Shown here: piece after piece, positions 1-64,000 of the stretch
Layout: the number at the start of each line of letters is the position of its first letter
How positions within the stretch are numbered: the first letter of the stretch is position 1
DNA from: Mytilus trossulus
Taxonomy: Eukaryota
Reading direction: 5' to 3'
DNA: 64,000 bases
Assembly: GCF_036588685.1 (NCBI RefSeq)
Contig: NC_086373.1
Span: 27,590,001-27,654,000, forward strand
The notes under the pieces: model-generated
Seen by the model: the letters and a program-made list of their open reading frames with translations, nothing else
What the model was told of the DNA's origin: nothing
Databases searched by the model: none
Translations under genes and position numbers: made by a program

Positions 1-643
1 TTTATATATTTTAATCACAAAGGGTTAGAAATTCATGTTTTGCGGAACTTTTGCATATTCTTAGTTCAAATCTTTGATTCTTGCCTCACCTTTTGCATCG
101 AACTGAAAGATGAACTTCATAGTGACATGAATATCTTACGATCCATTTACTGCATAACTTTCGTTTGATTAAATTGGCTTCCGTCTTTCCAGTGTGTAGC
201 GTCTCCGATCAATTGTCCACACATGTGAATTAATCTTTCCAAACAGTTTTTGTTACAGATAAGATCAAAGTAAAATTGCAAAATTATCAAACTCATAGAA
301 CATCCGAAAAGGAAAGTCCCTTATTGAATGGCAACATCAAAAGCTTAATCACATCAAACGAATAGAAAACAACTGTCATATTCATAACATTTCCGTGTGT
401 ATAGAAAATACTTTTGCTTGGTCAATAATGGAGAATAACTCTTTTAAGTTAAAGTAATTGGTTGATTGATTGTTTGTTTTTGTCCAACACTATGAAAATA
501 ATCAACAAGTTCTTATTTTGTCTTGTATTTTGTCACTGAATATGATTTTTATACTTTCATTTTGTAGTGACTATCACGACATACATCAAACCAGACAAGT
601 GGATCAAACAAGGAATAACCTTTAATAAAATCAAGCAAGGTTC

Positions 644-775
644 AACCTGAGTGACTGGCAGGGTTTGTGTTGCACGAACCTGAGTGACTGGCAGGGTTTG
701 TGTTGCACGAACCTGAGTGACTGGCAGGGTTTGTGTTGCACGAACCTGAGTGACTGGCAGGGTTTGTGTTGCACG
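644..775. repeat. 33-bp minisatellite, 4 identical copies
   Basis: AACCTGAGTGACTGGCAGGGTTTGTGTTGCACG x4, read directly. Confidence 0.95.
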
Positions 776-934
776 ACTTTATATTTTTAGTGGTGTTCTG
801 TTTGATGAAAGTTGTTTGTTTGTTTGTTTGATTTGGTCAACTTTGATTTGGTTTTTTTTTCTTCGAATAATTATATGTTTTCTGCTGACAAATCAAGCTA
901 AGACATTAACAGGAAAACCTACAGACTAAAATAT

Positions 935-1070
935 AAAAAAGAAGATGTGGTATGATTGCCACTGAGACAACTTACCACAAGAGACCATCATGACACAGAT
1001 ATTAACAACTATAGGTCGTCGTTCGCAAAGCTCATACCAGACATAGTCGGCTATAAAAGGCCCCGAAATG
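935..1070. mobile_element. Fragment of dispersed repeat family 'GAAGATGTGGTATGATTGCCAATGAGACAAC'
   Basis: Similar sequence recurs at ~1940, ~29875-30570 and, inverted, at ~54490-54710. Confidence 0.7.
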
Positions 1071-1127
1071 AAAGTCTTTATTTCAGAGATCAAATCCTTT
1101 AATAGTTTTAAATAAGTTACTTAATAA

Positions 1128-1492
1128 TTATTACATTAGATGTATGTTTCATTACAATACGTTATTCTGATTGGCTAATTGCACATCACATGTTATTCCG
1201 TAAGCAATTGCATGAGACAATAACATTTCATTCATGATGACACGAGGTCCCACAATAAAGTGCACAGGTGAATTTAAAAATTAAACTGCATGAAAATGGT
1301 GATTTTATAATCCTAGCTAAAAAATGTAATTATAAGTATTGAATGCTTCTTTTTGTAACTTTATAGGGTTGTAAAAGCGTTGACCGTGCGTACATTTTTA
1401 GAATGAAGCGCGGAAGCGCTTCATACAAAATGTACTTCGGTCAACGCTTTTACACCCCAATAAATTTACAATAAGAAGCATTCAATTCTTAA
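1128..1492. mobile_element. Non-autonomous element ending in a long imperfect hairpin (possibly Crypton-type)
   Basis: ATTGGCT box near the start; ~80-bp imperfect inverted arms 1333-1491 centred on GAAGCGC-GGAA-GCGCTTC; family assignment is inference. Confidence 0.5.
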
Positions 1493-1783
1493 GTATTTCT
1501 ATGATACGTATCTGGTAACTGACTTTAAAAACGGCTAAACTACTTTTAAATTTGTTTACATTTATGAATAAAAATCCACGAATGAGTCACTATGGTATAG
1601 CGCACCCTCGAAAGTGTATTGAAATATGCCCATGTTTATATTTATTATTTAGTAAATATCTATGCTTGAAATCGTCGATATTGTTAATGATTGCTTGCAT
1701 TGCATATATGTTATTCTTCATTGAGTTACTACTGAATTTCATAATGTATGTGTACAAACAAGAAATCTGCCGATTTTCGTTTA

Positions 1784-3146
1784 CAGCCGATTTCTTTGAG
1801 TGGTGTAGGGAAAGGCAGAATCTTTGGTATGCTTGCTTGTTAGCGGAACCATGAAGTAATTATTATGATATATAAACTATCCTCCTTTAAGAGTAGCCTA
1901 GTCCGACAGATATAACTAACGTATCTTTCTGTAAATAGATATAGGAAGATGTGGTGTGAGTGTCAATGAGATAACTCTCCATCCAAATAACAATTTAAAA
2001 AGTAAACCATTATAGGTTAAAGTACGGCTTTCAACACGGAGCCTTGGCTCACACCGAACAACAAGCTATAAAGGGCCCCAAAATTACTAGTGTAAAATCA
2101 TTAAAACGGGATAACCAACGGTCTAATCTATATAAACAAAACGAGAAACACGTATATATTACATAAACAAACGACAACTACTGTACATCAGATTCCTGAC
2201 TCAAGACAGGTGCAAACATTTGCAGCGGGATTAAACGTTTAAATGGATCCAAACCTTCTCCCTTTTTCTGAAACAATAGCAAAACATCACAACATAGAAA
2301 AACACACGATAAAATATCAATTGGCAGACTTAACTCAATCAAAAAACGTATGATTACACAATGAACGAATAAATTTGATATCTGAATACAAATGCACAAT
2401 TAATTAAATATTAGAGACAAACATGATTCATGACCAAAAAGCTAACAAACAAATTCAAATAAAGCCATGGCAGGACACCACTGAGAAATATTTAACCCTT
2501 CGAAAATATTGATCAATATTCACTTTAGAAACAAACCGGTTTTAAAAAAAATAATTATAATCTTGAAGTTTATACAAATGTAGTCAGAAAAAGTGAAAAA
2601 TTGAAGACATTACAAATAATCAAAGCTGGTGTACAGACAAGATCCATATAAATAAAAAAATAATAAAAAATAACAAAAAAGCATTATAAACAGCATCAAC
2701 AGGTCGAATTAACATGAAAATACGATATGAGAGTACTGGCAGTTACTTACAGCTAGTTAAAAGCCCAAACCAATAAATAATAAAAAAAAAATCATGCATC
2801 AGAGACTAAAATCAACTAAAACACATCCCAGGGATTTAGTATTTTAACGTCATTAATAGACATGACTTGTGCAATGCCAACAATAAATGTATCGGTAGTG
2901 GGATAGTGAAGAGCGACTTCTATAGAAATAAAAATTAACGTGTCTGTGTCTCTATACATCTCGCCTTAAAAGATAATGAAATTTAGTTATGTTTAAATTT
3001 GCTAATGACAAAATCAATAGAAGTGCCTGTAAGACTACTTCGAAACAAGGGTAGTATACCTTACCTAGTAATGACTGCACGGTTCAGCTAACAAGTAAGC
3101 TAACCAAGGATTCTATCTTTCCATCAACACTCAATGAAATCGGCTG
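1784..3146. mobile_element. TA-flanked MITE with long TIRs (CAG...CTG termini, Tc1/mariner-like) carrying a nested insertion
   Basis: TA|CAGCCGATTTCTTTGAGTG ... CACTCAATGAAATCGGCTG|TA; an uninterrupted relative lies at 53110-53382. Confidence 0.75.
1935..2893. mobile_element. Dispersed repeat (GAAGATGTGG family) nested in the MITE
   Basis: Colinear similarity to 29875-30570 (GAGATAACTCTCC, CTATAAAGGGCCCC, CCTGACT..GACAGG, GACTTGTGCAATGCCAA). Confidence 0.7.
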
Positions 3147-3147
3147 T

Positions 3148-3415
3148 AAATAGTTATCAAAAGTACCAGGATTATAATTTTATACGCCAGACGCGCGTTT
3201 CGTCTACATAAGACTCATCAGTGACGCTCAGATCAAAATAGTTAAAAAGCCAAACAAATACAAAGTTGAAGAGCATTGAGGACCCAAAATTCCAAAAAGT
3301 TGTGCCAAATACGGCTAAGGTAATCTACTCCTGGGGTAAGAAAATCCTTAGTTTTTCGAATAATTCAAAGTTTTGTAAACAGAAAATTTATAAAAATGAC
3401 CATATAAATCATTCC
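3148..3415 (-). mobile_element. Hammerhead-carrying ~350-bp repeat (retrozyme / Penelope-type), partial monomer
   Basis: Near-identical to 3488-3740; contains an intact hammerhead core on the minus strand. Confidence 0.85.
3184..3227 (-). ncRNA. Type I hammerhead ribozyme (intact core)
   Basis: Minus strand reads GCGUCA-CUGAUGA-GUCU(UAUGU)AGAC-GAAA-CGCGCG-UC/UGGCGU. This gives both conserved boxes, a 4-bp stem II, a minimal palindromic stem III, a GUC cleavage triplet and stem I GCGUCA:UGGCGU. Confidence 0.9.
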
Positions 3416-3487
3416 ATATTCGTAGCATTGAAAAAACAAAAGTGTACACCATATTCTTTAATAATCGTTTTGTTGTCAATATCATAA

Positions 3488-3910
3488 TTAGTTATCAAAG
3501 GTACCAGGATTATAATTTAGTACGCCAGACGCGCGTTTCGTCTACATAAGACTCATCAGTGACGCTCATATCAAAATATTTGTAAAGCCAAACAAGTAAA
3601 AAGTTGAAGAGCGTTGAGGATCCAAAAGTCCAAAAAATTGTGCCAAATACGGCTAAGGTAAACTATGCCTGGGATAAGAAAATCCTTAGTTTTTCGGTAA
3701 TTCAAAGTTTTGTAAATAGGAATTTATAAAATGACCACATTTTTTATATCCATGTCAACACCGAAGTGTTGACTACTGGGTTGGTGATACCTTCGGGGAC
3801 GAAACGTCCACCAGCAGTGGCATCGATCCAGTGTTGTAAATAGTTATCAAAGGTACCAGGATTATAATTTAGTCTACAATAGACTCATCAGTGACGCTCA
3901 TATCAAAATA
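3488..3910 (-). mobile_element. Retrozyme-like repeat: full 352-bp monomer plus the start of a second head-to-tail copy
   Basis: TAGTTATCAAAGGTACCAGG at 3489 and again at 3841 (period 352 bp); in the second copy the GAAA/stem III part of the hammerhead is deleted. Confidence 0.85.
3522..3565 (-). ncRNA. Type I hammerhead ribozyme (intact core)
   Basis: Same 44-nt sequence as 3184-3227. Confidence 0.9.
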
Positions 3911-3982
3911 TTATAAATGATCAATATCTGACTGTTTTAATCTCATTGAAGGAAGTAGATACATGAATTAGTTATAAAAAAA

Positions 3983-5308
3983 TTATGAAAACAAAGGAAA
4001 ATCTAGTACAATTCCAAGAATATACAATAAATGTGCTACTACCATATAAAGTGCACTGAAAATGCCAAAAACAAAGTCAAGTTCTTCTCCGACATTCTTC
4101 CAGGTAATCTCCTCTTTAGAGGTAAAAGAGTTGATTTCCTCACTATTCGTTCCTCTATACTGATACTCTGATCCGTAGAGTTTTATTTTACTGATATCCA
4201 AACTATCATTGCTTTCATGTTTGTCTGTATTCTCGTCACCTTTACCTTTCGCCCCTTTCCTGCAGCAGCAACCGCATCTAAGTACACGACAAATCTTCAC
4301 AAATCTTTCTCCAAGATATGAAACGGGAATATTTTCATCACGCAGATAATAACGTAGACTTGTAATGACTAGTATAACAATTACGCCACTAAATGCGACG
4401 TCAGCAAAAAGAAGAATTGATAATGTTGGTATTTGTGGATCTGAGATTGCCGGAAGACCAGAGGCGGAAATTGTTAGAAATACGGCAATAGCCAACAATA
4501 CTGTAATAGAAAATCCAACGCGTTCTCCTGAATCTGCTGGTAGTAGAAAGACAAATGGATTAAGAATACACATAAGAACTATTGGCAGTATTAGGTTGAA
4601 AACAAAAAACATAGGCTTTCTCTTCAGTTTCATATGAAAATTTGCCACCTGTGGAACGGCAATTTTGGTCAGATTCGTTTCAACCAAATCCCATGTTTTA
4701 TGTGGGACAAACCATTCAGTTATAAAAGCTGTTGGCCATAATATTACCTCTTTTTCGTCATATGTTGATAAAACAAATGCTAAAGTACATGTTTGTGTAT
4801 CGAATGGATAATCTGTAACATCAGCTTGGCATGAAATATCGAATGCATCGCTTGGAAACCAATCAATTTGTCCAGTATAATGCACCCTCTTTACACTATC
4901 ATCTTTATATAATATTTTTTGTTCTCCATACGGATTTGACATTATAAAGGTTGGTTTCCAAAATAATTCTTCATTGAATGTAAAGGAAGAAGCGCCATAT
5001 TCGCTAGGATCCCATGACACAGTATTGTCTCTCCACTGAACTCCAAAAAATCCATTTAAACTTAATTTTCCGGCAACTTCGTCGAATTCCTGAATATAAG
5101 TCATATGAAAATAAAAGTAAATTATAACAGGTTCGTCCCATTTGTTGACAGGTCTCACCTCTTTGTTTCTTCCATTTGTCACATTTTGTATAAGTTCCTG
5201 TATAGGTTTGTATTCCTCCTTTTTCGATTTATCTTCTTTCTCTTCATCAGCATTGGTATTTAGTAGAAATGATAATATTATAATGATAGAGCACCAATAA
5301 GAAAACAT
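3983..5308 (-). CDS. Intronless Cys-loop ligand-gated ion channel, divergent non-alpha nAChR-like subunit (441 aa)
   Basis: Signal peptide; VRPV, FDEV and WKP motifs; Cys-loop CQADVTDYPFDTQTC; KRKP-M1; PADSGER-M2; four TM segments; no vicinal cysteines. Confidence 0.93.
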   Translation of the reverse strand: MFSYWCSIIIILSFLLNTNADEEKEDKSKKEEYKPIQELIQNVTNGRNKEVRPVNKWDEPVIIYFYFHMTYIQEFDEVAGKLSLNGFFGVQWRDNTVSWDPSEYGASSFTFNEELFWKPTFIMSNPYGEQKILYKDDSVKRVHYTGQIDWFPSDAFDISCQADVTDYPFDTQTCTLAFVLSTYDEKEVILWPTAFITEWFVPHKTWDLVETNLTKIAVPQVANFHMKLKRKPMFFVFNLILPIVLMCILNPFVFLLPADSGERVGFSITVLLAIAVFLTISASGLPAISDPQIPTLSILLFADVAFSGVIVILVITSLRYYLRDENIPVSYLGERFVKICRVLRCGCCCRKGAKGKGDENTDKHESNDSLDISKIKLYGSEYQYRGTNSEEINSFTSKEEITWKNVGEELDFVFGIFSALYMVVAHLLYILGIVLDFPLFS

Positions 5309-6159
5309 TTTTACAACTCGCGTTTAAATTAAATCCAGTTTAAAATGAATCGTAGTAAATTGTTTAGTAAATATTTTTACGTTAATACCGTATTCATAAT
5401 ACCTATTCATGTGTGAAACACTCAAGAAGGCTTATTAAAGGTTATCTAATTACAATGAATGTTTGTCACTCTTACCCTTTAAAGCTTTTATCGTCTTTAT
5501 CCTTATGTAAAAAAAAAAGAATTTAGCGATAGTTATTATATATTGTTTAGTTAAGTATTTCTCCAAATACTTTTAAATAAACGATAATTTAATAGTTTTC
5601 TGGTGATTTCTGTTGGCATGCTAACCAATTTTGTTTAACTGATCTATTAATGTCTAATGGTTAAATGTAACCATATTTTTTTAACAAACAAATTGTTGTT
5701 TATACATATGACAAGCCACACCATAAAATATTTACACCGTTATTGGCAGTGGGTTGCTAAGTTATACAAAATGAAAAGTAATTTGTCCGGTTTTCCACTT
5801 ACCAACTTAAGGATGGTTCCTCCTCTATTTTTTTAATATTTGCCAGATTTTAAGAATCCACTGGTTTTATCCATGTATTAACATTTAAAAAATGTGCCTA
5901 GTAACCCCTACTTTTCTTTTCATGATTTTATAACATAAAGTTTAAAACGACATATTTCAAAATTTGATAAAATCTTTTTTTTCCATAGTTTTCCAACGTT
6001 AAATGTATAAAAAAGTCTAGACAGAATTATTTTCAGCCATTTCAATGGCTTATATCTGAAAAACAAAAACAAAAAACACATACTTTCTTTTTTTCTGCTT
6101 TTTATTTTTTTTATAAAAACTATCCATTCATAGCAGTCTTTTAAAAATCTTGTTTGTTT

Positions 6160-6887
6160 TTGTCTCGCCTTGACGGAGTCAAAAAGCGAGATAAAGATAT
6201 GCTGTTTCCGGCGTCGGCGACGACGATATCAAAAATGTATTAGTTTGTGATTAGGTCTAGTTTATGGTGAACCACACGTGATAGGTCAATCATATTTGGT
6301 ATGCAGTTGTATAAGCACTGGCACACCTAATTTCCTTGGAGATTATTTAGCTCTGTCCCCTCAGTTATGGTTTATTGACTTTGATTTTTTTCTCTATGTT
6401 ATCATGTATTAGTTTGTGATTAAGTCAGTTCAAGGGGAACCATTAGTGGTAGGCCAATGTTAATTGGTATTCAGTTGTATAAGCATTGGCACATCTCATT
6501 TCTATATATTTGGCCTCGACCCTCAGTCACAGTCTAATGACCTTGAACCTTATCTTAGTTTACATGTATTACTTTGTGCTTAGATCAGTTTAAGATGAAC
6601 TGCTAATGTAAAGTCAATTTTATTTGGTATGCAAATTTATTGGCATTTGCAAGTATCGTTTCCACGGAGATTATATAGCCCCACCCCTCTTCATGGTTCA
6701 TTGACCCTAAACCTTTTACATAGTTTACATGTTCATGTTTGTATTAAGGTTTGGGAACAACTTATAATAAGTCAATGGTATTTGGTAAGCAGTTGTATTG
6801 GCATCGGCACATCTCATTTACATGGAGATTGTTTAGCCATGTAACTCAGTCAGGGTTCATTGACATATCTCTGTGATAACAGTTTTT
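6160..6887 (+). mobile_element. Helentron/HINE-like non-autonomous element with four ~165-170-bp internal tandem units
   Basis: T-rich flank; 5' inverted TCTCGC..GCGAGA; CGGCGT/CGA microsatellite; units starting near 6237, 6406, 6566 and 6739; 3' hairpin CTGT-GATA-ACAG followed by Ts. Confidence 0.65.
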
Positions 6888-7014
6888 AATCAGAGTAGCT
6901 CACATCCTTAAACCAATACTCTAAGTTTCCATAACTTCCAATAGTCACATATAAGGAGTATAGTTGTCTTTTAAAATGTATCTGAGATTCTGCTTAGACT
7001 GTATCATCAGCGTA

Positions 7015-7235
7015 TAAATAAACTCATCAGAGACACCAGGTTTAAAAATTTATTTATACGTCAGTATTGTTTTCAGTAAATTTATAATTATGAACATATC
7101 AATAATAATTCAAAACAATACAGAGTGCTGACTACTGGGTTTGTGATACCCTCGGGGAAATAAATCTCCACCAGCTGTGTTATCGACCCAGTTGTTTTAA
7201 ATAAACTCATCATAGATACCAGGATTAAAAATTGA
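7015..7235 (-). mobile_element. Decayed retrozyme-like repeat (hammerhead deleted)
   Basis: AATAAACTCATCA..ACCAGG start occurs twice; GACTACTGGG..CCACCAGC block present. Confidence 0.75.
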
Positions 7236-7257
7236 TATAAAAGGACAGACAATTTTA

Positions 7258-7352
7258 AATAAAAGAGGGACGAAAGATACCAAAGGGACAGTCAAACTCC
7301 TAAATCTAAAACAAACTGACAACGCCATGGCTAAAAATGAAAAAGACAAACA
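7258..7352. mobile_element. Dispersed repeat fragment (AAAGAGGGACGAAAGATACCA family)
   Basis: Second copy at ~53630-53800. Confidence 0.65.
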
Positions 7353-7849
7353 CACCTTCTTTATTATTATTATTCTCTGAAAACATTTAAAAAAAAAAGG
7401 AAAGGAGAGATAATTCAGAGAGGTTGTCTCCCTGGAACTCCAATGGAACAAGGGAAAAGATCCGACTACTCTGATCAAAAGTGTGAATATGTAATTTGAT
7501 ATTCTTGTACATGTTGACAGTAACGGTTTTAATCGACTGTTTTTATGTTTTAATCAGAGCCCAGACTACAAAATGCACAATACAGTTTCTTGTTGTTTGT
7601 TTTGAACAACTCAAATAGTAAATTTACAAAAAAAATCCACTATAGAACAATATTTTATGAAGCCCACCTTATTTTCTTTTCATATCAATTCATCATCCAA
7701 CAAAGAACTAAATCTGTAATTTGAGACAGGGGTTGACAGTTAAGTTTGGTAATTGTACAAAATGCCTCTAACTTGAGATGTTCGACGTAAAATTAAACAG
7801 CTGCCTTGTGTTGTTCTCAATCCGTTAATATATATAACTTATATTATAT

Positions 7850-8320
7850 ATGGTGTAGCATTCTACTGTTTTCATTGGCTATGACGATCACAGGTATTCG
7901 AAGCCTCGCTTCTATCTTAAGGTATCTTGATGCTTTTTTCTGTTTCTATGTATATTGACGACCAGAATAAAAACAAATCTTGCTAAATTTTGATTTGTGA
8001 CGTCATTACGTCAAACATAACAACCATGGACGAAGCGCCGCAGCAGACGAAAAGAAAATTTCCAAGTTTAAATGCAGACTTTTAAGATTCAAGAAAGTAA
8101 TACAACAAGATATGAAGTTGTTCAAAGAATATGATATTTTAATGTTAACATTATTGCAAAATGCGATTTAAAAATTCACCGACAGAACACTGATACAGGA
8201 CTTTCACTCAATACGTTATATAATGGACCTGTTAGATCATATTGACAATCGGTTAATATAATCTGAACAGGTCCATATATAACATATTGATCTCGTACAA
8301 AGTCAATAATTGATAAATAA
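7850..8320 (+). mobile_element. Hairpin-ended relic element, possibly Crypton-derived
   Basis: ATTGGCT box; short decayed ORF start MDEAPQQTKRKFPSL; imperfect inverted repeat 8199-8304; same layout as 1128-1492. Confidence 0.4.
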
Positions 8321-8501
8321 TCATAAATAAATAATCAGCAGATGCACAATAATATTTTACGCTTCTAACAACAAAATATCATGATGAATTTTTCATGTAC
8401 TGTTTTTTTTTTTTGGATTCGGTAAAATATTTTTACTTAGGAAAAGATCTATCTCTCTCTCTCCAATTGTGTTTGTATTTCATGCTTCAGAGATCAAAAA
8501 C

Positions 8502-8559
8502 AAACGCGCGTCTGGCGTAAATATAAAATTTCAATCCTGGTATCTATGATGAGTTTATT
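8502..8559 (+). mobile_element. 3' stub of retrozyme-like repeat
   Basis: AAACGCGCGTCTGGCGT...CCTGGTATCTATGATGAGTTTATT. Confidence 0.75.
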
Positions 8560-9134
8560 CACCCCCATCTCATATGTAAGAATTTGTGTAGGTCTGACGA
8601 TCCAGTTTTCCGTGAAGACAGTCAGAGTACGACTAAATGGCAAACTAAATTTTTGACAGTTTAAATTTCCATTCTTTGAAATCAATTTTACGATTTTACA
8701 GAGTATGTTTTCTATAGAAAAGCTAAAAATCTAAATAGAAAGAGAGTATCGATGTATTTCTTCCAAATAATTAACTTTCATAAGTTTTAACTGCATTATC
8801 AGGAGATAACACTTTAATTTTAATAATAAATTTATTACACGAGAGATGGCCTAGTTCTGCCTGATGTTGTAATGAAATATTTTAATGATATCGTATTAGT
8901 GTAAGTGCGACTGCTAAGCTGACTGTATTTTTTTTCGTTTTTCAAAATTAAAAAAGTGTTAAAAACTATTTGAAAAAATATAATTTTCAATTGATTTTCA
9001 CAATGTCAGAGATGTATTCTATTGATTATGTTAAATTATAATTTCAAATTGTGAAATATCAAACAGTTGCATTCCAGGTTCATTCCGTTGCCTGTAAGAT
9101 TATTCATAATTACTTGATTGTGGAAGGATTAAAG

Positions 9135-10337
9135 ATGCTTGTTTTTATCATTTGTTTTTCTACTGTCAGTTTTTCTTTATGTCAAAACTCAAGTGATTTC
9201 AAAGCTCTGAAAAAGGAGCTATTCTTTTCAAAGGAATATGATAAAGATTCAAAACCTGTACAAGATTATAAGAGTACCATCTACGTAAATGTTGAATTGA
9301 CATTAAACTCACTTATAACACTCGATGAAGTTCAACAAAGATTAACAACTATTGGATACCTTCATATTAGCTGGTATGATGAGTTCCTAACATGGGACCG
9401 AACACAATATGGAGACTTAGATTATATATACCTTCCTCAGTCAAGCATCTGGAAACCGGATATAACTTTACAAGATAGTTATACAGAGATGGAAGAGCTA
9501 GGTTCCGATTTGATTTTGGCGACAATCAAACATGATGGTAGTGTCAGTTGGACACCATTTCAAGTGTTTAATTCATACTGCCCAGTCTCAATGACATTCT
9601 TTCCATTTGACAGGCAAACTTGTGAATTTGTTTTCGGAGCTTGGAGTATGCAAATGAACGATATTTCCCTTCTCATAACAAATGTATCAGGAATAGCATT
9701 AGAGCGCTCTATAAAGGAAAATACAATTTGGACGGTTGTTTCCACCTCAGTAAAAGCAACACAGTACCATGAAGAATCTAGAGTGATATTTTCTATCACA
9801 TTACAGAGGAAACCGTTGTATGTAATGATGCATTTAGTCCTCCCGTTAGTCCTATTAACACTTTTGAATCTGTTTACATTTGCCATACCTGCTGATAGTG
9901 GTGAACGCATGGGTTACACGGTAACCGTTTGGTTGTCCTTCGGTGTATTCCTTACTCTTGTTGGACAGTCTCTTCCAGAGAGTTCGGAATCCATATCTTT
10001 TATGGATATATTTATAGTGATGCAGCTTTTCCAAAGCACACTGGTAGTGTTACTTTCAGCCGTTTTATCCAGATTAATCGCTCGAAATGGACAGACATTT
10101 ATTTCGTCATGTCTCCTAAAACGCATTGTCACCTATAAGAGAGGAAAGAGTGTGAACACAGCATCGGAGATAAAGAACGATGAAAAGGAAACTCAAATTT
10201 ACATTACCTGGAAAGAGTATGTGTCCACTATTGATTTCTGCGTGTTTTGGTGTTTGCTGTCAATATGCATCCTACTGATAACTGCACTTTCATTCTACAC
10301 TGTTTACAAAGCTGAATATACGCTTTCAGGGGAATGA
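9135..10337 (+). CDS. Intronless non-alpha nAChR-like subunit (400 aa), paralog A
   Basis: First ATG at 9135 opens a signal peptide (the ORF-track start 9051 is GTG); WKPDITL; Cys-loop CPVSMTFFPFDRQTC; FGAW; PADSGER; four TMs. Confidence 0.93.
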   Translation: MLVFIICFSTVSFSLCQNSSDFKALKKELFFSKEYDKDSKPVQDYKSTIYVNVELTLNSLITLDEVQQRLTTIGYLHISWYDEFLTWDRTQYGDLDYIYLPQSSIWKPDITLQDSYTEMEELGSDLILATIKHDGSVSWTPFQVFNSYCPVSMTFFPFDRQTCEFVFGAWSMQMNDISLLITNVSGIALERSIKENTIWTVVSTSVKATQYHEESRVIFSITLQRKPLYVMMHLVLPLVLLTLLNLFTFAIPADSGERMGYTVTVWLSFGVFLTLVGQSLPESSESISFMDIFIVMQLFQSTLVVLLSAVLSRLIARNGQTFISSCLLKRIVTYKRGKSVNTASEIKNDEKETQIYITWKEYVSTIDFCVFWCLLSICILLITALSFYTVYKAEYTLSGE

Positions 10338-11081
10338 ACAAAATTCCTATCACAAACCGTACACGTACTTCAGAAAAGGGACTGCAATTTAATTTAGTCA
10401 TATACGTTTTTATTCATTCTTTTATCCGTGTGGCTTTAGTGTAAGATATATGAGGAGATGGAATTAGTAGAAACAAAGCCTGGCATTTTGTTTAATTTAT
10501 AATTGTATTGTACCGCTTTCATCAACATTTTTGATTACACAAATGAATATTCAGTGTTGGCGCACAAACATGATGTACATATGACTGATCGTTAGCTTTA
10601 TATTGTAATTCTCTTTTTTCTTTTCTCTTGTATTCTTAGTTTCAATACTCATTCTTGCCATACGCTTGTTGTCTTCTATTAGCTTTATTACTTTTTTTCT
10701 TCATAATTTAAGGAACAACTCATTAGAGGATTACATTTTCTATTAAATTTAAGCGTTATGCTTATACACTTTCTCTTCAAATGATGACTTTATTCAGAAA
10801 TGACTTGCCTGTTACCTTTAGTACGTTTTTAGATAGAACGTTCACATCAATGCACTATTGATGACGTCGATTAGTTTAAAACCAGTTAGATCATGAACGT
10901 ATATGTGTAATGACACTTCAATTGTTAGATAAAGGTATACCGAATATCCTGGTAAAAAAATATCGAACTTTTGATTACCAAGTACCAAACTCCAATTTGT
11001 ATCGTGATGTCTAAAGACTTATCATTACTTAATAACATATGTCATCTATCGAGGCAAAATTATAGCGAGACCCTCACAGCT

Positions 11082-11580
11082 CACAGAAACAAATCAGTAA
11101 TACACTACGAAGAGATAATATGTAAACAATATTATCAGGTAATGAACTCATCAGTGATGAGAAAAACAAATATATTTAAAAGTTGTACAATGTTTTATTT
11201 AAGAAACAGGAAGATTTGCTTCATTAACAATTATTTTTATGTCGATTTAGAAGTTGAAACTTTAATTTAATGTAACCTTATTTTCGAAACATTATTACAT
11301 TTCTCATCTGCATGTGAGGCCACAATTATAAAAAAAAATAAGGAATGAGTTGATCATATTTTTCGATCAAACTGACTTCTGAGTAACAGGCAAACAACAG
11401 AATAAACCTGTCATGTGAATTAAAAATGTTAGTATACGAGTTTTTATACTATGCTCCTATTATGTTATTTTTTTAAAAGGAAATGGATTTATATAAGTTC
11501 TTCTGGTTTCCAAATCCCAGTTTTTGTTATTGTATAATTGTATTTTGTGCACTTTTTGAAAATAAAATATTGTTTAAACT
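11082..11580 (+). mobile_element. 5'-truncated LINE 3' end
   Basis: Absent from the paralogous position in copy 2; decayed ORF2-like C-terminus (..LISDEKNKYI.KVVQCFI.ETGRF); ends AATAAAATATTGTTTAAACT. Confidence 0.7.
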
Positions 11581-11960
11581 AAGTATGGTATGAGACATCT
11601 GTATCAATCTATAACAAAAACGTATTGTGTTGTGATAACGTTGAAAGAAAAAGACATTCAATATAAATTCATGGCTTTAAATATGATTGCATTTCTTTCT
11701 AGAAATATAGATCGTCATGTCCTTCTTATATTAGTGTTATGCAATAACGTTAAAGTTCTACCATTAATTTGAGGTTTGGAATTAGTTAGGTTTTTTTGCC
11801 TTTTTTGGGGATAAGACTTTTTTTTGTAGTTTTAATAGACGGGATATTCGTAGCTTGGCTTAATTCTGTTCACTTTGTACTCAGTTAATATTTTCTTAAA
11901 TCCTCCTGTCCTCTCTCAGAAATTCAAATGGTCTGTACTGTTCATACAGAGATACCTTTT

Positions 11961-12619
11961 ATAATAAACTTATCATAGATACCAGTATTAAAATTTTAGA
12001 CGCGCGTTTCGTCTACAAAAGACTCACCAGTGACGCTTGAATCAAAAACAGTTTAAAAGGCCAAACAAAGTACGAATTTGAAGAGCATTGAAGACCAAAA
12101 ATTCCTCAAAGTTTTGCCAAACACAGCAAAGGTAATCTATTCTTGAGGTAGAAAAGCCTTAGTATTTAAAAATCAAGTTTTGTTAACAGTTAACTCATTA
12201 TTATGAACATATTAATGATAACTCAAGTCAACACAGAAGTGCTGACTACTGGGCTGGTCTTACCCTCGAGGAAGTAAATCTCCACCAGCAGTGGCATCAA
12301 CCCAGTGGTTGTAAATAAACTCATCATATATACCATGAGTAACATTTTATATTTACGCCAGACACATGTTTCGTCTACAAAACAAATAAATGTTTAAAAG
12401 GCCAAATAAAGTATGAAGTTGAAAAGCATTGAAGACCAAAAAATCTTAAAAGATTTGCCAAATACAGCTGAGGTAGAAAAAAAAAAGAATTTTAATAATA
12501 CAAAGTTTTGTTTACAGTTAACTTATTATTATGAAAATATCAATGATAGCTTTAGTCAACACAGAAGTGGTGACTACTGGGCTAGCGATACCCTCGAGGA
12601 ACTAAATCTCCACCAGCAA
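11961..12619 (-). mobile_element. Retrozyme-like repeat, about two head-to-tail decayed monomers
   Basis: Unit starts near 11963 and 12314; hammerheads mutated (CUGGUGA with stem I deleted; second lacks CUGAUGA); empty site in copy 2 near 27865. Confidence 0.85.
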
Positions 12620-13069
12620 GCTGATATGATAATATGATTCCTATATAAACCAGTATAGCAATTAGGAAAAGCATAAACAATATACTGTTTAATAAACCCG
12701 ACATGTCCAATATAAACTGACAACATAGTTACACTTGTAAAATCGAGATAAGTAATATTAGATGGTATAATCCCAAGGAAAAAGTTCAAATGCGTGCTAT
12801 TTGATGTCAGAATATATATTAACTACAATGTTAAGTGTGTCACGATGTGGTTAGCCACAAATTGTGTCCTAGAATCACGTTTTAAGTTCGTTTTCTTCAG
12901 GCAAGAACACTGTAAAAGGAGAAAAGGAAAGAAATTAACAATTTTAAACTAGTGGTAAATGGACATCCGATATGATGAAATATTTTACTGTAAGTTCAGA
13001 AATATTTACGATGTATTTATTTTAGCGAAAACGGCAACAGGTTCGGTTTTGAAAAGGTGAAAACTCACC

Positions 13070-13340
13070 TATTAAGCCCAATTTATATGCATTATGTTTT
13101 CTGGTCTGTGCGTCCGTTGGTTCGTCCGTTCGTCCGTCCGTTCGTCTGTCCCGCTTCAGGTTAAAGTTTTTGGTCGAGGTAGTTTGAGATGAAGTTGAAG
13201 TCCAAGCAACTTTAAACTTAGTAAACATGTTCCCTGTGATATGATCTTTCTAATTTTAATGCCAAATTAGAGATTTTATCCCAACATAGAAAATGATAGT
13301 GTAGATGAGGCATCAGTGTACTTGGGACACATTCTTGTTT
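13070..13340 (+). mobile_element. Short HINE/Helentron-like insertion with (CGTC/CGTT)n tract
   Basis: GTCC-type microsatellite; 3' hairpin GTGTAC..GGACAC then ATTCTTGTT; absent in copy 2 near 28340. Confidence 0.7.
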
Positions 13341-13749
13341 AAATATTGCAATAATTATTTGAATGCATTATGTTCCCAAAGCGCAGTAATAAATCTCGCG
13401 TTTTACCATTGTCCAACAATCATAATTACAAATGGAGTCAAAAGTTTCTGAATTTACAGTCATTGAACGGCGCAGTGTTCCAAAAGGATATACTTTATAA
13501 AGTTATCAGTGAAAAACACAATCAATGTGTGGTTACTTAACAATAAATTCAAACTAGTCAAAACCAGTATTTATAAATGAACATCGAGTTATAGAAAAAT
13601 AACTGATTTGGTTTTCTTTTTCCTTTTTTAAAGTTAAATGCTATTTAATATATATATTTTTATATTGTTAAGTTTTTATTCGAAAGTCTATTTTTTGTAA
13701 ACAAACACCAAACACTAACAGAAACAATGACAGCATTTTATGATCTTTT

Positions 13750-13955
13750 AAATATACTCATTATAGATACCAGGATTAAAATTTTATATTTAGGCCAGAC
13801 GCGCGTTTTGTCTACAAAAGACGCTGCAGTGACGCTCGAATAAAAAAAAGTTAAAAAGGCCAAATAAAGAGCGAAGTTAACGAAAGAGGACCAAACATTC
13901 CTAAATGTTTGCCAATGCACCTAAGATAATCTATTCCTGAGGTGGAAAACCCTTA
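13750..13955 (-). mobile_element. Decayed retrozyme-like repeat
   Basis: Family sequence; hammerhead boxes mutated (CUGCAGC, GAAA lost). Confidence 0.8.
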
Positions 13956-14173
13956 AAAGTGTGTGGGTTGACTATTTATGTCCAAATGTGACCACTTCCC
14001 TTCAATTTACATATTAGAAATAAAGTAACATTTTTTTTTCTCGAAAAATTTCTGAAATATTTACCATTTAATAAATCTGACAACAACGCATTGGTTTGTG
14101 TTTGTTTAACATGACTTTAAGAGCCAATCAGGCAGTGGTGAGTATAACAAACAAAACCCCAATCAAGTTGACA

Positions 14174-14461
14174 TTAATTTATATTCTAAATGTATAATAG
14201 TGCATGAATATAACATTTGTTACCTTTTCCTGTTCTTGTAATCAAGATATAATTTGGTTGAAATGCACATAAATCAACAATTGACGGGATCTAACTCCGT
14301 AAATTGAAATTCTTCTAACCTAGAATTTCAATTTACGGAGTTAGATCCCGTCAATTGTTGATTTATGTGCATTTCAACCAAATTATATCTTGATTACCAG
14401 AACAGGAAAAGGTAACAAATGTTATATTCATGCACTATTATACATTTAGAATATAAATTAA
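14174..14461. repeat. 288-bp near-perfect palindrome (140-bp arms, 8-nt loop)
   Basis: Arms 14174-14313 and 14322-14461 are reverse complements with one mismatch seen; loop TCTAACCT; TTAA at both outer ends. Confidence 0.95.
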
Positions 14462-15285
14462 AATTAAAATTATAGCGAACATTTATTGTTGCAATGTCAG
14501 GGAAAACTGTATATATCTGAATATCTGCCATGTTTTGATTGATAATTTGCATATTTTTTAAAGTCTGGCATGCACTTCAAATCAGCAAATATTTTTTCAG
14601 ATACACAACACGCTTTTGACATCAAGGTAGCACGATTGGTTGTTACGTTTTAGCTTTCTTGGATTGTGTTTTTTGTATATTTTCAAGGACATGCATTTTT
14701 TTATCTGCTTGTTTGATTCGTAAAGTTGGTGCTTGTTTTTTTTATCTTGTTTCATGTTTCAGTGTACTTTATTTTTTTCTAAATGTGAAGCGCATAGATT
14801 TTTTTGTTATTATATAATGCACTCTATAATAGTGCATATATTCATTTATTTATAATGCGTGCGAGATTAAATTTATAAAATCAATTTACGCATCACAGAA
14901 AATAGAAGCATGATGAATTATTCCTGACAATAAATTCTATAATTATAAAAAGGGATTCAAAATTCTTAAATTTAATTCACAGGAGATGTCTTAGTTATGT
15001 CGGATAGGAATTTTTAATGACGCATTTTAATGAAATCGTGTCCGTGTAAGTGAGAATGCTAAACCGCATCTATTCTTTTGTGTTTTAAAATGAAAAAGTG
15101 AGCAAAAACTGTATCTATATTTTTTTTAAAGCTTGAATTGATTTTTACAAAGTCAGAAAAGTATTCTATTGATCCTTTAAAATTACAATTTTAAAGTGTG
15201 AACTACCAAAGAGTTGCATTCCTGGTTTATTTCGTTGCCTGCAAGATTATTCATAATCAATTTAATTATTGTGGAAGGATTAAAG

Positions 15286-16488
15286 ATGATTGTTTTTATC
15301 ATTTGGATTTCTACTGTAAGTTTTTCTTTATGCCAAAACTCAAGTGATGTCAAAGCTTTGAAAAGAGAGCTATTCGTAACTAAGGAATATGATAAGGATT
15401 CCAAACCTGTACAAGATTATGAGAGTACCATCTACGTAAATGTTGAATTGACATTAAACTCACTAATAACACTCGATGAAGTTCAACAAAGATTAACAAC
15501 TATTGGATACCTTAATATAAGTTGGCATGATGAGTTTCTAACATGGGACCGAAAACAATATGGAGACTTGGACTATATATACCTTCCTCAGTCAGAGATC
15601 TGGAAACCGGATATAACCTTACAAGATAGTTATACAGGGATGGAAGAGCTTGGTTCTGATTTGATATTGGCGACAATCAGACATGATGGTAGTGTCAATT
15701 GGACACCGTTTCAAGTATTTAATTCATACTGTCCAGTCTCAATGACGTTCTTTCCATTTGACAGGCAAACTTGCGAATTTGTTTTCGGAGCTTGGAGTAT
15801 GCGTCTGAAAGATGTTTCCCTTCTAATAAAAAATGTGTCAGAAATAGCATTGGAGCGCTCAATAAAAGAAAATACAATTTGGACGGTTGTTTCAACCTCA
15901 GCAAGTACAGCACAGTACCATGAGGAATCTCTAGTGATATTTTCTATCACATTACAGAGGAAACCGTTGTATGTTATGCTGAATATGGTTCTCCCATTAG
16001 TCCTTTTATCACTTTTGAATCTGTTTACATTTGCCATACCTGCTGATTGTGGTGAACGCATGGGTTACACGGTAACCGTTTGGTTGTCCTTCGGTGTGTT
16101 CCTTACTATAATTGGACAGTCTTTGCCAGAGAGTTCGGAATCCATATCTTTTATGGATATATTTATAGTGATGCAGCTATTCCAAAGTACACTGGTGGTG
16201 TTGCTCTCAACCATTGTATCCCGATGTTGTGCTCGAAATGGACAGACATTTATTTCGTCATGTCTCCTGAAACGCATTGTAACCTATAAGAGAGGAAAGA
16301 GTGTGAACACATCATCGGAGATTACGAACGATGCAAAGAAAACTCAAATTTACATTACATGGAAAGAGTATGTGTCCACTATTGATTTCTGTTTGTTTTG
16401 GTGTTTGCTGTCAATATGCATACTTTCAATTACCGCACTTTCATTTTACACCGTTTACAAAGCTGAGTACACGCTTTCAGGAAAATGA
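15286..16488 (+). CDS. Intronless non-alpha nAChR-like subunit (400 aa), paralog B
   Basis: ATG at 15286 (the ORF-track start 15214 is TTG); same motifs and length as paralog A; about 45 aa differences counted by eye. Confidence 0.93.
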   Translation: MIVFIIWISTVSFSLCQNSSDVKALKRELFVTKEYDKDSKPVQDYESTIYVNVELTLNSLITLDEVQQRLTTIGYLNISWHDEFLTWDRKQYGDLDYIYLPQSEIWKPDITLQDSYTGMEELGSDLILATIRHDGSVNWTPFQVFNSYCPVSMTFFPFDRQTCEFVFGAWSMRLKDVSLLIKNVSEIALERSIKENTIWTVVSTSASTAQYHEESLVIFSITLQRKPLYVMLNMVLPLVLLSLLNLFTFAIPADCGERMGYTVTVWLSFGVFLTIIGQSLPESSESISFMDIFIVMQLFQSTLVVLLSTIVSRCCARNGQTFISSCLLKRIVTYKRGKSVNTSSEITNDAKKTQIYITWKEYVSTIDFCLFWCLLSICILSITALSFYTVYKAEYTLSGK

Positions 16489-16979
16489 ATAACAATTCTT
16501 TTACAAACCATACAAGTATGAGGACTGAAAAATGAGTCAGTCGTGAATGTTTTTTTTTTCATTTTATCATTATGGCTAAACTGCAAGATATGCATTGTAG
16601 AAGGAGATGGGTTCAGTAGAAGCAAAGCCTGGAAATTTGTTTAATTGTTTAATTGTATTGTACCGCTTTTATCAACATTTTCATTTACACAAATGAGTAT
16701 TCAGTGTTGGCGCACAAACATGATGTACATATGACTGCTCGTTTGTAATTATATCATGAATTATTTTTTTTCAATATTCATTATATGCCATAAGCTAGCT
16801 ATCGTCTATTAGATTCACTGTCATTATTTTTCTTAATAATTTAATGTCCATGAGAACACTTAAATTTTTATCCAAATTCAAGCGGTAAGCTTATGCAGTT
16901 CTATCTCAAATGATGACTAAATTATAATTTATTTCTATGCCTGAAACCTTTAATACTTTCTTCAAAAATGTCCCCAATC

Positions 16980-18145
16980 TCTGTCACTAAGAAGCGGAAT
17001 CCTATTCATTATGAAAACCTCGTCTCTGGTTATACCCTTCTTCATTGTTATATCTTGCCACTAATTGATTATTCATGAATACCTCATCCTTGGTCATATC
17101 CTTCTTCATTGTTATATCTTGCCATTAATTGATTATTGTGGTATAGGTTGGGTAAGATCTCTCTAACTAAGAAGCGGAACCCAATTCATCATGAATACCT
17201 CATCCTTGGTTATACCCTTCTTCATTGTTATATCTTTCCACCAATTGATTAATCATGAATACCTCATCTCTGGTTATACCCTTCTTCATTGTTAAATCTT
17301 GCCACTAATTGATTAATCATGAATACCTCATCTCGGGTTATACCCTTCTTCATTGTTATATCTTGCCACTAATTGATTAATTATGAATACCTCATCTCTG
17401 GTTATACCCTTCTTCGTTGTTATATCTTGCCACTAATTGATTAATCATGAATACCTCATCTCTGGTTATACCCTTCTTCATTGTTATATCTTGCCATTAA
17501 TTGATTAATCATGAATATCTCATCCTTGGTCATACACGTTGTACCCTTCTTCATTGTTATATCTTGCCACTAATTGATTATTGTGGTATAGTTTGGAGTA
17601 TATCGCTCTCACTGAGAAGCGGAACCTAATTCATCATGAATACCTCATCATTGGTCATACCCTTCGTCATTGTTATATCTTTCAACCAATTGATTAATCA
17701 TGAATACCTCATCTCTGGTTATACCTTCTTCATTGTTATATCTTGCCACTAGTTGGTAAATCAGGAATACCTCATCTCTGGTTATACCCTTCTTCATTGT
17801 TATATCTTGCCACTAATTGATTAATCATGAATACCTCATCTCTGGTTATACCCTTCTTCATTGTTATATCATGCCACTGATTTATTAATCATGAATACCT
17901 CATCTCTGGTTATACCCTTCTTCATTGTTATATCTTGCCACTAATTGATTAATCATGAATACCTCATCTCGGGTTATACCCTTCTTCATTGTTATATCTT
18001 GCCACTAATTGGTTAATCATGAATACCTCATCGTTGGTTATACCCTTCTTCGTTGTTATATCTTGCCACTAATTGATTAATCATGAATACCTCATCCTTG
18101 GTCATACCCTTCTTCAGTGTTATATCTTGTCACTAATTGATTACA
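16980..18145 (+). repeat. 64-bp minisatellite (~16 units, with interspersed longer variant) derived from LINE coding sequence
   Basis: Unit CATGAATACCTCATCTCTGGTTATACCCTTCTTCATTGTTATATCTTGCCACTAATTGATTAAT; long variants translate YILPLIDYCGIVWS. Confidence 0.9.
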
Positions 18146-18464
18146 CGTTATATAGTTTGGAGTAGTTGTAGCAGTCGGTGGTTTAATTAGGATCTTAAAA
18201 TTACAAAAGAGAGCTGCTAGATTAATACTAGAAACAGACCTTTTTGCTACTTCTGAACCCTAATGGGTTATTGAAACAATTAAACTGGAATATTATAGTT
18301 TTCAATACAACTTGAAAAATGTCAGAAAATTAAACGTGATAACATACCCAAACAGTTTTCAATATTTTTGTATGAATAAAATTGATGTATATACTGTCTT
18401 CTGATTGGTTAAAAATAACTGTGTAACCCTTCTAAAATAAAATATTGTTGTTGCTGTTGTTGTT
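18120..18464 (+). mobile_element. Decayed CR1/L2-group LINE ORF2 fragment with AATAAA-(GTT)n tail
   Basis: IVWSSCS..LIRILKLQKRAARLIL motif; tail AAAATAAAATATTGTTGTTGCTGTTGTTGTT. Confidence 0.75.
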
Positions 18465-19178
18465 GACTCAGCAAAATATTTAGGCTTTGACATATCAAAA
18501 GACTTATCTTGAAACACCCACACAAATGCTGTCACTTAGAAGGCAAACGACACCCTTTCTATCCAAAGAATAATCATCGGAAAGTGTCGAATAAAAGCCA
18601 GATAACGAGCATTTAACACCTTCGTAAGACCAACTGTAGAGTACGCCACAAGTGCATGTGACCCCTACAAAAAACCAACTTGAATTGGTTCAATGCAGAG
18701 GAGCCACATTTCTTTCCAACGACTACCAACAAACAAGCAGTGTTAGTCTCATGCTCAATAACCTTGGATGGGAAACCCTGCAATCAAGAAGAAACAAATT
18801 TATAACCATCTTACTTTACAAGATAGTCATTCACCTTGTAGACATCCCAATAGAACCATATCTCATACTAACATTTCTACGTTTCTACTCGATAACAGAA
18901 CATCAGATACCTCCAACCACACTGTCGAATCCTAACATACCAACATTCCTTCTATCTGAGCGCCATCGGAATTTGGAACTACCTGCCACAGCCACTGGCC
19001 AGTTTAACAACTCTCGATGGGTTCAAACTGCCTACCTCTATCATCTCCTTAATTGTAATTAATGGATTTTAACTATAAATATTTAATTGTATATAGAGGA
19101 TAGCATTAGTGGTATTGTAGGTTTACACCAGTGTGAATATATACAAAATGAGTCCGACATAGAAGAAGCAGTAGAAGA
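18465..19178 (+). mobile_element. Second decayed LINE ORF2 3' fragment
   Basis: DSAKYLG..ISKDLS, VRPTVEYA and LELVQ..DYQQTSSVSLMLNNLGWETLQSRR..LLYKIV motifs with stops and frameshifts; GAA-rich tail. Confidence 0.85.
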
Positions 19179-19380
19179 ACAACAAAAGTCACCAATGAAA
19201 TGTTGAAGTCGATTGGTTAAAAACCAGTAAGATCATGGAAGTATATTTATATTGACAAAGGTTAAATCGAGTATCCCGGGCATAAATACGATTTTTTATT
19301 CACCATTTAAGCTGTTAAAAATGTACAAAACCCTAACTTGTATCGTGATGGCTAAAGACTCATCGGTACTCACTAACATA

Positions 19381-19561
19381 TTACCTTAGATGTATTTGGC
19401 AAAACGTTTAGGAATTTTGGTCCTTAATGCTCTTCAACTTCTTACTGTATTTGGCTTTTTTAAATTTTTGGATTCGAGCGTCACTGATGCGTCTTTTGTA
19501 GACGAAACGCGAGTCTGGCCTATATATACAAAATTAAGTCCTGGTATCTATGATGAGTTTA
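19381..19561 (+). mobile_element. 5'-truncated retrozyme-like insertion inside the first satellite monomer
   Basis: Splits AACATA|TGTCA relative to copy 1; ends GGTATCTATGATGAGTTTAT. Confidence 0.85.
19478..19521 (+). ncRNA. Degenerate type I hammerhead ribozyme
   Basis: GCGUCA-CUGAUGC-GUCU(UUUGU)AGAC-GAAA-CGCGAG-UC/UGGCCU; the last A of CUGAUGA is mutated, so probably impaired. Confidence 0.65.
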
Positions 19562-19564
19562 TAT

Positions 19565-22500
19565 ATGTCACCCGTCCAGACAAAATTATAGCGAGACCCT
19601 CACAGCTAAGTATGGTTTTAGATATCGTTATAGTTTAAAACTCGTCGGTACTCAGTAACATTTGTCACCTGTCGAGACAACATTAAAACGTGACCCTCAT
19701 AGCTAAGTATGGTTTTAGATATCGTTATGGCTTAAGACTCATCGGTGCCCAGTAACATCTGTCACCTGTCGAGACAACATTTATGCGAGACCCTCACTGC
19801 TAAGTATGGTTTATGATATCGTTATGGCTTAAGATTCATCGGTACTCAGTAACATTTGTCACCAGTCGAGACAACATTAAAACGTGACCCTCATAGCTAA
19901 GTATGGTTTATGATATCGTTATGGCTTAAGATTCATCGGTACTCAGTAACATTTGTCACCAGTCGAGACAACATTAAAACGTGACCCTCACAGCTAAGTA
20001 TGGTTTTAGATATCGTTATAGTTTAAAACTCGTCGGTACTCAGTAACATTTGTCACCTGTCGAGATAACATTAAAACGTGACCCTCATAGCTAAGTATGG
20101 TTTATGATATCGTTATGGTTTAAAACTCATCGGTACTCAGTAACATCTGTCACCTGTCGAGACAACATTAAAACGTGACCCTCATAGCTAAGTATGGTTT
20201 ATGATATCGTTATGGCTTAAGACTCATCGGTACTCAGTAACATTTATCACCTGTCGAGACAACATTAAAGCGAGAACCTCACTGCTAAGTATGGTTTATG
20301 ATATCGTTATGGCTCAAGACTCCTCGTTACTCAGTAACATCTGTCACCTGTCGAGACAACATTAAAGCGAGACCCTCACTGCTAAGTATGGTTTATGATA
20401 TCGTTATGGCTTAAGACTCATCGGTACTCAGTAACATCTGTCACCTGTCGACGAGACAGCATTGAAGCGGGACCCTCACTGCTAAGTATGGTTTATGATA
20501 TCGTTATGGCTTAAGATTCATCGGTACTCAGTAACATCTGTCACCTATCGAGACAACATTAAAGCGAGACCCTCACAGCTAAGTATGGTTTCTGATATCG
20601 TTATGGCTTAAGACTCATCGGTACTCAGTAACATCTGTCACCTGTCGAGACAACATTAAAGCGAGACCCTCACTGCTAAGTATGGTTTATGATATCGTTA
20701 TGGCTTAAGACTCATCGGTACTCAATAACATCTGTCACCTGTCGACGAGACAGCATTGAAGCGGGACCCTCACTGCTAAGTATGGTTTATGATATCGTTA
20801 TGGCTTAAGATTCATCGGTACTCAGTAACATCTGTCACCTATCGAGACAACATTAAAGCGAAATCCTCACAGCTAAGTATGGTTTCTGATATCGTTATGG
20901 CTTAAGACTCATCGGTACTCAGTAACATCTGTCACCTGTCGAGACAACATTAAAGCGAGACCCTCACTGCTAAGTATGGTTTATGATATCGTTATGGCTT
21001 AAGACTCATCGGTACTCAATAACATCTGTCACCTGTCGAGACAACATTAAAACGTGACCCTCATAGCTAAGTATGGTTTATGATATCGTTATGGTTTAAG
21101 ACTCATCGGTACTCAGTAACATCTGTCACCTATCGAGACAACATTTAAGCGAGACCCTCACTGATAAGTATGGTTTATGATATCGTTATGGCTTAAGACC
21201 CATCGGTACTCAGTAACATCTGTCACCTGTCGAGACAACATTAAAGCGAGACCCTCACTGCTAAGTATGGTTTATGATATCGTTATGGCTTAAGACCCAT
21301 CGGTACTCAGTAACATCTGTCACCTGTCGAGACAACATTAAAACGTGACCCTCATAGCTAAGTATGGTTTATGATATCGTTATGGCTTAAGATTCATCGG
21401 TACTCAGTAACATTTGTCACCAGTCGAGACAACATTAAAACGTGACCCTCACAGCTAAGTATGGTTTTAGATATCGTTATAGTTTAAAACTCGTCGGTAC
21501 TCAGTAACATTTGTCACCTGTCGAGACAACATTAAAACGTGACCCTCATAGCTAAGTATGGTTTATGATATCGTTATGGTTTAAAACTCATCGGTACTCA
21601 GTAACATCTGTCACCTGTCGAGACAACATTAAAACGTGACCCTCACAGCTAAGTATGGTTTATGATATCGTTATGGCTTAAGACTCATCGGTACTCAGTA
21701 ACATCTGTCACCTGTCGAGACAACATTTATGCGAGACCCTCACTGATAAGTATGGTTTATGATATCGTTATGGCTTAAGATTCATCGGTACTCAGTAACA
21801 TCTGTCACCTATCGAGACAACATTTAAGCGAGACCCTCACTGCTAAGTATGGTTTATGATATCGTTATGGCTTAAGACTCCTCGGTACTCAATAACATCT
21901 GTCACCTATCGAAACAACATTAAAGCGAGACCCTCACTGCTAAGTATGGTTTATGATATCGTTATGGCTGAAGACTCCTCGGTACTCAGTAACATCTGTC
22001 ACCTATCGAAACAACATTAAAGCGAGACCCTCACTGCTAAGTATGGTTTATGATATCGTTATGGCTTAAGACTCATCGGTACTCAGTAACATCTGTCACC
22101 TATTGAGACAACATTTAAGCGAGACCCTCACAGCTAAGTATGGTTTTAGATATCGTTTTAGCTTCAGACTCATCGGTACTCGGTAACATCTGTCACCTGT
22201 CGAGACAACATTAAAGCGAGACCCTCACTGCTAAGTATGGTTTATGATATCGTTATGGCTTAAGACTCATCGGTACTCAGTAACATCTGTCACCTGTCGA
22301 GACAACATTTATGCGAGACCCTCACTGATAAGTATGGTTTATGATATCGTTATGGCTTAAGATTCATCGGTACTCAGTAACATCTGTCACCTATCGAGAC
22401 AACATTTAAGCGAGACCCTCACTGCTAAGTATGGTTTATGATATCGTTATGGGTTAAGACTCCTCGGTACTCAATAACATCTGTCACCTATCGAAACAAC

Positions 22501-25500
22501 ATTAAAGCGAGACCCTCACTGCTAAGTATGGTTTATGATATCGTTATGGCTGAAGACTCATCGGTACTCAGTAACATCTGTCACCTATCGAAACAACATT
22601 AAAGCGAGACCCTCACTGCTAAGTATGGTTTATGATATCGTTATGGCTTAAGATTCATCGGTACTCAGTAACATCTGTCACCTATCGAAACAACATTAAA
22701 ACGTGACCCTCACAGCTAAGTATGGTTTATGATATCGTTATGGTTTAAGACTCATCGGTACTCAGTAACATCTGTCACCTATCGAGACAACATTTAAGCG
22801 AGACCCTCACTGCTAAGTATGGTTTATGATATCGTTATGGCTTAAGACTCATAGTTACTCAGTAACATCTGTCACCTGTCGAGACAACATTAAAACGTGA
22901 CCCTCATAGCTAAGTATGGTTTATGATATCGTTATGGCTTAAGACTCATCGGTACTCAGTAACATTTATCACCTGTCGAGACAACATTAAAACGTGACCC
23001 TCACAGCTAAGTATGGTTTATGATATCGTTATGGCTTAAGACTCATCGGTACTCAGTAACATCTGTCACCTGTCGAGACAACATTAAAACGTGACCCTCA
23101 CAGCTAAGTATGGTTTTAGATATCGTTATAGTTTAAAACTCGTCGGTACTCAGTAACATTTGTCACCTGTCGAGACAACATTAAAACGTGACCCTCATAG
23201 CTAAGTATGGTTTATGATATCGTTATGGTTTAAAACTCATCGGTACTCAGTAACATCTGTCACCTGTCGAGACAACATTAAAACGTGACCCTCACAGCTA
23301 AGTATGGTTTATGATATCGTTATGGCTCAAGACTCCTCGGTACTCAGTAACATCTGTCACCTGTCGAGACAACATTAAAGCGAGACCCTCACTGCTAAGT
23401 ATGGTTTATGATATCGTTATGGCTTAAGACTCATCGGTACTCAGTAACATCTGTCACCTATTGAGACAACATTTAAGCGAGACCCTCACAGCTAAGTATG
23501 GTTTTAGATATCGTTTTAGCGTCAGACTCATCGGTACTCGGTAACATCTGTCACCTGTCGAGACAACATTAAAGCGAGACCCTCACTGCTAAGTATGGTT
23601 TATGATATCGTTATGGCTTAAGACTCATCGGTACTCAGTAACATCTGTCACCTGTCGAGACAACATTTATGCGAGACCCTCACTGATAAGTATGGTTTAT
23701 GATATCATTATGGCTTAAGATTCATCGGTACTCAGTAACATCTGTCACCTATCGAGACAACATTTAAGCGAGACCCTCACTGCTAAGTATGGTTTATGAT
23801 ATCGTTATGGCTTAAGACTCCTCGGTACTCAATAACATCTGTCACCTATCGAAACAACATTAAAGCGAGACCCTCACTGCTAAGTATGGTTTATGATATC
23901 GTTATGGCTGAAGACTCATCGGTACTCAGTAACATCTGTCACCTATCGAAACAACATTAAAGCGAGACCCTCACTGCTAAGTATGGTTTATGATATCGTT
24001 ATGGCTTAAGATTCATCGGTACTCAGTAACATCTGTCACCTATCGAAACAACATTAAAACGTGACCCTCACAGCTAAGTATGGTTTATGATATCGTTATG
24101 GTTTAAGACTCATCGGTACTCAGTAACATCTGTCACCTATCGAGACAACATTTAAGCGAGACCCTCACTGCTAAGTATGGTTTATGATATCGTTATGGCT
24201 TAAGACTCATAGTTACTCAGTAACATCTGTCACCTGTCGAGACAACATTAAAACGTGACCCTCATAGCTAAGTATGGTTTATGATATCGTTATGGCTTAA
24301 GACTCATCGGTACTCAGTAACATTTATCACCTGTCGAGACAACATTAAAACGTGACCCTCACAGCTAAGTATGGTTTATGATATCGTTATGGCTTAAGAC
24401 TCATCGGTACTCAGTAACATCTGTCACCTGTCGAGACAACATTAAAACGTGACCCTCATAGCTAAGTATGGTTTATGATATCGTTATGGCTTAAGATTCA
24501 TCGGTACTCAGTAACATTTGTCACCAGTCGAGACAACATTAAAACGTGACCCTCACAGCTAAGTATGGTTTTAGATATCGTTATAGTTTAAAACTCGTCG
24601 GTACTCAGTAACATTTGTCACCTGTCGAGACAACATTAAAACGTGACCCTCATAGCTAAGTATGGTTTATGATATCGTTATGGTTTAAAACTCATCGGTA
24701 CTCAGTAACATCTGTCACCTGTCGAGACAACATTAAAACGTGACCCTCACAGCTAAGTATGGTTTTTGATATCGTTATGGCTCAAGACTCCTCGGTACTC
24801 AGTAACATCTGTCACCTGTCGAGACAACATTAAAGCGAGACCCTCACTGCTAAGTATGGTTTATGATATCGTTATGGCTTAAGACTCATCGGTACTCAGT
24901 AACATCTGTCACCTATTGAGACAACATTTAAGCGAGACCCTCACAGCTAAGTATGGTTTTAGATATCGTTTTAGCTTCAGACTCATCGGTACTCGGTAAC
25001 ATCTGTCACCTGTCGAGACAACATTAAAGCGAGACCCTCACTGCTAAGTATGGTTTATGATATCGTTATGGCTTAAGACTCATCGGTACTCAGTAACATC
25101 TGTCACCTGTCGAGACAACATTTATGCGAGACCCTCACTGATAAGTATGGTTTATGATATCGTTATGGCTTAAGATTCATCGGTACTCAGTAACATCTGT
25201 CACCTGTCGAGACAACATTTATGCGAGACCCTCACTGCTAAGTATGGTTTATGATATCGTTATGGCTTAAGACCCATCGGTGCCCAGTAACATCTGTCAC
25301 CTATCGAGACAACATTTAAGCGAGACCCTCACTGCTAAGTATGGTTTATGATATCGTTATGGCTGAAGACTCATCGGTACTCAGTAACATCTGTCACCTA
25401 TCGAAACAACATTAAAGCGAGACCCTCACTGCTAAGTATGGTTTATGATATCGTTATGGCTTAAGATTCATCGGTACTCAGTAACATCTGTCACCTGTCG

Positions 25501-27570
25501 AGACAACATTTATGCGAGACCCTCACTGCTAAGTATGGTTTATGATATCGTTATGGCTTAAGACCCATCGGTACTCAGTAACATCTGTCACCTGTCGAGA
25601 CAACATTTATGCGAGACCCTCACTGCTAAGTATGGTTTATGATATCGTTATGGCTTAAGACTCATCGGTGCCCAGTAACATCTGTCACCTGTCGAGACAA
25701 CATTAAAACGTGACCCTCATAGCTAAGTATGGTTTATGATATCGTTATGGCTTAAGACTCATCGGTGCCCAGTAACATCTGTCACCTGTCGAGACAACAT
25801 TAAAACGTGACCCTCACTGCTAAGTATGGTTTATGATATCGTTATGGTTTAAGACTCATCGGTACTCAGTAACATCTGTCACCTATCGAGACAACATTTA
25901 AGCGAGACCCTCACTGCTAAGTATGGTTTATGATATCGTTATGGTTTAAGACTCATCGGTACTCAGTAACATCTGTCACCTGTCGAGACAACATTAAAAC
26001 GTGACCCTCATAGCTAAGTATGGTTTATGATATCGTTATGGCTTAAGACTCATCGGTACTCAGTAACATTTATCACCTGTCGAGACAACATTAAAACGTG
26101 ACCCTCACAGCTAAGTATGGTTTTAGATATCGTTATGGCTTAAGACTCATCGGTACTCAGTAACATCTGTCACCTGTCGAGACAACATTTATGCGAGACC
26201 CTCACTGCTAAGTATGGTTAATGATATCGTTATGGCTTAAGACTCATCGGTACTCAGTAACATCTGTCACCTGTCGAGACAACATTTATGCGAGACCCTC
26301 ACTGCTAAGTATGGTTTATGATATCGTTATGGCTTAAGACTCATCGGTACTCAGTAACATCTGTCACCAGTCGAGACAACATTAAAACGTGACCATCATA
26401 GCTAAGTATGGTTTTAGATATCGTTATGGCTTAAGACTCCTCGGTACTCAGTAACATCTGTCACCTGTCGAGACAACATTAAAGCGAGACCCTCACTGCT
26501 AAGTATGGTTTTAGATATCGTTATGGCTTAAGACTCCTCGGTACTCAGTAACATATGTCACCTGTCGAGACAACATTAAAGCGAGACCCTCACTGCTAAG
26601 TATGGTTTATGATATCGTTATGGCTTAAGACTCATCGGTGCCCAGTAACATCTGTCACCTATCGAGACAACATTTAAGCGAGACCCTCACTGCTAAGTAT
26701 GGTTTATGATATCGTTATGGTTTAAGACTCATCGGTGCCCAGTAACATCTGTCACCTATCGAGACAACATTTAAGCGAGACCCTCACTGCTAAGTATGGT
26801 TTATGATATCGTTATGGCTTAAGACTCCTCGGTACTCAGTAACATCTGTCACCTGTCGAGACAACATAAAAGCGAGACCCTCACTGCTAAGTATGGTTTT
26901 AGATATCGTTATGGCTTAAGACTCCTCGGTACTCAGTAACATATGTCACCTGTCGAGACAACATTAAAGCGAGACCCTCACTGCTAAGTATGGTTTATGA
27001 TATCGTTATGGTTTAAGACTCATCGGTGCCCAGTAACATCTGTCACCTATCGAGACAACATTAAAGCGAGACCCTCACTGCTAAGTATGGTTTATGATAT
27101 CGTTATGGCTTAAGACTCCTCGGTACTCAGTAACATATGTCACCTGTCGAGACAACATTAAAGCGAGACCCTCACTGCTAAGTATGGTTTATGATATCGT
27201 TATGGCTTAAGACTCATCGGTGCCCAGTAACATCTGTCACCTGTCGAGACAACATTAAAGCGAGACCCTCACTGCTAAGTATGGTTTATGATATCGTTAT
27301 GGTTTAAGACTCATCGGTGCCCAGTAACATCGGTCACCTATCGAGACAACATTTAAGCGAGACCCTCACTGCTAAGTATGGTTTATGATATCGTTATGGT
27401 TTAAGACTCATCGGTGCCCAGTAACATCTGTCACCTATCGAGACAACATTTAAGCGAGACCCTCACTGCTAAGTATGGTTTATGATATCGTTATGGTTTA
27501 AGACTCATCGGTACTCAATAACAGCCGTCACCTGTCGAGACAACATGAAAACGAGACCCTGACAGTTTTG
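19565..27570. repeat. 97-bp satellite array, about 82 copies, with higher-order structure
   Basis: Unit AAGTATGGTTTATGATATCGTTATGGCTTAAGACTCATCGGTACTCAGTAACATCTGTCACCTGTCGAGACAACATTAAAGCGAGACCCTCACTGCT; period measured as 20581 to 20678. Confidence 0.97.
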
Positions 27571-29874
27571 AATGGTTTCAGACATCTATATCAATCAATT
27601 ACAAAAAAAACGTGTTGTGTCACAATAGCGTTCAGTGGGAAATTCTATAAATATAAATTTCTAGTATTATGCGATTGTGCATCAGGGACGAGGGTCGACC
27701 ATCTGATGTTGTTTTGTGTTTTTTGTTGGGCCCTGTAAAATAGGGCAGTAAAATTTGTTTCAAGTTTTAACAGACAGGATATTCGTAACTCGGTTTAATT
27801 CACTTCTAATAATCCAACTGTCTTCTCAGAATGTAAAATGGTCGTCTCTTTTCTTACAGAGATACATTTTAGGAGCTAATATGATAGAATCTAATATACT
27901 TTATATAAATAAAACAAAAATAATACAGTATAATAAACGCAATACGTCAAAAATAAACTAACAACAAAGTTAAACATGTAAAATCGAGATAAGTAATATA
28001 AGATGGTATAATCCCGAGGAAACAGTTCAAATACGTGCTACTAGTATTTGATGTAAGAACATGATTTTTTTTTATATTAACTGCAAGGTTATTAAAATGT
28101 GTCACGACATGGATAGCTACAAATTGTGTCCTAGAATCACGTTTTAGGTTCGTTTTCTTCAGGCATCAAGATAACTGTGTGAGGAGTAATGAAACAAAAC
28201 ATGAAAAATGAACAATTTTGACAACTTGTGCTAAATGGACATCCAAATTGATGATATATACAACTGTAAGTCTAGAAATATTTGAGATGTATTTATTTTA
28301 GCGAAAAATACAACTGGTCGGTTTTGAAGAGGTGAAAACACGCTTTGTAGATATTGATATATTTATCTGTATGCTCCATTTCCCAAAATTGAAGGAATTG
28401 ATTTCACGTTTTAATGCCTTTTGTCCAAGCAATATTTAAATCGTAATGAAAAATGCTCGCATATATTTCTGAATTGACAGTTATTGCAAGACGCAATGTT
28501 CCAAAAGAATTTAGATGAGGTAACGCAAGAACATTTCAATCAACGTGTGGTTTAACAAAAAATGTTCAATCTTATCAAAACCAGTATGAACACTGAGTTA
28601 TGGAAATTTATAGTACGGCCTTTAACAATTAGAAAAACCGATGCATTATAATCAGGTACACAAGGCCCCAACAAGACAAATCAAAGTACTGAAGTACTGA
28701 CATCGAATGACCGCAAGTTCTTGTAAAAATCACATGTTTATGTCACATGAAAGCTTGGCTAAGGTGTATAGACGGGATTTTTTTCGAGAAAGATTCCTTT
28801 GTGGATGATGAATTAATGACTAGCATTTCCATCTCACCGTAATATCTATTATGTTGTAGTTATATATTCACTTGTTATCTATATACTCTAGTTTGTTGTT
28901 ATATAATATATTAATATATGTTTAACAGTTATATATAATTTCCATCCATTTGTATATCATTCGATTCTTCTATTCTAAGGTAATTGCAATGCAAATGCAT
29001 GGTGGACACTCTTCTGTAATATTTCGTTTTTCTAATAGATTGAATTTAAAAATCTTTTTCAAAAATATTTATTGAATGTTATTTTGCACTCGATAATATC
29101 CGAGTAATAATATGAAATACGTTCGGTTATCAGTCTAAAACGAAAGTCACGTGGGTAAAGATGTCTGACGCGTGCAACAAAACACCGGAATGCTCTCACG
29201 GTCATTCGCTGTTAAAAATATGAACCAGTTCCACCAACAACAAAAAAATCTGCTCGGTTTATAACAAATACAATTAAAGACACACAAAAATGTCAGACAT
29301 TTTTATTAGTTTCTTCTGTCCATCGGACTTGAACATTTTGTTATCTGAGTTTTACTGTGTGTTTTGCAGAGTGATTGTTTATTTCACATTGACTTTATAT
29401 ATGTAAGAGGGCTGAGAACTCACAAAACATGTTAAACCCCGCTGCGTTGTTTTGTCTGTCCAAAGTTAGGATCCACTAGTCTTTATTAGTCTTGTTTATT
29501 TTTTTATATTTTTTTTTTATTTCTATCTCTTGGAGTTAAGTGCAGCTTCCATTTCTATGATAAGCATATGTTATTGTTTTAAGTGGAAGCTGAATACAGC
29601 ATTCGTGGTGTCATTGAAGACCCATTGGTGGTCTTGTGCTGTTTTCCCGCTCTTTGGTTGATTTGTTATCTCTTTGAAACCTTACCCGATTCCATCCTTC
29701 AATCTATCAAACAACGACTACCATTGCATTATGGGCTCCTAACATAGGATAAGCATATAGAATGTAGCAATGTTTAACATGTCTGAAAGCACTAACCTTT
29801 CTACAAACCTGGTACACATTTATAACAGCAAAACCCAAGAAATGAGAAAAAAAAAGAATTGTAAAAGATAAAAG

Positions 29875-30575
29875 AGAGGATGTGGTATGACTGCCAATTA
29901 TAAAAAAGGAGATGTGGTAAGATTGCCAATGAGACAACTGTCCACAAGAGACCAAAGTGACACAGACATTTACAACTATAGGTCACCGTACGGTCTTCAA
30001 CAATGAGCAAAGCCCATATCTCATAGTCATCTATAAAAGGCTCCGATAAGACAATGTAAAACAAGTCAAACGAGAAAACTAACGGCCTTATTTATATAAA
30101 TAAATGAACGAAAAACAAATATGTAACACATAAACAAACGACAACCACTGAATTATAGGCTCCTGACTTGGGACAGGCACATACATAAATAATGTGGCGG
30201 GGTTAAGCATGTTAGCTGGATCCCAACCCTCCCCTAACCTGGGAAATTGGTATAACAGTACAACATATCAACGAACTATAAAAACCAGTTGAAAAAGGCT
30301 TAACTCATCAGATGGACAAAAAAACAAGTGGACGTGTCCGGGTACTTATACATCCCGGCACAAAAAACACAATGAACAGATCTGAGATGACCCGCAGTTA
30401 TCTGACAGCTAATTCAAAGCCACCAACAACTAATAAAAAAGCATGCATCTTAGACTAAACTATCAACCGTACACATGCCTCCAACATCCAATGGATTTAG
30501 TGCAAAGACGTCATAACGTGAACAGCCAGAGAAAAACATGAACTTGTGTAATGCCAAGTTACAGGTATCGACAGA
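29875..30575. mobile_element. Long copy of the GATGTGGTATGATTGCC dispersed repeat family
   Basis: Matches 935-1070, 1935-2893 and inverted 54490-54710. Confidence 0.75.
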
Positions 30576-31936
30576 TTGTAGATCCATGAATAAGTATATG
30601 TATATAACATACCAGTAATATTAAGTAAGCTTTTAATTTACTGATAACAAAATCAATATTTATCCCCAAAAAAACCAATATTCAATGATCTTATTACACT
30701 GTTGAATAGATAACTTTTTATAATAAGTTTATTTAAAGGAGCGACAAGTTTACATGGATCCTTTCTAAACTTCCGGCCACGGTTAACAACATTTCCGTAA
30801 AAGTGAGGTACAACCAAACTTCAAAACCAAATCTTTATATCTATGGAAAAATTTAGTTAAGTTTTTAAGTAATTTATGGTAACGATATCCCTGGTTTCAT
30901 AATTTATCAGTAATACATAGATTGCGTTCGTTAAAATAAAAAAACGTCACAACAGACACGAATTATAGTTACTTCTCCACAAGAGAACAAAATGACACAG
31001 AAATGAATATCTTTTATAGGTCAATGTACGGCCGTTATAAATGAGTTAAGCCTAGTCACATACATGTAGTCAAAAAATATAAATGCACCTATAAAGTCTT
31101 GACTCGGCAGAGTGCCTAAAAACTACTAAAATAAAGACAATAGACACACAGTGACTAGAAAAGATTTCTTGCAGTTACTGGAAGCTATTTCAAAGCGAGT
31201 AACAACTTATTAATAAATCATGTTCTTCCAGACTAATTATGAGTAATTATTCCAGTATTGATGCATGACCGAAATATCAGATAAATTAAATAATGATTTT
31301 CTATGAAACCATTGTAGCATTATAAAACTGTTATTATCCATCAATAACTATGCGACATAATACAAAAGCGATGGAAGAAGTATCAGATAAATCATGAAAA
31401 TAGTACAGAACCTATGACACATTATAAAAATCGTAATATTGTTTTCCTGTTTTATTGGGACTTCCAAAGACTTTTTTAACTGCTTTAACCAAAAAGCCAA
31501 TAAGCTAAAATATGAACATCATATTATGTATAAAGAAATTCATGCGTAACTTAACTTAAAAAAAGTCTATCTTGTGTGAAAAAAGGAGGTGAAAAAAACA
31601 TGGAAGCAATCAAAGACCATTAGTCAAAGAAGCAGTTATCACCATGGCAAAATAAAAAAATAAAAAAACACGACTAGATATAGTCCAGTAAACAGAAAAT
31701 GAAAGATTCGACCCACATTAATGCAACAGGCACTTGTCTCAGAAAAAATTTCCTATATACCTTATTATAACACAAGGTACTTAACTTGCATTTTAGAAAA
31801 ATGTAAGGCGGTGACGAAATTCCGTTCTATGACGCTTTGTAGGCTGTCAACCCCACTAAAACTTCTCCGGCAGCCTCAAAATCAGAACGAGATAAAAAAT
31901 AAATAAATAAGAAAACAAAAACAAGAACACTTCAGC

Positions 31937-32520
31937 ATAAAATTGAGAAAGGAAATGGTGAATATGTCAAAGCGACAACCACCCGACCACAGAGCAGACA
32001 ACAGCCGAAGGCAACCAATGGGTCTTCAATGTAGCGAGAATTCCCGCACCCGAAGGTGTCCTTCAGCTGGCCCCTAACAATATGCATAACAGTACAGTGA
32101 TAATGAACGTCATACTAAACTCCGAATTATACACAAGAAACTAAAATTTAAAATCATACAAGACTAACAAAGGCCAGAGGCTCCTGACTTGGGACAGGCG
32201 CAAAATTGCGGCGGGGTTAAACATGTTTATGAGATCTCAACACTCCCCTTTACCTCTAGCCAATGTAGAAAAGTAAAAGAATAACAATACGCACATTAAA
32301 ATTCAGTTCAAGAGAAGTCTGAATCCGATGTCAAAAGATGTAACAAAAGAAAATAAATAAAATGACAATAATACATAAATAACAACAGACTATTAGCAGT
32401 TAACTGACATGCCAGCTCCAGACCTCAATTAAACTGATTGAAAGATTATGTCTTCATCATATGAATATCAGGTACAATCCTCCCGTTAGGGGTTTAGTAT
32501 CATACTATCATAAAATATAT
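31937..32520. mobile_element. Dispersed repeat (TAAAATTGAGAAAGGAAATGG family)
   Basis: Inverted copies at 32965-33172 and, degenerate, 29340-29705; shares the GGCTCCTGACTTGGGACAGGC..GCGGGGTTAA core with the 29875 family. Confidence 0.75.
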
Positions 32521-32700
32521 GAGCATAAATCCTTTAAGGTATATTTTTCAGAGTAAGCTACACGATTATTAGGACAGAACGTAACGCATCAGAAATAAAT
32601 ATCACGGTTTAAGATAAAATGATTACCTTAAACAGCTTTCTACGGAAAAAGAATTTTAGAGTTATCTTTCTTGCTCTCCAGCTATTTTTAGCTATAGTTT

Positions 32701-32773
32701 TAGACTGGGGTTCTGGCTAATCTTGTCAGTATACCTTGCGACGCGCAGCTAGATTGGGCCGGATGCCCGGCTA
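32701..32773. mobile_element. 73-bp MITE with TAG...CTA termini and a 10-bp TSD (AcademH-like)
   Basis: GCTATAGTTT on both sides; imperfect TIR TAGACTGGGGTTCTGGCTAATCT vs TAGCCGGGCATCCGGCCCAATCT. Confidence 0.7.
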
Positions 32774-32964
32774 GCTATAGTTTCTGTTTGTTTTTAAACA
32801 CCTTTCTAAAATATTCGTTGATAAATTTAATTAAGAAAAGGCTTCAATTCCAACAGGCTGAATTTAGCTTGAGGCAAATTTGGACATTTTGGGTAAAATA
32901 CAGCAGTAGTGTTAATCTATTGTACACTATGAATTGCCCCAGGATACTCTGGCATATTTGTTAG

Positions 32965-33172
32965 TCATGCATGGTTTTTAATTTTAGTTTCTTGTGTATA
33001 ATTCGTAGTTTAGTATGACTTCCATTATCACTTAACTAGTATAAATTTAAGAATGCCTCCGGGTGCGAGAGTTTTTCGCTGCATTGAAGACCGATTGGTG
33101 GCCTTCGGCTGTATCTGTTCTGTGGTCGGGTTGTTGTCGCTTTGACATATTCTCCATTTTCATTCTCAATAT
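32965..33172. mobile_element. Inverted partial copy of the 31937 family
   Basis: Reverse complement aligns with ~31937-32157. Confidence 0.8.
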
Positions 33173-33461
33173 TATCTTAAAAAAAATATAATACCGTATT
33201 CATCAGCTTTAAAAGGCCTGGACGTAAAAAAAATGTGACAAGATTCAAAAGAGAAAGCAAATGACCTTATTTAAAATGGTTCAATTTTATACATGAAAAC
33301 AAATATTAAAGACATAAACCAACGACAATTTAGGTAGTCTTCTGCCACAATTTATATTTTGTTATAACAAAATGATCATCATAAAGTTTTATAATTTCAA
33401 ATCTTTTACTTTTCGAATTTCATTCATAAATTTTATGATCATTCAGAATAACACAGAGTTA

Positions 33462-35057
33462 CTACACTTCTCTGAAAATTGATATTGTTCGCACTCCATT
33501 TGCGACAAACATTTTTTTTAATTTCTTTTCATAAACTATTGCACGTGGCGATTTAAAGGATTCAAACTCTTCTCGCAATGCTTGTTGGTGACCGTCAGGT
33601 GAAAAATGCCACGTGACTTTGTTTCCTGGGCTTGACCTTGAAACGAGGAAACTGCTGTCTCGTAATACCGCTATTCCTTGGACGTATCCTAAACCTTTTA
33701 CGGTAGTCGTAAATTTAACTTCTCCGGAAACGCTTAAAACATGGATAGTTCCTTTCTTACTTTCGGCGTAGCAAATAGTTTTCCCTAAAAGATGCAATGG
33801 ACCTTCTTTGTTTCCTTTCATTGGTATTTTGTTTACCATTGTTCCTGTTTGGTCTAGAAGTGCAATGCCAAAATTTTCGCAAACGACAGCTATGGTATCT
33901 TCGTAGGACGAAATTCCAGAAACATGATGTTTTATATCAATCTTTTCGGAATACTGAAGCGCTCCATAATCTCGAATTTCTATGCATTGTTGCCCCGGAA
34001 CTGTAAGATAAAATCTGTTGACATCAAGGTATGTCATTGCATATGGTTCATATTCCATGAAAGTTTCTTTGGCTAACTGTCCTTTGGCAGTGTATCCTAG
34101 CAACCGTTTATTTACCTTATCAACAACAAATAATCTTCCATCTGGTAAAATCATGCCACCAGTTACTTCGGGGACCAGGGCATTTGTCGAAAATGTAGGT
34201 TTAATATCTATATCTCTTTCGAAAACGAATTTAAATTTATCCATATTGTATTCTTTTACCGATTCCTCAACTTTGATAAGCATGCTTTCAGTTTGTTTAT
34301 CGTCCTTCGAAAGTGATTGCAAATCTGGAGGGTTTGTTGGGTAACTTTCTACCATTTTAACATTTGCTATTGTCGGAACATCAACCACTTTTCTGACTGT
34401 TTCGTCCATTTTTAACTGCAGATTAATATTTTTAAGCGAACCGACATCCCCTTTAAGAAACTCTTCTTCCTTTCTTTGAACAACGTTTGCTTCTTTCAAA
34501 AACAAAATTGTATGGTTTTCAGTTGAATCTTCGTTTATATGTATAAGATCATTATATAGGGATGCTAAAGTTCCGTCCCTTTGATTGTACTCAAATATCT
34601 GGTCTTCAAGTTTGTGTTTATGTCGATCTAAAGCTAAATCTATCTCTTTCTCTAACCGATATTCTAATCTTTCAAGATGTTGATAAATTCTTTCCTTGAA
34701 CGTCTTAACATCAGCTTTGAGAACATCTTTCTGATTTTCAAGCGCATCAATGTTGTGATTTCTGTCTTTAACAAGGCGTTTGAAGATATTTCTAGTTTCT
34801 TCAACACGTTGTCTTAACGATTTTAACTCGGACTTAGAATTTGTACTTTTGATGGCCTCCTCGAGTGGCTCAACGCCTTTGCATTTGGCATGATCTAACT
34901 TGAAACACACCATGCAAATTGATGTTTCGTGTGTAGAACACCAAGATACGACTTTATATGTAGGATGAGTTGGACAAAACTCCGACCCGTATATAGATGC
35001 TGCAGTGTGGTTCATTTCATCCGAAACAGCAAACTGCACACGTTTCACTGTGGACAT
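33462..35057 (-). CDS. RING-less TRIM-like protein: B-box type 2, coiled coil, NHL-like beta-propeller (531 aa, single coding exon)
   Basis: CPTH..WCSTHETSICMVCFKLDHAKC B-box; heptad-rich central region; C-terminal repeats such as LPDGRLFVVDKVNKRL and FKSPRAIVY; candidate splice acceptors just upstream of the ATG. Confidence 0.88.
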   Translation of the reverse strand: MSTVKRVQFAVSDEMNHTAASIYGSEFCPTHPTYKVVSWCSTHETSICMVCFKLDHAKCKGVEPLEEAIKSTNSKSELKSLRQRVEETRNIFKRLVKDRNHNIDALENQKDVLKADVKTFKERIYQHLERLEYRLEKEIDLALDRHKHKLEDQIFEYNQRDGTLASLYNDLIHINEDSTENHTILFLKEANVVQRKEEEFLKGDVGSLKNINLQLKMDETVRKVVDVPTIANVKMVESYPTNPPDLQSLSKDDKQTESMLIKVEESVKEYNMDKFKFVFERDIDIKPTFSTNALVPEVTGGMILPDGRLFVVDKVNKRLLGYTAKGQLAKETFMEYEPYAMTYLDVNRFYLTVPGQQCIEIRDYGALQYSEKIDIKHHVSGISSYEDTIAVVCENFGIALLDQTGTMVNKIPMKGNKEGPLHLLGKTICYAESKKGTIHVLSVSGEVKFTTTVKGLGYVQGIAVLRDSSFLVSRSSPGNKVTWHFSPDGHQQALREEFESFKSPRAIVYEKKLKKMFVANGVRTISIFREV

Positions 35058-35465
35058 CTTAGAAAGTCTGCAATTAATTTTAATACCTGTAAATAGTATT
35101 TACAACATGAACTACATACATGTATTAACAAAATGAACGACGGACGTGATCATTTCTATTTATATTTTATTAGACTATTTTCAACAATGTTCTGCGTGAA
35201 GCTTTAGTAAGGTCTTGTTCAAGACTCAGCTGTTTTTTTCTTAAAAAATACCCATTTATTTCAATACCATAAATAGAAATTTATGAATAGGTCTTTGTAT
35301 TTTTTGATAACTTAAATTAATTTTAAATTGCATGCTTAACATAGGTTTATATTAGAAAAGGGAAGATGTTGTGAAAAGTCATGAAAATACTGAATTAATA
35401 GTATGCGCGTAACATTTACTAGTACAAGAACTTGACGAAAACATACTATTTTAAAATAATCTTAG

Positions 35466-35610
35466 GGACGACATCAAAAGTACAATGTAAGATAAAGTCT
35501 TAATTCACATATTTTTTTCATTGATCCCCAACTCCTCTTACCTTATCCCCGCCCCAAAACTATTTTATTATATTTTTTTTAATCCTGCATCGATCTTTGG
35601 ATGTCGTTTC
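35466..35610. mobile_element. Small TTAA/TTAG-flanked MITE
   Basis: GGACGACATCAAAAG ... CTTTGGATGTCGTTTC imperfect TIR. Confidence 0.5.
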
Positions 35611-36079
35611 TTAAGATATGAAGGTATAAATAAATCAAAACGTGTGTCCTTTTACTTTCCCCGAAAATTCTATACACCCTAGATACACCAACTAGATAAC
35701 TATATATATGCAACAAATTAAAATCAAGGTTTTTTTCTGAAAGTGTCTAGTATACATTATTTTAAATCATATAAGGTTTTCAACATTTTTTTCAAAACTT
35801 ACGTGCTATCTTCAGACCTCTAATTTAAGTTCACATTCTACAGTGCTATTGAATTAATTAATATTTTCTGTTTTCCTTCACTGGTTCTCTTTATTAAACA
35901 AAAGAATCACTTGTTCGTTTTTTACTTAAAACAATGACTTCTCTCAATACTTAAATTACCTTAATTATCACATGGTTTGTTTAATATAATAATAAAGAAA
36001 TCATACATGTATTATATTGATGACATTTAATTTATGTATTCTCAATCTCATTGATCTATGTCGGATGTCTTATTTACGT

Positions 36080-37115
36080 TTTAATGTTTGTCTGCATCGT
36101 TGACGTATTACCATTGGTTTTTTTTCTATCATTGAGGTATAATTATCGTTTGATGTTTGAATAACGTGTTGTCATTTCTGTTTCCTTGACGTTTGCTTTC
36201 TCATTTACTTATTATCGTTTGATATCTCATTGACCTAAATCGTTTGATATCCTTAAACACATTACCACTTAATATCTAACTGTATAATAGCGTGAAAACA
36301 TCTCGCTGACTTGTTACCGTTTGAAGTCTTGTTGACGTATTACCGTTTGGAACATCACTGACGTATTATCGATTGATATCTCGTTGACCTATTAACGTTT
36401 GATATCCAGTTAACGTTTTACCGTCGATATCTAATTGAAATATTACCTTTTGATATCTAATGGAAGTCTTGGTGTTTGATATCTTATTAAAGTTATACCG
36501 GTACCGTTGACATCTAATTGACCTAAATCGTTTAATATCCTATAAAAGCATTACCGTTTGATATCTCACTGACATATTACTGTTTAATATCTGGTTGACG
36601 TATTCCTAATTGGGATATCGTTGACGTATGATCGTTTGATATCTCGTTGACTTATAAAAAACGTTTGATACCCTATTGACGTTTACCGTCGTTATCTAAT
36701 TGCAATATTACTATTTGATATCCCGTTGATGTATGGCCGTGTGATATCCAATAGACGTATTATCGTTGATATCTCGTTAACATAATTATCGTTTGATATT
36801 TCTTTAACATATTACTGTTTGATATATTTTTGACGCAATACCGTTGATATCTCATTGACGTATTACCATTTGCTCTGTCATTCACATAAATCGTTTAATA
36901 TCATAAAAACGCAGTTGCATATCGTTTGGGACATCACTGACGTATTGATCACCGTTTGATATATTTTTGGCGTATTTCCGTGAACATTGATATCTCGTTG
37001 ACGTTTTATCAATTTTAAATATGTCCTTGACATACAATTATTTGATATGTCGTTGACGTTTTATCTTTCAATATCTCGTTGACGTATTACCGTTTCATAT
37101 CTCGTTGACGTATTA
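36080..37115. repeat. Degenerate 26-bp minisatellite (roughly 40 units)
   Basis: Consensus ATATCTCGTTGACGTATTACCGTTTG; best-preserved units at 37071-37116. Confidence 0.85.
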
Positions 37116-38199
37116 CTTATTAACTGCCAAATTCATAATTAGTGATTTACTCAAGTTTTCACATATAATTTAATATATAATAACATTATAAAACGAATCA
37201 TCAAATTACAAAAAGTCCAACAGAAACAATAAGCAATCCATGGACTCGATATAATGTATCAGTATTTCGCGTGTGTATTAGACTAGATGTTATCTAACTA
37301 AGCCATTGAGATGACCTCCGACAAATGCCAGTGCATAGTCATGTGACCCGATATAAATACACAAAAGACAAGAACGTATAATCGCAATGTTTTTCCTTCC
37401 AATTTTCAAACAAAATTGAACAAAACTGACTGATAATTATAGCAGAATTGTTTTCCGTTATTCCGCTGTTCTACTGAGTGTTTGAAAAAAAAATGATTTC
37501 ATAGTCGTAGCTTATTCCACTTAAAAGAACAACCAGAGGTAAAATTGATAGATTGTTGTTTGTTTTTAAATGTAAATTGGCAAATATTTGATGCATATCG
37601 ATACGATTAAAACATCTGAAAAGATAAGAAAAAAACTGATCAAACAGGGAAACTTCCTCAAAGATTCTTGGTAGAATAAATCTAATGTATTCAATTATTA
37701 AATTTCTATTACGATCTTTGAAATAATAAGATGATGAAATAAATCGAAAAATATTAGTTTAGGTGTAACAGACAATTAACAAAAATACTGTTAAAATTTT
37801 TCTCAATTAAGCATCAACTTGTTTTACAACGTTGCGAGCATTTTCATCATAAAACAATGGTGTATTTTATTTCCTTCCTGCATGACGTAATTACGCTAAT
37901 TAATTTAATTAGTGTAATTAATTGATTTAATAAGCTCTGGATAATCAACGCTATCACACGCAATTTTGTACTTCATATCTGTTAGTGATTTTTCAATATC
38001 GATCTCTTAAAACCTTTCTTTTCACTAAAGGTAAAATGATATACCTAAGTTTTTACAGGTAAAAGGTAATTCTCTTTTGAATAGCTTCACTAATTGCCTT
38101 CCACAAATATTAAATAAATACTATACATATAAAAACAGTAATCCTACCCGTTTTAAAACGGATCAACTTTTTGACAATTGAATGTATTACACAAACGAG

Positions 38200-38345
38200 G
38201 CTTACTCGTATCTCCGTAGCGACGTACGAATTATCATGTGACCAACTGTGAAACTCAACATGCGAAAAGTTTAGATATGAAAATGGTGATAATTTGAAAA
38301 AAATGTAAAAATCTGGATATATATGTTAACTTTTACAGGTATGTA
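38200..38345. promoter_or_regulatory. Candidate bidirectional promoter / first non-coding exons
   Basis: CpG-richer patch with X-box-like ATCTCCGTAGCGAC (38210-38223) and E/M-box TCATGTGACC (38234-38243); plus-strand donor CAG|GTATGT at 38339; minus-strand donor GA|GTAAGC at 38205. Confidence 0.4.
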
Positions 38346-39026
38346 GAGCTTTAATTTGTTTTGTTTCGTTGTATTTTTAATTGTTCATAGACGCGAAAGA
38401 TTCCTATACATCGTCGTTTAAACTAGCAGATGATATTTAAGTTTAAATATGTATTGAATTTTAATTCATATTTAATATAAATGTATATATAGTCTATCTG
38501 AACAAATTGAACAATGTTTGAATAATATTAAAGTGCATTAAACATTCATTATTTAACTTGAATGGTTGCAAACAAATATGTCTGATCTTCTCTAAAGATC
38601 TGCTTTAAAGGCCGAATATAAACATTATAATTTAACATGCTGAAATCAATTTTTGTACGGGATGAAAAGAAAAGGAAACGATGACATAATTGAACCTAAT
38701 GAAAGAAAATTATTCCTGTGACTGTAAAACTATACAAAGTGTCTTTTAAATTAGGTTATAATTTGAAAAAGTCGTCAGATACCAGACATCGATTTCAACA
38801 ATTTTTCCTTCGAGGGAGTGGAGTGAAAAACGCGGTGACATAATTGTATAGAATAAATAACTTAAGATTTGACTCTTGAAATTTACCTGACTAAAGGATC
38901 GCGTATATGTATTAAATTCACATTATCAAAGAACGTTACTTGAATTACATGTGTACATATTTCAATTGATCTTTTGATTCATTCCTCAGATTTGTGACTT
39001 AGGGTCTCGTGTAAATATACTTCAAA

Positions 39027-39364
39027 ATGTCTACAACAACACTGCCAAAAATATCACCAATAAGTACGCCAGTTCCAACAAAATGTCCTCGGACTTTATC
39101 AGCATCACTATCTACCAATTCATTCGGACCTTATCCTCCAAGAGAACTCTCAACCTCTATGGAACTTGTGCGTATACCACAGAGGATTAATCCATTGTCA
39201 CCTCCTCCTCCTAAGAAGAGGATAAACATGGCTTGGGAAACAGTAGACCAACATTGGCACAATGAGGCACGAAGGATTATGATGCAACAGAGAGAGCATC
39301 AGAGATATCACTCAGCGTGGTCAAAACCTTTTTATGGCCAACCTGCAGAGAAGGAACAATATAG
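39027..39364 (+). CDS. Coding exon 1 of an uncharacterised 212-aa coiled-coil protein
   Basis: Acceptor TTCCTCAG at 38989; AAAATG start; donor AG|GTATGT after 39364 (phase 2). Confidence 0.85.
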
Positions 39365-42300
39365 GTATGTAGGATGACTTTTTTGTGGGCAACGAATGTT
39401 GGTTTTTATAGGAAAATTTCACCATTTTTATCTACTATTTATTGATTTATTATATAAAGTCCATGGAACTGTACCATTAAGCATTAAGGGAACTGTCATG
39501 GTTCTCATATAGGGTGTTAGCTTTTCGGTTCAGATTGAAACTTTGCAGCCCCTTTCAAGACGAAGAACTCCACTATAGATACTGTTCCTTTGCTATATTT
39601 TGTTTGTTATTTTCAAGAATTTAATATGGTTATCATCTCATAATGGAAAAGGAGGTACATGTACCACCCCTTTACTCGTCATATTTTCAATCAGTTTATG
39701 AAATATTTTGTGAAAAGTACTTCCAGATCATATTTATTTTCCAATAATTTTATCAAATACACCAGCCCTCTCTATGTATATCTGTTGTGCTTATAATGTT
39801 AATGTGTATGTACATAACGTGAATGTGCATTAATAAGACTCTGTTTAATACATTACGTTTTACATATTACATAACAAATCTATTAAGGTTATAATCATCG
39901 CATTCAATTTGTTTTTAATCTTCAAGGTCATTTGAGATGTGCAAATGGGTTAGGTGTACATTTAATATAAACTCACTGGAATATGCTAGCAAATAACAAA
40001 TTGATATTCGAACTATTCCGTCACAATATCTTAATAAGACAGGTTTGAAAGTGATGCCGCTGTAATGTGCGTGCGATGTAAAAAGTTAAACAGTGTCAAA
40101 TTTTTAAGGAATCAAGTTAAGTCTGTCATGGTCAGGTTATCAGATAATCGTGTAATCAAAAATTATTTTTATAGAAGTAAAAATCAAAAAGTATTGTAAC
40201 TAAACAAGTAAAGTGTTAAAAATCACGTACGTGTAATCATTTACGTATCAAAAGCCGTGACCAGTAATAAAAATTTAACCCGAATAATCAACTTATCAAA
40301 ACCCACACTCATGCACTTGTGAATTGAGACAGTGATTGCTTACGAGTTGGGGAAAATGAACATATATGAATTTTCATTTTAAAGAAAACTTTCTAAGCGC
40401 AACCGCGATATGAATTTCGTACACACACATATTCTGAAGACCTTAAAATCTTTCTTACACCGGCAAGTCATTTCATCAAGACATGCGTTTCGTTCTTTTC
40501 AAAACATTTCAGTTAAAGATTTGTAAATTTTAAAGTTACAAAAGACACTTCAACACATGTAGAAATATATATACGCCATACCCGTTGAAGTATATGTTAT
40601 TTCAATTTTCTATTGAGTATTTAATCTCATTAAAATATATACGGTGTTGCTAACATCTATAACTGTTTAGATTTAGCACATTTTAATATCATTACTTACA
40701 AAAGGGTTTTAAATTGACAAATTTTAAATTAAAACATTCAAACAAAAGAATTGAAATTTAACACAAGTCACGATAAATTATGTGGTTTTAAGCGTATATC
40801 TTTTTCTACCTAGATATGTATTTGACCCTCCCCAGGAGCACATGACGAACACTTATCGTAAAGATCAATTTCTAGCCAAACTTTGATAACACTGACTACT
40901 TGAGACATTTTAACTAACTTATAAACTCTAAAATTTAAATGTAAAATTTACCTTTAATAAGAGTACACAGTTAATATTTCGTTTTGTAAATACCATGGTT
41001 AGTGCTAACTGTTTGAAATTTAATGTCAGTAGTTAATCCACTTTAATCCATCTTTTTATAAAATTTGGAATAATGATAAACTTCAGATATCACATTAGAG
41101 TGTTGTAACTTAGTATTTAAGATATGGAATTGACTGTATTTACATATACGTATGCGTATGTTTATTTTCGTCATTTCAGCCATCTTAAATTCATATAAAA
41201 GTTATTTTTTAAAAGACCGAAAAGAGACTAAAACCCCAATGCAACTAACAGTGTTCGTTTAAGTTTATTTCATTATAATATTTACCCTTCTTCTAAAATA
41301 CCGACCAAAATGAAGGATGATTTGGCAAATTGGGTAAAGAAAGGTTTTCATTTCATCGGTAACAAATCCCTTGCCAAAGTGAGACCGTCTTGCGAGGCAG
41401 GATATATAACTTCAAAACCCAAGTTAGATCAGAATAAGGTGTTACACGATACCTCGTATATATACATTAATATATAAAATAGAGAAAGAGAGAGAGAGAG
41501 GGAGAGCCACTCTATCTCAAAGTTGAAGAATAACTCTGATAAATCCATAGGCGGCCTTTTGTAAGGCTTAGTGTATGTCCCTATTCACAATACTTCTCCT
41601 CTCTCCCCCCCCCCACCCCCCACACACACACATTTTATACGTAAACATAAGAATATTTTGGCCTTGAAACCCTTCGACACTTATTGTAGAACATACCTAT
41701 TGTATTAGTTGTCATATTTTTTTCGTTTTAAACATGTATGAAATAGAAATATTTGTCACTGGATGTAAGTCAATCAATTCATAACCCATTTCTCGGGTCA
41801 AGTCTAGAGTACATCGATAATATATAAATTTACAAAATATTCAGGATTAAAATATACAAATGGTATGAATGCCTGTATTTCCAATGAAACAACTGTCTAA
41901 TAAAATTTTAATGAAGAAAATGTACGTAAATGTCAGTCTGCGGAATATAAAAAAGTATGAAAAGTAGTTAAAAGCTTCACAGATGTTCAAAATATGTAGC
42001 TACTGGTTTTGACAAGGGTCTTAAACAAATATTTGGACTAACACCTATTAAAGTTATTATCAGATCTTTTCTTTTTCTGCACTTAAATGTTAAGAGATAA
42101 AAAAAAACATGAACTGTGCAACATTTTAATTGAATCATTCATGACGAATAAATAAAAAAATAAATCATTTCAAATAAAATTATTGGTAAGATTCAGACAT
42201 ACATATATTAAGTATAAGACTGTATTGTATATAAGTATAAATATACTTCGTTCAAGTATTTAATCTGGCGAACTATTGATGTCGGAGAACACCCTCAAGA

Positions 42301-45300
42301 ACAAAGCAAACAATGGACAAACTTATTTAATTGAAATAATTGCAATCTACATGTATGTCTTTGAATGACTGAATCAACAGTAATAATATTTAGAAATGTA
42401 CTTATAGTTTTTGAAAACTAAAATATGAACTTGCTAACGAACAGTTTGCAAGGTTGCAAAATCTGCAATATTAAATTATGAATTGATTGTTTTGCTAAGC
42501 GTCCAGTGACACATATTTCATGCATATACAGGAGACGATTTAGGTGCTACAAATTTCGTCGAGCGGGACGAATACGTGAAGAGAGAATTCAAGCTCCTTC
42601 TATCAAAAGTTATACTGGAAAGAGTCGTACAAAATGCACCCTTCGAAATGTGTTGCAATGGTTTTTCGTATTGAAAGTCATATAAATCCTTTACATTAGA
42701 CATTGCATTTAAATTTTTCATTCGGACTGTTCAGTTTAATTTCTTTATACTTCGCACAGCAACAGATAAGAAAATAAAATAATTATTATAATTTCTCGCT
42801 CGTTGTACATTAAGAAATTTATGTAAATAACAACCTCTTAAAATCTTAGATACTTGTCAAATGACATTGAGAAAAACCAAATTAATCTATTTTTTTATGA
42901 ATTACTGAGAAAATAAAGTACAGTTGATTCTTTCTTCTAGTAAGCAATATTGATCTATAACATTTCAGGAATAATTGGTTTTTTTTTTAGTTCTGGCGAT
43001 GCATGTAAAACATTCAAAAGCAGCTATAGTGTAAATGTAAATCTAGAAGTTGGCACTATATTTCATTAAAATGAGAATCGTTTATGGCAAATATATAAGA
43101 ATGAATGTCTATTCTTCATACGGTGTCTTTCAAAAATGTGACAATTACTCCTTTTTTTTCCAATAAAGAATAACTTGAGAAGTTCTTTTGGTGACACTGT
43201 GATACCAGTTAATTGCTTTACTTACAAGTGCAACGTGCATGTAAATAAACATTCGATTGCTGTAGAAACTTTAAACAAAGAACGATACTGGAGAGAAAAA
43301 TACATATTTTAATTGAACCTTGAATTATTATTAAAGAAGTTCAATATCGAACTGCTAGTCATTTACAATAACTGGAATCAAATTTCAACGAAAATGATTT
43401 CAAAATGTAAATTCCTTCACACAAAAAATCGATTTCCTGTGCGACACATAATCCTAGAGGAAAATAGAATGCTTTAGATTATCTACGCAAAAATTCAATA
43501 GGTACTTCAGAAACTTAAATATTTGAAAAACCGTTAACGAGGCAATCTATAGCCTTTTTGTTTCTAGGGAAGAAGCATCGATCAGATTTCGTTCCAATCG
43601 ATACCAGGAACAATGCACGATTAATTGAGATTTTTTTGTATTATCGATTCGAATAGTTAAATCATATAAAGTTATTATCCGTCCAAAAGATTAAGAAATT
43701 ACAGCTTTGTCTATGCACCGACAATATGTAAGCACCGACTGTTTTCTTAAGCGATGCAATAGACTTATATTTATTCCAACTCATTGAATTAATATGTTAA
43801 CTAGAAGATTTATTGTCAATATTCTAAATGTATAACTTTTCATAGAAGATTTTTACAATGGCAATTCTAAAAAATCATAAATAGCAGAACCTAATTCAAC
43901 TGGATGTTCACCTACAAAAAATTGCACGATCTTCAAAAGAGCGAGACTGGGTCCGGGTTTATCGGCCCATGAAGTTAGTTTTATGCGTCTCTTTAACAGC
44001 AGAAAAATCCGGTCTTTTAATACTTTATTCCATTTTTTCGATTGAAGTAACATAAACCAATAGTGTGTTTACTTTCGAAACTAAACGAATTTAAAATGCT
44101 TTTGAAGTCACAATTAAATGCAGTTTGTCCTGCTGTCATTATTTGACTGAGAGAAAATACATTTTGTCTAGACTTGAAACGGTTTCAGATTCAAGAATAT
44201 TCTTTGAGCTCTTCATATCTCGTTGATAGTTTTTCATTTATTTTCTGTTTTACTGAAGTATACTGTACACGTATTCCCTATTCAAATTTGAAGCTTGATA
44301 ATCATTGCATCATAATGATAAAAAAAATTATATATACTAATACCAAATTTCTTTAAATTTCCAAGTGTTCCTATATAATTCATTAAGATCTGCCGAAGTG
44401 ATATAAAAGAAAAACGTAGCTACATTGTATACATCCTTCATTTTTGTTGATATTTTTTTTCTTTTGAATTCTTTATATTTGCTACGCTTATATACGTAAT
44501 ATTGGCATATTCAGGACTTTATATGGAAAATAAAATAAAACTTGAGGAGGAATGTTCCACCATAAAGCCAGTCAGTGCAAATTAAGTATACGCAACTGTT
44601 GAATTGAGGACCTATATTTATGGCAGTACATCTTAATTTTTCATGTCGATAAAATCGTAAATTATATCGATCAAAGACTTATGTGTCTATTAAAACATGC
44701 AATACTTTAATTTTAATGTATACCCCCTTGAAGTTAAAAGATCTGGTTAAATTTTAAATGACAAGTTAGTAACTTGGGGAAATTTGGATATTTACGCCAC
44801 CTCTCCTAAACAAATACATGTAGAGACATATATATTTAGCGACTATCGCCTTATAATTACAATTTTATTAGATGTATTTAAAAAACAGTTCAAGTTCAAT
44901 ATAATTACTTAGATAGTCTCTTTTATTTTGAAAGTATTATTTTTTTATCTGATCGTTATATTTTATGAAGATGAATGGTGTTTTTAAATTTAAGAAGATT
45001 ACGTGTCATTTAGTTCTTATATATATCTGTTGATATGCATAGCAAAGGATAGATCATTATTATTCATGAAAGTTTTATGTGTCCTTGAAAGGGTTTTTTG
45101 TAGTCTGTATATTTCTATTTAACCTCGCAATAATCTAAGTATGATATACAATAATAATAAGTTAAACTAAGACTTTAGTACACTTTAAAAGTAACAAAAT
45201 TGGTAGACGGATTTATCTAAACTTGTTTCCGAAATCCCATTTTTTGAATTTCATGTAACATTGTAATACGTTATGGTGGTAATTGTTCATTATTGAATAC

Positions 45301-47934
45301 GGTTTCAACAAAGAAGGAACAAGAAAGTTTACATAAAATTGCATATTTTGATTTTTTTCAACTACCAAACCGCATTATTGTAAGTATCTGTGAGTGCAGT
45401 GGCCGATATTACAAATGTATTTATTGAGAATAAAGGACTTTAAAGTGAACTTTGTGAGAAAAAAAACTTCCATTAGAAAAACACCAATAAAAGATTATTT
45501 AAACACTGTAATAAATTATTATAAATGTTTCTTGTATCTATAAATTACTTTATGTCAACAGGGTAAATTTTAGTTACATAGACATTTATATTTCTGTGAA
45601 ATCAAAACGTCAAGATAACATTTAAATATTATCACAACATTTCGTGACAGAATGTTTGAAGAAAATATAAATCTTGCATTAAACCATGACTTATCAATAC
45701 ATACCAATAAAAAGGCGGGGTTACAAATTTTGAAATAAGTAAATGTTTATTTATCAAACAATTTTAACAAAAGTCAATGTGAGATTATAAGAATTATATA
45801 ATATAAGTTGGTTATGCTGTAATTTTTGTAATCAATTATTTTGTTATGTTTGTTTTTTTGTCAATCGAATGACGTGTTACGAGAGAAAAGAACTATTTTT
45901 ATCCAGTATCTACAGGTTCACATAGTCTTAAGACTTGTATAACTACATGCATGTAGTTCAAATAAATATGTACAGAAAAATGAATATGAAGGGAAAATTT
46001 GGTTTTTATAGCAGATAACATTTACTTATGAAAATAAACTACAAGACGAATCTAATATATTCGCTTTTATATGTAGATTCTCTGCCAGAAAACCGTCACC
46101 GCTCCATAACATCGTTTTATCATTATGTATAAGTGGCACTTTTTATATGCATATTCAAGACAATTGATTTAAGGGTAGATTCTGCAAAATTTACAAACCG
46201 GGGTGGATGGCGGAACTTTTAATGTCAATGGTATTGAGGGTGTGCTGGATAATGGCAACAATTTTGCTTCGCACATATATCATAAGGACACGTAAAAATA
46301 ATAACCACAAAGGTTATTCAACAAATAGAGAGTGTGGCACTCCCACTAAAAGAAGCATAAGATTTAACTTCCAAATCCCAACAGACGTGGCTGCGTATTT
46401 ATAAATCCCGCACAGCCGATTGGCCGTTCCGCTTTAGTATGAGTTCAATATATAGCCTTGCCTGATGGCAAAAACTAAGATATATAACCGTTATTTTATA
46501 TTCAAGTTTTTTCTTGGGGCCAAACTCAATTTAGTCCTTGAACTGCAGTTACAGAATCGCCAAAAAGTCTCTATTCTCATAAATTTGTTCAGAAGTTCAT
46601 AAATATTCTGATCTATACATAGTATACTTCTTAATTGAATGCATCGTAAATACTTCATAAAGCTTTCATCTTTCATCTGACACATTTTTATTTTAAACAC
46701 GTTTTGTAAAAAGGTTATTGGTAGTGTAATGGGTATAGACTTTTCAACTATCTTCTTCAAAGAAATCATCCCATTAAATGTAAACATTTTCACAAATGAT
46801 TTCATATCTTAAAAACATTCTTTATGATCTATATAACCTTCATTTAGGAGAGTAGTCATACCTGGGTTCTTTTGAAAAGATTAATATACCAAGAAGTGTG
46901 AGGTATATAGTGAAGCTAGCTTAAATTGAAAATTGAATTACTTTCTTTCACGATTGACTTAATCTTTTATTTGAAAGTTTGTTGTGTGTTGGTAACCAAG
47001 TTGTCTTAAATTCTTGAGTAACTTAATCCAATTTAATTCGTTTATAGGTTGGTAATGTTTTGAGTGTTAATTTTGTCACATTTTAATTTAAGTGACGATT
47101 ACAGTGCCATTTAGAAAAGAATAGCGGAACATTTTATAAAGTTATAAGGTCACGTCAGTATAACAAATCAGAAGTAGTAATTAAAAGTAATTCATTGACA
47201 AAAAGTGAAAACATAACTACGCTAAGGCGGACTTCAGCAAACTAAAAAAAAATCAACCAAGAGACATTATGTTTAATTTCACAATGTCTCAAAATTATAG
47301 CAAAAGGACTCTTCATTTGCCTCCTTTTTATTGACGACAAGAGCTACAAGGACATACAATGTATAATACAGGAAGAGTAAAATTGTATCAAGAGTCATCC
47401 CTCTATCTATCCACACAATATAATGCAATCACAGACAACTGCATGGGACTGTGGTAAACGCAAAACATAGAGTTATAGCTAAGCTTGCATATTGAGTTGT
47501 AATACTACATGTGTATCTCTCATGTCTTCAGAAAACCTGATTAAAAACTGAAATATCTTAGTATATATTCAAGAAATCAAAAACATACTAAGTGAATGGA
47601 AGATTTCGAAGGAAAACATTAAAGATATTGTCCCAAACTTTAGAGGAAATGTTCTCCAAACATTCTAAGGCGACGTTCAATGGCCATGGCTACGAGCTTT
47701 TGTTTGGTCCTTCAGTTTGGGAAATGGTATTTTTCTTTGTGACATGTTTGGTTTCAGACATGACTACATGCACAGAAGACTTCACACGAACACACCATAC
47801 ACACGCACAAACACATAAAAACAAGAAAATGATTAACATTCCACAGAATTACACTGTGACCAACTTGTCTAATTAAAACAGAAATACTAAGTGTTCAAAT
47901 AATTATATAACGGTAACTGAATGCCGTCAAAACA

Positions 47935-48371
47935 GGTCCGAGAACACAATTAATTCGTAGTGCATTTCTTTTAGAACATAAATGAAAATAAAAAAAATCC
48001 CACCTGCGCTTTCTCAAAGAAACTTTTACAGTGTGTTGTACTACTTTTGGGACAAATTATATCAAATTTATAGAAAACTTCATCGTCTCTAACTCAAAAT
48101 ATGGACAATTTTATGTTTAGGGCGTCTTGAAATCTTTTGACAGCTTCCGAAGTGCTCATTTTCAACCTTTTTCAGCTGGACCAAATCACTACTTTCCTTT
48201 AAAATTCTGGACCCAAATTTTTTTACAGTGTAATTTCATCCCCCTTCTTGCAATTTGAGGCAGTGAACATGGAGAAATAAATTTGGAAGGGGTATAAAAA
48301 TTAATGGCAAGTAACCCACTGTCAACACTAGGGACTATAAAATCAAGGGACGACAATGGTGGTCTCGGACC
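47935..48371. mobile_element. 437-bp non-autonomous DNA transposon with a 4-bp TSD
   Basis: AACA|GGTCCGAGAACACAATT ... AATGGTGGTCTCGGACC|AACA; TIR 15/17 match. Confidence 0.8.
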
Positions 48372-49976
48372 AACAGCTAGTGTCGATTTTAAATGGTGTC
48401 ATCAGTATAGTAAATCTTGTAATTTGAATAAAGGACAATCACTATTGTTCACTGTGACATGTAATTTAAAATCTGTCTCTTATCTATAAGATTTCAAATC
48501 TGATTCTTATTATTAAAACCCAAATGTGGTGATCTGTGAAATAACATGTTAGATCTATACATGTGTTTATGTAACTTAAAGTGTAATTTTGGTAATAAGG
48601 TCTGTGATTAATTTGTAAGGCCGTTTAACCTCAAACAAATTTAGAAAACCAAAATATTGGAATGCACCAATGTTTAGCAGACGAGAGCTTTCTATCGTGT
48701 TTTGTTCTTCCGACAGGAACCCAGATTATAGTATTGGTAACTAATCAACAATTAAAATATAAATAAAAGAATATAAAAGATATATGTTTTCCCTTTTATC
48801 GCATTGCGTATTCAACACAATGCCATATTTTTTTAAACTCTGATTTAATCATTGAAAATTAGGATTGCACTTGTTTACTTGGCACTTGTCATTATCCTTA
48901 AATTTCTAAAGAAGTTCACCGGATTATATCACAAGACTTGAAAATATATTTTTAATACATAATGTTACAATGCATATTAGTTTAAAATCGATTCATTAGA
49001 GATTTTAGCAGGAAACGATATCTGATCAATCGAAAAACATTGGAAGCTTGTATATCAGTATCAAGTTCCGGTTAAGACAGTATAAAGGATTAAATAACTG
49101 CAGAATTGAATGAAAATCGACAATTTTTCTTCCATGAAGCTGATATTTAATGCAAACATAAGAATAACATAAATATTATCTTTATAGATAACAATGTTCA
49201 GCCATTTGATTGAATTATTTATATGCACTAGACAAAAAAAAAGTATTTTGTTTTTAAAAAAGTACAGTAGCAAGAACCTTTAGGAAAAACGTTTCATACC
49301 CCATCCAAGCAAAAGGCCAAAATAGAGAGAAAAAAAACCAGTTTATTCCGTGGGATGCTAATTGGAACACTTTCCCTATGATATATATTTATAAATCTCT
49401 GATTATATATATATCTTATTTCAATTGACTTAGATTCTAATGGTTACTTTGCTGTATTTGAATATAATTGTTACCGACAGACAGACTTATTTTTAGTTGG
49501 ATCGGAGCTGTGTCTGTTTTGTTGCTTAAACTGTATAAGTATTTGCCGCATGTTTGTTTTTAGTTCGTCTTTAACAGCCGTACTACATATAGGAGCATGT
49601 TCCTTGCTACCAACATACCAAATGATAACCGCTTAGTTCAGGTCTATCCACTTTATATAGCATATTCAGTCTATTCTTTATGTACATGCATTTCAGTTAG
49701 CGTCCGTCTGGCATATGCTTAAAATATTTGCCACTGGTCATGTAGCAAACACATTTACTCTAAAAAAATCGAGTTTGAATGAATATGTTCTTAAAATCTA
49801 GATTTTGTTTGATGTTTCAGAGCTAGTTTGTTCAAAGAGGGAGATGTACAAAGAAAGCAATTAAAAAATATTAGTCAAGAAAAACAGAAAATAATTTGGT
49901 TACAGAGAAGAGTTTTATGTTCAATTATTATTCAATTATTAACATCATAATAAGACGCTCCTTTTTCTTTCTTCAG

Positions 49977-50166
49977 GAAGCATTTTAGAGAAACACTAAA
50001 ACAGCAAATGCAAGATAAAGACTTTCAAAAAAATAAATTTAACAGAGAGAAAACACAGGAGAGTGCTATGTCTATAGCTTATGATAACAAGTGTAGAAAG
50101 GAGGACGTAGACAAATATATCAACAAACACATGTATTTACAACAATACAGAAATCAAAATAAAACG
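49977..50166 (+). CDS. Coding exon 2 of the 212-aa protein
   Basis: Strong acceptor CTTTTTCTTTCTTCAG; phase matches (AG+G=Arg, then KHFRETLKQQMQDK...QNKT); donor ACG|GTATGT. Confidence 0.88.
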
Positions 50167-50974
50167 GTATGTATTTATAGAAAGAAGGGGTTGTATGTTT
50201 TAATGTTATAGAGTTGAAAGCTGTTTTTTTTTGTCGAATGCAAGCAGGTGAAGATCACATTTTGCATGAAGCGTGGACAGCATTCAATTCTTATATTTTC
50301 AAATCTTTGGAATAAGTATATTTGCTAATCCTATTATCGGTTAAAGGAACTTTATTTCTATTCCGTTCTGGATTTAATCTTCATAATCTAAAAATATATA
50401 ATATATACAAGTAACGTTTATATTAAATATTTATTTATTCGTATCAATTTTCATCGTGTTCTGCATTATGCTATTGAATTCTGCATAATGTGTATAGTAC
50501 GCGTGTAATGGATATATGTCCATATGAATTACATGAGGTGAAGGATACATGTATATGTCAGTGACACAACATCAATCAATACCACAGGGATTTTTTACAT
50601 GCAATAGTTGAAAATATGATTTGCATTTCGTATGCACAAGTTGAAATGTGATTGGCAAGTAATCAAACATTTAAGACTATGAACATGATGAACATTTTAT
50701 GGCTTAGCTATTTTTCAACGCTTTTATTTTAGTCTAAAGCTTCGAGAGTGGCATACAATGCGACCAAATAATCATAGGCAACATGTTCCAATTCATCACC
50801 AAAAGGACCGATCATAGTTTGAGCATTGCAATATGCATGATATTTATTTTGCGATTTAAAAAATAAAATAGACTAGTTTTATGTTATCATACCGATTGAA
50901 TAAGATAGAGATTAAATTAACAATTTTTTTTTGTACCAGTAATTATAAATGTGTTTTGTTTATTTTATTTTCAG

Positions 50975-51085
50975 TTTATGGAAGATCATTGGGAAACGAG
51001 AAAGCAAAACAAATTCTTAGAAGACCGGATAGACAGAGAGAAACTACGCTACAATCCTATTAACTGGAGTTGTTCCCTCAAATAA
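50975..51085 (+). CDS. Coding exon 3 (terminal) of the 212-aa protein
   Basis: Acceptor TTTTATTTTCAG; phase 0; FMEDHWETRKQNKFLEDRIDREKLRYNPINWSCSLK*; AATAAA near 51147 and 51260. Confidence 0.85.
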   Translation, partial: FMEDHWETRKQNKFLEDRIDREKLRYNPINWSCSLK

Positions 51086-51674
51086 TTTCTCATAACTTTC
51101 TGTGATTATTCTGTTATGATATGTGACAAGTATGACTTAAATTGCCAATAAAGAGAAATTCTCTATCTTACACCTCCCTTCTGTCTAAAAATATTTGTCC
51201 CCGTATAATTTATTTATACTGTAATATGTATAGCTTTTGTATAATTTATGCATGAGGCAAATAAAGATTCAACATGGATTGGGGTGCAACAAATCAGTTT
51301 GTACAAAGTTAGAAAAGAAAAAAAAAATTATTACTGATATTTTCTCTTCTTTTTTGAAATTTTGATAAGAGAGTATCTAGGTACTTTCTGATCTTTCCTG
51401 TACTTTTAAAAACTTTTATTGCCGAGATGGTGCTGTCAAAAATGTGCTTATATTTTGAAACACGTAGCTGAATTGTGAATTTAGATCATCGTAGGGTATG
51501 AGCAAATTTTATTATTTATGAAATTATTGTTATAGATATTTATCAAAATACAGTACTAATTGATGATGCAAAATGAAAGGTTTCTATAAAGTCTCACAAA
51601 TAAGGAATAACATACAGTAATAACAAACATTAGTAAAATGTGACATTTCCCTTATTTGGATACACAGATATAAA

Positions 51675-51850
51675 ACAAATGCATGTTACTCTCTTAGATT
51701 ACTTTGAGTCAAAATGCGTGTTACCCTCTTGGAAGAGTTTGAGTAAAAATGCATGTTTACTTTTGGAATACTTTGAAGAATAATGCAGTTTACCCTCAAT
51801 GATTTTTTTTAACAAAAATGCGTTACCCTTAATTGTTGAATACTTTGAGT
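51675..51850. repeat. Degenerate ~34-bp tandem repeat (~5 units)
   Basis: Recurrent AAAATGC.TGTTAC.CTCTT.GA.TACTTTGAGT. Confidence 0.6.
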
Positions 51851-51872
51851 ATTTTATTTTTCTTATGTCTTT

Positions 51873-51913
51873 CCAAGGATTTGTATAGTTAGTCTAACTA
51901 TACAAATCCTTGG
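51873..51913. repeat. 41-bp perfect palindrome flanked by TCTTT direct repeats
   Basis: CCAAGGATTTGTATAGTTAG-T-CTAACTATACAAATCCTTGG. Confidence 0.9.
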
Positions 51914-53109
51914 TCTTTCTGAATCAACCGGTTTATTGTGTTATTGGCTAAAACACCAACACATATTCAGTTTCTATAATAGTACATATACAATGTAACA
52001 CGGAACTGTGGACTTTTGGTTTAACCCCTTGGTCTATATGTATACATGCATGAATGTTCACCTGATCCACGGTTTATTTGTGGAGTTTGTTTTGTTTGCT
52101 CAATAAATCATTTGTTTGTGAAAATATTTTTTTTATTAATATTATATTTTTTTTATTATTGTTTAGCAAAGGCAATAATAATCATAGTAATCTATTTGAA
52201 AACAGTATTATTCCTTCTTCTCTGCAATATATTTGTTAGAAATACATTTTGTAATCTATTGTATTTATTTTCTTATTAATGTTCCATTTAAATGTGTAGC
52301 TTTCACTAGATATTAGAGAATTTAGAAAAGTGGCAATTTAAGCGACTTTTCCTCATTTTTTGTGAGTTTCGTACTTTGTGTTTGAGTTTCGTGCAGCATA
52401 CAGTTTGAGCTTTTTGAAGGATGGTTATAGTTTTTCTAAGAATTATTCCATTAAGAACTTTTACAGATTTTGTTTAAACACAGCCGTCGTATTTTGTAAA
52501 AAAAAAGTATTACAAAATATTCAATTAACGGAAACTATTTATTTTCTATCAGAATAAATTCGAATTGGATATCAAACTGGACGAAGAAACTCATAATTTT
52601 CTATAGATGTTGGAATGAACTAAACTGAAAACTATCCTTTTTAAATATTTGTGCTTTTAAAAAAAAGGTTATAGGAAACGCATGTAAACATTATTAAAAT
52701 TATAGCTTATTTAAAGAAGAATCAAAGTACATTCTAGTTAAGCGTTTTTATTTTTTACGGCTGAATTTAGGATGTAAAGACAGAAAGAAACTAAGATGCT
52801 GAAAAAAATTTCTTGCCGTAAATGGCTCTTTAACATAAATAGAGTCTTTTCTTTTTATTATCTGAAATACTGCCGTTTGGTAAAGCAAATAGAACTAAAA
52901 AAGAATTACTGTACAGTAACAATTTGACTGACTTTGTGATAGTTCGTCTTTTTGTTGACCAAATTGTTTTAGCATAGATTTTTGTTAATGATGTTAAATT
53001 TTATTACATCAAACTTTTAATATCTGTGATATATTTTATTGACAAAATAAACTTTTAAATATTAACGATGTTTTTTTTCCATGTTCATTCAATTTCCATG
53101 TCTCATTTA

Positions 53110-53382
53110 CAGCGGATATCATTGAGTGTGTAGTGAAAGGTAATATCTTTGGTTAACTTGCTTCGCTGAACCGTGAAGTCAGTATTACGTCAGGTATACC
53201 GTACCCTCCTTTCGAAGTACGATGTAGCATAGTCCAACAAATAGATCGATTGGTTTTCTGTCGGACCAGTCGATTCTTAAAGTAGGATTTATTACCTAAC
53301 CTAACGATGACTTCACGGTTCAGCTAACAAGCAAGCTAACCAGACATGTTAGCTTTGGCTACACACTCAATGGAATCCGCTG
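53110..53382. mobile_element. 273-bp TA-flanked MITE with ~90-bp imperfect TIRs
   Basis: TA|CAGCGGATATCATTGAGTGTGTAG ... CTACACACTCAATGGAATCCGCTG|TA. Confidence 0.85.
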
Positions 53383-53629
53383 TAATATTTAGGTTGACTA
53401 AGTAAGAGAAGGTTGAGTTTAATTTTCACCAAAAACAAATTACGGCTTGTCGTGTTGGTCCTTTATCTTTTCTAGGCAATCCTATGCCCTATACTACGCA
53501 ATTTTTTAATTTTCGCATTGATTGATGTGGGTAAGAACAGCATTTCAACTTAAACGTTACATCAAAGTAAATTGTATAGAACAAAAGAAAAAGAAAAAAA
53601 ATCACTGATATTATGCGGGACAGCATTAT

Positions 53630-53800
53630 AAAAGAGGGTGTAGATACCAGAGGGACATTCAAATTCAAACATAAAAAAACACCTGACAATGCCATGGCCT
53701 AAAAAGAAAAAGACAAACAGACAACATAGAAAACTAATGACTAAAAAACAACACGAACCCCACCAAAAACTGGTGGTGATCTTCAGTGCTCTGGAAGGTT
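53630..53800. mobile_element. Dispersed repeat fragment (AAAGAGGG..AGATACCA family)
   Basis: Matches 7258-7352. Confidence 0.6.
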
Positions 53801-54489
53801 GTCTTATACTAGGTACATTAGTTTTTATTTTTGACAAAGGTACAAATGAGAATTAACAAACTTACGACACAATGACAATATGTTAAACAGGATGTTACTT
53901 AAAATACTATTGGTCAAATGGACAGTATAGTCATTTTTGTTTATTTGTGACTTGGATGGACAGTAATCTCATTTGCACTCAAACCACGAATTCAGATATC
54001 TTTTTAAGTCTGAAGATGTCCTCGTACTGCTTTAAGCCTATGTTGTGATAAGGGGAAAGAAAGAAGAGTTTTCGGTTTTTCTGGATATTCTTCATAAATA
54101 AGGATTTAGCAACCAAATATGGATATGTACGCAATGGAAGCTATAGAATTATAAGATGCACAACCGAACTGTTTAATATTTAAATTGTTCAGTCTTTTTT
54201 TATATAGATTTTACCAAATATTCGTGGAAAATTCATTAACATGCGCGATTTAAATCGTAGAACTAACCATTAAATTGACTACTGGAAGATATACTTTTGG
54301 AGTACAGACCAACGGCAGTGGTATAGACCACCTGGTAAAGATTAACGGGCGATAATATATTCCAACTTCCGGGAAAGTATCGAATAACAAAGTCTAAAAC
54401 TACTTGCAACTTAAAGATTTGAGTAGCACCAAAACTCTAACTTGGATTGAGCATGTTGAGTGGTTGTCAATCAAGAAGCTTATAATTCA

Positions 54490-54710
54490 ATGGTTGTCGT
54501 TTGTTGCTGTGTAACATATTTGTTTTTCGTTCCTTATTTTTGTACATAAGTTATGCCGTTGGTTTTCTTGTTTGATAGTTCTGTACTTGTACCTTTTTAT
54601 AGCTGACGATGCAATATGAGCTTTGCTTATTGTTAAAGGACGTACGGGAGCTTATGGTTGTTAATGTAGGTGTCAACTGATCTTTTGTGGCAATCATACA
54701 ACATCTTCTT
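54490..54710. mobile_element. Inverted decayed copy of the GATGTGGTATGATTGCC family
   Basis: Reverse complement aligns with 29910-30150. Confidence 0.65.
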
Positions 54711-56899
54711 ATTGTATGCAGGATCCAACAACTCATAAAAACAAACTGATTTAATATCATAAATATAAAAAATGTCGAATTCTCTGCTAGTGGACCTTAT
54801 TGTCTTCATTGAGCATACAACTCGGTAATAAATAAGGTCAAGCTACGTTTGAAATGATATCTACCCCGATATAAGACATTGTGAGTACTGTCCATGCATA
54901 GTCTTTATACATCCCTTAAAACCACATTCACTATTCGGATTGGAGCTGTGTTTATCTCGAAAATGTTATTACCCCATCGTTCTATTTATTGATTTACTGT
55001 TAAAAATAATGCACATAGTCGTCAACGCAACAGTCAATTGACCGGCAGAATTTCAATTCTTTTAAGCCAAAAGTTTCGTAGGTCGAATTATGACATTATA
55101 TACTATTTTATAAAGTATAATATGCAATGAATTATTTAAAAAATATCCAGCAGACATTAATCGTTACCTGGCATCAGACATAGTTAAAAGCATGTCACAC
55201 AAGATATTAATATTTAAACGCAATAATTATTTTTATTGAGATTAAATGGCAAAATTATACAGATATCATCGTTTTTTGATGTACCATCTAGAACTAGACG
55301 TATTGAAAAAAGATCAATTTACGGGATGAATGTTTATCTTATTTTTCACAGCAACTGTCGCTAAAGAGTGGCTCATTTCGTCAAATAGAAGAAAAACATA
55401 ACAACCTGCAACAGTTAAATCAATTGGCTAGGCTTTATCTGTTATACGGAACATCATATCAGTAATTGTAATTGTCATAAATTGTTTGTAGTAAACATAT
55501 TTTTTTGTGTTTATATATATTCTATCGCATACCCTATGGGTAGTAAAAAAAAGAGGCTACATGTTTATATAAGAATTGATGAATTCCCTCAAAACAGAGA
55601 GAGGCCAGCCCCGACACATTATGCTTGGTTACAGGGTATAAAAATAGAAAAAAGTGAATTTATTGTAAACAATTACAAAAACAATATCGAGATCTTGCAG
55701 GAGGAAGAAGATTGGTACATGTATAAGCAGTGGGCGTTACAAACAAAGTTTCACCTAACCTGTCTCAGTCAATGTCCGTGGCTACACTGTTATGAATATG
55801 ATTCTATTATGTTTGCTCCCCATTCATTATCAAATCCTGGACCAAGAGCTGCCCTGTTCCAAAACACATATTCTTTACACTAGCTAATAGAGCAGTAAAC
55901 AAAGGTACTAAATTCGGCACTTCTAACCAGTTCATTTGTAGTATACTATCAGGACAACATTATATTTCATTACAATGTTGTTATAATAAAATAAAAGTGA
56001 ACTCATGGGCTGTTAACAAATGACTTTCTCACTTCTATATTTTAAAGTATTTTCTTATAAGTCTTAGAAGAAAGCAGATTGGTTGATTAATCTTTAGTGT
56101 TAGACGTCACTTTCAGTATTATTTGCTGAATTGTAGCATCCAGATTTAATTTATATTGGTGGAGGAAAGCGGCCTGGGTGAAAGGAGAGGACCAACAAAT
56201 TTTGCAGCAAAACAGTCATCCGTGTGAAATGAGATTGGGGTCGAAATCACCTACAATCTGCTGGGTTGGAACTAACAATCTAATTGTTTAATTTCTAATT
56301 GAACCCTGCATAAACAAGGGTTCTCTGAATTTTTGTATCAGTACATACAATGTATATTCTTAAGTCAGATGTAAATCATATGTTGAATTACCATCCAATA
56401 ACATAGCTATAACTTTTATCACTATTTAGAATAAATATTATAAACTAGATTCTAGTCTGTCATCATTTCTATTAACCACACATAATACATTGAATCATGA
56501 CTTGACACAGTGTATGATTGTGACCTTTGCATTTTGGAGTGAATTAAAACAAACCTTTTTAAATCTTCTGTATATATATATTTAGACAAATCAAATATAT
56601 TCAATTTGTATTATAGTATGATTGACATAAGAACCACAAAGCCACACAGAGTGTAGTGTGATAGTATTTTAAATCATCAAGTTGAGTACTTAATAAAGCT
56701 TGCTCTAAGTAACTGCCAACAATATTTGATAAGGAATTGTTTATTTGGCGCTTAGTTTTTGTTATCTTTTTTACAGTTATAATAGTGTTAAGTGTTTTTC
56801 CTGTATTGATTTTTTTATTGCATATACCTTTTGTTTTATAGTCCAATGATCAAGATTAATTCTTTTGCCTGTACCAATTCCTGAACCTTTTTCCCACTA

Positions 56900-57672
56900 T
56901 TTAGCTCATCTGACCCAAGGGGCCAAGTAAGCTTTTCTCATCACTTGGCGTCCGTAGTTGTTCACATTTACAAAAATCTTCTCCTCTGAAACTACTGGGC
57001 CAAACTTAACCAATCTCGGCCATGATAATTATTAGGGTATTTAGTTTAAAAAAGTGTGTCCAGTGACCCAGCCAACCAACCATGATGGCCGCCTTGGCTA
57101 AAAATAGAACATAGGGGTAAAATGTAGCATTTGGTTTATAACTCTGAATCCAAAGCATTTAGAGCAAATATGACATGGGGTCAAATTGTTTATCAAGTAA
57201 AGATCTATCTGCCCTGAAATTTTCAGATGAATTGCACAACTAGTTTTGGGTTGCTACCCCCCAATTGTTAATGTTTAAAGAAATTTTGCCGTTTTTTGTT
57301 ATTATCTTGAATACTATTATAGATAGAGATAAACTTTAAACAGCAATAATGTTCAATAAAGTAAGATCTTCAAATAAGTCAACATGACCAAAGTGGTCAT
57401 TTGACCCCTCAAGGAGTTATTGCACTTTATGGTAGTTTTTTAACAATTTTCATAAATTTTTGTAAATTTTTGTAAATTTTTACAAAATATTTTCCACTGT
57501 AACTGAAGTGCCATGTTAATTATTATTATAGAAAGAGAAAATGGTCAGTACCCAGAATGTTCAGTAAAGTAAGATCTACAAACACATCACCATCACAGAA
57601 ACACAATTGTAATGAATCTATCTGTGTCCTTTGTTTGATGTGCACGTAGACCAAGGTTAGTGACACAGGCTA
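56900..57672 (+). mobile_element. Helentron/HINE-like element (decayed)
   Basis: 5' TTTAGCTCATCTGACCCAAGGGGCCAAGTAAGCTTTTCTCATCACTTGGCGTCCGT; degenerate 3' AGGTTAGTGACACAGGCT; related to 57878-60200. Confidence 0.7.
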
Positions 57673-57877
57673 AGGGTTATGATCCCTTCTGTAGCTGTTT
57701 TGAATTATGAAATTTTCAAACTGCAATAGTATCAAAACAGCAATACTAATAAATAAAAGAGATGGGCCATTGTGTACTATGCCAAGGGGAACTTTGTGCA
57801 AAGCATTGTTATTTATTGTTTTGTTTCATTTCATAGAAACAGGGGAATTTGTGTCAAATAAATCTAGACTTTAAAAA

Positions 57878-60200
57878 AACAAGAGGCTCTCAAGAGCCTG
57901 AATCGCTCACCTTAATTTTTTTTGGTTAAATCTCTCATCAATGATTATTTTGGCTTTTCAATTTATTTAAATGTTCTTTGAATCGTCCTATTTTCTTCAA
58001 AAGCAAAAAAAAAATCATTTTCTCCTATTTTCTATTTTAGCCATAGGAGCTATGTTTCTTGACATACAAGGAAATGAAATATAAAATTTATACTAGATAC
58101 TCTGAAACTCATTTAGCCTAAGTTTGGCTGAAATTGATACAGCAGTTTCAAAGGAGAAGATTTTTTAAAGTAAGACAACATGATGAACAAATTGTGAAAA
58201 AAAGTCTTTAAAGGGCAATTACTCCTTAAGGAGGCTCGAGGGTATAAAAATTTCAGAAAAAAAATAAACATTTGTTTTTCATTACAAATTTTATTTGTTT
58301 CCTCTTGTAGTTGTAGCTTTATCATATGGTACAAAAATCATTCAAAACAATCAATTCATGTTGGCCCCAGATGACTTTTAAAATGTATTCATCATTGAAA
58401 AAGTTCCAAATTATCTCCCTTTGGTGGAAAAATGCCTTTTTTTGGCTTTAAAATTGAAATATCTTTTTCAACTCATCGGTGACCTATATTTTTTAATATA
58501 ATTTCCATATAAGCTGTACTTAAACTAAATTATTGTAAAATTTGAGCGATTTCTGTAATAAATTTCTTTTTTTATTTCGATATCAACTTTATTTCTCCTA
58601 TTACTTCAACAGAAAAAAAACACTTTTACAAAAATGTATGCTTCTTTCGAAGGCAGATTGTGAGCGCAAACGAACGGTGACCCCACTTTTTTATTTTATT
58701 TTTCTATTAACTATAAGATAAAGTTCATTTATAGAAAAATATAGAGAAATCCTATATAAATGATTTAGACCCGCGAACCCCCTTAAGGGGTCAATTGACA
58801 ATTTTGGTCAAATTGACTTATTTGTAGATCTTACTTTGTTTATCATTTTTGCTATTAACGGTTTATCTGCATCTATAATAATATTTAAGATAATAACCAA
58901 AAACTGCAAAATTTCTTTAAAATCATCAATTAAGGGGCATTATACCTGAAAAACCAGTTACCCAATTCGGCTGAAAATTTCAGGACAGGTAGACCTTGAC
59001 CTAATAAATACTTTAACTTCTTGTCTTATTTGCTTTAAATGCTGGAGTTTTTGAGATATAAGCAAAAAACTGCATTTTACCCTGTGTTCTAATTTTAGCC
59101 ATGACGGCCATGTTTTTTGACGAAATAAAAAATAAAGCACAAACTTTATTTTATACACCCTACTGATCATTCAGTTGAAGTTTGGTTGAATTTGGTGGAG
59201 TTGTTTTAGAGGAGAAGATTTTTTAAAGTTAGCAAATATGATGAACAAATTGTGAAAAATTGTCATTAAAGGACAATAATCCCTCAAGGGGTCAATTGAC
59301 AATTTTGGTCATTTTAACTTATTTGTAGATCTTACTTTGCTTATCATTTTTGCTGTTTACAGTTTATGATTCATCTGAAAATTTATGGGCTGATAGATAT
59401 TGACCTAATGAACATATTTACCTCGTGTCAGATTTGCTCTAAATGTTTTCGCTTTTGAGATATAAGCCAAAAACTGCATTTGACCCCTATGTTCTATTTC
59501 AAGTAACGCCGGCCATGTTTTTAGACGGATCAAAAATCGAAGCACACACTTTGTGCAGGATAATCTAAGGAACAATCATGCTAAGTTTCATCCAAATCCA
59601 TTCAGTAGTTTCAGAGGAGAAGATTTTTTAAAGAAAGCAAATATGATGAACAAATTGTGAAAAATTATCATTAAAGGACAATAATCCCTTAAGGGGTCAA
59701 TTGACAATTTTGGTCATATTAACTTGTTTGTAGATCTTACTTTGCTGATCACTTTCACTGTTTACAGTTTATCTTTATCCTCCATAATATTCAAGATAAT
59801 GACCAAAAACTGCAAAATTTCCTTAAAATTACCAATTAAGTGGCAGCAACCCAACAATGGTTTGTTTGATTCATCTGAAAATTTAAGGGCTGATAGATAT
59901 TGACCTAATGTCAGATTTGCTCTAAATGCTTACGTTTTTGAAATATCAGCCAAAAACTGCATTTGACCCCTATGTTCTATTTTAAATAACGGCGGCCATG
60001 TTTTTTTAAGGATAAAAAATCGAAGCACACACTTTGTGCAGGATAATCTAAGGAACAATCGTGCTAAGTTTCATTGAAAGCATTCAGTAGTTTCAGAGGA
60101 GAAGATGTTTGAAAAATTGTTAACGACGACAGACAACGACGATGACGGACGCCAAGTGATGAGAAAAGCTCACATAGCCTTTTAGGCCAGGTGAGTTAAA
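57878..60200 (-). mobile_element. Helentron/HINE-like element with internal tandem modules and a nested transposon
   Basis: On the minus strand: 5' subterminal CTCACCT..GTGAGC, (GTC)n tract, internal repeats, 3' AGGTGAGC, hairpin AGGCTCT-TG-AGAGCCT, then CTTGTTT in a T-rich site. Confidence 0.8.
58230..58782. mobile_element. 553-bp TTAA-targeting non-autonomous transposon (Kolobok-like GG termini)
   Basis: TTAA TSD at 58226-58229 and 58783-58786; TIR GGAGGCTCGAGGGTATAAA vs GGGGGTTCGCGGGTCTAAA; empty site CCCTTAAGGGGTCAATTG in a sister module near 59690. Confidence 0.88.
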
Positions 60201-62551
60201 AAAATATAATTCACATGGCTACAGAAGAGGTTATAAAATATAATTGTCCAGAGTCTATCAAAAAGAGGGTAAAACTTTATTGTGTCAATTAATTTCTTTG
60301 CATATAAATAAGACAACAGACATAAGTTGATTATCTATTTATTAGGAAAAGTAACAACATGGACGGGTGAAAGCAAACATATGTAACATACAAAAAGGGA
60401 ATAGTTTTCTGTATGATAGAAATTTATTAAACATTGTAGAAATCTTATATAAAAACAACTTAATTTTGAGAAAAACAAAAAATTGTTTGATTAGTAGTTG
60501 AGCAGAATTACTGAATATAACAATATGTGGAAGGAAGAAAGTAAATTTGAAAGAAGGGAAACAACTTCTTTGTCTTACATGTCCACTTTTCTGTCTTGCT
60601 TGAGAGGTTTCACTGGGAATACACATAGAGTAAACTGAAAAGCCAAATAACATATTGGAAAGGGAAAAATAAATATCTAGTTTCTGAAATTCGTGCAAGT
60701 AAATTTGCCATAAACCTATGTAAAGTACCTGTCGGTGTTTGTAGGACTCTAGTTCATATTAAATATAAAAAAAACAACGTTACATGTCATGTGATACCAA
60801 TAAAGGTTAGACTGAAAAGGTAAAGAAATGCTATCTTGATATCCTACTAGGCTTGCTCATAAGATCTTTGAAATCAAAGTTATTTTCTACAGGGTCAAAT
60901 TAAAGAACTTACTATTGAAAGTAAAAAAAACTTACAGGTTTTCTTAAATCAGATTAGGATGATATGATGCATTTATTTATAGTCTTCCTTTCTTTGACAA
61001 ATTACTCTGAAAATCCATTTTAATACAAGATTCTTTTTGAAAATCCATTATATTCTTTCTTGAAATATCTGTCATGACTGTTGTCTAACAAAAAATAATA
61101 CTGCTTCTAATGTTCCTTGAATAGCAATTTAGAGTTGCCTCCCATTCATTAGAGCTTATGATGATACAGAGTTGTCTCCCATTTAACTTAATGTGACCAT
61201 AACACTACATTTCTTTTAAACATGTTAGAGAACAAATTATCAAAAAAATAAGTAACTGTGAATTGTTAGAAAAAAATTCATTGTACATGCATATAAATAA
61301 TTAATACAGTAGAAAAGTTTGATTGTGGTGCAAAATCTATAAAAAACAAACCCAAAAACTTATTTATGCATTAAAATAATAACTAAAATGTAAACAATCA
61401 ATAATTCTCTGAAGAAAAACATAACAATTCTCTTGGTGAAGTTTAAACAATTATGAACAAAGAAATAATTATTAAGTTATTTGCTGACCATGTTTATAAA
61501 AGGTCTGTCTTGCACTTTAGTGCTATAAAGAATATGACAATAATTGATTTCTTTAATTATTTAAAAAAAGACACACATGTTCTATCGAAAACAAATGTTT
61601 TGGCTCTGACATTATTTTAGAAATCTTTGAAAAACAGTTCATCAAAACAATTTTTATGAGGGATTAATATCTAAATAAATTTGTACAAAAAAAAAAAAAA
61701 ATTCTTTATTTTTTTTCTTTCAAAAATCATAAATAGTTTTTATTTTATCATTTGATTTGGTCCGAAACTATTTCTAGAATATTTAATTAGAATTAGAATT
61801 ATCCAACAAAAATTCTTAATTTGTTAACAGACAGATACCCATGCCCACAAAAGATCCGTATTAAAGGTGTAGCCAAAATATGTATTCATATTAAAGTTAT
61901 GAATAAAAAAAAAATCTAACGTTTGCATAGCTATTCATTATGGCACAGAAATTCCAAAAACAAAAACCCTGATATAAACAATCAAAACATATTATCCAAA
62001 TCCATATATTCTTAAACCAGAAACTTATATTTATTAATACTTCTATCAGGTTCCATCTGGAGTATGTAGAACAAAATAGAATGGCTCCGTTGAAAAGCAT
62101 TTAGCAATACATGACCTTCAAGAAGTACAATCACTTCTTGGAGCAAACTCTTTCTTAGAATATACTTATCATCAACAAATACCATTACAAAAAAGTATAA
62201 AAAAAAGAAGTGAGGTATCTATAATATGTCAGTAACTTCCTAATAAAAAAAACAGTTAAAATATATCTATATAGATATAGATATACCAAATTCTGATATC
62301 ACAGAAAAGAAAACAAGGAATGTCATTCATGTCATTATACCCTTGTAAGGAAATTCCCATTTACAGTTCCAATACACATGATCAGAGATAGTCATCTTGA
62401 AATTATCAAATTTCTAAATACTAAACTATGTGAGGGTGAAGATTTGCAAAACATAAATAACATCTTTTAAGCAGGAAAAAAACAAACATTGTGTTTGTTT
62501 ATTTCATGCAGTGATTTTACAACAGGTTTTGTTATGAGGGTTTTTACTTGC

Positions 62552-64000
62552 AAACCAGATGCTCCGCAGGGCGTAGCTTTATACGACCGCAGAGGTTGAA
62601 CCCTGAACGGTTGGGGCAAGTATGGACACAACATTCAAGCTGGATTCCGCTCTAAATTTGGATTGTGATTAAATAGTTGACACAGCATAGGTTTCTGACA
62701 CAGAATGAATGTATTCAAATGAACTTAAAATTTTTGTTTTCTCTTAGAGCAATTCACTATGCTGTTGAATATTAATCCTCTCAAAAAAATGTTTGAAGAA
62801 ATTTTCTTTTTATTTATGAAATTTCAAATGAGAAAAATTGAACCCAATTTTTTAATCACATCCCCCTTTCCCTTATTCCAAAACTAATTTCAATTAAAAT
62901 ATTCTAATGGAGTTTGCAACAATAACTACTCATTTAAATACATCATAAAATATTAAGATGTAAAAAAACTGCTTGTTATCACTGAATGGTAAAGATTATT
63001 TAAATTTATCAGTTGGTAGTAAAAAGTGAATATACATTGTATATTGTATATAACAAAGATTTAAGTTGATTCTGGACAAAGAAAGATAACTCCAATTAAA
63101 AAAAATTCTTGCAGATATTTCTTGCTTACTATACTGGACAAAGAAAGATAACTCTTAATTAAAAAAAATTTTGCTATTTCACAATATTGTGAAATTAGTT
63201 ATTTCTTGCCATTGCACAATACTGTGCAATTGAAAAGACTTGCTATTGCAAAATACTTAATATAATAATTTTAGATCCTGATTTGGACCAACTTGAAAAC
63301 TGGGCCCATAATCAAAAATCTAAGTACATGTTTAGATTCAGCATATCAAAGAGGCCCAAGAAATTAATTTTTGTTAAAATCAAACTTGGTTTAATTTTGG
63401 ACCCTTTGCACTTTAATTTAGACCAATTTTAAAACTGGACCAAAAATTAAGAATCTACATACACAGTTAGATTTGGCATATCAAAGAACCCCAATTATTC
63501 AATTTTTGATGAAATCAAACAATGTTTAATTTTGGACCTCGATTTGGGCCAACTTGAAAACTGGGCCAATAATCAAAAATCTAAGTACATTTTTAGATTC
63601 AGCATATCAAAGAGGCCCAAGAAATTAATTTTTGTTAAAATCAAACTAAGTTTAATTTTGGACCCTTTGGACCTTAATGTAGACCAATTTGAAAACGGGA
63701 CCAAAAATTAAGAATCTACATACACAGTTAGATTCGGCATATTAAAGAACCCCAATTATTCAATTTTGATGAAATCAAACAAAGTTTAATTTTGGACCCT
63801 TTGGGCCCCTTTTTCCTAAATTTTTTGGACTAAAACTCCCAAAATTAATACCAACCTTCCTTTTATAGTCATAAACCTTGTGTTTAAATTTCATAGATTT
63901 CTATTTACTTATACTAAAGCTATGGTGCAAAAACCAAGAACAATGCTTATTTGGGTCCCTTTTTGGCCCCTAATTCCTAAACTGTTGGGACCAAAACTCC
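62552..64000 (-). mobile_element. Helentron/HINE-like element, 3' end and internal tandem repeats, running out of the window
   Basis: AAACCAG plus terminal hairpin ATGCTC-CGCA-GGGCGT; ~260-bp internal duplications at 63280-63800. Confidence 0.6.

Follow-up and report, generated by a model that had tools for sequence, protein, structure and literature searches.

The closest described systems to the locus reported here are the non-LTR retrozymes of mussels and frogs, the hammerhead ribozymes of rodent 3' UTRs and the intronless receptor genes of molluscs. In Mytilus galloprovincialis, a non-LTR retrozyme is described whose repeats of 350-390 bp hold about 5,000 type I hammerheads and whose circular RNA is abundant; two mussel hammerhead families are reported, and the retrozyme hammerhead, which has few of the bases for loop-loop contact, cleaves in vitro at about 0.1/min (PMC7229834). 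Genic insertion of retrozymes appears to be selected against in Xenopus (bioRxiv 10.64898/2026.07.22.740005). The Clec2 ribozymes are described as discontinuous, conserved across several mammals and able to lower reporter output (PMC2950038), and intronless nAChR retrogenes are described in bivalves (PMC6896357).

We analysed a window of 64,000 nucleotides of Mytilus trossulus DNA, for which an earlier note had proposed that sense-strand ribozymes behind a receptor gene may cleave its transcript. The minus-strand nAChR-like coding sequence that the note had placed with its end at 3983 was confirmed, as a profile search found both Pfam domains, Neur_chan_LBD and Neur_chan_memb, over their cut-offs in the ORF 5308-3983, and the features behind it are collected in Table 1. 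The Cys-loop of the encoded subunit is C160-C174; its ligand-binding domain contains no vicinal cysteines, which makes it a non-alpha type by that criterion.

Table 1. Features of the receptor gene and its 3' flank, in positions of the window; distances are counted from the stop codon along the strand of the gene.
Feature	Position	Strand	Remarks
Single-exon Cys-loop (nAChR-like) receptor subunit ORF, 441 aa	3983..5308	minus	probable-RNA contig cover from 5325/5329
Unique proximal 3' flank, 65 nt	3918..3982	minus	probable-RNA contig cover
ATTAAA, proximal candidate poly(A) signal	3936..3941	minus	+42; sequence motif
Retrozyme insertion A, about 1.2 monomers, older subfamily	3485..3917	minus	candidate 8-nt target duplication
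Dead hammerhead remnant	3868..3897	minus	20-nt deletion takes GAAA, stem III and cleavage site; nearest of the three to the gene
Intact type I hammerhead 1	3522..3565	minus	predicted cut after C3528, 455 nt past stop
Host spacer, 77 nt	3408..3484	minus	single-copy in genome; separates A from B
ATTAAA, distal, probably ancestral poly(A) signal	3457..3462	minus	+521; followed by CA and 11-nt U/G run
Retrozyme insertion B, 5'-truncated 263-nt piece, young subfamily	3145..3407	minus	candidate 5-nt duplication
Intact type I hammerhead 2	3184..3227	minus	predicted cut after C3190, 793 nt past stop

The receptor gene has many relatives, with at least 95 similar single-exon Cys-loop matches in the genome (291 candidates, 95 scored). 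Two more single-exon Cys-loop genes, mutually 89% identical, lie in the window at 9135-10337 (+) and about 15286-16482 (+). A paralog 73% identical to the focal gene is found 27 kb off, with a broken copy containing many stops in between (G000:C1:27567095-27568417 and 27572145-27573428). Upstream of the receptor gene, a diverged tandem repeat of about 160 bp occupies 6222-6842.

Both intact motifs are, judged from their sequence, real type I hammerheads and more than chance resemblances. They consist of identical 44-nt sequences on the strand of the receptor gene and present the CUGANGA, GAAA and NUH core with stems I, II and III in type I order, the core being unchanged and 12 of 12 pairs standard. 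Their CUGAUGA boxes start 424 and 762 nt beyond the stop, in line with the distances of about 420 and 760 nt given by the earlier note, whose coordinates were right. A search of 901 nt returned a full-length match to RF00163 with 33 bits against a gathering score of 34 (E 3.3e-6), while searching the whole window gave no match at gathering level. Self-cleavage at the NUH site is predicted for both. Secondary-structure prediction disfavoured the active fold of hammerhead 1 in its context by 10.9-13.3 kcal/mol, compared with 8.1-9.1 kcal/mol for a young array copy; we give this little weight, because the prediction takes in neither tertiary contacts nor magnesium and the fold of the young copy was disfavoured too. 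The upstream base suspected of disfavouring the fold is common to all 24 of 24 subfamily relatives.

The dead remnant has a deletion junction that occurs at two places in the genome. An unrelated copy, L253 (G000:C7:80449082-80449114), has the identical 20-nt core loss, which suggests that short direct repeats give rise to this deletion repeatedly. At L066, L098, L131, L150, L153, L171 and L220 there is a second type I hammerhead family, distinguished by a CUGAAGA core and a different stem II; the 355-nt monomer of the local family gives no match to the member at L066.

By the features tested, the local elements are metazoan non-LTR retrozymes and ordinary insertions of an already described element. 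Such retrozymes are hammerhead units of 150-450 bp with many dispersed and tandem copies, no coding capacity, a GC content under 50% and target-site duplications of >4 bp when present. The unit here is a 355-nt monomer with 34% GC (over 3915-3147), and it has no coding capacity, its sole frame being an 81-codon stop-to-stop stretch on the opposite strand. Across the 1.30-Gb genome, exact matches to the 44-nt core number 9,492 (reversed control 0); they lie scattered as well as in long tandem arrays with a spacing of 354-355 nt. The candidate target-site duplications of A (8 nt) and B (5 nt) are both AT-rich.

The retrozyme array that the earlier note had described from about 70 bp past the stop has its start where proposed, as the repeat begins at 3917, 66 nt past the stop; it is not an array, as it resolves into two separate insertions. 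A single tandem array was ruled out because A and B belong to different subfamilies and 77 single-copy nucleotides lie between them. Element A is 86-88% identical to the young monomer and 94-95% to the nearest copies of its own subfamily, with about 3% private differences, and it opens with the dead hammerhead; element B matches a young-subfamily monomer at 100% identity. Both stop about 43-45 nt past the cut site, as do most of the copies retrieved. On its far side, B adjoins one end of an inverted-repeat element that is older and for which the genome has 1,577 candidate copies.

The arms of this inverted-repeat element (3150-3032 and 1899-1780) agree at 77% of 120 nt, and each outer end carries TA. 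In other copies the arms lie within about 270 nt of each other; here, 1.1 kb separates them. The element is MITE-like. Five more retrozyme fragments in the window (7237-7063, 8502-8563, 12618-11970, 13955-13768 and 19380-19554) are decayed to 72-85% identity with the young monomer, and none of the five has an intact core by the rule used. Other repeats of the window are a 97-bp satellite at 19566-27560 (82 copies, 93% matches), some units of which contain CTGAAGA with no GAAA-closed hammerhead among them, a perfect 33-bp minisatellite at 644-776, and 64-bp, 26-bp and 135-bp tandem arrays at 17003-18143, 36190-37115 and 63266-63803.

The position of an intact hammerhead behind a gene was compared with control loci, to all of which one rule for intact hammerheads of either local family was applied. 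The Cys-loop set comprised 94 loci (95 matches minus one duplicate hit, with pseudogene-like loci kept), to which 20 further Cys-loop loci were added; the C1q set consisted of last exons, taken from 30 loci and from 80 of 120 other rows so as to avoid close neighbours and small contigs. A sense intact hammerhead lay within 1 kb of the stop at 2 of the 93 other Cys-loop loci, 0 of the 20 further ones and 0 of the 110 C1q loci, which is about 1% of control genes (2/223); an antisense one was found at 1/223. In each of the two control genes with such a sense hammerhead, ATTAAA or AATAAA precedes it. Within 500 nt of the stop, none of the 223 controls had a sense intact hammerhead, and the focal gene is the only one of 224 examined that does, having been chosen for that reason. 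Copy number by itself predicts a sense core within 500 nt for 0.06-0.18% of genes; with an assumed total of 30,000 genes, these would be 18-55. The placement is thus uncommon per gene and expected many times per genome; it is not clearly beyond chance and likely due to it.

A sense-strand bias near Cys-loop genes was considered, as the 10 intact hammerheads (9 insertions) in the 94 Cys-loop loci are all sense. It was rejected, because the retrozyme fragments at these loci taken together are balanced (sense:antisense 12:7 downstream, 11:10 upstream) and two replicate sets failed to reproduce it: the intact hammerheads of the C1q loci, a test set beforehand, gave 2:3 downstream and 13:8 upstream, and the 20 new Cys-loop loci gave 1:3 and 0:1. 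The C1q loci (L147-L226, L117-L146) had fewer intact insertions downstream (5 in 429 kb) than upstream (21 in 430 kb), on either strand, and 31 retrozyme fragments downstream versus 50 upstream of the last exons; sense cores were not depleted upstream, where much of the sequence is presumably intron.

Selection on the core of hammerhead 1 was not detected either. Compared with 24 subfamily relatives, the private differences of element A fall on none of the 44 core positions and on 11 of the 339 outside (P 0.23, a comparison of weak power), and 23 of the 24 relatives keep an intact core as well. Among the positions with such private bases are 3834, 3827, 3792, 3781, 3750, 3742, 3717, 3662, 3613 and 3582. 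The intact core of B needs no selection, since B is identical to young copies. Conservation of the Clec2 type, that is, beyond neutral expectation or across homologous genes, was likewise not found: apart from the P value above, no element lies within 1.5 kb of the closest paralog (73% identical). The controls lend no support to a special or selected arrangement.

AATAAA is absent from the strand of the gene between 3983 and 2600, which bears out the earlier observation of no clear AATAAA before the first intact hammerhead. As a premise that this stretch holds no poly(A) signal, the observation is weakened by the proximal ATTAAA, which the note had missed together with the distal one. ATTAAA is the second commonest poly(A) signal, and AATAAA is missing from the first 420 nt at 38 of the 94 paralogous loci. 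Five candidate signals can be named, three of them weak ones within A (ACTAAA 3873, TATAAA 3748 and TATAAA 3728). The tract behind the distal ATTAAA is the best of the five, with a U fraction of 0.50 and a U/G run of 11 nt compared with 0.42 and 5 nt for the proximal one, and this motif would stand 88 nt from the stop if element A were left uncounted. For these two reasons, the distal motif is probably the ancestral signal of the receptor gene. The predicted cut site of hammerhead 1 sits 66 nt before it.

Transcription was assessed in the assembled contigs of 6 among 24 runs; most RNA designations of these runs are guesses, and we therefore speak of probable-RNA runs. The full-length receptor message assembles as one contig in two of them, X2 and X3 of one study, whose contigs span 5325-3888 and 5329-3884 with 4 and 9 differing letters. 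The contig of X12 stops at 4014, and X18 contributes two divergent pieces within the ORF. The unique upstream bins 5400-5569 have no cover in X2, X3, X12 and X18, which fits RNA. Constraint on the ORF was also sought in the contig differences; among those listed, 16 of 21 were synonymous in the divergent X18 and 3 of 11 in X12, and this approach was dropped as mixed.

X10, a transcriptome-sized run of another study and organism label, also reaches 3888. The DNA run X4, from a third organism label, likewise gets to this point and ends there; the contig ends at 3888 and 3884 are therefore not RNA ends, and 3888 is the place where unique sequence meets the repeat. The 5' junction of insertion A is present in runs of the organism labels A, B and C, so that the insertion is common to three labels, which neutrality and function both allow. 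Poly(A) cleavage usually falls 10-30 nt past the signal. The contigs of X2, X3 and X10 pass this window of the proximal ATTAAA, running about 50 nt beyond the motif and about 30 nt into A, which provides some support that the proximal signal is at least leaky, with some read-through into A. The first ribozyme met by such read-through is the dead remnant.

Several observations on cover were set aside. The spacer at 3422-3473 is bare in X2, X3 and X10, and its use as evidence for the mRNA end failed the control, as the DNA run X4 is bare there too. In X2 and X3, no depth was seen at 3720-3726 and no contig depth for A's own letters at 3834, 3827, 3628 and 3613; these gaps were discounted because contigs drop rare variants inside a far deeper repeat. 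Among the joints listed, none skips A or B, the stretch compared being one that leaves out the far flank of B. Sequence of the retrozyme family is abundant in the probable-RNA runs, with head-to-tail joints in contigs; tandem arrays give the same joints, and none of them can be placed at this locus.

Taken together, we favour the reading that the locus holds two independent sense retrozyme copies that are likely unselected passengers, and that most mature mRNA ends before 3528; we put its probability at roughly 0.55. We infer that A inserted first, 66 nt past the stop, and B later. The insertion of A would have shifted the probable ancestral poly(A) signal 433 nt away, to a place behind hammerhead 1. 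Transcripts would now enter the start of A with its dead ribozyme and acquire their poly(A) tail under the proximal ATTAAA or one of the weak signals of A, an end favoured by the recovery of a full-length message and by the wide spread of the allele. In that case, the intact hammerheads would be present in no RNA other than read-through or post-cleavage RNA, which they would cut slowly.

It is conceivable, though we lean against it, that the distal ATTAAA is still used, with mRNA ends near 3445, and that hammerhead 1, lying in the 3' UTR, trims some poly(A) tails as an incidental effect tolerated because it is slow. Such use would fit the read-through that three probable-RNA runs show up to 3888 or beyond, the CA and U/G tract of a signal so near the stop before A arrived, and a core that is intact and identical to the common one; the few exonic retrozymes of Xenopus (0.24-0.32%) are also described as tending toward 3' UTRs (bioRxiv 10.64898/2026.07.22.740005). 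It has to contend with the proximal ATTAAA available at +42, with the fold predicted to be disfavoured in context, and with the listed contigs, 0 of which link the gene to 3528. We judge it unlikely that, A having split the ancestral 3' UTR, a parasitic ribozyme common to several mussel species trims the tail of the receptor mRNA, with perhaps dozens to hundreds of such genes in this genome.

Domestication of the insertion into a negative control element of the Clec2 kind, one that sets the level or 3' end of the receptor mRNA, appears improbable. The absence of excess core conservation in a comparison of weak power, a closest paralog free of the element, replicate sets with neither enrichment nor strand bias, and the fact that the dead copy is the one nearest the gene all speak against domestication, although A is old enough to be common to three organism labels, its core is intact despite about 3% drift in the rest of the element, and a precedent exists in the rodent Clec2 3' UTR, where the ribozyme cuts reporter output by 80% (PMC2950038). 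We give very little credence to the proposal that transcription from the receptor promoter, with cuts at both 3528 and 3190, yields a meaningful supply of circular retrozyme RNA. An RNA of monomer size could be set free by two hammerheads that lie 338 nt apart on one strand, and host ligases are described to make circles of such RNAs in vitro (PMC7229834). The stretch set free here would, however, be a chimera in which 43 nt of element are followed by 77 nt of host DNA and another 218 nt of element, with about 94 nt of the 355-nt monomer missing; since it holds host DNA and is single-copy, and so has not spread in this genome, the locus is no ordinary source of retrozyme circles, and the claim of the earlier note to this effect finds no support. 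The transcript would also have to pass two ATTAAA signals, and thousands of other cores exist, some of them in long tandem arrays.

On present evidence, the element is already described, its insertion here is nothing unusual, and the locus is of little importance. If cleavage of the receptor mRNA were demonstrated, the locus would provide a rare example from nature of a host message cut by a retrozyme hammerhead; searches of an open-access library, judged by titles and abstract openings, listed none for molluscs. Mussels would then become a good system for studying how thousands of RNAs that cleave themselves are tolerated or put to use by their hosts. If a ribozyme born by A trimmed the tail, the locus would offer an invertebrate, transposon-born counterpart of the Clec2 ribozymes. 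A test of cleavage would be convenient here, since three cores stand in a row, one dead, one intact and old, one intact and young.

The focal gene resembles the intronless molluscan nAChR retrogenes (PMC6896357) in being a single-exon Cys-loop subunit within a tandem cluster; it was assigned to the family by sequence and differs in its ligand-binding domain without vicinal cysteines. Like the non-LTR retrozymes in last exons of Xenopus, whose rare genic copies are mostly described in 3' UTRs (Li, Clavereau, Pollet 2026, bioRxiv 10.64898/2026.07.22.740005), the local copies stand behind a coding sequence; that survey is annotation-based and contains no mollusc data, with 0 occurrences of 'Mytilus'. 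The arrangement recalls the rodent Clec2 3' UTR hammerheads (PMC2950038), with a sense hammerhead past the stop, possibly before the poly(A) signal, that could sever the tail, but local hammerhead 1 is a contiguous mobile-element core without a conservation signal, and its cleavage is predicted. The closest counterpart is the non-LTR retrozyme of M. galloprovincialis (Cervera and de la Pena 2020, PMC7229834). The local copies differ in being a pair of truncated insertions from different subfamilies rather than a tandem array, with cleavage again a prediction; they share with that retrozyme, matched by description and not by clone sequence, the type I hammerhead, the AT-rich repeats of about 350-390 bp, the thousands of copies without LTR or ORF and the abundance in RNA runs.

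What the first reader, a model, noticed from the sequence alone, without database searches (positions are those of the whole stretch)
3148..3910. Hammerhead-ribozyme retroelement (retrozyme-like): tandem 352-bp units with two intact type I hammerheads
Seen: on the minus strand, 3184-3227 and 3522-3565 both read GCGUCA CUGAUGA GUCU-UAUGU-AGAC GAAA CGCGCG UC/UGGCGU. This is a complete hammerhead core with stem I, stem II and a tiny self-complementary stem III (ACGCGCGU). The repeat unit is 352 bp, head-to-tail. Established: minimal type I hammerheads with palindromic stem III occur in Penelope-like elements and in animal retrozymes, including in mussels; tandem copies self-cleave (often as dimers) into monomers that circularise. 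Inference: transcription across the two intact sites would release a ~338-nt RNA (cuts at 3528/3527 and 3190/3189) that could form a circRNA. The class is known, but this locus would be invisible to ORF-based annotation.
Basis: partly seen in the sequence, partly recalled or inferred. Interest (0 to 1): 0.9.

Follow-up and report, generated by a model that had tools for sequence, protein, structure and literature searches.

The report
Two adjacent mussel retrozyme insertions
The two self-cleaving hammerhead ribozymes are real, but they belong to two separate, side-by-side copies of an already published mussel "retrozyme" mobile element, and public RNA data show no transcript from this particular locus.

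Summary
Two identical 44-nt type I hammerheads lie on the minus strand at 3227-3184 and 3565-3522. They score 33.0 bits against Rfam RF00163, 1 bit under its cut-off, with E 4e-6. They match the self-cleaving Mytilus galloprovincialis Mg353 retrozyme ribozyme (Cervera & de la Peña 2020) at all but one loop base.

The locus is not a tandem array.
- Insertion A (3407-3145) is a young, 5'-truncated copy, 99.5-100% identical to the genome's 355-bp master unit.
- Insertion B (3917-3485) is an older 1.2-unit copy, about 90% identical. Its upstream hammerhead has lost about 20 nt.
- Between them lie 77 bp of single-copy, AT-rich host DNA.

The predicted 338-nt RNA would therefore be a chimera of B's tail, host DNA and A.

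In three RNA-seq runs the family is deeply covered. The main spacer bin (3410-3450), the flanks and B's private bases get almost no reads, and reads leaving A or B continue into canonical sequence. So the family is active but this locus looks silent.

In 13 of 14 other insertions the 3' end lies 41-50 nt (mostly 41-45) past the cleavage site, and 5' ends vary. This fits target-primed reverse transcription of circular or multimeric RNA. Other first-stage notes on this genome report the same family elsewhere. It is a known class, of low novelty.

The parts
3145..3407 (-). Insertion A: a young, 5'-truncated retrozyme copy. It covers canonical unit positions 138-355 plus the 45-nt tail (positions 1-45) and has one intact hammerhead.
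   Evidence: BLAST against the 355-nt canonical unit gives 99.5% over 218 nt and 100% over 45 nt. Dozens of genomic copies are 100% identical over this part.
3184..3227 (-). Intact type I hammerhead 1, in insertion A. Predicted cleavage is after GUC, between 3190 and 3189.
   Evidence: Rfam RF00163 at 33.0 bits, E 4e-6, over the full model 1-45. The core pattern matches exactly. It is identical to the published self-cleaving Mg353 hammerhead except for one loop-2 base.
3408..3484 (.). A 77-nt AT-rich spacer (27% GC). It is host DNA, not retrozyme sequence.
   Evidence: It does not align to the canonical unit. It is the only match in the 1.3-Gb assembly. RNA depth is zero in bin 3410-3450 in all runs.
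3485..3917 (-). Insertion B: an older retrozyme copy of about 1.2 units. It covers canonical 297-347 (with a broken hammerhead), 10-355 and a 43-nt tail.
   Evidence: It is 90.5% identical over 346 nt. About a third of its differences are shared with other roughly 90% copies, which marks an older subfamily; the rest are private. RNA reads almost never carry its private bases (table 3).
3522..3565 (-). Intact type I hammerhead 2, in insertion B. Predicted cleavage is between 3528 and 3527.
   Evidence: Rfam RF00163 at 33.0 bits, E 4e-6, with an exact core pattern.
3868..3903 (-). Dead hammerhead 3, at the 5' end of insertion B. Helix I 5' strand, CUGAUGA and helix II are present. About 20 nt are deleted: GAAA, helix III, the cleavage site and the helix I 3' strand.
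   Evidence: Sequence, alignment to canonical units, and only a spurious 21.5-bit Hammerhead_3 hit.
3741..3836 (-). The GC-rich hairpin domain of the family (canonical positions about 46-137). It is present in B and absent from the 338-nt interval between the intact ribozymes.
   Evidence: Alignment. The fold of the canonical unit shows stable hairpins at positions 48-126, and this domain is 60% GC.
3032..3150 (.). An older, unrelated interspersed repeat (R) that abuts the 3' end of A. Its terminus TGTAAA (3145-3150) overlaps the retrozyme tail by 6 nt, forming a microhomology junction.
   Evidence: Paralogs at 1780-1899, 53105-53219 and 53293-53385 are 77-80% identical. All end in GCTGTAA(A) and then diverge.
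3983..5308 (-). Context: an intronless 441-aa Cys-loop receptor ORF on the same strand. Its stop codon lies 66 nt upstream of insertion B.
   Evidence: ORF list. Pfam Neur_chan_LBD at 3.7e-32 and Neur_chan_memb at 1e-11. No RNA reads cover its 3' end in X21, X23 or X24.
3936..3941 (-). Context: an ATTAAA candidate polyadenylation signal, between the receptor stop codon and insertion B.
   Evidence: Read from the sequence. Its function is inferred only.

Best explanation
The locus holds two independent, same-orientation insertions of the known mussel non-LTR retrozyme family, whose canonical unit is 355 nt.

Family mechanism (established in the literature):
- Tandem copies are transcribed.
- The type I hammerhead cuts after GUC.
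- The monomer, with a 5'-OH and a 2',3'-cyclic phosphate, is circularised, most likely by an RtcB-type tRNA ligase.
- The RNA is reverse-transcribed and re-inserted by a non-LTR machinery, with Penelope-like elements the favoured candidate.

What I infer for this locus:
- Insertion B arrived first and has decayed. It belongs to an older subfamily, carries roughly 5% private changes, and its upstream ribozyme is deleted.
- Insertion A arrived very recently, 77 bp downstream, as a 5'-truncated single-ribozyme copy.
- Each insertion alone has only one working ribozyme, so neither can release a monomer on its own.
- The 338-nt interval between the two ribozymes is an accidental chimera, and it is not detectably transcribed.

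The fixed 3' end, about 41-45 nt past the cleavage site, together with variable 5' ends, suggests that cDNA synthesis starts at an internal site (around UAUUUACA) of a circular or multimeric template. Priming on nicked target DNA with short microhomology would fit this. That last step is inference.
For: Ribozymes:
- Searches show the sequence, the Rfam match and the pattern statistics.
- One search shows the published self-cleaving Mg353 motif differs by one loop-2 base.

Family:
- At least 178 genomic matches, many 100% identical.
- 355-bp-period arrays holding 5-7 exact-pattern hammerheads each; BLAST shows up to about 9 units in L014.
- The unit is 39% GC and has no long ORF.
- The published description of M. 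galloprovincialis retrozymes of 350-390 bp, about 5000 hammerheads and abundant circRNA.

Two insertions:
- Alignment and BLAST to the canonical unit.
- The spacer is single-copy.
- B ends at canonical position 43. Of 14 other insertions, 13 end at positions 41-50 (mostly 41-45) and one at 35, while 5' ends range from position 1 to 295.
- A is 99.5-100% identical to the master and B is 90.5%.
- A candidate 8-bp duplication, GATATTGA, flanks B.
- A 6-nt overlap joins A's tail to the terminus of an older repeat.

No expression of this locus:
- Depth reaches about 2450 on A and 890 on B, but is 0 in spacer bin 3410-3450, at 3000-3122 and at 3943-4200.
- Joints 3407>3743 (135 and 582 reads) and 3834>3145 (78 and 370 reads) restore canonical continuity.
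- Loose ends at 3145 and 3407 read the canonical GC-rich domain.
- In run X21, B's own base is read in 0 of 160 reads at 3613, 2 of 109 at 3628 and 0 of 38 at 3662. Runs X23 and X24 give at most 2-4 such reads per position.
- Reads are strand-biased, up to 10:1 first mate on +, which in most stranded libraries means RNA of the hammerhead-sense strand.
Against: - Only three RNA runs were laid, and only 6-18% of each was read. A tissue-specific or rare transcript would be missed.
- The individuals sequenced may lack insertion A or differ at B's diagnostic positions. The best DNA runs hold only about 0.5 of the sampled words.
- One contig in run X1 (1275 nt, depth 13) runs from the receptor ORF to 3883, inside the start of B. 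X1's RNA status is only a guess. If it is RNA, some read-through into B may occur in a related species.
- Target-site duplications are not statistically supported across 16 insertions (p = 0.11).
- The link to Penelope-like elements was not tested here.
Confidence: 0.84

Rival explanations
1. The locus is a head-to-tail retrozyme array. Transcription across the two intact hammerheads releases a 338-nt RNA that is circularised into a circRNA.
For: Both ribozymes are intact, in the same orientation and 338 nt apart. Two copies can pair into a stable double hammerhead, -29.5 kcal/mol against 2 x -9.2. A receptor gene on the same strand ends 66 nt upstream and could supply read-through transcription. 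The X1 contig reaches 3883.
Against: - The interval is a chimera with 77 nt of unique host DNA and lacks the GC-rich domain.
- It folds no better than shuffled sequence, z = +1.5.
- No RNA reads cover the main spacer bin, the flanks or the receptor ORF end in three runs, while the family is covered hundreds- to thousands-fold.
- An ATTAAA signal lies upstream of B.
Confidence: 0.07
2. A single composite insertion. One reverse-transcription event copied a young retrozyme RNA, jumped to an unrelated 77-nt RNA, and then jumped to the 3' end of a second retrozyme RNA.
For: The two parts have the same orientation and lie close together. B's tail ends exactly at the family's usual 3' terminus, as expected for an end-to-end template jump.
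Against: - A is 99.5-100% identical to the master and B is 90.5%, with private changes that expressed RNA almost never carries.
- B's upstream ribozyme carries a deletion and a loop change absent from B's other ribozyme, so it decayed in place.
- A candidate 8-bp duplication flanks B alone, with one copy inside the spacer.
- Retrozyme fragments cluster generally in this genome, so adjacency needs no special event.
Confidence: 0.05
3. An exapted 3'-UTR ribozyme. The sense-strand hammerheads downstream of the receptor stop codon cleave the receptor mRNA and regulate it.
For: The hammerheads are in sense orientation, 66 nt from the stop codon. The X1 contig links the ORF end to the start of B.
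Against: - The first ribozyme downstream of the stop codon is dead. The first intact one lies about 420 nt further on.
- A candidate polyadenylation signal precedes the insertion.
- Other retrozyme fragments near the two paralogous receptor ORFs sit in either orientation and at kilobase distances.
- No expression data cover the ORF in the raw-read runs.
Confidence: 0.04

Closest known systems
Mytilus galloprovincialis non-LTR retrozyme (Cervera & de la Peña, Nucleic Acids Res 2020, PMC7229834; genomic clone Mg353)
   Same: - The hammerhead is identical except for one loop-2 base.
- The cleavage context is the same (GCGCGUC then UGGCGUA).
- Long identical blocks of the GC-rich domain are shared. 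I compared by eye.
- The unit size is 355 nt, against the published 350-390 nt.
- GC content is low, and the copies are dispersed and tandem.
- RNA is abundant.
   Different: The master unit here is a sequence variant of Mg353. I judge it roughly 80-85% similar outside the shared blocks, from reading the two outputs rather than from a computed alignment. This locus is not an array: it is two partial insertions, it cannot release a canonical monomer, and it shows no RNA.
Penelope-like elements (PLEs) with hammerheads in pseudo-LTRs (Cervera & de la Peña 2014; Craig et al. 2021, PMC8557442)
   Same: - A type I hammerhead lies near the 3' end.
- Insertions are partial tandems with 5' truncation.
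- A tail lies beyond the repeat: 30-40 bp in PLEs and 41-45 nt here.
- The elements are dispersed.
   Different: There is no RT or GIY-YIG ORF at this locus. PLE hammerheads are described as 'minimal' variants, whereas the retrozyme motif has a 2-bp helix III capped by a tetraloop.
Newt/salamander satellite 2 and axolotl retrozymes (Epstein & Gall 1987; PMC7229834)
   Same: - Units of about 330-350 bp carry a type I hammerhead.
- Helix III is short and palindromic.
- Cleavage is favoured in dimeric constructs.
[quoted passage not shown]
   Different: The unit sequence is unrelated and the hosts are vertebrates. Those ribozymes cleave poorly as monomers. The mussel motif is reported to cleave as a monomer at about 0.1 per min.

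Membership tests
Hammerhead ribozyme, type I (Rfam RF00163) | Conserved catalytic core: CUGAUGA, GAAA and a cleavable UH site (GUC) | tested here: met
   Both sites have the exact core. All core columns match in the cmscan alignment.
Hammerhead ribozyme, type I (Rfam RF00163) | Three helices around the core, with helix I open-ended (type I topology) | tested here: met
   Helix I has 6 bp including G-U pairs, helix II has 4 bp, and helix III is ACGCGCGU (alignment). The monomer hammerhead fold is -5.7 kcal/mol. The dimer minimum-energy structure is the double hammerhead at -29.5 kcal/mol.
Hammerhead ribozyme, type I (Rfam RF00163) | Covariance-model score at or above Rfam's curated cut-off of 34 bits | tested here: inconclusive
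   The score is 33.0 bits with E 4e-6, 1 bit below the cut-off, so nothing is listed at gathering. This is a database threshold, not a biological property.
Hammerhead ribozyme, type I (Rfam RF00163) | Site-specific self-cleavage | not testable with these tools
   Self-cleavage at about 0.1 per min is published for the Mg353 motif, which differs by one loop base.
Metazoan non-LTR retrozyme (mussel family) | Short (170-400 bp) head-to-tail units, each with a type I hammerhead | tested here: met
   This holds for the family: arrays with a 355-bp period in L013, L014 and L015. At this locus there are only partial copies, with B about 1.2 units and A about 0.74 units.
Metazoan non-LTR retrozyme (mussel family) | Sequence homology to the published M. 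galloprovincialis retrozyme | tested here: met
   (supplement text) compared: 43 of 44 hammerhead bases are identical, and there are shared blocks of 28 nt or more in the GC-rich domain.
Metazoan non-LTR retrozyme (mussel family) | Non-coding, low GC, no LTR, PBS or PPT | tested here: met
   GC is 39%. The longest stop-free stretch in a trimer is 98 aa. Insertion ends are a variable 5' truncation and a short tail, not LTRs. PBS and PPT motifs were not searched for specifically.
Metazoan non-LTR retrozyme (mussel family) | Abundant RNA of ribozyme polarity; circular form | tested here: inconclusive
   Family RNA is abundant and strand-biased, and read ends do not pile up at the cleavage sites. 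Short reads cannot tell circles from uncleaved multimers. This particular locus shows no RNA.
Penelope-like element (autonomous) | ORF encoding a reverse transcriptase, with or without a GIY-YIG endonuclease | tested here: not met
   There is no ORF of 80 aa or more within 3000-3982. The only neighbouring ORF is a Cys-loop receptor.

The most novel reading that the evidence does not exclude
Nearly all sampled insertions of this family end about 41-45 nt downstream of the hammerhead cleavage site, and their 5' ends vary. One young insertion (A) joins its target through a 6-nt overlap (TGTAAA) with the retrozyme tail. If this is general, the reverse-transcription template is not the ribozyme-cleaved linear monomer, whose 3' end would be at GUC. 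It would instead be a ligated circle or a multimer, primed at one internal site by microhomology with the nicked target. That would be direct genomic evidence for circRNA-templated, rolling-circle target-primed reverse transcription of animal retrozymes.
Probability: 0.35. Interest if true: 0.55.

Novelty: already known. Interest (0 to 1): 0.22.

Why it matters
The family matters. It is a ribozyme-based route to abundant circRNAs in animals, and a mobile element that ORF-based annotation cannot see. It was already characterised experimentally in mussels in 2020.

This locus adds no new class. It is a useful caution: two intact ribozymes at a retrozyme-like spacing do not make a retrozyme monomer. 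It also gives a small, clean example of nested or adjacent insertion with a fixed 3' terminus.

The 3'-terminus regularity, if confirmed genome-wide and compared with Penelope-like element ends, could help settle how animal retrozymes are mobilised.

Tried and rejected
- **Rfam at gathering thresholds, whole window:** no hit. The hammerheads appear only in the E-value scan.
- **Tandem Repeats Finder:** no array at the locus.
- **Minimum-energy folding of the 44-mer and a 76-mer:** neither recovers the hammerhead fold, and both are no better than shuffles. Only the two-strand cofold does.
- **Opposite-polarity relic hammerhead at 3772-3818 (another first-stage note):** no plus-strand hammerhead match at E up to 10. 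By eye the segment lacks a helix I. Not supported.
- **Target-site duplications across 16 insertions:** 7 of 16 have a flush match of 5 nt or more, against 27% in mismatched controls, p = 0.11. Inconclusive.
- **Empty-site reconstruction for insertion A from paralogs of the neighbouring repeat R:** the three paralogs diverge from each other right after GCTGTAA(A). The weak similarity between paralog 2 and the spacer was matched or exceeded by 9 of 300 shuffles, so I treat it as chance. Rejected.
- **Segmental duplication as the source of the seven retrozyme fragments near the receptor genes:** the receptor ORF region has no nucleotide-level paralog in the window. Rejected.
- **Penelope-like partner:** PF01541 finds at least 149 GIY-YIG matches, in open frames up to 1056-1060 aa.
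- **Selection on B's intact ribozyme:** B has 0 of 44 changes there despite about 10% divergence overall. This is explained by subfamily-level differences, and with about 5% private divergence P(0) is about 0.1. I make no claim.

Full report
**1. The observation**

The minus strand at 3227-3184 and at 3565-3522 reads GCGUCA-CUGAUGA-GUCU-UAUGU-AGAC-GAAA-CGCGCG-UC-UGGCGU exactly. Rfam's Hammerhead_1 model (RF00163) aligns to both sites over its full length at 33.0 bits, E 4e-6 in a 1.1-kb scan. That is 1 bit below the curated cut-off of 34, so the whole-window scan at gathering thresholds lists nothing.

A pattern for the core plus helices II and III occurs four times in the window. Two matches are exact, at this locus. 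One has 1 mismatch, at 11999-12030 (-), with core CUGGUGA. One has 2 mismatches, at 19484-19515 (+). Shuffles give 0.00 expected. The predicted cuts at 3190/3189 and 3528/3527 and the 338-nt interval are correct.

A third copy, at about 3903-3868, has lost about 20 nt. The loss covers GAAA, helix III, the cleavage site and the 3' strand of helix I.

**2. What the family is**

The assembly is 1.30 Gb in 541 contigs. Contigs C1 to C14 measure 60-113 Mb where I saw lengths, and the window is 33% GC. From my own knowledge, 14 large contigs fit a Mytilus-like karyotype of n = 14.

A search of the assembly with the 338-nt interval gave at least 178 matches. Dozens are 100% identical over query positions 121-338, and many are spaced 355 bp apart. 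Three arrays I fetched hold 5-7 exact-pattern hammerheads at a strict 355-bp period. BLAST shows up to about 9 units in L014. I use one 355-nt unit (L013:900-1254, minus) as the canonical unit. It is 39% GC, has a 60%-GC hairpin domain at about positions 46-126, and is non-coding.

Cervera & de la Peña 2020 (PMC7229834) describe exactly this in M. galloprovincialis:
- about 5000 type I hammerheads, in two sequence families that differ mainly in loops 1 and 2;
- repeats of 350-390 bp;
- self-cleavage at about 0.1 per min;
- circRNAs of up to about 1% of total RNA;
- circularisation in vitro by RtcB rather than by the ribozyme.

Their cloned genomic unit Mg353, printed in the supplement, carries the same hammerhead apart from one loop-2 base (UUUUGU there, UUAUGU here). 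It has the same cleavage context. It also shares long identical blocks of the GC-rich domain with the canonical unit.

**3. Anatomy of the locus**

BLAST and alignment against the canonical unit resolve the region into three parts, read on the minus strand.
- **Insertion B, 3917-3485.** It covers canonical 297-347 (the broken hammerhead), then 10-355 at 90.5% identity, then a 43-nt tail (positions 1-43).
- **Spacer, 3484-3408.** These 77 nt are 27% GC and align to nothing in the family. The spacer is the only match in the whole assembly.
- **Insertion A, 3407-3145.** It covers canonical 138-355 at 99.5% identity and a 45-nt tail at 100%.

So the two intact ribozymes belong to different insertions. 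The 338-nt interval consists of B's tail, host DNA and a 5'-truncated A. It lacks the GC-rich domain, and its fold is no better than shuffled sequence (z = +1.5; compare).

About a third of B's differences from the master are shared with other roughly 90% copies (L028). That marks an older subfamily. The rest are private.

Three further observations bear on independence.
- B is flanked by a candidate 8-bp duplication, GATATTGA, and one copy lies inside the spacer.
- A's 3' end overlaps by 6 nt (TGTAAA, 3145-3150) the terminus of an older unrelated repeat at 3032-3150. The three paralogs of that repeat in the window all end in GCTGTAA(A).
- Across 14 other insertions, 13 end at canonical positions 41-50 (mostly 41-45) and one ends at 35. 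Their 5' ends range from position 1 to 295.

This is the signature of target-primed reverse transcription with 5' truncation. It matches the partial-tandem-plus-tail architecture reported for Penelope-like elements (PMC8557442). I found this regularity, before reading the first-stage note s1-821054, which reports the same thing.

**4. Is this locus expressed?**

I laid window 3000-4200 against two stranded RNA runs (X21, X23), one random-primed RNA run (X24) and one contig set (X1).

- **Depth.** It reaches about 560 (X21) and 2450 (X23) on A, and about 410-890 on B. It is zero in spacer bin 3410-3450, at 3000-3122 and at 3943-4200, which includes the end of the receptor ORF.
- **Joints.** Reads that leave A at 3407 jump to 3743 in B (135 and 582 reads). 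Reads that leave B at 3834 jump back to 3145 (78 and 370 reads). These joints simply restore canonical positions 137-138 and 45-46.
- **Loose ends.** Those at 3145 and 3407 spell the canonical GC-rich domain.
- **B's private positions.** Nearly every read carries the family base instead. In X21, B's own base is read in 0 of 160 reads at 3613, 2 of 109 at 3628 and 0 of 38 at 3662. X23 and X24 give at most 2-4 such reads per position.

So the RNA comes from other copies. The family is strongly expressed, but this locus is not detectably expressed in these samples.

First mates lie on the + strand up to 10 times more often than on the - strand. In most stranded libraries that means RNA of the minus, ribozyme-sense strand. 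I had no control gene to confirm the library type.

No pile-up of read ends appears at the cleavage sites. Most molecules therefore run across the site, as expected for ligated circles or uncleaved multimers. Short reads cannot separate those two.

Heterogeneous loose ends at 3485-3490 show that many family reads run out of insertion termini into diverse flanks, so dispersed copies are also co-transcribed with their surroundings. Loose ends at 3181 and 3229 reveal a second expressed family that shares only the ribozyme and resembles Mg353.

The X1 contig (1275 nt, depth 13) spans the receptor ORF end down to 3883. X1's RNA status is a guess. If it is RNA, the receptor message may reach the start of B in a related species.

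**5. Mechanism**

Shown here:
- intact ribozyme cores;
- family arrays and dispersed near-identical copies;
- a near-fixed 3' terminus and variable 5' truncation;
- abundant strand-biased RNA;
- silence of this locus in the runs examined.

Taken from the literature: self-cleavage, circularisation by a tRNA ligase, and the hypothesis of mobilisation by Penelope-like elements. A 2026 preprint on vertebrates supports that hypothesis (10.64898/2026.07.22.740005).

Inferred:
- B inserted first and A later.
- Reverse transcription starts at an internal site about 40-45 nt past the cleavage site on a circular or multimeric template, helped by microhomology with the target.
- Two hammerheads can pair through the palindromic helix III. 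The cofold minimum-energy structure is the double hammerhead, at -29.5 kcal/mol against 2 x -9.2. The published mussel motif also cleaves as a monomer.

**6. Context and clustering**

A 441-aa intronless Cys-loop receptor ORF (3983-5308, minus) ends 66 nt upstream of B, on the same strand. An ATTAAA signal lies between them, at 3941-3936.

The window holds five more degraded family fragments within 16 kb and none in the other 44 kb. They are not explained by segmental duplication.

An arbitrary 200-kb sample of the genome holds 11 fragments, confined to 4 of 20 regions. By a rough hand calculation this departs from a Poisson spread at about p = 0.007. Clustering therefore looks like a general habit of the family, and the adjacency of A and B needs no special mechanism.

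**7. Verdict**

That class was already published for mussels. Several first-stage notes on other parts of this genome report the same family.

The tandem-array description and the predicted 338-nt circRNA are not supported.

Novelty is low. The only mildly new point is the 3'-terminus regularity and the microhomology junction, which bear on how retrozymes are mobilised.

Noticed in passing
window 644-776: A perfect tandem repeat of a 33-bp unit, 4.0 copies at 100% identity.
   Followed up: no
window 3032-3150; paralogs at 1780-1899 (-), 53105-53219 (-), 53293-53385 (+): An unrelated interspersed repeat family, 77-80% identical between copies. Its copies all end in GCTGTAA(A). Insertion A abuts this terminus with a 6-nt overlap.
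   Followed up: partly
window 7063-7237 (-), 11999-12351 (-), 12394-12618 (-), 13798-13955 (-), 19380-19515 (+): Five more degraded fragments of the retrozyme family, 73-85% identical to the canonical unit. The hammerhead at 11999-12030 has a core change (CUGGUGA). The one at 19484-19515 has two changes. Both have the Mg353-type loop 2.
   Followed up: partly
window 3181 and 3229 (loose ends in RNA reads): About 100 reads per run match only the hammerhead and diverge on both sides into a consistent other sequence. This is a second expressed retrozyme family that shares the ribozyme, and its flanks resemble the published Mg353.
   Followed up: no
window 3485-3490 (loose ends in RNA reads): Hundreds of reads leave the retrozyme tail at the usual insertion terminus and run into heterogeneous sequences (agreement 0.42-0.53). 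Many dispersed insertions are therefore transcribed together with their flanks, not only as circles.
   Followed up: no
L017-L036 (20 arbitrary 10-kb samples of G000): Retrozyme fragments are frequent, about 1 per 18 kb, and clustered: 11 fragments fall in 4 of 20 regions, with three regions holding 3-4 each.
   Followed up: partly
window 9051-10337 (+) and 15214-16488 (+): Two further intronless ORFs of 428 and 424 aa near the 441-aa Cys-loop receptor ORF. They have no nucleotide-level similarity to it. I did not run them against Pfam.
   Followed up: no
G000 genome-wide: At least 149 GIY-YIG (PF01541) matches, many in open frames of 900-1060 aa and often in nearby pairs. They are probably intact Penelope-like or Naiad elements, which are candidate autonomous partners of the retrozymes. 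None of these loci could be read.
   Followed up: no
output: All 178 genome matches to the 338-nt query were reported on the minus strand of their contigs. My own BLAST of arbitrary samples finds copies on both strands. The tool's first look probably saw only one orientation, so its counts are lower bounds.
   Followed up: no
window 3883-4200 (run X1): A 1275-nt contig at depth 13 spans the receptor ORF's 3' end and reaches 34 nt into insertion B. It has an 8-nt insertion after 3923. This is possible evidence that the receptor message extends into the retrozyme in a related species, but the run's RNA status is only a guess.
   Followed up: no

Follow-up and report, generated by a model that had tools for sequence, protein, structure and literature searches.

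Three single-exon nicotinic receptor-like genes of Mytilus trossulus belong to a bivalve family with a constant pore and a variable ligand pocket

Between 99 and 217 genes resembling the nicotinic acetylcholine receptor (nAChR) have been counted per bivalve, and diverse ligands have already been proposed for the expanded intronless members (PMC6896357). In the bivalves of that study, nAChR expression is highest in the gill, some members are switched on before ChAT, and 7.7% (oyster) and 31% (pearl oyster) of the intron-poor members show little or no expression. Gill nAChRs of the mussel Mytilisepta have been read as serving ciliary control by acetylcholine (PMC5549309). The MolluscaGenes nAChR tree comprises 15 clades, and other ligands have been proposed for the divergent ones; a clade resembling the cephalopod chemotactile receptors (CRs) holds 97 sequences and spans gastropods, bivalves and chitons, bivalves being enriched in other clades (PMC13174522). 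The CRs themselves derive from nAChRs, lack introns, have a diversifying pocket and serve chemosensation (PMC11526382). The main text of a paper on jingle-shell tentacles, in its available part, mentions neither acetylcholine nor nicotinic receptors (PMC11682238). In the papers we searched, none of the expanded bivalve members had been assigned a ligand.

We analyzed a window of 64,000 nucleotides of M. trossulus DNA, in which an initial annotation had described a cluster of three intronless nAChR-derived genes, here called A, B and C (Table 1). This description was borne out: the three genes are uninterrupted open reading frames, and both PF02931 (ligand-binding, E 1e-32 to 1e-45) and PF02932 (transmembrane) score above the Pfam cut-off in each of them. 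No further copy was found by tblastn over the window. The predicted structures of A and B (pLDDT 84 and 77, respectively) match nAChR chains with a Z of 31 in both cases (rmsd 1.9 over 343 aligned residues for A, 5.2 over 360 for B), and the matches in the ESM Atlas are generic Cys-loop clusters only. By their domains and predicted fold, the proteins are classed as subunits of Cys-loop pentameric ligand-gated channels of the nAChR type.

Table 1. Position of the features within the 64,000-nt window.
Feature	Position	Strand	Basis
Gene A, 441-aa non-alpha nAChR-like subunit, single-exon CDS	3983..5308	-	ORF, Pfam, alignment
Gene B, 400-aa non-alpha subunit, single-exon CDS	9135..10337	+	ORF, Pfam, alignment
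Gene C, 400 aa, single-exon CDS	15286..16488	+	ORF, 89% identity with B
Gene A beta9-loop C-beta10 hairpin, residues 206-230	4619..4693	-	8 residues below alpha7
Gene B W266, M2 8' Trp codon	9930..9932	+	alignment
Gene C M2 8' Trp codon, matching gene B W266	16081..16083	+	alignment
Duplicated unit of about 2 kb, copy 1, with gene B	8827..10830	+	blastn
Duplicated unit of about 2 kb, copy 2, with gene C	14967..16962	+	blastn
Span of a gap-free 1438-nt contig from run X1 (guessed RNA) over gene A	3888..5325	-	

The duplicated units of B and C are 83% identical over 2038 columns (blastn), and the dN/dS between the two genes is 0.21 (Fisher p 5e-15). Judged from these comparisons, the pair is a 2-kb duplication under purifying selection. 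As to the proposed cluster, the tandem duplication thus stands for B and C, but gene A has no place in it. It is 25% identical to both B and C, against 89% between these two, lies head-to-head with B at a distance of 3.8 kb and falls into another subclade of the tree; a single recent array comprising all three genes was therefore rejected. For gene C, one public automated model joins codon 301 by splicing to an exon near 19099, by which M4 is lost. We rejected this model and favor the unspliced reading frame, because gene B lacks the GT used by the spliced model, the dN/dS of M4 between B and C is 0.07, and two M. edulis orthologues have 400 aa.

Orthologues at 89-98% identity occur in three other Mytilus species: the gene A protein is 93% identical to that of M. 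galloprovincialis and 89% to that of M. coruscus, and the gene B protein is 98% identical to that of M. edulis. Proteins of the A and B types lie on contigs of matching size in three other Mytilus species. Relatives that are truncated or frameshifted (304, 291, 358 and 339 aa) are present in other Mytilus records and suggest turnover. The species-named protein matches are bivalve in 43 of 44 cases for A and 21 of 22 for B, and no cephalopod or gastropod is among them. Being single-exon and clustered, with bivalve paralogues as their nearest relatives, the three genes are assigned by sequence to the bivalve intronless nAChR expansion, which the initial annotation had invoked and which is indeed already published (PMC6896357).

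Four of the 24 listed runs were examined for transcripts, the other 20 having small shares. Contigs cover gene A in all four, three of which are RNA by guess only; besides X1, runs X5, X6 and X9 cover parts of 3888..5325. The 1438-nt contig of X1 is likely a transcript, without intron in the coding sequence. No contig for B or C appeared in the four runs; since contigs show presence only, this is silent on the expression of these genes.

In all three genes, the Cys-loop is intact (C160-C174 in A, C149-C163 in B and C), GER precedes M2, and the pore is of the cation type by sequence (Glu -1', no Pro -2', Leu 9', Val 13'); from this motif the channels are predicted to be cation-selective. Vicinal cysteines are absent, and loop C, measured from the beta9 Trp to the pre-M1 Arg, spans 25 residues in A and 27 in B and C versus 33 in alpha7. 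Gene A has Ser at the sites of both the loop A Tyr and the loop B Trp, and its loop C contains no Tyr. On all these points the alignment agrees with the initial annotation. Genes B and C have Gln at the loop A position, as their reported lack of the Tyr implied, retain the loop B Trp and carry the Trp at M2 8' that had been called unusual. This Trp is present but is a trait of a subclade (17 of 123 family rows, 33 having an aromatic residue there), and we rejected it as a special feature; M2 8' is not known as a pore-facing position. Aromatic-box residues number one of five in A and two of five in B and C. With such residues, A, B and C are predicted to be unable to form the principal face of an acetylcholine-binding site. 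The earlier claim that the acetylcholine site has been lost holds for this face. A loss of the complementary face is less evident, since the loop B Trp persists in B and C and each of the three genes has an aromatic residue in loop D (Phe in A, Tyr in B and C), a substitute for Trp that could still serve.

These traits are family-wide and not particular to the locus. We aligned 123 rows, the three genes and 120 relatives, and none has vicinal cysteines. G-2', E-1', T6' and L9' are found in 123/123 rows and V13' in 120/123. In the 63 rows of the bivalve branch, the pocket has an entropy of 3.23 bits versus 2.44 in the remaining extracellular positions, a comparison set that includes buried core positions; weighted values are 3.15 versus 2.45 (p 0.019). 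The controls gave 1.75 versus 1.96 for 96 alpha subunits and 1.40 versus 1.34 for 12 beta subunits. At most two of the five aromatic-box residues are kept in 63/63 bivalve-branch rows, against all five in 84 of 96 alphas and at least three in 10 of 12 betas. Pocket residues are nearly unchanged among Mytilus orthologues. An invariant pore combined with a hypervariable pocket would fit a ligand-diversified, likely chemosensory repertoire. Alternatively, the variable pocket could reflect relaxed constraint on an unused site.

The suggestion of ligands other than acetylcholine therefore gains from the family-wide pattern of fixed pore and variable pocket, but loses from the fact that the same residues are missing in ordinary non-alpha subunits, and the idea was already in print. 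Vertebrate beta2 and delta, insect beta1 and nematode UNC-29 likewise have a cation pore and no vicinal cysteines. Some canonical non-alpha subunits have a loop C as short as that of the mussel genes, or lack both the loop A Tyr and the loop B Trp: the loop C span is 25-27 in 3 of the 12 beta rows, for which reason we did not accept a loop C of this length as demonstrating a non-cholinergic function, and Torpedo delta lacks both residues in the alignment. Unlike the mussel genes, canonical non-alpha subunits retain Trp in loop D, their pocket is conserved, and the best trees place them on a different branch.

We propose, with a probability of roughly 0.4, that A, B and C are non-alpha subunits that would form pentameric cation channels likely opened by something other than acetylcholine, most likely by outside chemicals. 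Such genes would have arisen by retroposition followed by local duplication, and their products would form homo- or heteropentamers within the family. Every group of paralogues would respond to its own ligand, an outside chemical reaching exposed epithelia such as the gill, and channel opening would depolarise epithelial or peripheral sensory cells. Supporting this idea, the pore is invariant and the pocket hypervariable, unlike in the alpha and beta controls; the branch stands apart from the betas, B and C show purifying selection, and gene A is covered by contigs. The high gill expression (PMC6896357) and the precedent of the CRs (PMC11526382) point the same way. On the other hand, the proposal is weakened by the barely expressed intron-poor members of oyster and pearl oyster (PMC6896357), by the cholinergic reading of the Mytilisepta gill nAChRs (PMC5549309), and by other divergent Cys-loop channels that respond to internal betaine and choline (PMC8841521). 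A bolder version, possible but doubtful, would make the bivalve intronless branch a large ionotropic chemoreceptor family independent of the cephalopod CRs, with A, B and C as ligand-specific members tasting water, food or settlement surfaces. The branch so read spans mussels, oysters, scallops, clams and freshwater mussels, and the sites would be gill, palps, foot or larvae.

One would also wonder whether the ligands are internal. Channels for non-acetylcholine signals such as amines, betaine or choline, steroids, or protons and metals could act non-synaptically in gill, haemocytes, gonad and embryos, since the contrast of pore and pocket would suit a change to any new ligand. Expression of family members has been seen in gonad and early embryos, as have responses to infection (PMC6896357), and nematode channels of the DEG-3 group respond to choline and betaine (PMC8841521). 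However, the number of genes per bivalve (PMC6896357) and the hypervariability of the pocket exceed what a few internal ligands would need, and the turnover suggested by the damaged Mytilus copies also speaks against it. We hold this explanation to be rather doubtful.

Concerning ancestry only, A, B and C could lie within the CR-like clade and share an ancestor with the cephalopod receptors, in which case there was no independent invention; we consider this unlikely. In its favor, that clade reaches bivalves (PMC13174522), both sets are intronless and devoid of the acetylcholine residues, and with the extracellular domain of A as query, squid CRB1 comes 8th, its 65 bits just ahead of the 62 of alpha7. 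For the whole of A, however, CRB1 (104 bits) falls below alpha3 (132) and alpha7 (126), and scores are not a phylogeny. The lack of cephalopods and gastropods among the species-named matches, the clade's size of 97 sequences and the enrichment of bivalves elsewhere (PMC13174522) also argue against this placement. CR chains were outside the best 60 for either clade profile, for the second half of the A extracellular domain and for the B extracellular domain, and outside the best 50 structural matches of the A and B models; absence from such lists is compatible with kinship.

Another hypothesis, which we likewise find unlikely, is that the three proteins are accessory non-alpha subunits co-assembling with canonical alphas in acetylcholine-gated channels, for example in gill ciliary control, and contributing the complementary face or kinetics only. 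Lack of vicinal cysteines and of the loop A and loop C Tyr is the usual non-alpha state, the aromatic loop D residues and the loop B Trp of B and C would suit this role, and the gill-enriched Mytilisepta nAChRs have been read likewise (PMC5549309). A grouping with the beta subunits had been named as part of what would refute a role as sensors of other ligands. In the best trees the two are separate, the bivalve family being one branch outside the clade that holds all beta subunits, with SH-aLRT 97 and 99 under two models, and outside the clade of alpha/beta heteromers; a union with the protostome betas was nevertheless not rejected by the AU test (p 0.293). The loop D Trp, present in 10 of 12 true betas but in 9 of 123 family rows, and the betas' pockets, which are not hypervariable, tell further against accessory subunits. 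Finally, decaying retrocopies without a current channel role, although damaged relatives exist in Mytilus and many intron-poor members are weakly expressed (PMC6896357), are highly improbable given three full reading frames, the low dN/dS, the conserved orthologues in three other Mytilus species and the contigs over gene A in 4/4 runs.

If these proteins were chemoreceptors, they would give molecular access to how bivalves select particles, settle and sense predators, of relevance to aquaculture and antifouling, and would add a second example of a taste receptor derived from an acetylcholine receptor. With a single exon each, the three genes lend themselves to cloning, and they provide two types of pocket, without (A) and with (B and C) the loop B Trp.

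A parallel can be drawn with several described systems. Like the mussel genes, the orphan Alpo4 of Alvinella is an invertebrate nAChR relative, but it keeps the aromatic box that A, B and C do not (PMC10338036). The C. elegans channels DEG-3/DES-2, which sits in chemosensory endings, and ACR-23 are nAChR relatives gated by ligands other than acetylcholine; the DEG-3 group retains the loop C Cys pair, which the mussel genes lack (PMC8841521). CRT1 and CRB1 share with A, B and C the nAChR origin, the absence of introns, the loss of acetylcholine residues and the diversifying pocket, but they have been shown to be gated by hydrophobic compounds in sucker epithelium (PMC11526382; 10.1101/2025.10.28.685082); by score the CRs have no special affinity to them, at a level of about 25% identity. 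The divergent and CR-like clades of MolluscaGenes are also molluscan nAChRs with substituted binding residues, for which independent moves to other ligands have been proposed (PMC13174522). The closest counterparts are the genes of Jiao et al. 2019, which are bivalve, single-exon, clustered and non-alpha, with the same ligand-binding and transmembrane architecture and without conserved principal acetylcholine sites; there is no difference in kind from A, B and C in the available part of that paper, which sampled Modiolus and Bathymodiolus, not Mytilus, and in that part gives no measure of pocket versus pore conservation (PMC6896357). The three genes are thus ordinary members of a known orphan family, and the locus in itself is not a system of a new kind. 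What would be new is that this family stands, in the best trees, on a branch separate from the canonical alphas and betas and, unlike these controls, combines an invariant pore with a hypervariable pocket.

The three nAChR-like Cys-loop subunit genes of this locus, A, B and C (see table), are real and intact, and belong as ordinary members to an orphan family already in print. With alpha7 as reference, the Cys-loop and the GER motif were found in all three, none has vicinal cysteines, and loop C spans 25 residues in A and 27 in B and C, versus 33 in alpha7. In gene A, Ser stands in place of Tyr in loop A and of Trp in loop B, and loop C is devoid of Tyr; B and C display a Gln in loop A and a Trp at M2 8' (standard M2 numbering and pore-facing positions). 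The initial annotation, which saw here an intronless cluster of candidate chemosensory receptors deprived of the acetylcholine site, listed these features correctly but left out two points: B and C retain the Trp of loop B, and loop D is aromatic throughout (Phe in A, Tyr in B, Tyr in C). One of the five aromatic-box positions is retained in A and two in each of B and C.

These traits are family-wide. Of the 144 proteins gathered in searches with A and B, 19 fell outside 340-530 aa and were discarded; aligning the other 125 gave 123 family rows once fish alpha7 and frog 5-HT3A were set aside. Vicinal cysteines occur in none of the 123, and loop C spans 25-29 residues in 117; the loop A Tyr is found in 2, the loop B Trp in 77, the loop D Trp in 9 and the Trp at M2 8' in 17. 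The pore is near-invariant, with Gly -2', Glu -1', Thr 6' and Leu 9' each in 123/123 rows. Bivalves account for 43 of 44 species-named matches for A and 21 of 22 for B, and a further search added Sinanodonta, Mactra and Mya to the bivalve branch; many family rows are unnamed and bivalve by tree position only.

Published reports describe 99-217 nAChR genes in each of five bivalves, many intronless and in tandem, with complete principal sites in only 13 of 132 oyster genes, expression peaking in gill and diverse ligands suggested (PMC6896357). They also propose independent shifts to non-canonical ligands and a clade resembling cephalopod chemotactile receptors (CRs) with bivalves among its members (PMC13174522), CRs being intronless with diversifying pockets (PMC11526382, 10.1101/2025.10.28.685082). 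Enrichment of nAChR transcripts in mussel gill was interpreted as ciliary control (PMC5549309). The literature considered also includes work on Alvinella Alpo4 (PMC10338036), C. elegans DEG-3/DES-2 and ACR-23 (PMC8841521) and jingle-shell tentacles (PMC11682238), as well as PMC9957406. Our literature search, with most subscription journals outside its coverage, found no functional test of any expanded bivalve member. Judging from sequence, A, B and C would most likely be cation channels opened by ligands other than acetylcholine. External chemical sensing is rated their single likeliest role, with a probability of about 0.4; a response to internal ligands appears less probable.

Our tree comprised 120 rows and 295 columns (48 bivalve-branch, 45 randomly drawn alpha, 21 non-CC and 6 others). 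In quick trees run without bootstrap, a single branch splits the bivalve rows from the rest (SH-aLRT 97 under LG+G4, 99 under LG+C20 PMSF), and the clade holding all beta rows excludes them (SH-aLRT 92 and 99). Forcing them with 8 protostome betas was 13.7 log units worse and was not rejected (AU p 0.293). The grouping with canonical beta subunits, named by the initial annotation as the first argument against its proposal, is thus absent from the best trees, yet still possible given the AU test. That A, B and C serve as accessory subunits in acetylcholine receptors seems rather unlikely. Cephalopod CRs, not among the tree rows, were compared by score: whole A scores 104 bits with squid CRB1, below alpha7 (126) and alpha3 (132), and CRB1 ranks eighth for the A extracellular domain. 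Such scores are no sign of special kinship with A, and no test of it; an origin independent of CRs is a possibility.

The window has ~32% GC and 0 N, and tblastn revealed no copy in it beyond A, B and C. Pfam ligand-binding and membrane domains of neurotransmitter-gated channels are above cut-off in all three. The predicted fold of A and B (AlphaFold2, mean pLDDT 84 and 77) comprises a beta-sandwich and four membrane helices, with beta9 and beta10 paired in a tight hairpin; the models align with nicotinic receptor chains at Z ~31 and 21-29% identity. The closest relatives of A and B are Mytilus proteins (89-98%), and automated annotation calls the orthologues 'alpha-3-like' or 'delta-like' receptors.

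Over 300 residues, C shows no difference from a public M. trossulus model, which places the window in Mytilus and likely in that species. One public automated model of C is spliced at codon 301, with the next exon near 19099, and would thereby lack M4. Since B does not have this GT and full-length orthologues are known, we read C as single-exon, the spliced model being probably a misprediction. Regarding gene A, we examined assembled contigs of 4 of 24 listed runs, picked for containing this stretch (X9 is recorded as poly(A) RNA, the three others are RNA by guess only). Gene A is likely transcribed with an unspliced CDS, because contigs cover it in all four runs while nearby unique bins, for example 9414-10014, have none.

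Features of the locus (window positions)
Feature	Position	Strand	Description
Gene A	3983-5308	-	long ORF, 441 aa
Gene B	9135-10337	+	long ORF, 400 aa
Gene C	15286-16488	+	long ORF, 400 aa
Public automated model of C	16186-19203		codon 300 joined to 35-codon stretch at 19099
X1 contig over A	3888-5325		gap-free, 1438 nt
X5 contig over A	4014-5214		
X6 contigs over A	reaching 5321		two pieces
X9 contigs over A			short pieces
Duplicated unit (B)	8827-10830		
Duplicated unit (C)	14967-16962		
B/C differences, residues 173-177	15802-15816		just past loop B
B/C differences, residues 206-209	15901-15912		in beta9 before loop C
Minisatellite	17003-18143		just downstream of C; 64-bp unit, 18 copies
Satellite array	19566-27560		3 kb downstream of C; 97-bp unit, 82 copies, 93% matches
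High-copy interspersed repeats	1000-4000, 5800-7600, 11800-14200		very high summed contig depth
531-aa protein	33462-35057	-	single ORF

B and C each sit in one copy of a ~2-kb duplication (83% identical) and share 90.5% coding identity. Their dN/dS is 0.21 overall (extracellular domain, 0.22; M4, 0.07), so both evolved as working proteins. Decay of the three genes is very improbable. Truncated or frameshifted copies among some Mytilus relatives reflect gene turnover or assembly error. Gene A shares 25% identity with B/C, belongs to a different subclade, and stands head-to-head with B, 3.8 kb apart. In M. galloprovincialis, M. edulis and M. coruscus, A-type and B-type proteins come from contigs of equal length, which suggests that their linkage is conserved. 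B/C differences include two runs of adjacent residues, at which one M. coruscus relative combines B and C states. The interspersed repeats lie on either side of the three genes and between them. The 531-aa protein has a weak B-box match under cut-off, a middle part resembling a coiled coil and an end that is likely a beta-propeller, and is presumably akin to bivalve B-box/TRIM-like expansions.

Finally, we compared pocket and pore with controls from an alpha7 search (150 representatives, 118 spanning the core: 96 with vicinal cysteines and 22 without, among which 12 beta-type, 8 looked up, some of them named beta, and the others assigned by tree position). Pocket versus rest-of-extracellular-domain entropies, unweighted and with a small beta set, were 3.23 versus 2.44 bits in 63 bivalve-branch rows, 1.75 versus 1.96 in the 96 alphas and 1.40 versus 1.34 in the 12 betas, whereas pore entropy was 0.57, 1.36 and 0.89, respectively. 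The bivalve branch, with a fixed pore and a variable pocket, is thus the reverse of the canonical pattern. Between Mytilus orthologues, pocket residues differ hardly at all. Two representatives from the same search, P0299 and P0308, one of them from freshwater mussels, keep all five aromatic-box residues and have no vicinal cysteines, a different route to non-alpha status. Comparison with known receptors cautions against over-reading the losses in A, B and C: the Torpedo delta subunit, a canonical non-alpha, is likewise without the Tyr of loop A and the Trp of loop B, and loop C spans only 25-27 residues in 3 of the 12 betas, one of which is annotated as nematode UNC-29.

Follow-up and report, generated by a model that had tools for sequence, protein, structure and literature searches.

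The window, a stretch of 64,000 nucleotides of Mytilus trossulus DNA, contains three genes without introns that encode Cys-loop channels (PF02931 and PF02932); the nearest homologs were from Mytilus. Two are close paralogs, here termed copies 1 and 2 (Table 1), and the third, a distant intronless nAChR-like gene at 3983-5323 on the reverse strand with 29% identity, faces away from this pair. Intronless, tandemly duplicated nAChRs are described as common in bivalves (PMC6896357). In a phylogenetic tree gene 1 clustered with proteins of M. edulis and M. galloprovincialis that are its orthologs (support 99/99), and a gene-2-like protein at a distance of 5-12% was also identified in both species. 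Because both carry gene-1 orthologs and a gene-2-like protein, the gene duplication is likely older than the split between M. edulis and M. galloprovincialis. Three adjacent family members were observed on one M. coruscus contig (P0001, P0069, and P0004), two of them just 3% apart. Two neighbouring family proteins of M. coruscus paired together in the tree (support 90/88), and this grouping and the 3% distance suggest an independent duplication or conversion.

The two genes lie in a colinear duplicated block (about 8700-13600 vs. 14900-28610), which includes the 97-bp sequence that is the subject of this report. The matching segments are 10859-11040/19201-19381 to the left of the 97-bp unit, and 11581-11990/27555-27960, 12682-13064/27923-28339, and 13340-13597/28348-28606 to its right. 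The noncoding p-distance between the blocks is 0.16-0.27 (pooled 0.222, 468 of 2110 aligned sites). A 2.2-kb insertion between gene 2 and the left flank, found only in copy 2, is made up of a 64-bp array and a LINE-like fragment. The 64-bp array, with a strong C/T strand bias, consists of about 18 copies grouped into three blocks that each begin with a different piece; the LINE-like fragment (about 18480-19060) is decayed coding sequence for which no Pfam family was found.

Table 1. Features of the two gene copies and their 97-bp units, in window coordinates.
Feature	Position	Strand	Remarks
Gene copy 1, intronless, for a 400-aa Cys-loop (nAChR-like) channel subunit	9135..10337	+	PF02931 (E 9e-45), PF02932
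Copy 1 left flank of unit	10859..10999	+	Homologous to about 19186-19340; p-distance about 0.25
Copy 1 unit, positions 1-82	11000..11081	+	82% identity to array unit, BLAST E 6e-18
5'-truncated LINE-like tail, 499 bp	11082..11580	+	About 48 decayed codons, ORF2-like C-terminus, then 354-bp 3' end
Copy 1 unit, positions 83-97	11581..11595	+	Followed by CATC, then right flank
Copy 1 right flank	11596..13597	+	Colinear with 27583-28606; retrozyme copies interrupt at about 11956-12618
Gene copy 2, intronless nAChR-like paralog of copy 1	15286..16488	+	89% protein identity, dN 0.059, dS 0.277
Separate 64-bp tandem array in copy-2-only insertion	16977..18164	+	No copy 1 counterpart
Copy 2 left flank of array	19186..19340	+	Same sequence beside unit in runs X1 and X5
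Positions 1-41 of first array unit, separated from the rest	19341..19381	+	Copy 1 states kept at 7, 14, 40
Hammerhead-ribozyme repeat fragment (non-LTR retrozyme type) within first unit	19382..19566	+	Possible ATAT target-site duplication
First array unit, positions 42-97	19567..19622	+	Copy 1 states kept at 59, 64
81 internal units, 55 distinct	19623..27485	+	Mean pairwise difference 7.4%
Last array unit	27486..27582	+	5' part array-like, 10 private differences, continues into right flank; joined to flank in two X1 contigs
Copy 2 right flank	27583..28606	+	Depth low in all four runs examined

Structure of the 97-bp unit in the two gene copies

Copy 1 was originally predicted to hold one monomer split by an insert of about 500 bp, and this is what we found: the quoted letters lie at 11000-11081 and 11581-11599, and the insert is 499 bp long. 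In the window outside the array there was no other match to the unit better than E 0.4, barring the detached first 41 bp of copy 2's first unit. Since the copy 1 unit has itself diverged, at nine sites that are private relative to all copy-2 units, we refer to it as an unexpanded paralogous unit rather than as a progenitor, as the original prediction had named it.

The insert in copy 1 had been called a LINE tail. Its junctions have a 2-bp CT in common, without a longer target-site duplication. A scan for its last 24 bases identified two unrelated contigs with the same 24-bp end, in which the likeness to the insert runs 70-125 bp upstream at 66-77% and ends at or within 2 bp of the boundary; judged by these two contigs, which were picked by their shared 24-bp end, the insert is a 3'-anchored dispersed repeat, as a LINE 3' tail would be. 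Upstream in contig L001, a reading frame closes with a Cys/His knuckle and a C-terminus; the latter aligns to the insert (translated with X at its breaks) with a score of 44, a value reached by 2 of 5000 shuffles. We take a Cys/His-knuckle C-terminus of this kind to mark LINE ORF2. The nearest Pfam-bearing Atlas cluster to the L001 C-terminus is zf-RVT (15% of members, score 0.88), which we treat as a lead only. The shared end and the L001 alignment support the LINE assignment indirectly, whereas direct protein searches with the fragment (its 31-aa and 44-aa readings) produced no match; Pfam searches of the LINE-like pieces identified no informative family. We consider it likely from these comparisons that the copy 1 insert is a LINE tail.

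At the colinear position in copy 2 is a tandem array for which TRF reported a period of 97, 82.4 copies, and 93% matches (19566-27560). Division into individual units gave 81 internal units (79 of 97 bp and two of 100 bp) and two edge units, about 83 in total. The expectation of about 82 copies at the paralogous site between the same unique flanks was therefore borne out in number and colinearity, but on the left side the array does not directly meet unique DNA: its first unit, too, is interrupted, here by 185 bp of a retrozyme, a split that the original prediction had missed. The array resembles a VNTR in having head-to-tail units of one period, 97 bp, and an unexpanded homolog at the syntenic position, this homolog being paralogous, not orthologous. 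Concerted evolution, divergent edges, and higher-order blocks (of 14-15 units) are traits that it has in common with satellites, but it is not a very long, abundant, multi-locus array (8 kb; tens of copies by depth in four runs), and the term satellite, as first applied to it, is too strong for an 8-kb and apparently single-locus array.

Unit-to-unit similarity within the array is highest at lags of 14-15 units (none of 2000 permutations reached the signal), and units 26-35 reappear as units 40-49, no pair differing at more than one position. Against the consensus, the left edge unit has 11 differences in 97 positions and the right edge unit 14, the internal mean being 7.4%; such divergent edge units are the expected outcome of unequal exchange under the established model. 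The left edge unit matches an array variant only past position 64, and the right edge unit does so mainly in its first 38 bases. The copy 1 unit clustered with the left edge unit (support 100/94) in a tree of 58 units (97 columns) that was mostly unresolved and was used only for this pairing. When the copy 1 unit, left edge unit, consensus, and right edge unit were compared site by site, there were 9, 2, 2, and 10 private sites, respectively, two complex sites, and five sites at which copy 1 and the left edge unit have a state in common that distinguishes them from the internal array and the right edge.

The retrozyme fragment in the first unit has 73-81% identity to five other copies in the window and was also found in runs X1 and X5. 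Its hammerhead core is changed (CTGATGC for CTGATGA) and it had no Rfam match, and by its sequence it is likely inactive. Two of the five related copies match the type I hammerhead model RF00163 at E 1e-4 with 33 bits, one bit short of the 34-bit cut-off. Further hammerhead-repeat copies lie at 3147-3917, 7015-7250, 8502-8562, 11956-12618, and 13745-13955; the core is intact at 3184-3227 and 3522-3565 and altered in the remaining ones. The non-LTR retrozymes of Mytilus are described as 350-390-bp repeats (PMC7229834), and the 185-bp insert is like them in deriving from a 340-350-bp family with putative type I hammerheads, a likeness in description. Unlike the elements in that account, the insert is a passenger rather than the repeated unit and its core is altered. 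Because no other unit carries the retrozyme, its insertion likely postdates the first duplication of the unit. We considered the retrozyme as the trigger of the array and rejected it: the array junction joins sequence from both sides of the retrozyme, which is nevertheless missing from all the units, and a target-site duplication would have a different geometry.

The junction between units was predicted to be GATATCG, formed through an ATC microhomology, and both points hold, with GATATCG at 81 of 82 junctions (the other is GATATCA) and an ATC overlap at the 97-bp offset. GATATC corresponds to the unit end GACATC fused to the unit start TGTATC. Overlaps of at least 3 bp occur at 8.2% of random 97-bp breakpoints (taken from 38000-64000), and since they are this common the microhomology is compatible with template switching or end-joining, the routes argued for CUP1 junctions of at most 3 bp (PMC4232551), and is proof of neither. 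TGTATC is also present in copy 1 as a 6-bp repeat at 103-bp spacing, a second possible junction that needs a later loss of 6 bp.

Occurrence of the array in other samples

Of 211 words sampled from the array, 5-22% were present in ten runs from four studies, which carry two organism labels plus that of a mollusc metagenome. The ceiling on distinct array words is 4.0% for one unit and 5.7% for a uniform tandem; shares of 10% or more exceed both, and therefore several unit variants are common to at least six runs. The shares in X7-X10 were 0.05-0.07, and no weight is placed on these runs.

Depth was analyzed in four of the ten runs (X1, X2, X5, and X6) over 27389-28350, where uncovered bins in X2, X5, and X6 carry no weight. 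The measure employed, summed contig depth relative to the two-haplotype flank, is a rough ratio and no true copy number. In X5, where two flank contigs had depths of 28.2 and 28.9, the depth summed over contigs reached 4200-5060 at each position of the unit, equivalent to about 73-95 copies. The corresponding values were about 16-41 in X1, 14-28 in X2, and 10-38 in X6, with the single-copy depth judged from few contigs. Three X5 contigs are identical to the window, and X5 may represent the window's own individual, in which case its depth is a test of the assembly rather than an independent sample. The array may vary in copy number between individuals, the rough ratios being 10-41 in three runs vs. 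73-95 in one, all of them contig depths and not copy numbers.

Two X1 contigs link the last unit to the right flank, with 4 of 201 and 22 of 245 letters differing, and one X6 contig goes back exactly 97 bases. The public runs thus contain the array with unchanged edges in another sample. Among 24 of the 88 loose contig ends, seven were on the unit: five of these continued into the locus's own left flank or retrozyme (X1 and X5), one was array-like, and one, of 10 bases, was too short to be placed, so that none of the seven led to an unrelated flank. No contig among those listed spans the array. Both the depth and the seven loose ends fit confinement to one locus, and the array looks like one variable locus rather than an abundant satellite or an assembly artefact. 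A pattern of 22 bases from the unit had no matches in metagenome contigs, which hold little mussel DNA. At 28250-28314 depth was raised and the loose ends were varied, and a short motif there is probably common to a few other loci. Satellites of Mytilus were described earlier (the ApaI families and Mg1-3); our literature searches identified no paper on this array, and older papers on Mytilus satellites may fall outside them.

Origin and age of the array

We consider it probable that the 8-kb array is a single-locus, length-variable repeat that arose when 97 bp of ordinary DNA lying downstream of gene copy 2 was duplicated head to tail, probably not long after the genes themselves had duplicated, and that copy 1 kept a single unit. 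The colinear position, the structure of the unit, edge units more divergent than the internal ones, the block duplications, both insertions, and the presence in other samples are observed directly. The original prediction had the array born de novo from ordinary flanking DNA after the gene duplication. Birth from duplicated flanking DNA at this site is well supported, by the colinear unit, the lack of HINE modules, and the depth expected of one locus, but the word "after" fared less well, as the edges of the array have diverged as much as the paralogs.

Between the two edge units there are 19 differences in 97 positions (0.196), a larger number than the 13 between copy 1 and the left edge unit and a divergence indistinguishable from the 0.222 of the paralog flanks (Fisher p = 0.62). 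From these divergences the array appears to be nearly as old as the duplication. A Poisson fit placed the ratio of array age to duplication age at 0.70-0.86, with an interval from about 0.4 to the model's maximum of 1.0. The left two-thirds of the unit lean toward an origin after the duplication; the right third leans against it, in part because of changes clustered at 81-86, which may reflect a single event, and in this last third most of the change sits in the right edge unit. That we place the array after the duplication is a matter of parsimony. Equal divergence of edges and paralogs would also fit an array of greater age that was lost from copy 1 except for one unit.

Under this alternative a dimer or short array predates the gene duplication and copy 1 was reduced to one unit by a crossover between end units, its single unit being a remnant. 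We regard this history as unlikely, yet as one to be taken seriously: besides the matching divergences and an age-ratio interval that takes in 1.0, a collapse yields the same structure as an unexpanded unit, and reduction to one copy was measured at yeast CUP1 (PMC4232551). However, copy 1 is without clear chimerism and tracks the left edge unit as far as position 64, which would confine the crossover to the last third. Also, the left edge unit has only two or three private changes in positions 1-64 where seven or eight are expected at the flank rate had it been as old as the duplication, a weak difference (Poisson p about 0.05).

If the array did arise by duplication of the copy 2 flank, its growth can be outlined as follows. 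A dimer would have formed by a one-off template switch or end-joining event at the ATC overlap. Unequal crossing-over or conversion would then have expanded and homogenised the inner units, spreading changes at positions 7, 14, 40, 59, and 64, which the left edge would have escaped. The retrozyme fragment would have entered the first unit once the dimer existed, and recent duplications of 14-15-unit blocks may have lifted the count to about 83. Entry of the LINE into copy 1 would be an independent event that explains nothing about the array. The array is most likely neutral.

It is much less probable that the unit derives from some older dispersed repeat that was already in the block before the duplication, such as the central repeat of a Helentron/HINE as in oysters, and that the array is element-borne. 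In Crassostrea gigas, all 13 of 13 abundant tandem-repeat clusters are reported to be HINE central repeats (PMC7492417). The left edge unit is the closest relative of the copy 1 unit, and the two are also closer (13 of 97 differences, 13%) than the flanks are (22%; p = 0.044); 11 overlapping 11-mer matches were found between the copy-2 flanks vs. a mean of 2.4 and a maximum of 9 in 30 shuffles. However, these 11-mers fall in few clusters, are mostly AT-rich, and none adjoins the array. HINE modules (subterminal inverted repeats, left microsatellite, right palindrome) were not found at the locus, with no hairpin in the right flank and no adjoining microsatellite, although in an old element they may have decayed beyond recognition. 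An element of this type would have the same flanks at many loci, whereas here the depth of the right flank is near single-copy and the unit depth fits one array. None of the seven unit loose ends among the 24 of 88 was foreign, and the empty metagenome search points weakly in the same direction.

We find it very improbable that the array is an artefact of assembly or has been much inflated by the assembler. The lack of a spanning contig among those listed, the almost exact recurrence of units 26-35 as 40-49, and the lower depth in other samples would fit such an error, but the 55 distinct units have a nested block structure, the X6 contig goes back exactly 97 bases, the X1 contigs link a unit junction to the right flank, and the X5 depth matches about 83 copies. 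Least credible of all is the original suggestion that copy 1 was equally ready to amplify and that the LINE insertion prevented it: the insert does lie between the two ATC motifs and increases their spacing from 97 to 596 bp, but a block is unneeded because staying single is the default state of any 97-bp stretch, the founding duplication was presumably a rare one-off event whose absence needs no cause, and copy 2's first unit also took an insertion while the array kept growing.

Comparison with known systems and possible function

The birth of such arrays is already known from CapA, the CACNA1C VNTR, and CUP1, and arrays of which a single unit survives are known from CACNA1C, WDR7, and CapA; the locus described here is a clear example of a known process. 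The human-specific 30-bp VNTR of CACNA1C (PMC11118589) and 69-bp VNTR of WDR7 (PMC13196383) are, as described in these sources, likewise kilobase arrays at one locus that vary in length and have a single unit differing at fixed sites. In comparison the mussel unit is longer (97 bp) and its array older. In both of those cases the direction of change is fixed, because the single unit is found at the orthologous site of another species; the paralogous unit 8 kb away in the mussel gives no such direction. It is this, an unexpanded unit that is a paralog in the same genome, that is distinctive.

CapA of New World monkeys derives from an intron of NOS1AP (Valeri et al., 2018, as cited in PMC8210747) and is similar in that a tandem repeat was traced to single-copy noncoding DNA. 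According to the same source CapA was amplified in one clade and is single-copy in other eutherians, whereas the mussel array does not appear to have spread from where it arose. The minisatellite-origin model of Haber and Louis (1998, as cited in PMC4232551) and the CUP1 array treated in that paper involve junctions of at most 3 bp of homology followed by unequal exchange, and short direct repeats at the array ends, of which TGTATC would be the equivalent here. The differences are that CUP1 units are gene-sized and selected, with no selected product evident in the mussel, and that the 6-bp repeat here is at 103 bp, not 97. The Cg_HINE central repeats of the Pacific oyster (PMC7492417) are similar in being euchromatic arrays in a bivalve with units of about 100 bp or more; in contrast to them, no HINE modules were found in the mussel array, its flanks are not multi-copy, and it is apparently at one locus.

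The mussel case leaves the model of array formation unchanged. As there are few tandem repeats whose origin can be traced to unique DNA, and the abundant oyster arrays are transposon-borne, it is useful to have a worked example of a bivalve array with its unexpanded twin at a distance of 8 kb. The locus preserves the junction, five fixed changes that followed the birth of the array, an edge effect, a relative date for the retrozyme, and recent block expansions.

A regulatory role was also considered, in which the array would be an old, length-variable repeat at the 3' end of a truncated receptor isoform, with output tuned by its length and with the sister paralog keeping the state before amplification. 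The public gene model P0073 joins gene 2 (donor at 16186) by a GT..AG intron to a last exon at 19097-19206, which ends 135 bp before the first unit. This exon is mostly inserted DNA found only in copy 2, and it replaces the last 100 residues of the receptor, so that the fourth membrane helix is lost. Read as two exons, gene 2 is identical to a protein labelled M. trossulus at 336 of 336 residues, and the intronless 400-aa product of gene 2 was absent from the protein collection searched. The next AATAAA after the last exon of P0073 is at 27908, past the array. We think such a role improbable; if it were true, the locus would be a built-in control for the birth and co-option of a satellite within one genome. 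ATTAAA is a variant of the polyadenylation signal. The fixed change at unit position 64 makes an ATTAAA (positions 60-65) in most units, which may be chance; the motif is missing from the copy 1 unit and the left edge unit.

Several other features of the window were recorded. Rfam matches to plastid psbJ and to a SECIS element were rejected, the former as a generic hairpin and the latter as sub-threshold. A long inverted repeat was seen by eye at about 14100-14460, with Rfam hairpin matches at 14276-14359, and is possibly a fold-back element. The reverse strand at 33462-35099 has an ORF for a 545-aa B-box protein, a cluster of direct and inverted repeats of 400-500 bp occupies 56900-60200, and further arrays are present at 36139-37121 (degenerate, 26 bp) and 63266-63807 (135/261 bp).
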